A program made the position numbers and the translations under genes. This document shows, piece by piece, positions 1 through 60,000 of a stretch of DNA of 60,000 bases. The DNA comes from Amphiscolops sp. MND2022 (lineage: Eukaryota): contig OZ076409.1 in the NCBI GenBank assembly GCA_964187785.1, forward strand, positions 29,514,001 to 29,574,000, in the 5' to 3' direction. Under the pieces are notes generated by a model, which saw only the letters and a program-made list of their open reading frames with translations, made no database searches and was not told the origin of the DNA. Position 1 is the stretch's first letter, and the number at the start of each line of letters is the position of its first letter.

Positions 1-33
1 GGTTCGGAGGCAGTCATTGGTTTTCGGGCTTGG

Positions 34-2394
34 TCACGATTGGGGCACTCGCGAGCAAAATGTCCGTTTTGCCCACAGTGAAAACAAGCACCTACCGGCG
101 CTCGGGCGGGAGCTAGGACAGCGAGAGCTGGGACATTTGGGGGGGGGCGCCGGAGGTGGCAAGACGCCCTGCGGCATGACCATCTTGTTCGGCGGCAGTG
201 GTGCGAAAGGATGAGGTCTAGACCTCATGGCTAATCTGGGATCATAGGGTTGTTGAGGTTGGGTGGGTCTGGGACGATTTCGTTGCAGCTGACGCGTGGT
301 AAATCGCAAGGACTCTACGGTAGGGGGTTCGGTAAGAAAAGTCTCCGAGGCGTATACTATGGCAAGTTCACGCCTCAACACTGGATCTCGCACACCTTCC
401 ATGAAGCGCTGCAAGATTTCATAGCGTTTGGTAATGATACTTTCTTGCGGGAATCCTTGGCTCCTGAGACCCTCTAAAGCGTCTAAGTACTGCATCCAGT
501 CCTCTTTTTCTTGTTGGACACGGCTTTGGAAGGTCTGCCGCACCTGCATACGATTTCCTCCCGCGCCAAATCGGCTAGATAGCAACTCGAACACCTTCTC
601 GGGGGTGTCACGTTCAGACTCAGCCTTGTTGATGATGTAGTTGCGAGCCTCACCCTCGAGATGACCAATAATGCTCCAGGCCCGATCTTCGGCCGAGACT
701 TTGGTTTGGACTCTTTTCAAGTATCGCTGCATCACTAAGATCCAGCCATCAATAGACCCGTCCTTAGAGCCTCGATACACGCTGGGTTTGGTTTGAGCCA
801 GGTCACGTCCCGCAAGCAACGGTGCTAGTTCTTTGGACATCGCTTTGGAAATGGCGGCAGTGAACCTCAGTTGCTCGGGAGAGATGACCTCAGCCTCTCC
901 TTCCTTGGGTGCCACTTCATCAGTACCGTCGTCACTGCCATGCGTGGCTCGTACTGAGAGGTTCGCTATGTCTTCTTTCTTGCGAGTGCTACTCGCACAA
1001 GGAGCGCCCGAGGGCATTCCGTCCTCGGCTGTCCAGTCGGCGGTCAGATACAGGGAGTCCGTTCCAGAAGCCATGGTAGGGGCCGTCGCATACGCAGCTC
1101 CATCAGTCTGGGACCCTAGTGTGGCCTTGGTACAGGATAAATCAACTTCGGTAGAAGTATCTAGATAGATAGGTGACATTGGGTCCACACCTTGGTCTCG
1201 GGTGGCACTTCGAACTACGGAGGAGGTTATTTGACTCATCGACGAGGAGTCGTGGGGCCCTCTCACCTGCACCCGTGCAGGTTTACGCTCCACATCAGCC
1301 ATGATGAGTACGGAATCCTTGGTTCGGGTTTCAGGCGTCGTCGACTTGGAGGTGCTAGGCTTCAATGCACTCGCCAGCTCGGGTTTCGTTGCCCGACCCA
1401 GGTGCGATGATTCCGGAATCTTAATTGAATCCGCGACTGGCACACCTTCAGTGGCACCAGATTGTCGTGGGAGGGACCTCTCGCGCCTCATGATGTTGAT
1501 AGCATTGAGCACAGTGTGCATTTGGTTACTCAAATCATTGATCTGGGTTTCCACACGAAGTTCACGGGCCATCAAAAGGTCATTCATCTCACCCATTCTG
1601 TGGCCTAGTGCATCTACGCGAGCACTCTGCGTATTCTGCGCGGTTCGCAGTTGATCACTGACCTGCAATCCTTCTCGCATCGTTGTCTGCAACGTTCTCA
1701 TATTTTCTGCGATGGCACGATGTTGGTCATTGCACCCAGCACGAGTTCTAGCCAGTTCAGCTAAGGCACGTTGGGTCTCAGCTTGGGCTTCCAATATTGC
1801 GGCTTTATACACCGAAGATCGTTGGGATGATGCCACTGAACCTGCCACGCTCCTCGTACGAGGCACCTCAAACTGACGTTCACCTACATTTATCATGGGT
1901 GGTCGCACTCTCTTGTGTTTGCCATAGGCACAAACTCTAGTGTTACCTCGAGCGACTCCAGACCCCTGCGGTCTCGCACAACTCGTGTTCCCTGTGTAGG
2001 TAAGATCCTCGTCCACCGTGATCTGTAGGCGGGAGCTCGTCTTCTCTCCTAGGGGTGCGTGAGAGCACCCTTCCTCAGCTGCAAGTTCGTTGGTCATGTT
2101 CGAGTTGGGCCACTCCTCTTCTGCTTCATTGGTTCTTTCACGACAGGTTTCATCGACCCATTGCTCGGTTCGACGAGAGCTTCCAGATGCAACGGAACCC
2201 TCAGAGGGAGGGACCATGGCGGCCAATTCCTCTTTGCGTTGTTGCTCGATAGTGACTTCGTCAGACATTTCGTCTGAAAAATGCGAACCGTCCATTGTGG
2301 ATCCTATGGTCACCCATGACTGCGAACTCATGTCAAGCTTTTCCAGGCCTGGTAGGACCATTACATACGATGCCAATGGCAGAGCAGGTGTCAA
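34..2394 (-). CDS. gag: LTR retrotransposon Gag polyprotein (Gypsy-type); CCHC zinc knuckle lies out of frame past a G9 run; element continues beyond window start
   Basis: 786-aa ORF with coiled-coil region and retrotransposon capsid-like segment (YRGSKDGSIDGWILVMQRY...HLEGEARNY...LSSRFG...FQSRVQQEKEDWMQYLDALEGL). The +1 frame after 139-147 reads GACFHCGQNGHFAREC (CX2CX4HX4C). Lies downstream of an LTR and PBS on the same strand. Confidence 0.88.
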   Translation of the reverse strand: MTPALPLASYVMVLPGLEKLDMSSQSWVTIGSTMDGSHFSDEMSDEVTIEQQRKEELAAMVPPSEGSVASGSSRRTEQWVDETCRERTNEAEEEWPNSNMTNELAAEEGCSHAPLGEKTSSRLQITVDEDLTYTGNTSCARPQGSGVARGNTRVCAYGKHKRVRPPMINVGERQFEVPRTRSVAGSVASSQRSSVYKAAILEAQAETQRALAELARTRAGCNDQHRAIAENMRTLQTTMREGLQVSDQLRTAQNTQSARVDALGHRMGEMNDLLMARELRVETQINDLSNQMHTVLNAINIMRRERSLPRQSGATEGVPVADSIKIPESSHLGRATKPELASALKPSTSKSTTPETRTKDSVLIMADVERKPARVQVRGPHDSSSMSQITSSVVRSATRDQGVDPMSPIYLDTSTEVDLSCTKATLGSQTDGAAYATAPTMASGTDSLYLTADWTAEDGMPSGAPCASSTRKKEDIANLSVRATHGSDDGTDEVAPKEGEAEVISPEQLRFTAAISKAMSKELAPLLAGRDLAQTKPSVYRGSKDGSIDGWILVMQRYLKRVQTKVSAEDRAWSIIGHLEGEARNYIINKAESERDTPEKVFELLSSRFGAGGNRMQVRQTFQSRVQQEKEDWMQYLDALEGLRSQGFPQESIITKRYEILQRFMEGVRDPVLRRELAIVYASETFLTEPPTVESLRFTTRQLQRNRPRPTQPQQPYDPRLAMRSRPHPFAPLPPNKMVMPQGVLPPPAPPPKCPSSRCPSSRPSAGRCLFSLWAKRTFCSRVPQS

Positions 2395-3582
2395 CGATTC
2401 GGGCGTAGCCTTTAAAGAAATCTCGAAGAACGCGGGATTTGTCGAGTCGCTGTTAGCTCTAGGCTCGTCTCGGTGTGGACTTGAAAAAATTTACTGTTTC
2501 ACAATGTCCCAAATTTCTCGAAATGCGTTTTAAGGCTCGTAGGCTGCTCAAATTCGCACAGCGCTTTCCCACAAGCACACTGGGTCAGAAAATCAACCTG
2601 GTTTGGGGCCAAAAGTCTCCGGTCACTCACAGGAAGAATTTCAAAGAATTTTTGGATTTTCCAAAAATCGCACAACAACACTCAAGAGGCTCGTGTGTGC
2701 GCTGGAAGCGCTGTATCAAGCCCAAAATTGACCAGCAGATCTTAGGTACGCGTAGGTTCACGAAAATGAACACAGTTTTGAGCTGCGCCCCTTCTACACA
2801 GTTTCACCTAGGTACAGACGTGCGGTACCACTATGTACCGAAATACACTGTTTTTCACGTCTTTTTCAAGATTGCGGTCCACTGGAACGAGCTAGCAAGC
2901 TCAAATTCTCTGCAGCGACGTAGGAACTAGCACAGGTTACGATGGTGGGCTACAATATGGCCCCACCCGTCGGCTAAGGTGCCCGGGTTACTCGGAAAAA
3001 TTAAGAAAAAACTGCCTTTTTGCACACCTTTTTGGGCGCCACGTTTTTCCTATTTTCTCGACAAGTATCGCACAGATCGGCACCAAACTTAGTAGTTTAT
3101 GCCAAAGGGCACCTACAATGCCGCTGATATGGTCGAATTGAAGCGCAAGCGCTTATTTGAAGTTCCGACCCACTATGTACGTTGTACACGAAAAAACACT
3201 GTTTTTGACGACTTTTTTCACAAATCGACGAAGAGGATCACCTCAGAAAGTGATACGGCGGACAAAATGGGACTAACGTGTTGCCCCACTATCTGTAGCA
3301 CTGGGATAAACCCTCAATTGGTTATGCCCGTTAGATATAAGGCACTGACAGTCCTGCAGTTTTGGATTTTTTCGGTCCTTTGACGCTTCTTTGCAGTCAA
3401 AACGTCAGAGAGTTTTTCTCGACCTTGGTGAGCGATACGCCAACCAAATTTTCGGAACTAACGTTAATTTTTGTGGTGGTTACGAAAATGCAACCACTTT
3501 TTGGCTAGGGTTCAGGAATCGATGTCCCGACCCTGACTCAGAGACAGTCCGATTTTGTGGAAAATTGATCAAATTCAGTGCG

Positions 3583-3855
3583 TTTTTCCACTTTTCTCAG
3601 CACCGAAAAGAAATTTTTGCACGCGGTTTTCACCACAATGCGTTATTTTTACTATAAAAACAGAAAATTAGAGCAGGAAAGCTCCTGGCTAACAAAAAGA
3701 CAGAGTGCCCAGGGGGTTTTTATTGTGTGCTAGGACACTCCTGAAACTAACTAAAATTCAAGGTTTTTCAACTTTTCTCGACACTGAAAAAGACTTTTTG
3801 CACGCGGTTTTCACCACAATGCGCTATTTTTATTGCGAAAACAGAAAATAAGAGC
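3583..3855. repeat. ~90-bp imperfect direct repeat in the retrotransposon 5' leader
   Basis: TTTTTGCACGCGGTTTTCACCACAATGCG...AAAACAGAAAAT..AGAGC at ~3583-3674 and ~3764-3855. Confidence 0.8.
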
Positions 3856-5040
3856 GTTCAGACTCGCTCTGTTCCACTAAGCTTCGCTCTCAAGACTTTC
3901 AGACAATGCACTTTCTATGCCTAAAAACACCTCAAATTACCGGTTTTTTGCACCGTGTCAGCCCCAGGCTGCCTGAATCCGCTGTAAAAGTTACAGTTAG
4001 TGTCCTGTGGGTTTGCTACGCTTGAAAAAAACACCGTACACTGCTTTTTCACACTTCTACACAAGTGTACGCCTGTGTTTCTGGGTGCCTTTTTGGTCAA
4101 AATTCCATTTTTTTGCAATTTTCTGGTGCTAAATCGGCACTTTTATCACAACCAAAGGCAAAATTACGGCCTTCTGTGCCTCGTACTAGCTTTCTCGAGC
4201 CTTGCAGCTGCTTTTTGCAACACTTTTCACGAAGTTTTCCTGGTTCCGCTGAGCACAAGTGCTCAAAACCACGAAAAACACCAAAAAAAAACGCAAAATC
4301 AGGGTTTTTTCACGCAAGTGCTATCTTTTTTGCAGAAAAGCACTTCGTAGGGTGTCGTTACATCTACAATAAAACATTACTGACCTGCACCAACGATTCC
4401 CCGTCGAAAAAGGTGCATTTTCAAAATTTTCACCGACCATGAGCCATTTGAGCGACGCGTCCGGTCACAGGGGGTGCACCTTCACCACGCTTTTTCTCCA
4501 CATCCAGACCAGATAGAGACACGCGGTTTGGACCATTAGCATCGTCTGCAATTGCACTTGCTGTCCACCAAAACCATACCTCTAGGACGTCTCCACGAGA
4601 AATGGGAGTAGAAAGTAGGCAACACACAATTTGACTTCCCCTTCGCCTCGCTGGTTCATGGTCAGCCATCCACCAGTTACCTTCTTGCATGGCATAAAAT
4701 GGCTGAAAATAGCTTGCAAAACCTGTTAAACACCCGTAGCCACGTGCTACGGTCTTCGGCACCTGCAAAAAGATACCCGCTGATGGGCACACAACACATC
4801 ACACAAAAATACCGATTTCCTTCCAAAACACCTAAAAATACCATTTTCGCACCTGAAAACGTGATTTTTTCGGGTTTTCTCTGGTTCAACGCCTCTCCCA
4901 GTTCCAGTAGAATGTCACACGACTAAGAAAGGGTAAAACTCTGCTTCTCTCTCCTCTTCCAGAGTCGAAACGGGCTTGGCGCTGATCACCAGGGGGCCAG
5001 ATCTTTTAAAAACCGCTCGGGAAAGCCTCCCAAGACGATC

Positions 5041-5055
5041 CCTCTGTGGTCGCCA
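5041..5055 (-). promoter_or_regulatory. Putative primer binding site of the Gypsy element (TGGCGACCAC..., tRNA-Arg-type)
   Basis: Minus strand reads TGGCGACCACAGAGG, 15 nt inside the LTR end; TGG complements tRNA CCA. Confidence 0.6.
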
Positions 5056-5070
5056 AAAAATGAGGTTCTA

Positions 5071-5785
5071 TGTAACGATAAGCGCTGGCGCTTGAACCGC
5101 AACGTAGAGTGGAGGAACTAGAACAGCGAATATAATCCGGGACTTAGATCTCCGCGGCCCTAGCTCATTTTCCCTCCGAAGGAGCCAGTCCCAAGGTGGG
5201 GGAACCGTCTTGTTGGAAACTCTCTGGCCTGGTCCTAGTCTGTAACTGCTAAAAGTAACGGGCATCTTGCATGTCTCAAGACCACTGCTCAATTAGCCTT
5301 TAAAAAGGGGGCTGAAAACAGGAGAATGTTGAGCCATAGTATTGGAGAATCTGATAAAATCGACATCAAAAAGGGTAACTACAGATGTTAAATGGGCAGC
5401 TCTCGAGCATATCAATCTACTACAACAAGGAAAGCACAATAAGCATAACAATATCAGAAGTTCGAGTTATCTAACAGGAACGAATCGACCATGGCTTCCC
5501 AGCGCTAGCGCTCGTCACCGCACAGGACACCGCAGGATCTTCAGGCGAGCATCTGGAACACCGGTTTCTGTTACCTATGTAGTGTAAATGCCAAAGATGG
5601 GCACATCACCGTGTTCTAGGGACTGATTTCTACGTCTTTTCTTCTCGTCGTCTCTCGCGGGGGGCGATTTCTGATTTCTGATATGCTTTTTTGACAGGTC
5701 TTTCGTCTGGAGCATGTTTGAGTGCCACGTCAGATTTGAACGAATTTTTGCTTCGAAAATTTTGACATGGGCAGTTGCCGTTACA
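5071..5785 (-). mobile_element. 5' LTR (~715 bp) of the Gypsy-type element
   Basis: Bounded by TGTAACG (5071) and CGTTACA (5785) inverted termini (TG...CA); followed on the minus strand by a PBS, a long leader and gag. Confidence 0.75.
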
Positions 5786-6084
5786 TTTTATAGTAGCTAA
5801 CATTGGACCATTTAAACCACTGCGTTCGAAGAAATTTATTACATATAGCCTAATTTTTTTTGACCTTTATCAAAGCAGCTTTAAAAAAAATTTCACCGGT
5901 CGACTGCATAGTGGCTGGTTTGAGTAGTTTGTTGTTTGTTTTTTTTTGTTACTGGTCTACTGGTATAGTGGCTGGTATGGGGTTCCCTTTTTTCGTTGCA
6001 GACCACGGGTGTGTGTCTTCTCCCCCCAACATGATGATACACATGGCACTTGATTGATGACGAAGATCTATGATATCTGATAGA

Positions 6085-6180
6085 GAGAAAAAAAATTTAA
6101 ACCACTGTTTATTAGTTTGCTTAGCAATAAAGTTTGATCTACGGAATCAAAAGCTTTCTCAAGATCATATACTGTTGCTA
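6085..6180 (-). pseudogene. LINE reverse transcriptase fragment
   Basis: Translates to DLEKAFDSVDQTLLLSKL, the non-LTR RT DxxKAFDxV motif. Confidence 0.65.
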
Positions 6181-6359
6181 TTGGTAAATTTTTGCTATCA
6201 AAAAAACTGCAATTACGTCCGAGAGAAGGAATAACGTATAAAATCCAAAAAAAAAATTTCCGAAAGTCATGAAAATACGACTTTGAAACGGAAAAAACAC
6301 ATGAAATTGGGAAAAACAAAGTATTTCAGGTCTAAAATTAAAAAGTGATATAAATAATA

Positions 6360-7084
6360 AAACGTGCCTCGGATATGTCTTCATTCCTTCCAGTGCCCTG
6401 CAGGCCTTTGGGGCCGCTTATGTTCCCATCTTGCTAAGCGAGGTCGAACAGGAGCAAAGACCTAGCGGAAACGGAGATCGCGAAGCGATCGTAGTGGGAG
6501 CTGCTCTTTGCGACGGTTAGGGCGAGTGTACATACACCGCATATGCCCCACATGTTGATATTTTCGCTTTCAGAAAGCCTTTTTCGAAACTTTGGACGCT
6601 AGTCTCAAAATGATTTCTTTGAGACGTTATTCCCGTTTTGTATTTAGATGTTTTCCTCAGACGTTCTTCCCGCTGCCACGTATTTTGATGATTTTTTGAC
6701 ATTTTAGACGTATGTGCCAATTTTAGACGTTATTCACGTTTTTCAGACGTATTTTGATGGTTTTTTTGACATTTTAAACGTATGTCAGTATTAGACGTTA
6801 TTCCTCTTTTTAGACGTTATTCCCGTTTTTTTAGACCATATTCCCGTCCATTTCTGATTTAGATGTTATTCCTTTAGACGTTATTCCCGGTGGACTTTTA
6901 GACGTTATTCCGTAGACGTTATTCCTGTTCCCCCAGAGACCAGCTCCCACTATGATCGCTTCGCGATCTCCGTTCCCGCTAGGTCTTTGCTCCTGTTCGA
7001 CCTCGCTTGGCAAGATGGGAAAATAAGCGGCCCCAAGGGGCCGCGGGGCACTAGAAGAAATGGGGACATATCCGAGGCACGTTT
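6360..7084. mobile_element. MITE-like element with long (~150 bp) TIRs and an internal AGACGTTATTCCCG minisatellite
   Basis: TA|AAACGTGCCTCGGATATGTC ... GACATATCCGAGGCACGTTT|TA; TIR arms at ~6360-6510 and ~6937-7084; degenerate ~20-bp repeats at 6620-6930. Confidence 0.7.
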
Positions 7085-7231
7085 TATGCTTTGCATCATT
7101 CCTACATTAATGGTCTTACCGTTTTTCTTCAATTCCAGAATTCTACAAACTGGTATTGTACAATACAAGCTGGTATTGTAACAAAAGTGGACCTAACCAG
7201 TTTGTAGAAAACCAAAAACAAAAAGATAATA

Positions 7232-7725
7232 CGGGACGTTTCGGCATGAAAAATTTGCCGAAACGTCTCGAACTTTTTTTTGCCGAAACGTCCTGTTCCC
7301 GTCACTTGGCCTAATGCCATTTGGCTTAATACAGTGGGAACAGGACGTTTCGGCAAAGACGTTTCGGCAAAAAAAAACTCGAGACGTTTCGGCAATTTTT
7401 TTGCCGAAACGTCCGCCGCCATGTTTTTGCCGAAACGTCTTTTGCCGAAACGTCCTGTTCCCCTCTCGGATATGTCCCCATTTCCTCTAGTGCCCCGCGG
7501 CCCCTTGGGGCCGCTTATATGCCCATCTTGCTAAGCGGAGCAAAGACCTAGCGGGAACGGAGATCGCGAAGCGATCGTAGTGGCAGCTGGTCTTTGCGAC
7601 GGTGAGGGCGAGCGTGCATACATCGCATATATCATGCGAGACGTTTCGGCAAATTTTTTAGCCTGAGACGTTTCGGCATATTTTTTTTGCCGAAACGTCC
7701 GCCGCCATGTTTTTGCCGAAACGTC
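7232..7725. repeat. Foldback cluster of ACGTTTCGGC/GCCGAAACGT motifs, including a small TIR element at 7336-7462
   Basis: More than 10 copies in both orientations; GGGAACAGGACGTTTCGGCAAA ... TTTGCCGAAACGTCCTGTTCCC is a perfect inverted repeat. Confidence 0.75.
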
Positions 7726-8449
7726 CGGAATTCAATACAGTTGGTCACTTGGCTTCATTTTTTTAAGCCAAGTGTCTCGGGTTTTGGCTTAAAATCACTT
7801 AGTTGGAAATACGTGGCAGATTTTGTCGAATTTATTAATATAACGTAGTCAGTGTATTATTATAACAGCTTTAATAAGGGGTCGTGCGCATCGGGGCCAC
7901 GTTTTAGGATGGATGATTTTTAAATGTGTAGCCCGAAATTAAATAGTGGGCAGTCTAGAAAGGAAGGGTGGCACCGATACGCTCCAAGCCCGAAGCCTCC
8001 CCAGGTCGACGACCCCCAATGATTTACAATTATTAGTAAAAAATCATCAATTAAATTATTATTAGTATTATTATAACATGTCATATCAAGCACCCCTCGG
8101 ATATGTCCCCATTTCCTCTAGTGCCCCGCGGCCCCTTGAGGCCGCTTATGTTCCCATCTTGCTAAGCGAGGTCGAACAGGAGCGACGAATCTTTGCGACG
8201 ATGAGGGCGACCGTGCATACACCGCATATGCCCCACATTGATATTTCCGTGAGTTGACATATTTATTCCGTGAGTTGGAATGGAGTTGGCTTAATTTTGT
8301 GGTCACTTGGCTTAAAATTTTTAAGCCAAATGACTCGACGAAAAAATTAGGCCAAATGACTTTAAGCCAAGTGACTTGTGACCCTACAGATGATAGAAGC
8401 AAACCAATCGACCAATGGCGGCACATGTGGAGTGATTCCAGCTTCAACC

Positions 8450-8625
8450 TCAAGCACGAGGAAAACGAGTTGCTGTACTTTTGAGATGACGACACACGAA
8501 AGAAGGTGAAACGTTATCAACCTACCGACCTGTGGTTCCGATACACGCGGTCATAATTTCCAAATTTGGTATCACTCGCTTCAGAAGATATCATATCCTT
8601 CTTCTTCAGCTAGAGCAGCATTCCG
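8450..8625 (+). pseudogene. Possible hAT transposase C-terminal dimerization domain remnant
   Basis: Broken frames give ENELLYF ... LWFRYTRS*FPNLVSLA ... PSSSA, resembling the hAT WW...FP.L..LA...P.SSA motif. Confidence 0.35.
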
Positions 8626-8931
8626 ATCGTGACATGGAATGTTACAGAAGATGTTTCGTCTGAGTACATAACTCATTGGAAAAATCTGGACGTAATCACT
8701 TCGATTGAATCGAAAGTCTTGATAACTTTTAAAAATATTTTGTATAATTGTCACGGTATTTTCAACACATTAACTGTTGTATGTCAGATCCATTTAGCTT
8801 TTTGCTAGACATTTAGTTTATAGACCGGAGAATAAATTATGATAAAAATTGAACGTGATCAAAAATATATTTATACTCAAATTTAGGAGTTCAGCTTTCC
8901 ATGATTCAATATAAAATATGGTTTGATTTGT

Positions 8932-9452
8932 TTATTCTGCTACAAAGTAAGCGGCTTTTTTTGTTGATGCAGCTGTTGTTGGGTGTGTTTTCGTTTTGTC
9001 TTCTATAACTAGGGGTAGGTTATCTGACGTCACTTTCTGCGATGAAAAGACAGTAATGTTCATGTTGTCAATTGCAGTTGTATGGAAATATTTGTTGTCT
9101 TTAATATTACCATCCAAACGCGAATTTTCTATCGACAAATCTTGATCTTTTCTAGCTTTCTGTAATGCTCGGTAGTTGGATGTTCGAGTGACGTAGGCTT
9201 GAAAGTCAAGTTTCAACTTCTCTTGTTGTTTTCGCATCGCTTTGATATCCGAGTACATCATTGTCTCGTCTCCGAGTTGCTGCTGTTCGAAAGCTTCGTA
9301 AATTGATCTCTGATTGTTCATCGTGTTTTCCGCCTTGTCTTTCGAGATTCTGGATATGGCCTCCAGGGCTTGTCGATCTTGGCCAATCGGTTTAATCTTC
9401 TGGTCTTGCAGCTCAGTCGAAATCTCCTTCCAAACTTCTGATACTTGAAAGT
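8932..9452 (-). CDS. CFAP69: CFAP69 exon 8 (terminal)
   Basis: Acceptor ttttttag|AC; DFQVSEVWKEISTELQDQKIKP... to stop at 8932. Confidence 0.85.
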
Positions 9453-10067
9453 CTAAAAAACGTCGACCTTCGTGACTAGCAAACCTTCGTTTCATACGTA
9501 AAATGGGCATAATCTTTTAAAGTTTTTTTTAGTTTTCTTTCTTAGCCCTACGTCGCTTTTTTGACTAGGAATCCTGAGTATACTGATGTGCTCGCTCCCC
9601 TCCAAAATGAAATGGGTCATCGGGAGTAGAATAATTAAAAAAGGAAAGTCGTTGTCAGGATAAAAGTGTTCTGTAATTGCAATTCTGATCCAAATTTTTG
9701 AATTCTCAACTTGCCAGTTTTTCCTGATTGAAGTTGTTGACTTCATATTAAGTGTAAAAATCCAAAATTAACGCTGCCTTCAATTTAAAGCCGGAATTGT
9801 TTGTTTTGTAGAAACCAGGGTTTTGACATTGCTAATTTTCGCTAACCGCTAATTTCTAAATCGTTGTTTCACAGAAACTTTTTTCGAACTATTAAATATT
9901 TAACTTCAAGTATGTTCTAAAATAACTTTATTCAGTTTTTCATAGAAAAAGGCTATAATTTTTCATACGGTGCGGGTTTTACAAGGTTGAAAGTTGGAAT
10001 TTTTCGGAATTCATTTTGAAACTCCGGGTATGCTCCGAGAAAATTTCGAGTTTGAACGGTCTATTAA

Positions 10068-11044
10068 CCTCGTTGGTGATTTGGTCCTCAAATGAGGACA
10101 GCGATTTTTTTTACAATCAATAAAAAGGATGCGGGGCAAAACAGCCGATTTTAAAACGAGACAAAACAGCCGATTTTCAAAAGGAGACAAAACAGCCGAT
10201 TTTCAAAACGGGACAAAATGAGTGCTGTTACAGCCAATATGCATGGAACTTGATTTATTTGAAGAGGTTCCTATTTGTTGTATTGCTCGGTCGCTTCGCT
10301 CCCTTCGCCAAGTAGCAACATTGAGGCATGGCCATATGGCACGTCGCTCCGCTTCGCTCCTGCATTTAGGGCACTAGGGGTATGTGAACATAGCTGACTA
10401 CGTTATAATAATTTTATTGACTGCTAATCTTACGCATTGACAAAATCGGCGATTTTTATTTTTTACCAATCGGCGATTTTGTACTGTTTCAAAATCGGCT
10501 CTTCTATTCTGAAAATCTGCTGTTATGTCCCGTTTAAAATCGGCTGTTTTGTCCCGCTCTCCAAAAAAAATAACGAAACGCAAAAAACATATAGGAAAAC
10601 GAAAGTTTCTTTCTTATCAGTAATATACTGGACTATTTGGGGCGAGTTATTTTTGTCGATATAGTTTGTTTTTCGAACCTCCGGCAAAAAAGTAAGTGGA
10701 AAAAAGTGAAAATTTGCAAAAAAAATACTTTTCAGAAAATTAGCCTTTTCTCAATAACACAGCAACTGTTTACCAAATTACTGACACACTCTAGTAATAC
10801 AGTTTGCCACTAATGAAAACGCTTATAGAAGTTCGATGAAGCTTCAGCTAAGAGTTCGACCGGCATTTGAAAGTGGCGCCAGCTCCCATCTTAACTAGTA
10901 TGCATTTGAAAGCTTAGGGGAAGGGCTTTCAGGAGCAGAAAACCGATTTGAGCTGTGGCTATTATTCGTAGAGAAGTTACGCATTAAAAAATGTTGCCAG
11001 CCAATTTTTTGCCAAATTTTCGACTTCTCGGTGTGCTGACGAGG
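10068..11044. mobile_element. piggyBac-like non-autonomous element with TTAA duplication in CFAP69 intron 7, with a nested inverted-repeat element at ~10132-10556
   Basis: TTAA|CCTCGTTGG ... CTGACGAGG|TTAA; inner GACAAAACAGCCGATTTT repeats are mirrored by AAAATCGGCTGTTTTGTCCC. Confidence 0.55.
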
Positions 11045-11177
11045 TTAACTACCGCTATTTTAGATTGCTAATAAAATCGCGTAAAAATTCTGTGCGGCCG
11101 CTAATTGGCTAAATCGTGTCAAAACTCTGGTAGAAGCCGAAAAGTAATTCAGGTCCCATTTCATTATAAATGCTTAC

Positions 11178-11486
11178 CGAAATATTTCTCGATAGACGTG
11201 AGCCATACGTAGTCAATCGCAGTGAGTCCGACTAGCTCTGTGAAGCCAATTTTGCTGAATACTCCGAACAGTTTAGCTCTCAAATCTGACGTGACCTGAG
11301 AAATCTGAGGACTCACTGCCGTTGCGGCTCTCGGTGCTTTCTTTTCGCTTGAAGTAAGAAGGTTCAAGGGGTTGTCGACGTCAGAGATTATCATACCCTC
11401 TGTTTCTCTTTCGTCGTCGCTGCTTTTTCCAACTTCTATTTTCCAAATTTTTACTAGCAACTTGCCGATCTTGATATCATTTTTCC
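11178..11486 (-). CDS. CFAP69: CFAP69 exon 7
   Basis: ttcag|GG ... TTCG|gtaag; GKNDIKIGKLLVKIW...DLRAKLFGVFSKIGF...IEKYF. Confidence 0.85.
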
Positions 11487-11551
11487 CTGAAAAAAGTTTC
11501 TCCTTGTTTACATTTTAATAAAAAGCATTAATGTAGAAATTTTCATCTTAC

Positions 11552-11896
11552 CTGTCCAAGTTAGAACATGGGACAAAGTCTTGGGATTTTCCAGAAGATC
11601 CAGTAAACAACCCAATGCAACAGTTTTGATTCTATCATGCGATGATTTGTTGACGGGTTTGTCAGAGTCACTCGCTCCCAAATTATTGATTTCTCCGGCA
11701 TTTTTGTCCAGCAAATCTAGAAGTAAAAATACGCCTTCTTGTTCGAGGAAGTAGCACTCGTTAGTGAAGGAACCGCATACACTGTTCCAGATGGCTTCTA
11801 TGGCTGCCAAAATTAGTCTGGTATAACCCAAACCCAGACAGATCTTTCTTGAATCTATCTTCAGGGTGTTAGATAGCACTTGAACTCCTTCTTGGC
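11552..11896 (-). CDS. CFAP69: CFAP69 exon 6
   Basis: ttgcag|GC ... ACAG|gtaag; GQEGVQVL...GLGYTRL...YFLEQEGVFLLLDLL...LGCLLDLLENPKT. Confidence 0.88.
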
Positions 11897-12284
11897 CTGC
11901 AATCAAAATTAAATAAACATCAGTGCAGTGTTTCTCATGGTTGATAAACATTTGTAATAAGTATTTCAATCGGTATGAGACATATTATGGATTGCGAGTC
12001 GTTTCAAGCTGGAATTCCATTTTTTACACCGAGTAAAACTCAAATTTACTTTGCTGTAAAGCAAAGGTCTTTTAGCTTTTGTTTTAACAACTCAAAAATT
12101 CACCTAAAAATTTTAATGAAACCAGTCTCGAATCCATTCAACTATTTTCGAGATGACATCTTGCTAATGTCTCTTTGTGAAAAATCGGCCAGACTTCGTT
12201 TTTTTTTCAGCGAGACAGCGCTTTTATTGATGAAACAACAAACAAGTTTCAATTATTCGTACGCCGAGAACTTCGCCTGTGTAA

Positions 12285-13103
12285 TTTTAGTCGGCGCCTT
12301 TTCCTTTAAAAGGGAAAAAGCCCGACTATTACAGTGACTAGTTTTTTTTCGTCAGACAACAGAATATATGCGTAGTTTTTCTACAGAACTACTAAACTAC
12401 TGGACCGGCAAGAGGAAACGCAGTCAAAATGTCGACGGCACCAGTTAACTCTCATATCTTTTTGAGCATTCGTAAGAACGTCTTGTACAGCAACACGATT
12501 TCGAATGTCGCAATTTTTCAAAAAACGGTGTGCCGTGGTATTTGAGACAGTCGTCTGGATGTAAGCAGAAGGTCCGAAAGCCGGAGTTTTGAGTTGCGAT
12601 TACCGCGGCCCAGAAGCTGACGCTTGATTCTTCTTGTGAGTACAGATTTTCGACCCAATTTGACTTTTTTCTGCCCAATACGTCGCTTCAGGATGCCTCC
12701 AAGTGTTGACTCGGAAATCGAGAAAAACCATAATCCGGATTTGCATCTTTAAAGCTCTATATTGATTGCCTCGCATGGTTGCAGAAATTGATATGATAAC
12801 ATCGCTAATTAAAAGACTGGTACCTAGTCTCGCGAACTTTTTGAAACGATCTATAAGTTAGTGCAAAGGGCCCCCCTTTCGTGTACTCAATTTTTAACGT
12901 AAGACAAAACCGGACGGGACTATAGGGTCTCCTCTTTGAATTTTTTCGGCAATGTGCGACTTTTTTCATTTTTTTAAGTCTTCAAAGGGTTCCCCTTCAA
13001 TTTTGTTTTGCATTTTGCAGCAAACTGAAGTTTCAAAAAGCCCAAGTCTTACAATTTTGCGCTTTTTGAGCCTTAGATATAGCGCCGACTTTAGACGTTC
13101 CCG
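12285..13103 (+). mobile_element. Helentron-type non-autonomous element (HINE/DINE-1-like, AGTCGGCGC family)
   Basis: 5' TTTTAGTCGGCGC plus partial inverted repeat CCGACT; 3' GCGCCGACT subTIR plus truncated AGACGTTCCCG stem-loop; internal AAAGGGTCCCCC motifs. Confidence 0.65.
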
Positions 13104-13658
13104 AGTGGTAATTTTGCATTCGTATGCCGAGTTCATTGAGATGAAGCGAATGAGTGTTAATAATTCGTTTGCCGAGAGCTTAGCCTTCATTCGAATGCGA
13201 TGTAGTAGTTATACGCTTAGTAGTTATATTTTCCTATGTTCAAAAAATTAAAGGCGGTGTTAACTGGTACAGTGATTAATTGTTCGCTATAGAATGATTA
13301 ACCAGTAGCCTATAGTTATTCCAGATATGCTTCTATTATCGAGCATGAAAGCTTAGAGCAGAAACAATACTGTGCCCCGCAGGGGCCGATTTTTAGTCGG
13401 CTCTTTTATTAATAAAAGAGCTCGACTATTAGTGACTCGTTTTCTCAGACAGACTCGAAGCGACGAAATTTTCGTTCAGTTTCAACTAAATGAATACCTG
13501 GGAAACGCATCTAAGTTATTGCAAAGGTTCCCCCTTTCAATTTTTATGGCGCTGAGACTTTTTTGATTTTTTTGTCTTCAAAGGGTCCCCCTTCGTATTT
13601 ATCGAAGTCCCCCCTCGTAATATCCGGAGTTAAGCGCTATATCCGAACGTTTGACGTT

Positions 13659-14096
13659 TTTAGCACTAACGGTGCTACAGGTGAAGAGGCAACTCATTTT
13701 CACAAAGTTTCAGAGTGAAAAACAATCCTCATACGTCGAAGTGATCACGTTCATCCGAAAGCGGATCTTCTTTACCATCATTCGTACAGCGCTCATAGCT
13801 TTGACAGGCAAAAGGAAAAATATCATGAGGACCACACCAATCAATGAATGTGACATCAACATCATGGCCAGCACCCTCTAACATGAAATTTGAATCGATC
13901 GTCTTAACAGAAGAAATATCCTCTCTATTAAAAGAGAACCAAAGAGATCAGGAAGTGATTCTCAGTTTCAACATTCAACTTTTATTGCATCAAACCCAAG
14001 CCACGAGACCTGGAGACGTTCTCCAGCTTAAATCTATCCCGAACTCGATCCACATTTTCACCAGATGTGAATTTGTGTTTGATATTCGATACCGGA
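13659..14096 (+). pseudogene. 5'-truncated CRE-like (RLE-type) non-LTR retrotransposon 3' end plus 3' UTR
   Basis: Starts FSTNGATGEEATHFHK, then after a frameshift SEKQSSYVEVITFIRKRIFFTIIRTALIALTGKR...DINI*, matching from memory the CRE-clade C-terminal pattern FST.GG.G.EA..F.K...EK....Y..V...IR.R.SF...R.....LRG.R. Begins exactly after the 9-bp repeat. Confidence 0.6.
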
Positions 14097-17000
14097 TCTA
14101 GGTGCGGGGGGGAAACCCCAACAAATATATTGGAGGATTCGGGTAGGGTCCTGAATCCGAGTTCAGTGCTGCCAGCTTTCGTTAAGAAAATTTGGATAGG
14201 ATTCGGGATCTCGTGATCTAACCATAGGATTTTAAAGTTGGAGCGGCCCCCACCAGATTTTCCGAAAATTAGCGCCCCCCACCGGGTTCCATACCCCGGA
14301 AAATTTTTTTCTGGCCACACGGGCGACCGTTAGGGGGTCATTTTAGGGGTAAAATTCATATTGGGCCACATAACTTTTTTTCTGTTGATTTAAAACTTTG
14401 GGACCCTGCTAAAAGTTTCTTGACCGTGTTGCAGGGGCCCCGGAGGTCCAAACCAAATTTTTCTAGCTTGAAGCTATCTCCAAGTACCCCCCCGCCCAAA
14501 ACGTTATTTTTCCGGAAACGCAGGTTTTTGACCCGGAAGGAGTCGTCTGAGCGCGGGGTCGTTAGTTGATGTATTGGGGACGGCCTTGAGACGAAGTGGG
14601 GGACATGCAGTTTGCCAACCCCAGTTTACCCCCCGGACGGGAAATGACCGTTATATGAGCGGGAAAAATGCCCCCTCCACGTTTTACCGCTATTTCCGGT
14701 GTGAAGGAGTGGGAGTAGCGCGTCGGGTGCCATATATCAAAAGTAGGTTTAAACAAGGACCTATCGGAAACATGTGGTTTGGGACCCCCTGGACCAACCC
14801 GTTAGCGGGAAATGGGGCTTCCGCCTCCTTTTTTTACTGCTAAAACCGTAAAATGGGCATTGAGGGGTAAATATCTCGTGAACGCGTGGAGCTACGGTGT
14901 CCATCACTACTACAAGGTTTCATACCCATGATATGGTGCCTCCAGGGGGGCAAACAGATTTCCGCTATCTATCGCCGTTACCGACTTGCCCCCCCAGCCT
15001 AACCGCTATGTGACCGGAAATGTCACTTTTTGAGCCCAAAGGGTCGGTCCCAGCCGGGGAACGTTAGGTAACTTATTGTAGTGCTAATTGAGACGAGCTG
15101 GGGGATATAGTTTCAGTCAACCCCCGTTACCCCTTAGGACCGGAAATGACCGTTATGTGGGTAAATTGGCATTTTTTGTACTTTTTGAAGGGCATTTAGA
15201 TGCGGAAGGAGTGGTAATAGGTGCTTGGACACTATATGAAGGAAGGGAGGACGTGAGGCGAGCATTCGGAAGTAACCGTTATGTTGACCCTAAAGTCCCC
15301 CTGGTACCGGAAGTGACCCGTAATGGTCGAATTTTGTGTTTAAAGGGTACAAATGTTTGGTGTTTTATGGATAACAGTACCTATTAGGTGTTTCGACGGT
15401 CTGCAGTCGTGAACATAGTCATGAAACCTTGTGGGGGGTAACTGTATATAGCACCGAAAGTCCAAACCGTTGGAGACAGGATACGTTTTTTGGTTTTAAA
15501 ATGTCTTTCGGCCTACTTTTGTCGACTATTATGGACTATTTTTGAAAAATAAAGTTTTTCCATATAGTTTCAGAGACTCCGAAACCTCAACCAACATAAC
15601 CGTTACCTTATGATAGCCTTTCAAGTTGGCCTGGTGTCAACTTGGAAGGGCTATCCTTCAAAAGTCATTAATCAAGTTTGTTTTTGAGTATGTTTGTTTT
15701 ACTTTAGAATCAATTAGAGCTTCAAGAAAATATTGCCAACGATAAAAACTATGTCGTGATGATTCCGTTATTAGAATAATAGTTAAAAAATTTTGATAAA
15801 GTTGATTTTTTACATTTCAAATCTGTCCTAAATGCCAGAAAACCTCTTTACCAAACAAATGGTATTGATTGAATTGTATAAAACAGCTAATAAAACTTCA
15901 AATTGAATATTACGTTTCATTATGGAAGCTGAAGCGTCATATTATAGATTCATTACTGTCAACGCCACATACTTTACATCAACGCCCACCGTCCGTAGGC
16001 ATGCCGAGGCATGCCTTTCGACGACGTATACCAAATTCCACCCACACAACACCCTCGAGCGCGGTAGCAGCTAGGTGGGCGGGGAAATTTCACCCCGTTT
16101 GTATTCGGCCGACGGGTAGGGTCCTGGCGGCCGACGATCCGCCTTAAGCTAGCGGTATGTAGCAGAAATTGCAAAAAAAAGACCTAAAATTTAATCTAAC
16201 CATTAGAATTTGCTCAAAATTTGCATGCGGCCCTCAAATCCTATTGCAAGACGAAGTTCCTGCTGACGCTAAGCGTTCTATAAATTTTATAAAAAGTTAT
16301 GGCCAATTTTTTGTTCAAAATTTCAATAATTTTGGGAAATTTCTAATTTTTCACCTAATATCTCGAAATGTGTTAATTTTTGGACTTTGACTGTGAAACA
16401 AGCTTGGAACCTTCATTTCGTGGCTGTGGCATTGCATTGAACACAAAAGATGTAAAGTTTTTACATTTTTCGAAAATTCGAGATTTTTGAATTTTTTTTC
16501 ACTACTATCAGTACCCCATATGTCAAAAACACATCAGAAAAAAATTTTTATTTGCTTTAAATTGGAAACCTTGGTATCCATGGTTTCTGTCGGAACCTAC
16601 TCGCTGCCAAACACCCAACAGTTTGCATCCAGTGTGAATTTAAAATTTTTTTCGAGGTCTTAGGTGTTTCACAAGGATTTCTCAACATGATTTTAATTTA
16701 CAAATTGGTCATTTTGAACACAATATTTTCATCGAGGCTTGTCGGCTATAGTCTTAATGTTATAGAACGGTCCCACTGGCAACGTAGGAACCATTTATAG
16801 TAATAGAAAATTTTAAAAAAATTTTTTCACCCGGTCTTCAGTCATTTTTCAGTCATTCGGAACTTAACTTAGAAAATTTTCGTCTCGAATACCCATTTTT
16901 GGTGAAGTCGAAATTTGAATTTCAGCACTTGAAGCAAAATTTTTTACTCTGACGTAACCAGTGGGGCTAATGATACTCAACAACACCGTTGGGACTGATA

Positions 17001-20000
17001 CCAGTGGCTCCAATAACATATGAGTCGGGATAAGACGTTATTCAGAGCAAAACCTCTAAATCGGAGTAAACATCTCGGAAGCCTGGGATCACAGTGAAAT
17101 GTGGGATCAACAAAAGTTTACATATTTTTGTCAATTACTATGTACACAGAGTGCATAGGATGAGTTTCAGCACTATAATGAGGTTTTTGAAGTAATCGGC
17201 CTGCTCAAAGGGGTGTATGAGACATTTTTTTCCCATATAGTACTGTATTTTCCAAAATTTTTAGCCCATTATCTCAAAAACCTAACTTCGCAAAATGCTT
17301 TCAATTACTTTATTCTAAGGTTAGAATATGAATGAACACTGTGGTTGATCAGAACCTCTCATTTTTTGTTTTCCGAAATAATACCTTCGCATGGGTTACA
17401 TTTATGGCAGAAAAGAAAGCAGAAGATAAAAAAAATACGCAATTTTGCTAAGATAGAAACGCAATGATTGTGCCTAAATACCCTTTAAAAACTTCTAACG
17501 CAACCTTATGGATCCAATATGATTGGAAATACCGTTCACAGTCCTCACATGTACTCTTTCTACAATCCAGACTGCACTTTTTGTGAAAATTTTACATGTA
17601 GCTTTAAACTGAATCTTGTGATAGCCTTTTAAGTTGGCCTTGTGTCAACTTGGGAAGGCTATCACCACAAAAAACTAAAAACAAAATTACCATTTGTTAA
17701 TTTGATTTTGCTGTCGATGCCTATTTTCGTAATTCGATCCTATCGTTAGATCCTTCCATCAGGTCAGCTAACGATTGCTTTCAGTGTTTGATAAGAATGT
17801 ATGAACATGAAGAAAATTCTCTTTTTTTTGTTTACAAAAAATGAAAACAAATAATTAAAAAAACCTAATTGGAATAATTGAAACCACTAGGAAGTATAAC
17901 GTCTATCTTTTTGACCGTTATCATCCCCAGCCATCCCCAACGCCCTCGCAATGTATGTCCATATTACAACGCCGCGTCACATAACGTTCCGACGCCCATA
18001 GTCTGTGGGCATGCCGAGGCATGCCCTTCGACGACGTATGCCAAATGAGCCTTTCCCGCACTCTGGAGTGCGGTAGCGGCTAGGTGGGCGGGGATTTCAC
18101 CCCAAAAAAAACTAGAGCGGCGGGTAGGGTCCTGCCGCGAACTCCCAAAACAGCTAACGCTTATAAGAAAAAGCACACCCTCAACAGCCGATTTTAAAAT
18201 CTAACCGTACGATTCTTCTCATTTTTTGCATGCGGCCCTAATTTGCCCATACGAGACGAAGTTCCTGCTGACGTTAAGCCCTAAAAACATTATTAAAAAA
18301 GTTATGGCCAATTTTTGGTCCCCATTAGATGTAAAAATGATGAAATTTTTCATAAAAGGGCAAATATCTCAAAATGCAATAATTTTTGGAAATTGACTGT
18401 GAAACAAGCTTGGAACCTTAATTTCGTGGCTGTGGCATTGCACTGAACACAAAAGATGTAAAGTTTTTACATTTTTTGAAAATTTGAGATTTTTGAAATT
18501 TTTTTCACTACTATCAGTACCATATATGTCAAAAACACCTCAGAAAATAATTTTTATTTGCTTTAACTTGGAAACCTTGGTATCCATGGTTTCTGTCGGA
18601 ACCTACTCGCAGCCAAACACCCAACAGTTTGCATCCATTGTTAAAATAAAAATTTTTTCTGGGTCATAAGCGTTTCACAAGGATTTCTCAACTTAGTATT
18701 AATTTACAAAATGGTCATTTTGAACACAAGATTTTCATCGAGGCTTGTCGGCTATAGCCTTAATGTTCTAGAACGGTCCCACTGGCAACGTAGGAACCAT
18801 TTATAGTAATAGAAAGTTTTAAAAAAATATTTTCACCCGGTCTTCAGTCATTTTTCAGTCATTCGGAACTTAACTTAGAAAAATTTCGTCTCAAAAACCC
18901 ATTTTTCGTCAGGTCGAAATTTGAAATTCAGCTTTTGAAGCACAAATATGCACTCTGACGTAACCAGTGGGGCCAATGATACTCAACAACACCATTGAGA
19001 CTGGTATCAGTGGCTCCAATAACATATGAGCCGCGATAAGACGTTATTTTTAACAAAACTGTTCAAATGAAGTAAACATCTCGGAACCCTTGGATCACAG
19101 TGAATGTTGATTTGAACAAAAATTTACTCTTTTTTGTCAATCACTATGTACACAGAATGCTTAGGGTGAGTTTCAGCACTACTATGAGGATTTTGAAGGA
19201 ATCGGGTTGCTCAAGGCGTGGTATGAGACACTTTTGTCTCATATACTACTGCTTTTTTGAATAACTTTTCGCCCAATATCTCACAAAGCAAACCTAAAAA
19301 ATACTTTCCGATACTTAATTCACTTCTTAGAATATAATTGAACATTGTGGTTGATCAGAAACTCTCAACTCTTATGTTTTTCAATAAATATCCCTTCGCA
19401 TGTGTCCCATTTGTATCATTAAAAAAACCTGAAGCTAAAAAATACGCTATTTTGCTAAGATAGAATTACAAGTATTGTAACCAATATATCTTTAATTACT
19501 TCTAACGCCACCTTACGGACCCAAGATGATTGAAAATACTGTTCACAAGGATCACATGTGCTCTTTCTGCGATCTAGGCTGCTCATTTTTTGCTTAGTTC
19601 ACATGTAGCTGTTAACTGTATCTTGTGATAGCCTTTTAAGTTGGCCTTGTGTCAACTTGGCAAGGCTATCACCACAAAAAACTATGAACAAAATTACTTC
19701 TCGTTTATAAGACAATGCTGTTGATGATTAACTTCGTGATTATATCCCACCGTTAGTACCATCCAGCAGGTCAGATAACAATTGCATTCAGTCTTCGATA
19801 AAAACCTATGAAATCAAAAACATTTTTTATCGTTTTTTTTTCTAAAAGTAGAATTTTATTTTATTACCAACTTAAAAAACTCTAACTTTCACATTCGTTA
19901 CCGTTATCAGCCACACCAATCGCGTGCGGCCTCGCAGTGTTAGTAGTACAACGCCACATAGCGTTCCGACGCCCACCGTCTGTGGGCATGCCGAGGCATG

Positions 20001-23000
20001 CCCTTCGACGACGTATGGCAAATTCGCCCCTGCGAGGTCACTACCGCGGTAGCAGCTAGGTGGGCGGTAGGTTTCCCGTAGTCAAAAAAAAAATTGCAGG
20101 CCGGGGTAGGGGCCCTGGCCGAGGCAAAATACCATAGAAAAGGTACCAAATTATGTGAGTTTAGAAAATTGAGCCATACAAATTCTCTGAAAATTGCTGT
20201 GTGTACCCTATCGCCCAATCTAAGAACTTTTTCCTGCTGACGTTTTGCCCTCCAAATGTTACTAATATGACTTTTTGAAAAATTTATCTCTGGTTTTTCA
20301 TCAAAAATAGTGATTTTGGCAATTTTTGTGAAATATCTCTGATTGCATTAATTTTTGGACGTTGACTGTGAAACAAGCTCGGAACCATCATTTCGTGACC
20401 ATGGCAATGCACTAAACACAAAAGATGTAGAGTTTTTAAATTTTTTGAAAATTTGACATTTTAAAATTTTTTTCACTACTATCAGTACCATATATGTCAA
20501 AATAACCTCAGAAAAATTTTTTTATTTTATTTAATTTAGAATCCTTGCTATCCATGGTTTCTGTTAGTATCTACTCGCTGCCAGAGACTCAACAGTTAGC
20601 ATCGAATCTGAAATTAAAAATTTTTTCGAGGTCATAGGTGTTTCACAAGGATTTCACAACATAGTCTTGTTTTACAAATAGGTCATTTACAACATCATAT
20701 TTTCATCGAGGCATGTCGGATATAGTCTTATTGCTCACGAACGGTCCTACTGGCAACGTAATAACCATTTATAGAAATATAAAGTTTTTAAAAAATCTTT
20801 TCACCCGTTCTTCAGACATTTTTCAGACATTCGGAACTTAACTTAGAAAATTTCGTCTCAAAAACCCATTTTTCGTCAGGTCGAAATTTGAAATTCAGCT
20901 TTTGAAGCACAAATATGCACTCTGACGTAACCAGTAGGGCCAATGATACTCAACAACACCATTGAAACTGGTATCAGTCGCTCCAAAAACATATGAGCCG
21001 TGATAAGACGTTTTTTTCAACAATACTGTTCAATTGATGTAAACATCGCGGAAGCCTTGGATTACAGTGAAAGTTGATTTGAACAAAAATTTACTCTTTT
21101 TTGTCAATCACTATGTAGACAGAATGCGTAGGGTAAGTTTCAGCACTAATATGAAGATTTTGAAGGAATCGGGTTGCTCAAGGCGTGGTATGAGACACTT
21201 TTTTCTCATATACTAGTGTTTTTCAAAACCTTTTCGTTAAATATCTCGAAAAGCAAACATTAAAAAATACTTTCTGATATCTAATTTAATTCCTAGAATA
21301 TAAATGAATCATGTGGTTGATCAGAAACTCTCTACTTTAATGTTTCCAGAAAAAAATCCCTTCCCATGTTTTATATCTGTAGCAGTAAAAAAAGTAGACG
21401 CTAAAAAATACGCTATTTTGCTAAGATTGAATTGCAATTGTTTAGCTTTAAAACTCTTTTAATACTTCTAACGCCACCTTAAGGACTCAAGATGATTGAA
21501 AATGTCAATCACAATGCTGACATGTAGTCTTTCTACGATCCTGGCTGGACAGATTTTGATTATTTTTCAAGTACCTGTTAACTGAATCTCGTGATAGCCT
21601 TCTAAGTTGACCTTCTGCGTCAACTTGAGAAGGCTATCACTAAAATAAACTAAATTCCGATTTGTTTGTTTGTTCCTAACGTCTTTTGGTACGATCGTCT
21701 TACGGTTAGTTGGTTAAACCAGGTCGCTTATACTTCCACAATTTTCGACCACCGTCCGTGTATTCGGTTCACACGACTTTACATTTTCAGTCGTTTGTTT
21801 TCGATAACTATCACAATGTACTGCCATTAGCGCAAAATTCATACTAGTACTTGGTTGGTTGAAATACTTAAACAACTGTTTCCATAGTTATTCGCGGTGA
21901 TGGTACAATCCGCGCGCCTACATACCTACGGCGTCTTGTCACTACAACGCCACATAGGGAAACAACGCCCATAGTCCGTAGGCATGCCGAGGCATGCCTT
22001 TCGACGACGCGCGCCAAATCTATGCGCGCCCGCACTTGTGCGGTAGCTGCTAGGTGGGCGGGGAAATTTCACCCCGTTTGTATTCGGCCGACGGGTAGGG
22101 TCCTGGCGGCCGACGATCCGCCTTAAGCTAGCGGTATGTAGCAGAAATTGCAAAAAAAAGACCTAAAATTTAATCTAACCATTAGAATTTGCTCAAAATT
22201 TGCATGCGGCCCTCAAATCCTATTGCAAGACGAAGTTCCTGCTGACGCTAAGCGTTCTATAAACTTTATAAAAAGTTATGGCCAATTTTTTGTTCTAAAT
22301 TTCAACATTTTTGGGAAATTTCTAATTTTTCACTTAATATCTCAAAATGTGTTAATTTTTGGACTTTGACTGTGAAACAAGCTTGGAACCTTCATTTCGT
22401 GGCTGTGGCATTGCACTGAACACAAAAGATGTAAAGTTTTTACATTTTTCGAAAATTCGAGATTTTTGAATTTTTTTTCACTACTATCAGTACCCCATAT
22501 GTCAAAAACACATCAGAAAAAAATTTTTATTTGCTTTATATTGGAAACCTTGGTATCCATGGTTACTGTCGGAACCTATTCGCAGCCAAACACCCAACAG
22601 TTTGCATCCAATGTGAAAATAAAAATTTTTTTTGGGTCATAAGCGTTTCACATGGATTTTACAACTTAGTTTTAATTTACAAGTTGGTCATTTTGAACAC
22701 AATATTTTCATCGAGGCTTGTCGGCTATAGCCTTAATGTTCTAGAACGGTCATACTGGCAACGTAGGAACCATTTATAGCAATAGAAAGTTTTAAAAAAA
22801 TATTTTCACCTGGTCTTCAGTCATTTTTCAGTCATTCGGAACTTAACTTAGAAAAATTTCGACCAAAATACCCATTTTTTGTCAGGTCGAAAAATGAAAT
22901 TAAGATTTTTAAGCAAAATTATTAACTCTGACGTAACCCATGGGGCCTATGATACTCAAAACAACGATTGACACTGGTATCAATGGCTCCCATAACATAT

Positions 23001-26000
23001 GAGTCGCGATAAGACGTTATTTTGAGCAATACGTCTCAATTGAGGTAAAGATCTCGCAAGCCAGCGATCACTGTGAAATGTGATTTCATCAAAAATTTAC
23101 TCGTTTTTGTCAATCACTATGTGCACAGAGTGCGTAGGATGAGTTTCAGCACTATAATGAGGTTTTTCATGTAATCGGCCTGCTCAAGGGTGTGTATGAG
23201 ACATTTTTTTCCCATATAGTACTATATTTTCCAAAATTTTTAGCCCATTATCTCAAAAACCTAACTTCGCAAAATGCTTTCAACTACTTTATTCTAAGGT
23301 TAGAATATGAATGAACACTGTGGTTGATCAGACTCTCTCAATTTTTTTTGTTTTCCGAAAAAATACCTTCGCATGGGTTACATTTATGGCAGAAGAGAAA
23401 GCAGAAGATAAAAAATACGCTATTTTGCTAAGATAGAAACGCGATGATTGTGCCTAAATACCCTTTAAATACTTCTAACGCAACCTTATGGACCCAATAT
23501 GATTGGAAATACCGTTCACAGTCCTCACATGTATTCTTTCTACAATCCAGACTGCACATTTTTTGAAAATTTTACATGTAGCTTTAAACTGAATCTTGTG
23601 ATAGCCTTTTAAGTTGACCTTGTGTCAACTTGGGAAGGCTATCACCACCAAAAACTATAAACAAAACTACCATTTGTTAATCGGATTTTGCTGTCGATGC
23701 CTATTTTCGTGATTGTATACTACCGTTAGTATCTTCCATCATGTCACCTGACGATAGCATGCAGAGTTTGAAAAAATACCTATGAACTCGAAGACATTTT
23801 TGTTTATTATTAGGTAAATAATTTTATTTCTAAATAATAAATAACAACTTCTAACCTTTGAAAACTATCACATTTGTTTTCTCTTCCGTTATCAGTCTTC
23901 CGTCACCCATGATCTGAGCCTATGTCATGACCCTGTGATTTGTATAACAACGCCACATACCAACATCAACGCCCACCGTCTGTGGGCATGCCGAGGCATG
24001 CCCTTCGACGACGTATGCCAAATGAGCCTTACCCGCACTCTGGAGTGCGGTAGCAGCTAGGTGGGCGGTAGGTTTCCCGTAGTCAAAAAAAAATTGCAGG
24101 CCGGGGTAGGGGCCCTGGCCGAGGCAAAATACCATAGAAAAGGTACCAAATTATGTGAGTTTAGAAAATTGAGCCATACAAATTCTCTGAAAATTGCTGT
24201 GTGTACCCTATCGCCCAATCTAAGAACTTTTTCCTGCTGACGTTTTGCTCTCCAAATGTTACTAATATGACTTTTTGAAATTTTTATCTCTGTTTTTTCA
24301 TCAAAAATAGTGATTTAAGCAAATTTTGTGAAATATCTCTGATTGCATTAATTTTTGGGCGTTGACTGTGAAACAAGCTCGGAACCTTCATTTCGTGGCT
24401 GTGGCAATGCACTGAACACAAAAGATGTAAGGTATTTAATTTTTTTGAAAATTCGACATTTTTGAAATTTTACTCACTACTATCAGTCAAAATATGTCAA
24501 AAACACCTCAGAAAAAAACTTTTATTTGCTTTAAAAAAGAAACCTTGCTGTCCATGGTTTCTGTCGGAACCTACTCGCTGCCAAACGCTCAACAGTTTGC
24601 ATCAAAAGTGAAATGAAAAATTTTTTCGAGGTCATTGATGTATCACAAGGATTTCACAACTTAGTTTCAATTTACAAATTGGTCATTTTGAACACAATAT
24701 TTTTATCGAGGCTTGTCAGCTATAGCCATAATGCTCAAGAACGGTCCTACTGGCAACGTAAGAACCATTTATTGTAATAGAAAATTTTAAAAAAATATTT
24801 TCACCCGGTCTACAGTCATTTTTCACACATTCGGAACTTAACTTAGAAAATTTTTGTCTCAAATACCCATTTTTGGTTAGGTCGAAAATTCAACTTCAGT
24901 TTTTGAAGCAAAATAAATCACTCTGACGCAACCAGTGGCACACATGATACTCGAAAACACGAATGTGACTGGTACCAATGGCACCAATATCATATGAGCA
25001 GCGATAAGACGTTGTTTTTAGCAATGCTTCTCAATTGAAGTAAACATCTCGGAAGAATGGTATCAGAGAGAAAAGTGATTTCATCAAAAATTTACTCATT
25101 TTTGTCAATCACTATGTGCACAGGATGCGTAGGGTGAGTTTCAGCACTGATATGAGCTTTTTAAAGAAATCGGACTGCTCAAGGTGTGGTATGAGACAAT
25201 TTTTTCCCATATACTACTGTATTTCCCAAAACGTTTAGCCCATTATCTCGAAAACCTAGCTTGGCAAAATACTTTCTGTTACTTTATTCAAAGATTTAAA
25301 AATATATAAACACTCTGGTTATTCAGAATCCCTCAACTGTTATGTTTTTCAAAAAACATTCCCTCCGCATGTGTTACATTTGTAGCATGAAAAAAAGCAA
25401 AATCCTAAAAATACATATTTTTACAAGATAGATTCGCAATGATTGTACCTAAAAATTTAATAAACACTTCTGAGGCCACGTTAAGTACTCAAATTGATTG
25501 AATAAACTATTCAAAATGCTGACATGTGCTCTTTCTACGATCCAGGCTGAACCATTTTTGCACATTTTACATTTGGCTGTTAACTGAATCTTGTGATAGC
25601 CTTTCAAGTTGGCCTTGTGTCAACTTAGAAAGGCTATCACCACAAAAAAATATAAACAAAGGTACTTTTCCATTTTAGGGATATTGCGATCGATAAATAT
25701 TTTCGTGAATCTATACTACCATTAGTACCTTCCATAAGGTCATCTGACCATTGCATGCAACATTTGAAAAAAAAACATATGAACTCGAAGACATTCTCCT
25801 GTATTTTTTGTTGGAAAAAGTACAAATAAATAACAAATTTTACAATTCTAACCTTTTAAAACTACAGTTTTTACTTTCTTTACCGTTATCAGTGGCATCC
25901 ATCACCCTATGTCATGGCCCCGTTATTAGTACAACGCCACATAGCGTTACGACGCCCACCGTCTGTGGGCATGCCGAGGCATGCCCTTCGACGACGTATG

Positions 26001-29000
26001 GCAAATCCAAATTGGCGCGCGGTCCATTTACGCGCGCAACTTTTTGGCTAGGTGGGCGGGGAAATTTCACCCCGTTTGTATTCGGCCGACGGGTAGGGTC
26101 CTGGCGGCCGACGATCCGCCTTAAGCTAGCGGTATGTAGCAGAAATTGCAAAAAAAAGACCTAAAATTTAATCTAACCATTAGAATTTGCTCAAAATTTG
26201 CATGCGGCCCTCAAATCCTATTGCAAGACGAAGTTCCTGCTGACGCTAAGCGTTCTATAAATTTTATAAAAAGTTATGGCCAATTTTTTGTTCAAAATTT
26301 CAATAATTTTGGGAAATTTCTAATTTTTCACCTAATATCTCGAAATGTGTTAATTTTTGGACTTTGACTGTGAAACAAGCTTGGAACCTTCATTTCGTGG
26401 CTGTGGCATTGCATTGAACACAAAAGATGTAAAGTTTTTACATTTTTCGAAAATTCGAGATTTTTGAATTTTTTTTCACTACTATCAGTACCCCATATGT
26501 CAAAAACACATCAGAAAAAAATTTTTATTTGCTTTAAATTGGAAACCTTGGTATCCATGGTTTCTGTCGGAACCTACTCGCTGCCAAACACCCAACAGTT
26601 TGCATCCAGTGTGAATTTAAAATTTTTTTCGAGGTCTTAGGTGTTTCACAAGGATTTCTCAACATGATTTTAATTTACAAATTGGTCATTTTGAACACAA
26701 TATTTTCATCGAGGCTTGTCGGCTATAGTCTTAATGTTATAGAACGGTCCCACTGGCAACGTAGGAACCATTTATAGTAATAGAAAATTTTAAAAAAATT
26801 TTTTCACCCGGTCTTCAGTCATTTTTCAGTCATTCGGAACTTAACTTAGAAAATTTTCGTCTCGAATACCCATTTTTGGTGAAGTCGAAATTTGAATTTC
26901 AGCACTTGAAGCAAAATTTTTTACTCTGACGTAACCAGTGGGGCTAATGATACTCAACAACACCGTTGGGACTGATACCAGTGGCTCCAATAACATATGA
27001 GTCGGGATAAGACGTTATTCAGAGCAAAACCTCTAAATCGGAGTAAACATCTCGGAAGCCTGGGATCACAGTGAAATGTGGGATCAACAAAAGTTTACAT
27101 ATTTTTGTCAATTACTATGTACACAGAGTGCATAGGATGAGTTTCAGCACTATAATGAGGTTTTTGAAGTAATCGGCCTGCTCAAAGGGGTGTATGAGAC
27201 ATTTTTTTCCCATATAGTACTGTATTTTCCAAAATTTTTAGCCCATTATCTCAAAAACCTAACTTCGCAAAATGCTTTCAATTACTTTATTCTAAGGTTA
27301 GAATATGAATGAACACTGTGGTTGATCAGAACCTCTCATTTTTTGTTTTCCGAAATAATACCTTCGCATGGGTTACATTTATGGCAGAAAAGAAAGCAGA
27401 AGATAAAAAAAATACGCAATTTTGCTAAGATAGAAACGCAATGATTGTGCCTAAATACCCTTTAAAAACTTCTAACGCAACCTTATGGATCCAATATGAT
27501 TGGAAATACCGTTCACAGTCCTCACATGTACTCTTTCTACAATCCAGACTGCACTTTTTGTGAAAATTTTACATGTAGCTTTAAACTGAATCTTGTGATA
27601 GCCTTTTAAGTTGGCCTTGTGTCAACTTGGGAAGGCTATCACCACAAAAAACTAAAAACAAAATTACCATTTGTTAATTTGATTTTGCTGTCGATGCCTA
27701 TTTTCGTAATTCGATCCTATCGTTAGATCCTTCCATCAGGTCAGCTAACGATTGCTTTCAGTGTTTGATAAGAATGTATGAACATGAAGAAAATTCTCTT
27801 TTTTTTGTTTACAAAAAATGAAAACAAATAATTAAAAAAACCTAATTGGAATAATTGAAACCACTAGGAAGTATAACGTCTATCTTTTTGACCGTTATCA
27901 TCCCCAGCCATCCCCAACGCCCTCGCAATGTATGTCCATATTACAACGCCGCGTCACATAACGTTCCGACGCCCATAGTCTGTGGGCATGCCGAGGCATG
28001 CCCTTCGACGACGTATGCCAAATGAGCCTTTCCCGCACTCTGGAGTGCGGTAGCGGCTAGGTGGGCGGGGATTTCACCCCAAAAAAAACTAGAGCGGCGG
28101 GTAGGGTCCTGCCGCGAACTCCCAAAACAGCTATCGCTTATAAGAAAAAGCACCCCCTCAACAGCCGATTTTAAAATCTAACCGTACGATTCTTCTCATT
28201 TTTTGCATGCGGCCCTAATTTTCCCATACGAGACGAAGTTCCTGCTGACGTTAAGCCCTAAAAACATTATAAAAAAAGTTATGGCCAATTTTTGGTCCCC
28301 ATTAGATGTAAAAATCATGAAATTTTTCATAAAAGGGCAAATATCTCTAAATGCAATAATTTTTCGATTTTGACTGTGAAACAAGCTCGGAACCTTCATT
28401 TCGTGACCGTGGCAATGCACTAAGCACAAAAGACGTAAACTTTTAACATTTTTTGAAAATTCGACAAACTCGATTTTTTTTTTCACTACTATCAGTACCT
28501 CATATGTCAAAAACACCTCTGAAAAAGTTTTTTATTTGCTTTAAATTGGAAACCTTGGTATTCATGGTTTCTGATGGAACCTACTCGCTTCCACAGACTC
28601 AACAGTGAGCATCAATTGTGAAATTAAATTTTTTTTCGATGTCATAAGTGTTTCACAAGGTTTTCATAACTTAGTAATATATTACAAATTGATCATTTTC
28701 AACATAATATTTTTGTCGAGACATGTCGGATATAGTCTAAATGCTCACGAACGGTCCTACTGGCAACGTAGGAACCATTTATATTAAAAAAAGTATTTTA
28801 AAAAATTTTTCACCTGGTCTTCAGTCATTTTTCAGACATTCGGAACTTAACTTAGAAAATTTTCGTTTCAAATACCCAATTTTGGTAAAGTCGAAATTTG
28901 AAATTCAGCTTTTGAAGCTAAATTATTTACTCTGACGTAACCAGTGGGGCTAATGATACTCAACAACACAGTTGAGACTGTTACCAGTGGCTCCAATGAC

Positions 29001-30034
29001 ATATGAACCGCGATAAGACGTTATTCAGAGCAAAACCCAAACATCGAAGTAAACATCTCGGAAGCCTGGGATCACAAGGAGAAGTGATTACCTCAAAAAA
29101 TTACTATTTTTTGTCAATTACTATGTACACAGTATGCGTTGGGCAAGTTTCATTACTAACATGAGGGTTTTGAAGAAATTCGGTTGCTCAAGGGGTGGTA
29201 TGGGACACAATTCTCTCATATACAACTAATTTTCCACAAACTTTTGGAGTATTATCTCTAAACGATAACTTAACTAAACTCTTTTTCATACCTATTTCAG
29301 TTATTAGGATATAGATGAACCCTGTTGTTGATAAGAAACCCTCAAATGTTATGTTTTTAAAAAAATTACCTTCGCATGTGTTACATTTGTAGCATGACAA
29401 AAAGCAGACGTCTAAAAATACGCAATTTTACAAAGATAGGATTGCGATTATTGTACCCAAAAAATTTTAACTGCTTCTAACGCCCTCTTACGTACTCAAA
29501 ATGATTGAAAAAAACCGTTTACAATGCGCACATTAACTTTTTCTACGTTCCAGGATGCACAACTTTAGCACATTTTACATGTAGCTGTTAACTGATTCTT
29601 GTGATAGACTTTCAAGTTGGCCTTGTGTCAACTTGGCAAGGCTATCACCACCAAAAACTATGAACAAAATTACTTCTCGTTTATAAGACAATGCTGTTGA
29701 TGATTAACTTCGTGATTATATCCCACCGTTAGTACCATCCAGCAGGTCAGATAACAATTGCATTCAGTCTTCGATGAAAACCTATGAAATCAAAAACATT
29801 TTTTATCGTTTTTTTTCTAAAAGTAGAATTTTATTTTATTACCAACTTAAATAACTCTAACTTTCACATTCGTTACCGTTATCAGCCACACCAATCGCGT
29901 GCAGCCTCGCAGTGTTAGTAGTACTACGCCACATAGCGTTCCGACGCCCACCGTCTGTGGGCATGCCGAGGCATGCCCTTCGACGACGTATGGCAAATTC
30001 GCCCCTGCGAGGTCACTACCGCGGTAGCAGCTAG
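14097..30034 (+). repeat. Head-to-tail array of eight ~2-kb non-coding Helitron/HUH-like units joined at CTAG
   Basis: CTAG junctions at 14098, 16071, 18080, 20056, 22050, 24057, 26048, 28057, 30031; unit lengths 1973, 2009, 1976, 1994, 2007, 1991, 2009, 1974. Array starts A|TCTAGGTG and ends hairpin-GCTAG|T. Every unit carries the same hairpin set. Confidence 0.9.
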
Positions 30035-30356
30035 TTGGATTTTGACGTTATATCCGAACTATATTGCGTTTTTCTAAGGAGGAGGCGGAGGTCCGAAAAC
30101 AGTTTTTCATGAAAACGTCCTACGCGACATTTCAAATCTGCGCTTTTTGAGCCTTACATATAGCACCGACTTTAGACGTTCCCGTCTTGTTTAAAATATA
30201 AAGTCGCGTTCTCCGGATTCTGAAAACATCCATCCCATAATCATAGTTTCCATTGATGTTATGAGATTTAGTTTGCTTAGTTAACTTTCAATTTTTGAGC
30301 TTTCAATTCGTGACTTCTACTGATATACCGGAATAATCCTGTGACAACATATTTAC

Positions 30357-30680
30357 CCAATGCTTCTTTGCGATCCGTGTTGTTTTCCATGACAGATGCT
30401 ATTGTATATAATATTTCGCAGCATATGTCCAGAGATATGAAAGACTCAGGTGGCAGGCTCGTTGTTTTGGGCTCGAACTCGTGAACACGAATTTTATCGA
30501 ATTCGTCTGTGAGTTTGGTCAGCTCAGCCAGATACTTCTCCATCAAACCGTTTTCGAGCAGGGTTTCTGCTACCCACTCATTGTCAGATGCTAGAATCTT
30601 TCCCAGTAGTCGCATTACGTATTTGGTCTGTGCTAACTTAGTTCCTCTGCCCCCGGTTGCGTATACACTGTTGCCATGGC
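30357..30680 (-). CDS. CFAP69: CFAP69 exon 5
   Basis: tttttag|GC ... TTGG|gtaaat; GHGNSVYATGGRG...DRKEALG, splicing in frame to exon 6 (RKEALG-QEGV). Confidence 0.85.
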
Positions 30681-30896
30681 CTAAAAAGAATGGGGCTATC
30701 ATCAAAACGAGATGTTGCTTTTACCGAAAGTAAATGTTTCCGATTTAACCAACAATAATTTCAAATTGAACTGAAATATTTCATGCTAAGCAAAAAGCTG
30801 TTTTCAATCGTTTAGTTTTCAATCAATTTAGGTTTCAAGAATCCCCTTGAACGCCCTTGTTGTGAATCAATTGAATTTGAACATGAAATATGATAC

Positions 30897-31366
30897 CTTT
30901 AAATTCCTGGTCTGTAGCCAGACACCAGTTCAAGAATTTGGATAGTCTCCCAATAACTTCCTGGGTTGTTAAATCTTCCATGAATAATGGTGCTAGCACC
31001 GGCAGAGACGCAAGACATTGGAGTTGGATTTCCTCGAACTGTGAAGAGAGCCATGTTGCATGAATCTCTGGAACCGGTGCCACATAATGCAACATGGCAT
31101 CCATGACTCTATACTCCCTGATTAACGGGATCACAGATTTGTTTTCTGAGAGGTTGATGATGACAGCCAATAGCATTCGCTTAAACTCGAAATCTTCTTC
31201 ACTGTCGGAGAACTTCAAGGTTTTTGTCAGAGGTGAAAGGCTTCCGACCTCAGAGAAAGTGAACAGCGACACGATGCTCGTGGCGAACCCGACTTCTATG
31301 AACGGTGAATTTGGGTCCGTTTTTGCAATCAAGTTGGTTATGGCAAGTAGATCGTTCCTAACGGTT
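30897..31366 (-). CDS. CFAP69: CFAP69 exon 4
   Basis: ttttag|A ... AAAG|gtatc; RTVRNDLLAI...EEDFEFKRML...QFEEIQLQCL. Confidence 0.88.
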
Positions 31367-31680
31367 CTAAAAATATCAAAGTTTGTCATTTTTGGTTACA
31401 GTACTGTGTTCCAAGTAGTTTGGAAATGACTATTTTGCAAAGTGTCTATTATCTCTATTAGTCCCGACATCGATGAACATGTTGGTAAATGGGCGTCAAG
31501 TTGACCCTACACTAAATTGGGCCAGTTATCAAACAGGTGACCTTTTCCTGGAGATGTCACATTCATCGGTGTTGTTTTCAGTTGCTCTCTATTAGTTTCA
31601 GTCGCACTATTGTCTCTCTTATCTCTATTTCTGAAGATTCAGTGAGTGTGTAGAGAGAAATGCTTGCCTGAATGTTCTAT

Positions 31681-32073
31681 TTTTAGTCGGCGCATTTTAT
31701 CAAAATGAGCCCGACTATTACAGTGGCAAGTTTTTTTTCGTCAGACCACAGAATGTATGCGTAGTGGACACTTTTTCTACAGAACTACTAAACTACTGGA
31801 CCGGCAAGCGGAAACGCATCCAAGTTAGTGCAAAGGGTCCCCCCTTTCGTGTACTCAATTTTTAACGTAAGATACAAAACCGGACGGGACTACAGGGTCC
31901 TCCTTTGACTTTTTTTCGAAATTTTCGTCGCCAAAGGGTCCCTCGTCAAGTTTTTTGGTATTTTGCAACAAACTGGATTTGAAAAAGTCTAAAGCCCCCC
32001 TTTTACAATTTTAAAAAACTTTGCGCCTTTTGAGCCTTAGATATAGCGCCGACTTTAGACGTTCCCGTCTTGT
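31681..32073 (+). mobile_element. HINE (AGTCGGCGC family), complete short copy in CFAP69 intron 3
   Basis: TTTTAGTCGGCGC...CCGACT at the 5' end; GCGCCGACTTTAGACGTTCCCGTCTTGT at the 3' end. Confidence 0.75.
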
Positions 32074-32135
32074 TATTAGCCTGCATTTCTTAGCCCTGGA
32101 ATCTCTCGAAAGTAGTGTTTGATCGATATTCATAC

Positions 32136-32401
32136 CTGTGGTGGTGGCTGTACGTTTTAGGCACCTCTCCTAGAAACGTTTTGTGGAGTGCTTTCAAGCA
32201 AGAGCGGTTGCAGAGCTGTTGCACGACCTCTTCCCTGTCTCCATATTCGAGCAGGTTCCACAAGATTTCAGTAGCTAAGTAGAGTCCCTTGTCAACACTG
32301 TCTTCTACTGTGGGCAGTTGTTTGCAGATGATGTAGGCTCCTGTGCACTGGACTACTAGGTCACAGTTAATCGATGAGCTCGTTGTCATGTGGCGGAGCA
32401 A
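32136..32401 (-). CDS. CFAP69: CFAP69 exon 3
   Basis: tttcag|TTG ... CACAG|gtatg; LLRHMTTSSSINC...LATEILWNLLE. Confidence 0.88.
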
Positions 32402-32550
32402 CTGAAATAGTTCAGTGTATTTTAAGGAGTGTTAATTTTTATGGGCTATGACAGTTTCGAAATATATTCAGAGCTCGGATATTCAGTTTTTATTCGTTCT
32501 GTACTTAACATGATAAACTGTTTACGGCTCGCTTGCTTAACTGGTCTCAC

Positions 32551-32858
32551 TTGGAATAGAATGTTGATCACAGCGGCTGACTCGAAGAGAGCCAGCGCCC
32601 TCACTAAGGTATCGGCAACTTGACTCTCTTCAAACACGTATCTGGTGTACTCAACTGGCACCCTTCGACGGGATTCGTCTGCCTCTGTCGCCTTTTTGGA
32701 TGGTTTGCACACAGGAGCGTAGGTACCTAGAAATACTTCCAACAATGTGTTGCAAATTTGCAATCTCAAGTCTTCGTGGTCCAAACGTAGCAGGAAAGCG
32801 ATCTGAGCGTATGCGTCTTTGAGTACCTCCAGATATGCCACGTCATCTGATAGTTTTT
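32551..32858 (-). CDS. CFAP69: CFAP69 exon 2
   Basis: ttccag|AA ... CAA|gtgag; EKLSDDVAYLE...LRLQICNTL...ADTLVRALALFE. Confidence 0.88.
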
Positions 32859-33025
32859 CTGGAACAAAAACTAAATGGAATGATGACTTCTTTTTAATCG
32901 GCTGTATCCATAAAACTAATGAGAGATCAGAAACTCTCGAATTGTTTTTTGTTCATATTGTTTGCAAAATTTTTGTGGCATAAATGTGCTGCTTTCACGT
33001 ACAAATGAAAGAATTTTTCACTCAC

Positions 33026-33431
33026 CCTTTATAAATGGTTTCTTTACGATGTTGATCAGTTCAATCATTGGTTTGAAGTACTTTTTATCCACCATGCATT
33101 TTTCGGAGCACGAGTTCAAAATAGTGAGAATGTCGACCAAGTCTCGTAGATAGAACCCATCTTCATACTGTACCACTATCTTGTGCATTATATGCATGTG
33201 TCTCTTGATCATGTCCTTAGAGTGAGGATCAGTCATCAAGGTCACCGCGTGTGAGATTCTGACCGGGTCAAAGTTGGAGGGCATCTCGTTTATGGGAATT
33301 GTGTCTGGCAGCACGTGTCGCATGACTGGGGCCACGCCCTTCTGCGTTTTTTCGCCATCTTGTGCTTCTTTTTGTTCTTGATTGTGATGGAACACTTCAG
33401 TGCTTTGGAAGTTACTGTTGGCCACCGCCAT
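33026..33431 (-). CDS. CFAP69: CFAP69 exon 1 (first coding exon)
   Basis: ATG at 33431; ...YEDGFYLRDLVDILTILNSC...KKPFIK G|gtgag. Confidence 0.85.
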
Positions 33432-34129
33432 CGGTTGTGTTAATTTAAAATTGAAAAAGTATGTGGTAAATTTTGTCCAGAAAGTAAAAGTGTAGTTTTA
33501 TATTATACGGGGCGCTCCATTTTTGCACGAATATAATCAGCTGTTCAATATAAATTGAAGAGACCGTGTTGGTTGGTACACGTGCAAAATTATGTTTAAG
33601 CGTACTGGCGGTAAAATTGGTCTCTTTTCTATGCTCTACGTCAGCTAAGCACCGTTCGTAGAGTGCAAGAAATTTCAGAGTGGTGTTTACTACACAATCC
33701 ATCAAATGTTAATCAAAAGACAAGTGAAGTCGAGTTTTCATGCATGATTTTCTATCAAGAAAATTTAGAAATTGACACCCGAACTGGAACCTGAGCCTAA
33801 ATCAGCTTTCCTTTACATACGTGTTATTTCTGAATTGAAATATCGGTTTTCCTAGAACTGTCATAGCAAAAAAATATTTACATATGCGTTTATGGCTTCA
33901 CAAGTTTGAATTTTTGCGTGACCAAACGGGATTACCAAAACTCCGGAATAAACACAATTAGTTTGGCATCTTTTGAACTTTGTTCCATGCTGATTCAACC
34001 CTTCGATAAATACCGGAAAAATTGCCCGCAATCTTCTGGATATCAAAAGTTCCAGAAGTCTTTCTGCCCTCGGAAGCCCATGATATGTATCGTTGTGAAT
34101 AGTCCCTTGCACTTCAGTTATTCTTTGTA

Positions 34130-34288
34130 CACTCAACTCCGCTAATAACGATTGCCCGGGACCTGGCGTTTTTTAATCGTTATATCCGAATATCGTTATA
34201 GGCGAAAACCGTTATATACTAGCATCGTTACGGGGACCGTGAAATTCTATCGCTATACCCGGAATATCGTTATAAGCGGAGTTGAGTG
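34130..34288. mobile_element. Tc1/mariner-like MITE with TA duplication
   Basis: TA|CACTCAACTCCGCTAATAACGAT ... ATCGTTATAAGCGGAGTTGAGTG|TA. Confidence 0.75.
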
Positions 34289-34312
34289 TATTTATGTACA
34301 TATGATCAAATG

Positions 34313-35499
34313 TTCTAGTCGGCGCTTGTTGTGAAGCAAAAATGGCCGACTCTTACAGTGACCCTTTTTAGTCGGCGCTTTTCTAGTGAAGAATGGCCGA
34401 ATATTACAGTGGCTAGTTTTTTCGTCAGACCACAGACCTCACTTCTGCATGTACCACTTTTTGTGCACTGTGCACTTTTACCACATACTTAGTACTTGAT
34501 TTTGAACGCGTCCAAAGCCTCTAAAAAACCATTCCAAAGCCGAAGGGTCCCCTTTCCTATTTTTTCGGCACTATGAGACTTTCCCCGCCCTTTTCGGCTC
34601 TGAGACTTTTTTCGAAAAATTTTTGTCGCCAAAGGGTCCCCTTCAATTGTTTTGATATTTTGCAACTGAATGGATGTTGAAAAAGCCCAAAGGGTCCCCC
34701 TTTCACATTTTCGGCACTACGAGACTGTTCAAATGTCTCATTTTCACTTTTTTTGAAAATTTTTGAATATCTTCAAACGGTCCCCCTTCAATTTTTTAGG
34801 AGTCGGAAAAAAAGTTTTGACCACTTATGCAATCGTATCGTTTTTTTTCTCCCGACCTTTCAATGAAAATTTCAAATTTCTCGAAAAGTGTCCATGCGAC
34901 TTTCATAGAATTTTACACAGTCATTCTACACCTGAAGGGGCTCCTGCGTGCGCAATGGCATCAAAATCGTATGACTAGGATGTGAGAAACAGAGTCAAAT
35001 TTAGCCCAAAACTGGCCAAAAACAGCCATTTTTCGACTTTTTTCGATTTTCTCAAAAACTCTCCTACGATTCGAACAAAATTTTCTACAATCATTTTCCA
35101 CCATATTAGAGTCCTATTTGTGCAATGGCATCAAATCGTATGGCTGAGATGTGAGAAACAGCCAAAATTAACCCAAAAATGGCCAAAAAACTGCCATTTT
35201 TGGATTTTTTCAATTTTCGCAAAAACTCCATACGATTCGAACGAAATTTTCTACAGTCATTCTACACCATATTATGGTCCTATGTGTGCAAGTGCATCAA
35301 AATCATATGACTGGGATTGGAGCTAGTCAGAAAAAAAAAGACCTAAGCCGACTCCTTTACCGCATATGCGGCTGTGGTTCGATATCTGGCACCAAACTGG
35401 ATTTTCAAAAAGTCCAAAGGGTCCGCCCTTTTACAGTTCTAGAAAATTTTCGCTTTTTAAGCCTTAGATATAGTGCCTACTTTAGACGTTCCCGTCTTG
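34313..35499 (+). mobile_element. HINE (AGTCGGCGC family, duplicated 5' end) with a nested second HINE family at ~34797-35378
   Basis: AGTCGGCGC at 34317 and 34370; 3' end GTGCCTACTTTAGACGTTCCCGTCTTGT. Nested element: AGGAGTCGG ... CCGACTCCT plus CCGCATATGCGG stem-loop, with internal ~180-bp repeats. Confidence 0.65.
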
Positions 35500-35593
35500 T
35501 TTTTTTTCAGATTAGGTGATGTTTTTATAATTCTACCATGTAATTCAATTTCCGAGAAATTTTGCTGCAGATACTCAGGTAACTCTGGAGGAG

Positions 35594-35682
35594 ATGGACT
35601 TCATAAAGAGCCCCAAATCAGCCATTGTCGTCATTCCCAAAGTTTCCAATAAGTTATTGTTGTCTATTCAAGATATACGGAG
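35594..35682 (+). CDS. 2H phosphoesterase / 2'-5' RNA ligase-like (LigT/LENG9-like) gene, exon 1
   Basis: MDFIKSPKSAIVVIPK...IQDIRR|gtgag, typical of the family N-terminus (SA.V.IP...IQ.IR). Confidence 0.75.
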
Positions 35683-36113
35683 GTGAGCTATTTTTCATTG
35701 CATTGGATTTCAGCAAATCGATTGTTAATTAAGCATGAATTGATAGCTTGTGAAATTGTTCACCAAAAGATCAGGTTGATTGATTTAGAAGCTGTTAATT
35801 GAGTGCAACAATTTGATTTTGCTCAAATAACAAATTGAGGTGAAGTTTCATGTGGAGGTTATCAAACCCCTGATATCATAGAGCCAGTGGAAGAAAGCGA
35901 GAAATGAAAAATTTTCGAATTTTTCCATTAGTTCCATTCCAAAATAGTTTTTAGAATAAAGTTGTCATTTCATTGTTCTTTGGACCTGTTAGAAAAAGAG
36001 TTTGTGTGAAATGACTTGCTTCTTTCTACTCAGATCATTTTTTCTTCTCCTTTTTCAACTCCTTTTTCAATAAGTAGATATTTAAAGGCCTATGCATGTT
36101 TTCTGTACTTTAG

Positions 36114-36381
36114 GGAAAACGATAAAGCTTATGAAAGATGGATGCCACATGTCAATCTCATTTTTCCTTTCATAGAAAGGCCCAACGATGATTTTGGACA
36201 GGAAGTTGCTATGATCAGAAAGTCTTTCGAAGAATGCAATGTGAGAAGGTTTCAAATGAAATTCTGCGACCAATCTGTTGGTTTCTTCGAAATGAAGAAA
36301 AATTTTACTATATGGTTGAAGCCCTTGCCTTTATCCGTGCCAGAGATGATGTCTTCTACTGTAGCTGTACCGGAGACTATT
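36114..36381 (+). CDS. 2H phosphoesterase gene, exon 2
   Basis: tttag|G; ENDKAYERWMPHVNLIFPF (first catalytic Hx[TSN] motif) ... TIWLKP; donor ATT|gtgag. Confidence 0.8.
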
Positions 36382-37028
36382 GTGAGTTGTGAATTGTATG
36401 CATATGAAACACAAAATTTTAAAACCTTGAGTACCGCGTTTCCGTTCTTTCGATAATCCTTAGACTTTCGCGCCGCTGAACTCTAATTTTACTGTTTTCC
36501 ATCTTTCAAGTAAAGCAAACGTTCAACGGACTTTTTGATAATAGTTTCTCTAATGTCTCTAGTATTTCAAAACAGGGTCGGCAAGTTTGAAAAAAAAACG
36601 TTTTGAACACAGCGGAAAAAAAACATGATTAAAACATGTGAAAAGAACAGATGTTTTTTTCGTTTGTTTGTAGTTGTTCTAGAATGCTATCGCTGATGCT
36701 TAATATATGCTCAGTTTGCTGATATGGTGGACAATCTGGTTTCGGCGGTACCAAGTTCAGCCGGATTGGAGCGACATTTTTCGACAATGGGGATGAGTTA
36801 CGGGACTCTGAGAAAGCTGTGTTTTTTGTATAAACAACTAAATAAGTGATGTGATCTGTAAAGATTGGGAAAAAATTTTTTCGGAAAAAAAACTTTTTCA
36901 AAAAAAAACTTCAATGCACGAAAAATACACAATTTTACCCAACCCTGATTCAAAACCCTTACAAAAAGAACTGATTTTGAGTCGGTCACACCCTTTTATT
37001 TCCAAACACTTTATTGTGAATTTTTCAG

Positions 37029-37697
37029 CAAGTTCAGCTAGAAAAGAAACTTACCCAAAACGAAGAGGCCATTCAGAAAAACAAAAAGAAGCAAAGTACT
37101 GATAACGAATGGGTTGAGAAATACTGTGTGGATCCGTTTGGAACTTTCGATGAACATGCTATGGATGTGTCCCTGTTTGATTTACACTCTGAAGGTGATC
37201 ACTTATACACATATGGAGCTTCTTTATTTAATTTCTCTAAGAAGAAATACGCCACATGGGGCTATCGTGGTACAAACCAAGTTCGCAACAGAACGAAACC
37301 CAAAGAAAACATGCCAGTTAGAAGCAGAACACCTGGAGAACTTGATTTTCAACTTATTGAAGAATCTGAAACTTCCCTGCAGGACTATTTGGACGAACGT
37401 TTCGAAGATCATGATTTATTGTGTGTGAAAAATTTGCCCGATTTGATGCGACTTCAGGCAAGTTTGAGACGAGCATTTCCAAAATGCGATGATTTGGATA
37501 CGATCAGTAGTTCTGGCTTCCAGCCTCATTTGACTCTGGGACAGTTCAAGAAGAGAAACATAGACACAGTTGTTCAGACTATCCAGAAGGATCTCTTCAA
37601 AGGAGCTGAAGAGTTCACTATAGACTCTATACATATCATTACCAGACATTCATACGATGATAAGTTTGAAGTTAGACATACTGTTGATCTAATGTAG
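37029..37697 (+). CDS. 2H phosphoesterase gene, exon 3 (terminal)
   Basis: tttcag|CAA in frame with ORF 37128-37697; LMRLQASLRRAFPKCDD...GFQPHLTLGQF (second HxT motif)...FTIDSIHIITR. Confidence 0.8.
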   Translation, partial: QVQLEKKLTQNEEAIQKNKKKQSTDNEWVEKYCVDPFGTFDEHAMDVSLFDLHSEGDHLYTYGASLFNFSKKKYATWGYRGTNQVRNRTKPKENMPVRSRTPGELDFQLIEESETSLQDYLDERFEDHDLLCVKNLPDLMRLQASLRRAFPKCDDLDTISSSGFQPHLTLGQFKKRNIDTVVQTIQKDLFKGAEEFTIDSIHIITRHSYDDKFEVRHTVDLM

Positions 37698-37847
37698 TAT
37701 TTCCAATCATTTTAGTCAAATGGTTTTTAATTTTTTTTATTGATGGAGTCAAATATCAAGTAGTTAATATTTCTTAATTTAAATGCCAAAGCGTTAATTT
37801 GAATTTATTTAATTGTATCAAATACCTTCTGATGTACGTCAGACTAC

Positions 37848-38190
37848 ATTTTTAGTCGGCGCTTTTCGTAGAAAAACGCAGACTATAATAGTGACTTTTT
37901 TCTTTTTATAAGACCAACGAAGTGACAGATTTTATAAGCTGGCTTCCACTAACTGCCACACTAATGTAGCTTCTGATTTTTTTGAGGTCTGCCAAGCAGA
38001 AGGACGTGGGTTCGAGTCCCGCCCTTCAGCAAAATTTTTTTGTGCAGGTATTTAATGTCTCCAAAGGGTCCCCCCTTCATTTTTTTTCTATTTTGCAAAA
38101 GAATGGATGTTCAAAAACTCCCAAAGCCCCCTTTTACATTCTTCGGCACTATGCGACTTACCGGAGACCATTAAAAAATTTCGAAAAAAG
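37848..38190 (+). mobile_element. 5' part of a HINE (AGTCGGCGC family) abutting the Gypsy integrase remnant
   Basis: TTTTTAGTCGGCGC start; AAAGGGTCCCCC motifs; contains a B-box-like GGTTCGAGTCC. Confidence 0.55.
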
Positions 38191-41100
38191 TCAATTTGTA
38201 ACATGTCACCAGGAAAAAGTTGCTCGGATGATATAGGTTGTAATGGCGGGTTTAGATGTTTTTTAACCACTCTTTTCTGAGTCAAGCGTGAAAGACAATT
38301 TTTCACGTAGTCTATCAAAAGGTTCTGGAAAACCCGGGAAATAGAACCTCTTGCGAAATTCTTTGGCTGTCCTCACTATTCGTATATGTCCTCCTGTGGG
38401 TGAATTACGGATTCTATACACAACTTCTTTCCTCAAATGCTTAGGGATGCAAACTTGAAGATTTGAAACTTTACCAACATCAAAGAAATTCCGGAAAAGA
38501 GTTCCTTTTCGAAGCTGCAATCCGTCTAAGTGTTTATAATACTTTTTCAATTCGAAGGAGGCGTACGTTAAATCATCAGTACACCCTTTTTAATCCAGTC
38601 AATGACTTTTCTTATTACTGGGTCTTTTCGCTGTTCTTCTTGGATGTCAAGTTTTTGCGTATTAGAACTATTGACTTCGAGGTAATTCAAAGGGTCGTCT
38701 TGCTGTATCGAGTTGCACTCGGGAGCCCTTTTCGCACAAAGTTCTGCAATTGAATCTTCTGATGCCGATTTTAGGAGGTCATTTAAATTTGGGATCAGCT
38801 GTAGCAGCTGAGCATTTGATTGAAGTGTTTCTATTAGTTCTGGCGACAAGAGTTTGCTTGTTGTATCATCATGTGAGTTATGTTCGTTTGAATCAATCAA
38901 CATTGAAGCATCCGGTGTTTTAGCTTTCATATCTATCTCAATGTTTCATCGGTATTGAATATAAGAGTTGAAGCTCTAAACTTTGTGTTGGGTCAGTTTG
39001 CATTCATGATAGAAAATCTGTTGCTGCATTTGCGCGACCTAATTTATGCGCTAGAACTATATTGTATGCATTTACCCCGTCCATAAAATTCCACAATGCT
39101 GGATGTAATGATTTTGACTAGAGAAAACTCGTCAAACTTTTATCTGATAAAAATGATTACTGGCTTTTCTGCTCCCCAAATGAAGTGTGAAAAATACTCC
39201 AATGCAAAATAAAGTGTCAGAAATTGCTTACAATAAGTTGACATTTTGAGTTGACTTGTATTGAACAATTGTGATACAAAGGATACTGGTGCATACGCTT
39301 GCTTTTTTGTTCCGTCTTTTTGTTCTAGATAGTCTTCAATCATTGAAACAAAATCACTACTGTAGTAACTTGCGTCGCACAGAATCATACTGTTGACCAG
39401 GTTTTGCTAATCTCAGTGTAGTTTTTGTTGCTTGAAGTAAGTTTGTCTTAATTTCATCGAAGCTTCTAAGATGTTCATCGTCTATTATGAATTCTACATC
39501 TTTTCTGAGTAATTTGTACTAAGACATTAGGTTTTGCGCTAGGTTCGGCATGAAATTTCGAAAGAACAAGGTGAATCCAACAAGTCTTTTCACTTGTTTC
39601 ATAGTTGCCGGTACTTTTTGCACATGACGGAGTCAATGTGCCTTGCAGTCCAGCTAAGAAAGTTTTTTTTCCACTATAGTCAACTTCATAATGAGCGCTT
39701 TTTAGAATAAAGCCAAAACCCCAGAGATTCGAACCTGCAGCCTCCCGATTGCACGGCATAAGTGTTGACCACTGTGCCATAGGGACGTTTATGAACAAAG
39801 TTGAACTGTTGAATATCTACGCATGCGATTAAAATAATATATATACGCATATTAAAATAATCGATGTCTTCGTCATGTGTTGCGAAGCACCGCTTCGCCT
39901 CTGTGTATAGTTTTCAGAAACTTCTCTATTTTTTTCTGTTTCCGGTTTGAGACCTTGTGGAGTTATGGTATTGCCGAGAAAAGTGATTGATTTCATTCCG
40001 AATTCACACTTGTGCGGTGTTAACCTCAATCCTGATTTTCGCAAGCAATCAAATATTTGACTGAGTGTTGGAATCATGTGTGTTCAAATTATTCTTCTCC
40101 ACATTCAATGTCATCCATGAAGTGTGTACATAAATTTGCTGCCAAACATGAATCAAGATAATTTCAGACAAATGAGCTAAACACTGTCACTGATTTGTTC
40201 AAAACTTGAGCTAATCTTGTATAGGCATAAGTTCGCGAAGCGAAATTGGATTACAGTAATTGGACTGATAAGGGGTCAGCCATTTGTACACAGTTATCAC
40301 TGTAATCCTTGCGAAGAAGGTGATTAACTCTTCTCAAATCAATCAAAATCCTCAATTTTCCTGACGGTTTCCTTTGTGCAAGGATTGGGCTACTATATTC
40401 AGAGTTTGGTAATAAGGTGACAATGCCATAATATTGCATGAGTGCTAGTTCCACTAATTTTTCTCGCAAGTGTATTGGTGTGGGAAGACATTGCACATAA
40501 ACTGGTAAATCTTGCGCAGGAGTAAGTTTTACTTTCAGTTCCGTATTGTATCCAACATCAAATCTGTGTTTTGCAAGAATGTCCTAATCTTCAACTAAAA
40601 GTTTTTGTATCTCTGTAATTTGGTCTGAATTCATTGCTGATTTGGACCAGTCAAACTGTTGCAGAAATTTTTCCGTATCTGCAGTACTCTTTATCGGGTC
40701 CAGTGTATCACTCGTAATTCTGTTAAATGATCATAAATTTTTCGTTGGACTGGCGGCAACTTTTCTGGATTTTGACAAGTTTCAGGTTTTGGGAACCCAA
40801 TTTTGTCATATTCAGGCGGAGGTCTTTTGGGTTGATTTTTGGCGTCATTTTTACCCGTCCAAATTATTTGATTAACTCCATTCAAAACCGCCGTCTTTCA
40901 TTTTATCTAATGCTAATAATTCCGGACCAATTTCGTTTAAGTCTTTCTCCTCTTGCGGGGAAAATTTGAAAGACTGCTATTGGTTTGTTTTTGGGAAGCG
41001 TAATCACATGATCATTTAAGTTGATAGCCAGAACTTGCACTGCATTATTTTTCCTCACTTTAACAACCGCTGATGAAAGTTTCAAGTTTGTGGTGTCTTC

Positions 41101-43916
41101 AAATTCTTCATCTGGAATTATCCCAATATGTCCTTCTAAATCCGTCGATACTTCTTTTTGTGTACAAAGTTTTTTGATTGTGCGCTTTAATCACAGGTGT
41201 TTGTGTCTTGGGCATGGGTATCTTGTTTTGGGAATCTTTCCTGCCTTTCGGAATTTTAATTTCATTCAACTGATACGTCATTTCTGGAAGTTTCAGTAAG
41301 TTTTCTCCTGGACTAATATCCATATTATACTTTTTGAAAAACGGGTTTCCTAGAACAACACTGTTCATGGATGGTAAAATCAAAAATGCATCTTGAAAAT
41401 CATGATAATTCACTTTAAACTTGACCTCTATTTGTGCTAAAACTTCAACTGTCCGTCCTGAGGCTACCTTTACATTTAGAAAAGGAGCTTGTTGTAGCTC
41501 CGAAATTGAATTTGGACTTTCATCTTTTGGTTTTTCATAAAAGTCTGCCGGCATGGCATTTGCACAGGCTCCTGTGTCAACAAGAGCTTTTCTACGCACA
41601 TTATTTTCAAATGTGAGAGCAATATACATGTGGTTTTCTCTTCAAGTGTTATTACTTCATTAATTTCATCGTCTGTTGTTTCATTATATTCGTTTTGCAA
41701 AGCGTCTAGCACTTCACCCTTATCTCTCCTGCAAATTTTCAGCATGAAAACTACATGAATGGTCCATATTAAACAGTAATGAATTATCTGGACTGTCTGA
41801 CGTGTGTGGCTTTATCAGTTTTTTGGCTGTGAATTGAAAAAAGTTTGACCACCTCTGCTATTTCCTCTTCCAGAGGCAACGCAAAGTTTTACAGCATTGT
41901 TTGGGTAACCACATGCGTGACAAAATACTTGTGAGAATTACAATTTCAACATGTCCGCTAGTATCAGTGGTAGTCTCTACTGTAGTTTCAACATTCTGAT
42001 CATTATTTCGCTAATTATTGTCAGAAAAGTTATTATTAGAGTAATTTCCTCTATTGTTTCCTCTTCAGTTACCTCTGCCTTGATTTTTTCCTCGATTGTA
42101 ATTATTACCGTATCTTCCATTACCCTGATTGTTTTGGTAATATCCTCCACTATTACCTCTGTTATTGTTATTTCTGCGATAATTTCCTCTTCCCCTGTTG
42201 TTCTGGTAGTTATTGTAGTGATTTTGATTATCGTTTTGCCCATTTTGTACAGTCGTTTCTCTTTCTGTGAGTGCATTCGTCTTGTCTTCCAATGCGTTTT
42301 GGTTTTCAGGCATTTTCGTGAGCACGCTCAAAAGTTTTTCGGAATGGTCATTACTCATTAAAACCATCTCGTGATTAGTCATTTACTGGGCAAAGTTCTC
42401 TTAGTATCAGTTTTTGTCTAGCTTTTGTGCACGATTCTTCAATTGTAGCTGTTTCCGGTTCCTCAAGCAGCTTCAGTCTTATGGAATTTGGCATCGCTTT
42501 CTTGAAAAACCTAATTATATGCCTTTCTCTCTCCTTTTGTGCAAAGTTTCTACGGTTTGTGTTTTCTCTAGTTTCTCCGTCAAATCTGTCCTGATCATTA
42601 GCCACGTTGTTATCCACTGGTGCCACTGGAAGATACACTGGTGTTGGATAAGCTTTTAAGGAGAAGTTTTCAAATTTTACTAGAAATTTTTCAGGCGATT
42701 CAGTCTTGTGATTAAACCTCAAATTCTCTAAGTTTATGTGGTGGATTTCTCTCAAGTTCGAATTACAGAAATAGTTTTTCAACGCTGTAAGTGTTAGTTC
42801 TAAGTCTCTTTCAGTAGCATTATCCAAAGTATGGAAAAACTGCAGAGCAGAATCTTTTAGCTATAGTTTCAAGTAACCAACTCTTTGCGCGGCGTCAATT
42901 TTCGCTACTTCAACAAGACTTCGGAATTGGGATTCGAAATCGGTCCTAATTTTCAGACGAGGTACCTCCGAATTTTTGGATAGTAACTATCGATTGATCT
43001 GCTGCCATTACCGCTAAAATTTAGAACGTTCGAGTCTCGTTTTTTTTTCAATCATGAAGGCGCGAAACGGGTGTAAAGATACTGCCTCATATAATACTAC
43101 TGCATTGCGCTCCAATGATATTAGCATGGTATCAGATGAATGATGAGCTGTTTGTTGTCTGAGATCAGTCAATGAAAGCAATCTGAGCGCTTTAATTACA
43201 TTACAGCTTGCTAAAGCCTAGAACAGAATAAAAGTGAACTTACATGCAAGCTGAAGTTCGTATGGACTCATTGTCGTTTAAAAATCGGCAGGTTGAAATT
43301 GACCCTCAGGTGAACAGAAATGCGTAGATCTTTTTGGTTCGCCCAAGTTGTCGTTTGACGTCTCTTTCGGCAGCTCCCAGGTTTGAACTCGTCGAGGAAG
43401 TTATGTTGTCCCAGGTAGAAATTCCTCTAGAAATAGTCTGGTAGAAGTTGGAGTCGTTGCTGTTTTTAGATGAGTGTTTAGTTTGTACAGTTTCTTCGCG
43501 CGCAGGACTGTCACCATATTATGTATACAACTATGCTTTTTCCTTAAGGCCAGAGCGGGTTTTCTTCTCTTCTATTTCAGATATTCTCATGGAGGGGGTT
43601 CGACGACGAAATGGTCTCTACTAAAGTCTTCCTTCAGAGAGTTCCACAAAAAGAAGGTTGGTTAAAAGTCAACTATATTCTGAGTATCACAAGTTCTTAC
43701 TGTTCAGTATTTAAGTTAAATCCGATGAGTTCTGAAAGGTTCAAATCTTATTCTTATCTGGAAAATACCAAATTTATCTCTCTCATTAACAGGCGTCAGT
43801 TATGGTCAGCTTTATAGATTACAGAGGAACGTCTTAACATAGATAAATGCTCCAGTCTCTCTATCACATCATGGAATGTGACATACTCTTAACAGTTTCT
43901 GAAACATTCTACTACA
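38190..43916 (-). mobile_element. Degenerate Gypsy LTR retrotransposon copy 1 (LTR ~43116-43916, PBS, gag, PR, RT, RNase H, partial INT)
   Basis: Frameshifted pieces in Gypsy order: gag 42827-42065 with Asn-rich tail, protease ALVDTGA, RT (SSPILAQRKPSGKLRILIDLRRVN; FMDDI ~40110; LTPHKCEF), RNase H MILCDAS, integrase zinc-finger region NSPTGGH. PBS-like TGGAGCGCAATGCAG next to LTR CA. Confidence 0.85.
39620..39906 (+). mobile_element. HINE with tRNA-like cassette, inserted in Gypsy pol
   Basis: 5' GCACATGACG hairpin; 3' CGTCATGTGT subTIR plus GCGAAGCACCGCTTCGC stem-loop and CTCTGTGT. Removing it (plus one T) restores FLKTIKVPATMKQVKR. Minus-strand A box TGGCACAGTGG and B box GGTTCGAATC at ~39721-39787. 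Confidence 0.75.
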
Positions 43917-44699
43917 GTCAATTTTGATGACTTAACATTGATTCCATACGTTGCGAGAGAGCGTAACATACGTTATAAGAGCTGCCTCTCCAAAGTCGAG
44001 TTATTTTTGGGCGAAAGCAGGAATAATATCGAAATCTGAATTATTGAACTTTTTTTAATTCACTTTTTGACGTGATTCCGAGTACCTACTGAAAAATTGA
44101 GATTCTTTGTTCGGCAGTGAGTATAAGCGTGAAATTTGAATTTCTCAAGCTGCTGACAATTCGTTTCTCGTACGATTGAACGAGCGAGTGGTAATTATGC
44201 ATTCGTACGCCGAATTCATTGAGATGGAGCGAGCGAATGTTAGTAATAATGCTTTCGTACTCCGAGTTATTGAGATGAAGCGAACGAGTGTTAATTATTC
44301 GTTCGCCGAGAGCTTCGCCTGCATTCAAATGCGAGTGCGAAACTTCGTCTACGCTTAGTAGTTATATTTTCTTTAGTCCGAGAAGAATTGAAGGTGATGT
44401 AAACTGGTCGAGTGACTAATTGTGCTCTATATAAATAAGATATGTTTGTATTATTGAACCTGAAAGCCTAAAAGCAGAAATATTACGGTGCCTCACAGGG
44501 AACTGTTTTTTAGCGTCCCAAACTGCAACTGAAATTTTCCGGGTCGATTTATTTAGGATCGAATTTAACAGCACTATAGCAATGGTATAATATGAATGAA
44601 ATTTCCACTTCTTTCGATCCAGGAAAAATCAAATTCAATTCAATCCTAGATAATTTTGCACATTTTTTGATTCTAAATAATTCGACTCTTGTGCAGCAA

Positions 44700-46500
44700 C
44701 CCCTTTCATACAACCAGATTCTACTTTCTTCAGGAAGGGGGCTTCCTTCCTTTTGTAAATTCAACCATTGACGTTAAATTTCTATTTTATAATGAATTTA
44801 CTATTTTCCAATAGGCAATTTCACGAGACCGGGTCTGCAATATTTGAAACGTTGTTTCCAAATTGGTTTTGTTCCAGTACATCGATTGTTCAGAATTATT
44901 AAAAACAAGCAAAAGGAGTGGGCAAGGTCAAAGGGGATCCGAAAGTACAGAAACAGTGTCAATAATGTCGGATCTTTTAGAAGATGAAAAAGTAAACATG
45001 GAAAACCTTTTATTAGCCTACGGTTTTTTGCGTTAAAAAAATTAAAAAGCTATTCAAAGAAGAAAACAATTGAAAGAAAATTCATAAGGCTTCTTTGTTC
45101 AGCTGTGAATTTTAGCATCAAACACACCCATCAGTCAGTTCTAATAAATAGTTCGGAAACAATCCTTCGTCTATAAAAAAATTCAGTACCTTTGTACACC
45201 CGTAGCGTAATGAATTGATCGTAATGAAATTAAAGTAATCGTAATAGGTTCTTTACATCAGTGCAAATTTCTTAAGATGTGTAATGTATGTACAACCTTA
45301 TAAAAGGATTCCGTTTTCCAAAATTGGTTTCACATAGATGTTGTAATTTTCGACCAAAACATGGGATGCAAAATATCTCAATTCCGACGCAATGCCAACA
45401 GCTTAAGATAGCTTCTTCTTGAGATGATCGATTTGATATGACAATTTCGGCTGATTATCAGTGTGAGCGCCTAGTTATTAAAAGGTTTTACTTTCTTGAA
45501 TTTCCATTTAATCGAGAGCAAGATTCCGTGGTGATTTGACTTTAACAGATACGCATTTGGTTTTCCCCATGTTCAGGCATTGCTTATAGGTAGCTCACCA
45601 ATCGTTCCTTTTTTCAGTTCTCTCAGGATCTTAATACGAAGTCCTTTATTCGGTTAAGTAACCAATAGGGTAGTGTCATCTGCGAAAAAGTCGGGTTCGT
45701 TTGAACACAAAATTCAGCCAAATCATTCGTGTATAGGATAAATTGCACAGAGACTTGAAGTACATATTTTGTGATTGCTGCACCTTTTTTGATTTAAAAT
45801 CTTGATTGCGGATTCTACTTCATTGACTACAACGAACTTTTTCTTATCAGAGAGGTATAACCTAAACGAATTCAGAACATCACCACACATTCTCAGCCGG
45901 TTCATTTTCGCTATAAGAATTCCGTGGTCAATAGAGTCAAAAGCTTCATTCAGATCTAGGAATCCATATTTGATTCTGGATTTGGAACTTTTCTAACCAT
46001 TTCAGTTGAATTGCAATTGCATTAACTGTTGACCTTTTACAGCAGTTTCGGAATTGAGACACAGAGTAGGTCGAATTGTAGAAGGAACCTGTTAGAAAAC
46101 TTCCGAAATATTTCAAAGAATTTTCCCCTGAATTGAATGAAATATTTCCCCTGAATTGAATGATGTTATGACTTTGGCTATTTTAAGTCAATCAGGCAGT
46201 TTTCCTTGTTACACAGAAAGATTGATAAATTGTACTAAAATTGGATATATCACGACGCTACTGACTTTCAAGACTTCACAGGGTATGCCATCTACACCAG
46301 TTGATTTAGAATCCTTCAGGGTTTTGCGGATTGAATTGATTTCGACCACAATAGTTGGATTGAAGTAGCGTGAGAAGGGGTCCCTCCAATTTGTTTAAGT
46401 ATGGTAAATATTTCTGAATTAATTTTGGCGAGGGCTTGTTGACCGAGAGTAAGTAGATGCTGATTGAAACATTCTGGTCGTCTGATATGTTTTGCCTAAA
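44700..46500 (-). pseudogene. Degenerate CR1/L2-like LINE, RT and 3' region (copy 1)
   Basis: FLDLNEAFDSIDHGILIAKMN at ~45900-45963; FADDTTL at ~45668-45688; many stops. Confidence 0.75.
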
Positions 46501-48070
46501 ACGTTATTCAAGTTATGGAAAAGAGCTGTTTATCCTCAAGGGAATAGGAAAATAACTGATTGTAATATTGCTTTTTGTTGGACAAGAGATTTGATTTTCT
46601 TTCGACATTTAAGGCATCAAAAATTGCACATATACGATTGCTCTGATAACGTTAATATTACCTGATTTTTTCGATACTTGATTTTTCACATTTTTGTCAT
46701 ACCAGGGAAGTTTCAGACGTTCGCACTTGAGCTTGATGAAACAATCTATGCTCTCATTGATGATTGAAAAGAAATTCCCCATTCCTGCATTGAGATCCGA
46801 CGTCTCTGATAAATTCTGCCAACAGTTCTGGATAACTTGTTCTTGAGATGATCGATGTGATATGAGAATTTCATCGATAACAAGATTCTGTGATGATTTG
46901 ACTTTCATAGATATTACTTTCCGACCTTAGTTGGATTGAAGTAGCGTGAGAAGGGTCCTCCGATTCGGTTAAGTATGGTAAAATTTTCTGAAATAATTTT
47001 GGCGAGGGCTTGTTTACCGACAGTAAGTAAATGCTGATCGAAACATTCTGGTCGTCTGATTTATGTTCTGGCTAAAACGTTATTCAAGTCATGAAAAAGA
47101 GCTGTTTATCCTCAAGGGAATAGGAAAATAACTGACTGTAATATTGTTTTTTGTTGGACAAGAGATTTGACTTTCTTTCGACATTTTTTAAGGCATCAAA
47201 ATTGCACATATACGATTGCTCTGATAACGTTAATATTACCTGATTTTTTTAGATACTTGATTTTTCACATTTTTGTCATACCAGGGAAGTTTCAGACGTT
47301 TGCACCTGAGCTTGATGAAACAATCTATGCTCTCATTGATGATTGAAAAGAATTTCCCCATTTCTGCATTGAGATCCGACGTTGCTGATAAATTCTGCCA
47401 ACAGTTTTGGATAACTTGTTCTTGAGATGATCGATGTGATATGAGAATTTCATCGATAACAAGATTCTGTGATGATTTGACTTTCATAGATATTACTTTC
47501 CGATATTAGTTGGAATGAAGTAGCGTGAGAAGGGGTCCCTCCGATTTGGTTAAGTATGGTAAAATTTTCTGAAATAATTTTGGCGAGGACTTGTTGACCG
47601 ACAGTAAGTAAATGCTGATTGAAACATTCTGGTCGTCTGATATATTTTCTGCCTGAAACGATATTCAAGTTATGGAAAAGAGCTGTTTATCCTCAAGGGA
47701 ATTTGAAAGTAACTGATTGTAATATTGCTTTTTGTTGGACAAGAGATTTGACTTTCTTTCGACATTTTTTAAGGCATCAAAATTTGCACATGTACGATTG
47801 CTCTGATAACGTTAATATGACTTGATTTATTTAGATACTTGATTTTTCACGTTTTTGTCATACCAGGGAAGTTTCAGACGTTTGCACCTGAGCTTGATGA
47901 AACAATCTATGCTCTCATTGATGATTGAAATGAATTTCCCCATTCCTGCATTCAGATCCGAATTCGCTGATAAATTCTGCCAACAGTTTTAGAAAACTTG
48001 TTCTTGAGATGATCGATGCGATATGAGAATTTCATCTATAACAAGGTTCTGTGATTTGACTTTCATAGAT
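46352..48070. repeat. Three tandem ~577-bp copies of a LINE ORF2-derived segment
   Basis: TAGTTGGA(T/A)TGAAGTAGCGTGAGAAG at ~46352, 46929, 47507; repeated ORFs ...LKLPWYDKNVKNQVSKK. Confidence 0.85.
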
Positions 48071-48130
48071 GCGCAATTGATTTTCCCCACCTTTAGGTAT
48101 AGCTTGTTGGTAGCTAACCAATCTTTCCCT

Positions 48131-48660
48131 TTTTTAGTCGGCGTTTTCGAAGAAAAACCCGACTCTTACAGTGGCTTGTTTTTTTTCGTCAGTTCAACGC
48201 GACCGGTCCACTTTTTGTGCATTGTGCACTTTTACCATATGTTCTTAGTACTTCATATTCAACGCATCCAAAGCCTCCAACATGAGATAAAAAGTCATTC
48301 CAAAGCAGAGGGGTCCCCCGTTCAACTTTTTCGACACTATGAGACTTTTGCCTTTTTTCGGCACTGAGATTGTTCAAATTTCTCGTTTCTTCAGAAATTT
48401 TTTTAATGCTCCAAATTGTCCCTTATCAATTTTTTGATATTTTGCAACAGATAGGATGTTCAAAAAATCCCAACGGGTCCCCCTTTTACATTTTTCGGCA
48501 CCATGAGACTTCAAAAACCTTTCGAAAAAAAAATCGGAAACATTGTTTCCTCAATTTTTAGTTTTTTGAGAGCTTTTGTTGTCTCCAGTTGTAGAAAAAG
48601 TGATTTTCGAGTCCTAATGAGCCGTAGACATGGCGCCGACTTAGGCCGTTCCCGGCATGT
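48131..48660 (+). mobile_element. HINE (AGTCGGCG family)
   Basis: TTTTTAGTCGGCG...CCGACT at the 5' end; GGCGCCGACTTAGGCCGTTCCCGGCATGT at the 3' end, with a variant stem (GCCG/CGGC) that still pairs. Confidence 0.7.
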
Positions 48661-48819
48661 TAACTTTCTCAGAATCTTAATCCGAAGTTCTTTAGTCGGT
48701 TAGGTAACAAATAGAGTAGTATCATCTGCGAAAAAGTCGGCTTCGTTTGAATACAATTTCAGCCAAGTCTTTCGTGTATATGATAAATAGCACAGGGCCT
48801 TGAAGTACATCTTTTTTGA

Positions 48820-51800
48820 GTCCGGACTAATTTCTATTAAGTCTTCTTCCTCTTGCGGGGAAAAATTGAAAGACTGCTATTGGTTTGTTTTTGGGAAGCG
48901 TAATCACATGATCATTACACTTGCGATAAGCAAGTGTTATGGGAAAGTGCGGGTGCTTTTTTTTTCCGCGCGACAACTCTCTGATTTCACGCGGCAACTC
49001 GCACGTTTCACGCGTTCGTGGTCTAGTGGTAAGATGCTTGCTTTTCAACCCAGAGGTTTCGTGTTCGGACCCGTGGGTATGCGCTAATTTTTTTTACAAG
49101 TATTCCGAAGCAGAAGGTTTTGACTTTTTTCGGCACTATGAGACTTTTCGGCTTAGTGAGACTTTTTTTCGGCTTTGTGAGACTTTTTTTCGAAATTTTT
49201 TAAATGTCCCCAAAGAGTCCTCCTTTCAATTTTTTGATATTTTGCAAGAGAACGAATGTTAAAAAATTCCAAAGGGTCCCTTTTTTCAGAATTTTCGGCA
49301 CTATGAGACTGTTCAAATTTCTAATTTTTTTTCAAAAATTTTTTAGACTCCCTTAATTTTTCAAAAATCTTTTAATGTCCCCGAAGCGTCCTCCTTTCAA
49401 TTTTTTGATATCTTGCAACAGAACGAATGTTATAAAATCCCAAAGGGTCCCTTCAAATTTTTCGGCACTATGCGACTTAGCGGAAACTTCAAAAAAATTC
49501 GGAAAATTTTTTCTCAATTTTTAGTTTTAAAAGACCGATCTTTTTTTATGCGACTTTTTTAAAATTTGTTTTCACCGAAGCCCCTGCTCAATTTTTACAA
49601 GAAACGAAACGTTTTGCGAAAGGACTCCTCAAGGCTTTGCGACTTACCGGAGACCATCAAAAATGTTTTCGAAAAATTTTGAATTTTTTTTCTTCTATTT
49701 TCTGTTTAAGGTTTTCCGTTGAGAAAGAATGGGTTTTTTGCTGTTTTCAGTTGGGGAAGAATGGTTTTCGAAGCTTACGCGTATCCCTTCGGGTATTTTT
49801 GGCGCTGTAAAATTGATGAAATTTTAATCTCCTTTTACCCTTGGTTTTCCGTATGATGTTTATTTGGTTTTCTTCAAAAGTTCGCAAGTGTTTGCGAAGC
49901 ACGGCTTCGCCTCTGTGTTTAAATTGATAGCCAGAACTGGCACTGCATTATTTTTCCCCACTTTAACAACCGCTGACGAAAGTTTCAAGTTTGTGGTGTC
50001 TTAAATTCTTCATCTGCAATTATCCCAATGTCCTTCCAAATTCGTCGATACTTCTATTTTTGTGTACAATATTTCTTGATTGTGCGCTTTAATTACAAGT
50101 GTTTGTGTCATACACACTGGGTATCTGGTTTTGGGAATCTTTTTCCTGCCTTTCGGAATTTTAATTTCATTTAACTGATACGTCATTTCTGGAAGTTTCA
50201 GCAAGTTTTCTCCTGGACAAATATCAATATTATACTTTTTGAAAAACGGGTTTCCTAGAACAACACTGTTCATGGATGGTAAAATCAAATTGCATCTTGA
50301 AAATCATGACAATTCACGTTAAACTTGACCTCTATTTGTGCTAAAACTTTAACTGTCCGTCCTGAGGCTACCTTTACATTTAGAAAAGGAGCTTGTTGTA
50401 GCTACGAAATTGAATTTGGACTTTCATCTTTTAGTTTTTCATAGAAGTCTGCCGCCATGGCATTTGCACAGGCTCCTGTGTCAACAAGAGCTTTTCTACG
50501 CACATTATTTTCAAATTTGAGAGGAATATACATGTGGTTTTCTCTTCAAGTGTTATAACTTCATTAATTTCGTCGTCTGGGGCTTCATTGGATTTGTTTT
50601 GCAAAGCGTGTAGCACTTCACCCTCATCTCTATCCTGCAAGTTCTCATCATGAAAACTACATGAATGGTGCATATTAAAAAGTAATGAATTATCTGGACT
50701 GTCTGACGTGTGTGGCTTTATCAGTTTTTTGGCTGTAATTTGAAAGAAATTTGACTACCTCTGCCAATTCCTCTTCCTCTTCCAGAGGCAACGCAAAGTT
50801 TTACAGTATGGTTTGGGTAACCACATGCGTAACAAACTACTTGTGAGAATTACAGTTTCAACATGTCCGCTAGTATCAGTGGTTGTCTCTACTGTAGTTT
50901 CAACATTCTGATCATTATTTTGGTAAATATTGTCAGAAGAGTTATTATTAGAGTAATTTCCTCTATTGTTTCCTCCCCAGTTACCTCTGCCTCTATTTTT
51001 TCCTCGATTGTAATTATTTCCGTATCTTCCATTACCCTGATTGTTTTGGTATTATCCTCCGCTATTACCTCTGTTATTGCTATTTCTTCTGCGATAATTT
51101 CCTCTTCCGCTGTTGTTCTGGTAGTTATTGTAGTGATTTTGATTATCAGTTTGCCCATTTTGTACAGTCGTTTCCCTTTCTGTGAGTGCATTCATCTTGC
51201 CTTCCAATGCGTTTTGGTTGTCAGGCATTTTCGTGAGCATGCTCAAAAGCTTTTCGGAATGGTCATTACTCATTAAAACCATCTCGTGATCAGTCATTTA
51301 CTGGGCAATGTTCTCTTAGTATCAGTTTTTGTCTAGCTTTTGAGCACGATTCTTGAATTGTAGCTGTTTCCGGTTCCTCAAGCATTTTCAGTCTTATGGA
51401 ATTTGGCATCGTTTTCTTGAAAAACCTAATTATATGCCTTTCTCTCTCCTTTTGTGCAAAGTTTCTACGGTTTGCGTTTTTTCTAGTTTCTCCGTCAAAT
51501 CTGTCTTGATCATTAGCCACGTTGTTATCCACTGGTGCCACTGGAAGATCCACTGGTGTTGGATAAGCTTTTAAGGCTATGTTTTGAAGTTTTACTAGAA
51601 ATTTTTCAGGCGATTCAGTCTTCTGATTAAACCTCAAATTCTCTAAGTTTATGTGGTGGATTTCTCTCAAGTTCGAATTACAGAAATGGTTTTTCAACGC
51701 TGTAAGTGTTAGTTCTAAGTCTCTGTCAGTAGCATTATCCAAATTATGGAAAAACTGCAGAGCAGAATTTTTTAGCTGTAGTTTCAAGTAACCACCTCTT

Positions 51801-52876
51801 TGCGCGGCGTCAATATTCGCTACTTCAACAAGACTTCGGAATTTGGATTCGAAATCGGTCCTATTTTTTAGACGAGGTACCTCCGAATTTTTGGATAGTA
51901 ACTAGCGATTGCGCTGCTGCCATTACCGCTAAAATTTTGAACGTTCGAGTCTCGTTTTTTTATCAATCATGAAGGTGCGAAACGGGTGTAAAGATACTGC
52001 CTCATATAATATTACTGCATTGCGCTCCAATGATATTAGCATGGTATCAGATGAATGATGAGCTGTTTGTTGTCTGAGATCAGTCAATGAAAGCAATCTG
52101 AGCGCCTTAATTAGATTACTGCTTGCTAAAGCCTAGAACAGAATAAAAGTGAACTTACATGCAAGCAGAATTTCGTATGGACTCATTGTCGTTTAAAAAT
52201 CGGCAGGTTGAAAATGACCCTCAGGTGAAGAGGTTCGCGTAGATCTTTTTAGTTCGCCCAAGTTGTCGTTTGACGTCTCTTTCGGCAGCTCCCAGTTTTG
52301 AAGTCGTCGAGGAAGTTATGTTGTCCCAGGTAGATCGTCTAGAGATGGAAATCGTCTAGAAGTAGTCTGCTAGAAGTTAAATTCCTCTAGAAATAGTCTG
52401 GTAGAAGTTGGAGTCGTTGCTGTTTTTAGATGAGTGTTTAGTTTGTACAGTTTCTCCGCGCGCAGGACTGTCACCATATTATGTATACAACTATGCTTTT
52501 TCCTTAAGGCCAGAGCGGGTTTTCTTCTCTTCTATTTCAGATATTCTAATGGAGGGGGTTCGACGAAGAAATGGTCTCTACTAAAGTCTTCCTTCAGAGA
52601 GTTCCACAAAATGAAGGTTGGTTAAAAGTCAACTATATTCTGAGTATCACAAGTTCTTACTGTTCAGTATTTAAGTTAAATCCGATGAGTTCTGAAAGGT
52701 TCAAATCTTATTCTTATCTGGAAAATACCAAATTAAACTCTCTCATTAACAGGCGTCAGTTTTGGTCAGCTTTATCGATTACAGAGGAACGTCTTAACAT
52801 AGATAAATGCTCCAGTCTCTCTATCACATCATGGAATGTGACATACTTTTAACAGTTTCTGAAACACTCTACTTCA
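48820..52876 (-). mobile_element. Degenerate Gypsy copy 2 (5' half: LTR ~52031-52876, gag, protease)
   Basis: Near-duplicate of 40920-43916 (gag ORF 51290-51787, ILPSMNSVVLGNPFF); same flank beyond the LTR as copy 1. Confidence 0.85.
48917..49918 (+). mobile_element. HINE with tRNA-like cassette, inserted at a T-run in Gypsy copy 2
   Basis: 5' ACACTTGCGATAAGCAAGTGT hairpin; 3' TCGCAAGTGT subTIR plus GCGAAGCACGGCTTCGC and CTCTGTGT. Empty site ATCATTTAAG is visible in copy 1 (41011-41020). tRNA-like segment at ~49012-49084. Confidence 0.8.
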
Positions 52877-52904
52877 GTCAATTTTGATGACTTAACATTG
52901 ATTC

Positions 52905-55900
52905 CATACAACCAGGTTCTACTTTTTCCAGGAAGGGGGCTTCCTTCCCTTTGTAAATTCAACCATTTACGTTAAAATTCTATTTTAAAATGAATTTACT
53001 ATTTTCCAATAGGCAATTTCACGACACCGGGTCTGCAATATTTGAAACGTTGTTCGAGATTGGTTTCGTTCCAGTACATCGATTGTTCAGAATTATTTAA
53101 AATAAACAAAAGGAGTGGGCAAGGTCAAAGAGGATCCGAAACTACACAAAAAGTGTCAAAAATGTCGGATCTTTTAGAAGATGTAAAAAGTGAACATGGC
53201 AAACCTTTTATTAGCCTACGGTTTTTTGCTAAAAAAACTATTCAAAGAAGAAAACAATTGAAAGAAAATTCATAGGGCTTCTTCGTTCAGCTGCTTCTAC
53301 GACTTGTCGGGTTCAGCCCTGGCGCTCAGACGCTCCGGAAGATCGGGATCTTCAGCGTCGAGTGGTGTGTGGAGTGACCAGCACCGAGAAAACAACCACT
53401 TACGGAATTTTTCTAACCGCCCTCGTACTTTCAGCCTGATACCTTCGACGAGAGGTGGTCGAAAACAAGGTATTATCAGAAATCAGCAATAAAAAATCTT
53501 TCAAGCTATGAATTTTAGCATCAAACAGACCCATCAGTCAGTTCTCATAAATAGGTCGGAAACAATCCTTCGTTTAAAAAAAAAAATTCAGTACCTTTTT
53601 ACACTCGTAGCGTAATGAATTGATCGTAATGAAATTAAATTATTCGTAAAAGGTTCTTTACATCACTGCGAGTTTCTTAAGATGTGTAATGTATGTACAA
53701 CCTTATAAAAGGATACCGTTTTGCAAAATTGGTTTCACATAGATGTTGTAATTTTCGACCAAAACATGAGATGCAAAATATCTCAACTCCGACGCAATGC
53801 CTACAGTTTAAGATAACGTTTTCTTGAGATGATCGATTTGATATGACATTTTCGGCTGATCATCAGTGTGAACGCCTATTTATTATAAGGTTTTACTTTC
53901 TTGAATTTCCATTTAATCGAGAACAAGATTCCGTGGTGATTTGACTTTGATTGATACGCATTTGGTTTTCCCCATGTTCAGGCATTGCTTATAGGTAGCT
54001 CACCAATCGTTCCTTTTTTCAGTTCTCTCAGGATCTTAATACGAAGTCCTTTATTCGGTTAAGTAACCAATAGGGTAGTGTCATCTGCGAAAAAGTCGGG
54101 TTCGTTTGAACACAAAATTCAGCCAAATCATTCGTGTATATGATAAATTGCACAGAGACTTGAAGTACATCTTTTGTGATTGCTGCACCTTTTTCGATTT
54201 AAAATTTTGATTGCGAATTCTACTTCATTGACTACAACGAATTTTTTCTTCTCAGAGAGGTATAATCTAAACGAATTCAGAACATCACCACGCATTCTCA
54301 GCCGGTTCATTTTCGCTATAAGATTTCCGTGGTCAATAGAGTCAAAAGCTTTATTCAGATCTAGGAATCCACATTCGATTCTGGATTTGGAACTTTTCTA
54401 ACCATTTCAGTTGAATTGCAATTGCATTAACTGTTGACCTTTTACAGCGGTTTCGGAATTGAGACACAGAGTAGGTCGAATTGTAGAAGGAACCTGTTTA
54501 TTCGATTGTGGACGACGGTTTAGAAAACTTCCGAAATATTTGACAGAATGAAATTGGCCGATAATTGTTCAAGTCACAATGATCCCCCGAGTTGAATGAT
54601 GTTATGACTTTCGCTATTTTAAGTCAATCAGGCAGTTTTCCTTGTTACACAGAAAGATTGATAAATTGTACTAAAATTGGAATTATCACGACGCTACTGA
54701 CTTTCAAGACTTCACAGGGTATGCCATCTACACCAGTTGATTCATTATCCTTGAGGGTTTTGCGGATTGAATTGATTTCGACCACATTAGTTGGATTGAA
54801 GTAGCGTGAGAAGGGGTCCCTCCGATTTGGTTAAGTATGGTAAATATTTCTGAATTAATTTTGGCGAGGGCTTGTTGACCGACAGTAAGTAAATGCTGAT
54901 TGAAACATACTGGTCGTCTGATATATGTTCTGCCTAAAACGTTATTCAATATACGATTGCTCTGACAACGTTTATATGATATGTTTCGTTTCGATACTTG
55001 ATTTTTCAGATTTTTGACATACCAGGGAAGTTTGACGTTTGCACCTGAGCTTGATGAAACAATCTATAATCTCCTTGATGATTGAAAAGAATAAACCTCC
55101 AAGATTTGTTTTCTTGTTAAGACTAAAATATCTCCTTAGGAGCGGCTTCTCTTTGGGTACGGTAATATACAATTTTTGCACAGATCGTATAATGGTCAGT
55201 GATACCTTTTTTCGAGACGTCACTTTCGAAAATGCTTGAATCAATGTTTTTCGCAATTACATGATCGATTAGGAAAAAACAACGTTGGACAAATCTAGGT
55301 GGTTTTTTGACCAACTGAACATAACCATCGCACTTCAAGACATTGCATATTTCAAATTAGATGTCGTGCCATTCAATAGAGAATAATTCATATTTCCAAG
55401 GTTTATTGCTTTTTCGATGTGATTGTTCAGTTTAGTCAGAATTGTATCGATAACGTTTGAGGAATTGTCCTCATTTAAGGAAGGAGAATCAAACAAACAA
55501 CAAAGGAGAATTTTTCCACTCCGATTGCCAGATAATTGGATGGTAATTATGTCAATTGTTGTTTCAATGTGTAAGTTCTTTGTTAGAGAAGCATTCAATA
55601 GAGACTACTTCACTGGCTTTGTTTACTTTTGCGACACTCAATGGTTGTTGATACCCTTGGAGTTAGATCATGGAAGGATCCGGGATGGACTTCAGTCTTG
55701 ATTCTGACAAACAAATCCTTATTGGCATGACTGTCTACTCCTGTTTTAATGAAACTAGTTCTTTCAAGTGATTTCACAGTGAACGAATGTTTAGATGCAG
55801 TACCCAAGGATCTTTTTGTCCAACTGGTTTCATTTGTTTCTATTCCATGTTTCTTCAAGGTATGGATTCTTGGAATTTTACGATCCAATCGCTACATTTT

Positions 55901-56900
55901 CCGTCGTTGACGTTTTTCGAAAGCATCAAAAGGTTAGTTCACTACCTTCATACAAACCGTTATCCTTATGAACATAATTATTGCCGTTACAAATAAAATG
56001 AATGCAGTTCCACTAGTCCACACCGATTTTATTCTACTGCCTTGCTTCATCAGGTTCACAAATTGTACCCTTGGTTGGGTGAGATGCTCAAATATACTTA
56101 CTCCGTTTATGTGTTTCCTGTTTTCTCAAACCTTTTTCTTCCTCAGCATCTCCAAACGTGCTACACGATTGGACGTTTATAGGTCCGAGTTTCTCATTGC
56201 GACCTGGTAGTCGATGAGTGATGGAAATGACAGTGTGCAATACATTCGAATCAGCATCATTAGCTTTACCGATATTTTCTACGGTTTTTTCAGATTCTTT
56301 AATAAATTTTCCAACTTGATTTTTCCTAAATTCTTCTGGCACACCAGTGATACGAATGTTCTCTCGTTGGTTATAGCTTTCCAGCAACTCTTTCAGACTT
56401 CATGTTCAGATTTAATCTCTTCCCCATGAATATCATCTGACTTAGCTACTCACTTTTGATTGACTTAATAGCCCTCATTTTGTTAATCAAATGTTCGGAT
56501 AATTGAGAGAAATGTTTTCGTAGACTTCTTTCGTCTCCGGTCTCAACACGTTTCTCAAGATCACCCACATGCAACTGTAATATTGGCTCATTTCGCTTCT
56601 CATTCTTGCTGAATCTAGTTTGCCGAGAGCAGCATAATCCTCGTATCACAATTGCGGTGGTCCATAGTGTAGATTGACTTCAATCTCTTTCGTCAAACCT
56701 CTAGCTTGCATCGTCTCTAAAACTATTTAATTAGTTTATCACAACAATTAGGCTTTTACAATAAAACTAAGAATCCATAGTTCCACGGACAAAATCCTAC
56801 TCAGATACTCACTTCTTCATTGTTGAATCCTAGTGCAACAAAATACATCCCAATGCTAAAACATTCGAAACCCGCAGAAAAAAATGCAAATTTTGTCCTC
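52905..56900 (-). mobile_element. Degenerate near full-length CR1/L2/Crack-like LINE (ORF1, APE, RT)
   Basis: ORF1 remnant LESYNQRENIRITGVPE (56088-56387); APE remnants LGNMNYSLL, FLIDHV, GITDHYTI; RT remnants KAFDSIDH and FADDTTL. Confidence 0.8.
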
Positions 56901-57782
56901 CGAAAACTGCTCCAGGCGACCCTTAAGCACGAGATTTTTCTCGCTTTGCTTTACTTCGTATGAACAAAAGTTCAAACTTGCTATTTCAAAGAAACCATTA
57001 AAAACGCGTGTTGAGATTTTTTCTAATAGGAAAATAAGGCCAGGAAATTACCAAATTTCACCCTCATAGTACCATGTTTCAAGGTACCTTCAGTGCCGTC
57101 CATGGAAAAAGTGTGTTACCTCGACAATGTTTTCATACTGACAAAATGGTTTTATTTCATTACAGCCGGATATTTTTGACAAAGTTAAGTATTTACCAAT
57201 TGATGGTTCGTTGAGGGCTTTGGATAGTCAAGAAAATGATTGGAAAAGGTCGAAATCGCTCTTGTGAACTCATTTGAGTGGAGAAGCTCCTTCTTCTCTG
57301 TAACGAAACTTGTTCAACTGAATCGTTAGCCTTACTGTTATTGGATTGATCAGTTCTGTTAGTTGATAGTTGATGAACAATTTTAAAAATTAAAAAAAAC
57401 ATCGCTCTTGAATGTTTTTATTTGGCGGTTTTGACAAAAAGTGCCATACTATTACAATGGCTTAGATTTTTTCGCCAGACCACAGGGCTCACTCTGCGTT
57501 TTATTGAGGAAAAGACTGAGGTTCGAAAAAAAAACGCTCCTATCTGTCCCAGCACTCTTTATCCGAACTTCAGACGGGGAGGCCAAATTGGGATTTTGTC
57601 ACCACTATGCGACTTTTTTCCAGTTTTTTTTCAACCGAAAGGCCTCTTTTGTTTTTTAACAGAAATAAAGCGTTTCGCGAGCAAAGTGCGTCACCTTCGG
57701 TGTTCACGGCACAATGGGACAAAACGAAGATTCATTCGAAAATTTCGGTGGAAAAATCTTTTGAAATTTTTTCCTATTTTTT

Positions 57783-60000
57783 TTCCTAGATATAGAGCAC
57801 GTTCATACTCTAGAGATAGACAATTTCCACAATAGACTTCGTCATATAGACCTCCTTCACAAGCACGAGAATCTAGGCCTTTCAGATCTAGATCAAGTTC
57901 TGAAACAAAAAAAAGTCAAAACCATTCAAACAGAACAATCAAATTCGCCTATTAACTTTGAAATACATATGTACCATCCTACAGAAATAGCTAACGCTTT
58001 AACACCTACAAGTTTTTATTCTCTATATTTATATACTCCTGAAAGATACAATGATAATGATCTTCCTTCAAGATTAGAAATCTCATTTTTTCATTTTTAT
58101 TAGATAGTGGTGCATCCATTTCAGTACTGAACTACCCTACCTATCTCACAATCGCAAAACTTCTCAAAATGACATGTAATAACAAAACAATTATTACATC
58201 AAAAACATTGACTGTTGCAAACCAAACTGAAGTTCCTATTCTACATTATTTAACTACTACCATAAATACGACTATCGAAGAAACCTCCAGACAGTTTATT
58301 ATCCCATTTGCTCTTGCATATATTAAATATAATATTCTTGGAACTCCATTCTTTGAAGAATATATACAGAACATAAAAATTCAAGACTTTACGATACAAT
58401 TCAAATACCAATCCAAAAATCAACCGAATACCATAATACTTACTTCTCTATTTTCAAAAGACTATCCATATTTCTCGTATATATACAGACTTAAATCTAA
58501 AACACAAATACGTTTAAACCCAAACTCCTCAAATTTTGCTCATTTTCCCAAAAGAACTACTACAATCTTCACTTTGGTACAACCCCCAAAACAAATTCTT
58601 TCCTACAATACCATATACTTACTTCTCTCATCTAAATTTCGTACAACTTTCAATTTCATTGAAGTTTTCACTGATGGCAAACCTGATATTTGTTCTAAAA
58701 ATATTCAAAACTCTACAAACCATATTGCAACACTCCCTAAAGGGCATATTGGTTATATTGAAGTACCTATCACAAATGAACAAGCTAAATACTATCAAAA
58801 TAAAGATCTAAACACTCTTGTACACAATGTAGCTCATACTTATCATCCAGATATAACTGAACCGATTCCGTTATCTAACTATAATACACCTACACAAGAT
58901 ATACCCTCTTTATCAAATCATTTTTCCTTCAATCAAAAAGACATGACACTCCCTACATTACACGATTCACCTCATTCCAATATATACAACGTTCAACCTA
59001 CTTCTGACACACCAAAGTCTCGCACTTTTCCTACACTACCACATTCAAAAGACAATCTCAAGTTTATAAATAAATTTAACTTCCAATTCTCTGATCCTAC
59101 CGATACCGAATATTAACATTGTGTAACTTATTGGTAAAGCACAAGAAGTGTTATGCTACACATAAAAACGATGTTGGAAAAATTGCAACTCCTTTCAGAA
59201 TACGTTTAAAACCAAATGCTCAACTTCTTACGCAACGTACTTCTAAAGTCCCTATTCATTACAGAGAAAAACATTACAACTTATCTCAATCCTCTCATTA
59301 TTATACCCAAAGGAGACTCTATTAAATGTGTTTAAGACGCCAGACGTTTGAATTCCAATACAGAACACTCCGATGAATCTTGGCCCAAAAAACCACATGT
59401 TCCACAATTAGTTCGTGCAAATAAATAATACAAGTGTGCTAAAGACATAATGTACGCAAATGCTCACACCCCCGTTGATGAAGAAACCATAAATTTTACT
59501 AGTTTTTCCTCAGGTGATAAACTGTTCGCATTCAATAGAGGTTTTTGAGGACTTAAAGGATTACCAAACTTCTTTACAAAACGAATGTCTTCTTCCTTTA
59601 AAACACTTATAGAACAAGGCTTCGCTCACGTTTATATTGACAATATTCGATTTTTTTTCTAACTCTAAAGAACATATGTTCCATTTTATTGAACAACTTA
59701 ATACTATCAGTACAAAACATATTTTGAAACTAGCTCCTGAAAAATCATTTTTTATTTTACTTGAAGTTAAATTTCTCGGACATGAAATTGGTTATAACAC
59801 AATTAAACCTGTAGACTGTAAAGTTGATGCAATTCATCAAATTCCTTCTCCTACTAGTAAAGTTGCCCTTATGAGTTTTGTCGGTGCACCTATTTTTTAT
59901 ACAAAATGTATCGAAAAACTTCACATTTATCTTGAACTTTTTTTTGATTTATTTCATGAGAATATTCCGTGTCATAGACTACTGAACATTAAGCTTTATT
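57783..60000 (+). mobile_element. Degenerate Gypsy pol relic (protease to RT), running off the window end
   Basis: FLLDSGASISVLN (~58096-58132); ORF 58169-59116 (NILGTPFF); HKNDVGKIATPFRIRLKP; VYIDNI (~59629); VKFLGHEI; many stops. Confidence 0.8.

Follow-up and report, generated by a model that had tools for sequence, protein, structure and literature searches.

What is the hairpin that stands at the head of every unit in a tandem array of Amphiscolops sp., and what would act on it? The window, the whole stretch of 60,000 nucleotides that we analysed, carries eight such units. We give about even chances to the answer that they are copies of a non-autonomous element mobilised by an HUH enzyme, and that the left-end hairpin is the likely recognition structure of a rolling-circle transposase.

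Units, junctions and edges of the array

The array and its flanks are laid out as follows (units are denoted u1 to u8):

14098..30034, + strand: array of eight head-to-tail non-coding units, 1973-2009 nt each, with CTAG at both edges
Unit bounds: u1 14102-16074, u2 to 18083, u3 to 20059, u4 to 22053, u5 to 24060, u6 to 26051, u7 to 28060, u8 to 30034
14098..14101, + strand: left-edge CTAG, a putative target tetranucleotide or, with the preceding T, a candidate Helitron-type TC start
30031..30035, + strand: right edge, where T and an unrelated flank come after the terminal CTAG
30277..30720, - strand: CFAP69 coding frame on one flank (profile 417-527)
11508-11984: CFAP69 frame on the other flank (profile 511-584)

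Because the flanking frames match these two stretches of the profile, the array most likely sits inside an intron of CFAP69, a cilia gene, and antisense to it; the coding frames on both sides mark the locus as eukaryotic. The longest frame in each unit spans 88-114 aa; for shuffled sequence the median is 83 aa. Gaps in the aligned core were of 1-2 nt in 38 of 39 cases with no 3-base rhythm, and a Pfam search of 40 of the 65 array frames of at least 55 aa gave no match. Comparison of the units showed that u2 and u7 are the same across 2009 nt and that the eight units are mosaics, hence ordinary recombination also shaped the array. The following structures were found within the units:

14108..14119, + strand: first head hairpin of u1, a G-run/C-run stem whose loop varies; every unit head folds an equivalent
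14135..14158, + strand: second head hairpin, u1 type, 9 pairs, fixed loop
16105..16134, + strand: second head hairpin, u2 type (also u5 22084-22113 and u7 26082-26111), in which 7 pairs follow an A.G mismatch at pair 5
18117..18138, + strand: second head hairpin, u3 type (also u8 28094-28115)
20099..20120, + strand: second head hairpin, u4 type (also u6 24099-24120), with G as the last base of the loop and the wobble shifted outward by one pair
15611..15655, + strand: long internal hairpin, in 8/8 units including u1, starting 433-465 nt before the unit end
15960..16029, + strand: conserved tail block in 8/8 units, in which short direct repeats spaced by 18-23 nt precede a perfect palindrome
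18056..18073, + strand: GC-rich hairpin just 5' of the terminal CTAG of u2, like a Helitron 3' end

The long internal hairpin is carried even by u1, which is otherwise unrelated to the remaining units. The outer pair of the tail palindrome switches between A-T and G-C, and the palindrome ends 54-67 nt before the junction. The hairpin before CTAG varies in sequence by unit. On inspection the units showed no terminal inverted repeats, and inverted complementarity between the tail and some heads reached only 7-8 nt; no poly(A) end or long terminal repeat was seen at unit ends. A DDE transposon with a 4-bp target duplication was rejected on inspection, as the tail ends are variable and show no mirror image of the head. 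As a lead only, a tail-to-head helix of 7 pairs is predicted across 6 window junctions; it is broken in L001, a copy outside the window described below, and absent from the u1 head.

L001, a metagenome contig retrieved by the tail motif alone, is the sole outside copy and is likewise tandem. It shares the tail block, folds a counterpart of the first head hairpin and has a weak hairpin before its junction, as does u1; the junction reads CGAG, and the long internal hairpin was not seen in it. Three element patterns had no match in the viral collection, and a plasmid search gave no match to the element. Prokaryote genomes gave 20 matches to the tail palindrome, none with the loop motif within 200 nt downstream. 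A literature search that took in few subscription papers gave, judged by title, no element with the loop motif as a transposon hairpin; in one of the papers the motif stood in a primer.

Heads and tails have been reshuffled exactly at CTAG. The tetranucleotide is present once per junction (7/7), as well as at both array edges. The identity of u2 and u7 extends for 2082 nt rightward of the junction but only 5 nt leftward, and one head type was found after three different tails. The left flank has exactly 4 nt, CTAG, in common with 8/8 tails, and the right flank has 0 nt in common with any head. The window holds no empty site; from this one array we infer that CTAG is the target tetranucleotide. 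The 4-nt direct repeat at both edges may be target plus element end.

The same edges can also be read in canonical Helitron style, as A then TC on the left and as CTAG then T on the right. A Helitron of the HLE1 type would then start at the T before the left CTAG and insert between A and T, the hairpin would belong to its left terminal sequence, and the junctions would have lost five bases. The order of TC, hairpin, CTAG and T is that of canonical ends, CTAG preceded by a hairpin is found in 8/8 units in agreement with the HLE1 3' CTRR after a short hairpin, and available excerpts of the Helitron literature document tandems, including two different elements side by side. In those excerpts, however, known tandems and circles read CTAG then TC, and TC follows CTAG at 0/7 junctions here (three downstream head types) and not in L001. 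The end of L001, CGAG, is not CTRR, and the left ends described there for Xenopus and maize are TA-rich, as opposed to the G-rich double hairpins of the array. The one sequencing run listed (X1, share 0.11) gave 42 contigs, leaving the CFAP69 exon uncovered; no RNA run was among those listed, which carries no information on expression. A contig of this run with a u1-type head breaks at 14098, the C of CTAG and not the T, although this is one contig and may itself be tandem. Among the X1 contigs listed, which leave out 28 loose ends, there was no joint across the array and none of the A/T kind that the array edges permit. Taken as a whole, we consider a canonical Helitron unlikely.

A Crypton-like element would account for the tetranucleotide differently, with a tyrosine recombinase integrating circles through a 4-bp CTAG core and the hairpins serving as accessory or single-strand recombination sites. 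The direct repeat at both edges, its single presence per junction and the lack of terminal inverted repeats agree with this, and the consulted part of one source (PMC3212892) gives Cryptons terminal direct repeats of 4 or 6 bp and proposes a circular form for them. The usual recombinase site given in excerpts, in which a spacer of 6-8 bp separates two inverted repeats of 11-13 bp, was absent around CTAG on inspection and the tail side varies freely; the same part of PMC3212892 makes no mention of comparable terminal hairpins for Cryptons. We regard this explanation as distinctly unlikely.

The second head hairpin

The hairpin in question follows another one at the left end and occurs in 8/8 units as four stem types, all of them noticed before at these places in the sequence-only reading. 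That reading had put the hairpin about 30-60 nt after CTAG; the loop starts lie 41-42 nt past the junction in u1, u2, u3, u5, u7, u8 and L001 and 46-47 nt past it in u4 and u6. An 11-nt core pattern, allowing at most one mismatch, gave 9 matches, namely 8 exact ones (one per unit) and a stray at 1074. The chance mean was 0.26, and 9 matches were reached in 0/100 shuffles.

The stem had been called fully covarying and the loop invariant. The inner four pairs lie within a near-fixed 14-nt core, identical in 3/4 window types and L001, and the variable pairs are outward positions 5-8 only (5-9 in u1); the description therefore holds for the outer 4-5 pairs, with an A.G at pair 5 of u2, and not for the inner four. 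The loop is kept in all units and in L001, but the fold predicted for u4 and u6 closes a 4-nt loop. Stems measure 8, 8, 8 and 9 pairs in the four types. The first unpaired position outward is A.G in 5/5 types, followed by G.A in 3/5, and the bases at the hairpin foot are not the same across the five types, whereas CTAG does not vary within the window. As a general feature a G-quadruplex was rejected: four G-runs are present in the u2 and u3 types, and only three in u1, u4 and L001.

The eight copies count as four independent window types and, with L001, as five independent stems. At outward positions 5-8 the five types form 19/20 Watson-Crick pairs, the best of 120 arm permutations (next best 17, mean 8.4). 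Paired cells amounted to 75% against 57.1 +/- 4.8 in shuffles, a value matched in 0/500, while pairs changed on both sides (5 against 3.6 in shuffles, 109/500) were not above chance. The head of L001 carries a fifth, new stem type with 4/4 outer pairs and a loop offset of 41. As a control we used the viral collection, in which 35 core matches (28 distinct) lacked stem and junction; 4/4 outer pairs were found in 0/28 distinct chance matches. The alignment thus supports covariation of the outer stem beyond chance, including in L001, which was out of sample.

The earlier claim of selection on single-stranded structure is partly supported. According to the part of a study seen here (10.1101/2021.04.15.439925), a single template-switching event can produce perfect stems as well as compensatory changes of several bases, and since it can rewrite a stem in one step, paired changes alone are no proof of stepwise selection. 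It is conceivable, if improbable, that the core is conserved for its sequence, as a double-stranded binding site would be, and that the outer stems arose by template switching primed by the inner stem, the fold being unselected. The position of the wobble in the unchanged inner part fits this explanation. A neutral process would not, however, predict stems of 8, 8, 8 and 9 pairs or the A.G break in 5/5 types, and it leaves the fixed offset and the junction unexplained; moreover, switching may supply changes while selection retains them.

The G.T wobble had been offered as evidence for action on the + strand. Predicted folding is indeed better on the + strand in 5/5 types, by 2.1-3.7 kcal/mol. 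The wobble itself is weak strand evidence because the core is nearly fixed, and its retention may be sequence conservation. The tail hairpin and the first head hairpin showed no strand bias, and for the tail palindrome the - strand gives the slightly more stable fold in 7/9 copies, by at most 0.4 kcal/mol.

A wobble of this kind could also point to RNA: the unit would be transcribed, folded, processed and reverse-transcribed back, or the array would be one of small RNA genes. The G.U wobble, the tandem G.A mismatches and the tail palindrome are RNA-like, the folds are more stable under RNA parameters, and the loop matches the hnRNP A1 motif. Against this, Rfam gave no family at threshold in the window and three closer scans gave only sub-threshold matches, and the + strand is antisense to CFAP69. 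Unlike a gene array, both edges stop at CTAG and so split the conserved tail and head, and the unit ends have neither poly(A) nor a long terminal repeat. We think it very improbable that the hairpins act in RNA. Separately, a hammerhead core pattern matched the - strand at 8 places and was rejected, as on inspection stems I and II fail to form in the u2 and u3 matches.

The earlier proposal that the loop TAG pairs with CTA of the junction, as in IS200/IS605 guides, does borrow an IS608-like tetranucleotide layout (left site outside, right site inside, one at the circle junction; PMC3201880, in part), but it has next to no chance of being correct, for L001 alters the junction to CGAG and keeps the loop, any TAG pairs with the self-complementary CTAG and the loop simply repeats the junction TAGG, guides in the consulted part of PMC3201880 lie 5' of the hairpin foot, where the bases are not fixed here, and no exact loop complement of at least 4 bases, as a pseudoknot or guide partner, occupies a fixed unpaired place in all types.

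Proposed mechanism

Returning to the HUH-mobilised element, the hairpin fits a transposase or origin signal, as the sequence-only reading had suggested, because its distance from a precise rearrangement point is fixed; no partner protein was found in the array frames searched. The rolling-circle transposase is predicted to come from elsewhere in the genome. It would recognise the loop and the inner core by their sequence, but the outer stem by its shape. The nick would fall at the tetranucleotide, some 42 nt before the loop, the + strand being displaced. Copying would stop at the tail hairpin plus CTAG, and the copy, predicted to travel as single-stranded DNA, would insert after a C(T/G)AG. 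Because each element ends in the target motif, new copies would land on the ends of old ones or be carried along by read-through, and different families would come to be stacked in one array with a single CTAG at each junction. Judging from the 3' end and from the host, an enzyme of the Helitron lineage is most likely, but the layout of the ends is that of IS91.

A further possibility, which we hold as doubtful, is a group of single-strand transposons in eukaryotes, probably in animals, that would be distinct from both Helitrons and Replitrons. It would have an IS91-like two-hairpin origin, the second hairpin with a fixed loop and a free stem, and a C(T/G)AG target restored by the element at its own end, hence self-targeted stacking of unrelated 2-kb families into mixed arrays. 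Were there such a group, the ends would be direct bait for its transposase.

Left-end signals of eukaryotic rolling-circle elements have been described as variable and are poorly defined. Here five diverged families separate the fixed parts (loop, inner core, joint distance and closing A.G) from the outer stem, which is free to change, and so supply a design that binding and nicking assays could use directly. If CTAG is the target, a eukaryote would carry IS91-type ends missed by Helitron finders keyed on TC...CTRR, and an element landing on its own ends would turn mobile families into satellite-like arrays.

Comparison with known systems

Helentrons (Helitron2, HLE2, DINE-1) resemble the array in having structures at both ends and non-autonomous families with differing interiors; the array lacks their 11-18 nt subterminal inverted repeat and TT flanks, its left edge being without TT. 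The circovirus (CRESS) origin similarly has a conserved loop on a palindromic stem, nearby short direct repeats, a unit of about 2 kb and template exchange at the stem, but its nick falls in the loop, whereas the joint here is 41-47 nt upstream and no Rep or capsid is encoded. Replitrons are HUH elements of eukaryotes that have a hairpin at one end and short direct repeats as termini. They are reported from algae, plants and stramenopiles, the founding element has a 6-bp repeat, and in the excerpts at hand neither mixed-family arrays nor such a hairpin set is described. IS608 of the IS200/IS605 family has, in the part of the literature consulted, strand-asymmetric imperfect hairpins near both ends and a cleavage tetranucleotide that lies outside the element at the left end but within it at the right end; the array differs in its eukaryotic host and in lacking TnpA and a fixed guide at the hairpin foot.

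HLE1 Helitrons share the GC hairpin shortly before a terminal CTAG then T, non-autonomous copies and tandem arrays. Unlike them, the array has CTAG before its first unit, a G-rich double-hairpin left end, junctions without TC and a relative ending in CGAG. In Helraiser, as reported in the portion of PMC4778049 seen, a 3' hairpin with a swapped stem and its original loop retained about 90% of the activity, and a changed loop had an effect like that of removing the hairpin. The second head hairpin is similar in that its loop is fixed and its stem free.

The IS91 family consists of prokaryotic elements with a Y2 HUH TnpA, in contrast to the non-coding, eukaryotic array with its CTAG/CGAG tetranucleotide. 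In IS91 and IS801 the oriIS end carries two imperfect subterminal palindromes, with the target tetranucleotide adjoining, and the terIS end has one palindrome beside the cleavage tetranucleotide (PMC13181058, in part). The array shares this two-palindrome origin with a tetranucleotide outside it, the one-palindrome end and the lack of terminal inverted repeats, and according to the same kind of partial account IS91 also shows read-through of its end.

CFAP69 locus and organization of the array

A profile search matched five minus-strand frames in the window to CFAP69, and the locus is eukaryotic; its host may be an invertebrate animal. Two frames flanking 14.1-30.0 kb match successive portions of the CFAP69 profile, and the region between them is therefore most likely an intron, as judged from sequence. 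It holds eight tandem units (u1-u8, 14102-30034), each of 1973-2009 nt. The second and seventh are identical and the remaining pairs within u2-u8 are 70-89% alike, whereas u1 aligns with the others at 43-45% overall and has in common with them only the tail block, the internal hairpin and head motifs. Coding-potential tests detected no coding in the units, and an Rfam scan of them gave no family reaching threshold.

Unit features in 5' to 3' order
Left end: CTAG, then a short G/C hairpin
+41 to +47: second head hairpin, with a nearly fixed loop (fixed-loop hairpin)
About 200 nt, after the fixed-loop hairpin and before the interior: weak homology common to all heads
433-465 nt from the unit end: long internal hairpin, in the window units only
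Tail block: short direct repeats, then a palindrome that has an A-T/G-C switch of its own
After the tail palindrome: variable GC hairpin, then the terminal CTAG

Units are mosaic in their heads, interiors and tails. In alignment columns 300-1600 of u2-u8 the non-coding interior is on average 82% conserved, compared with 53-64% near the ends, the tail block excepted. The first unit is richer in GC than the others and contains a degenerate direct repeat (14487-14657 and 14989-15159, 70% over 174 nt). Its length falls in the common range although its interior is unrelated; the constant length hints at a size constraint, or at a common ancestor with a replaced interior. At six junctions of the array, tail bases at about -95 to -88 could pair with bases +1 to +7 of the next head (e.g. 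19970-19977 and 20059-20066), giving a helix of 7 pairs that spans the junction; L001, a metagenome contig carrying a tandem relative, has this helix disrupted, and the u1 head does not fit it. Instead of the internal hairpin of the window units, L001 has another long one (291-329, ~570 nt before its junction), and its upstream interior bears no relation to theirs.

Elsewhere in the window, 40921-46511 and 48821-55092 are two decayed gag/protease-bearing retroelement copies, 91-93% alike and both broken up by other repeats. Two further frames look retroelement-derived: 34-2490 (-; 818 aa, weak PNMA match) and 58061-59116 (+; 351 aa, without a Pfam match). Two 2'-5' RNA ligase family frames (36010-37697, +) lie upstream of CFAP69 on the opposite strand.

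Covariation in the fixed-loop hairpin

The sequence-only reading described four fully covarying stems around one loop. All four are present (14135-14158, 16105-16134, 18117-18138 and 20099-20120), and the 11-nt core pattern has one exact match in every unit, where chance would give a mean of 0.26 over the whole window. Counted outward from the loop, pairs 5-8 differ by type yet pair, whereas pairs 1-4, which include the G.T wobble, are conserved core; the independent types in the window number four, not eight. As an out-of-sample test, a metagenome collection was scanned with the tail palindrome only, yielding a single locus, L001, whose head directly follows its tail. Its loop lies 41 nt from the junction, and its stem is a fifth type with the core unchanged and four new outer pairs, all Watson-Crick. 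In the five types taken together, pairing holds at 19 of the 20 outer positions, the true arm pairing ranks best among 120 permutations, and the first unpaired position is always A.G. In an alignment test whose structure was derived from the same sequences, 75% of cells were paired versus 57.1 +/- 4.8 after shuffling (0/500 shuffles as high) and 32-50% with slid partners; pairs with changes in both arms were, counted by themselves, no more numerous than in shuffles (109/500). Among chance core matches in viral contigs, 0/28 distinct ones have four outer pairs. Covariation of the outer stem, drawn from five stems, is real.

In each of the five types the plus strand of this hairpin folds better, by 2.1-3.7 kcal/mol, as the proposed strand-specific wobble would have it, but the advantage comes mainly from that single conserved wobble. 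The internal hairpin favours the plus strand in five of seven copies (u7 omitted, as its sequence repeats u2); neither the tail palindrome nor the first head hairpin is strand-biased. Selection is likely, though not proven, to act on a single-stranded fold: template switching can also yield paired changes in one step (bioRxiv 2021.04.15.439925), and the circovirus origin is one place for which template exchange has been described (PMC2690592).

An IS200/605-like guide, with loop TAG pairing to junction CTA, is unsupported: TAG matches the junction automatically because CTAG is palindromic, L001 has CGAG with an unaltered loop (one copy, which could be a mutation), IS608 guides sit 5' of the hairpin foot (PMC3201880) whereas the foot bases here vary among types, and no exact loop partner was found at a fixed unpaired place. 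The loop repeats the TAGG spanning the junction, as opposed to guiding.

Joining of heads and tails at CTAG

The u2 and u7 heads are identical for 2082 nt rightward of the junction and 5 nt leftward. Heads of u2 type follow three different tails and those of u4 type two; every one of the eight tails shares exactly CTAG with the left flank, and no head has anything in common with the right flank. By these limits the joint is placed at CTAG to within a few bases, an indication of a site-specific reaction rather than of unequal crossing over. Since the dimer of u2 and the u3 head recurs across a junction as u7 and the u8 head, and unit interiors are mosaic, read-through or later recombination also acted.

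A 531-nt contig from sequencing run X1 matches 14098-14605 with 10 differences and stops where CTAG begins, at its C. The break is the end either of the contig or of its alignment, and the contig may represent a further tandem copy. Immediately before CTAG, the left flank (14083-14101) forms a weak hairpin faintly resembling a unit tail, a feature that perhaps made the site a target.

Relation to rolling-circle elements

The units most likely work like an IS91/Helitron-type rolling-circle element with the fixed-loop hairpin as part of its origin end, a reading that we put at about an even chance. Such an element would be nicked at the origin end, its strand displaced and then targeted; no enzyme, circle or empty site for the units was seen. 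The literature searched held no description of the end structure; a repeat database may already list it as unclassified.

Two papers give Helitron tandem context only (PMC12001565, PMC13085455). Replitrons (PMC10288648) and Cryptons (PMC3212892) have short direct repeats, to which CTAG could be equivalent. Neither the inverted repeats of 11-18 nt nor the TT sites that HLE2 elements need are present here. In canonical Helitrons TC marks the start and a hairpin plus CTRR the end, insertion is in AT, and circles and tandems are joined as CTAG-TC (PMC4778049, PMC5876387, PMC2267711, PMC11417382); the 3' end of the units fits and both array edges can be read as Helitron ends, but CTAG-TC occurs in 0/7 junctions. 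The origin end of IS91 and IS801 carries two imperfect palindromes and adjoins the target tetranucleotide, and their terminal tetranucleotide lies next to one palindrome (PMC13181058); the end layout of the units agrees feature by feature, whereas host and coding do not match. Because one defining feature failed in each, we file the units under neither canonical Helitrons nor IS91. The Helraiser 3' hairpin tolerates a stem swap and not a loop change (PMC4778049), and the fixed-loop hairpin resembles it, with loop kept and stem free as an evolutionary pattern.
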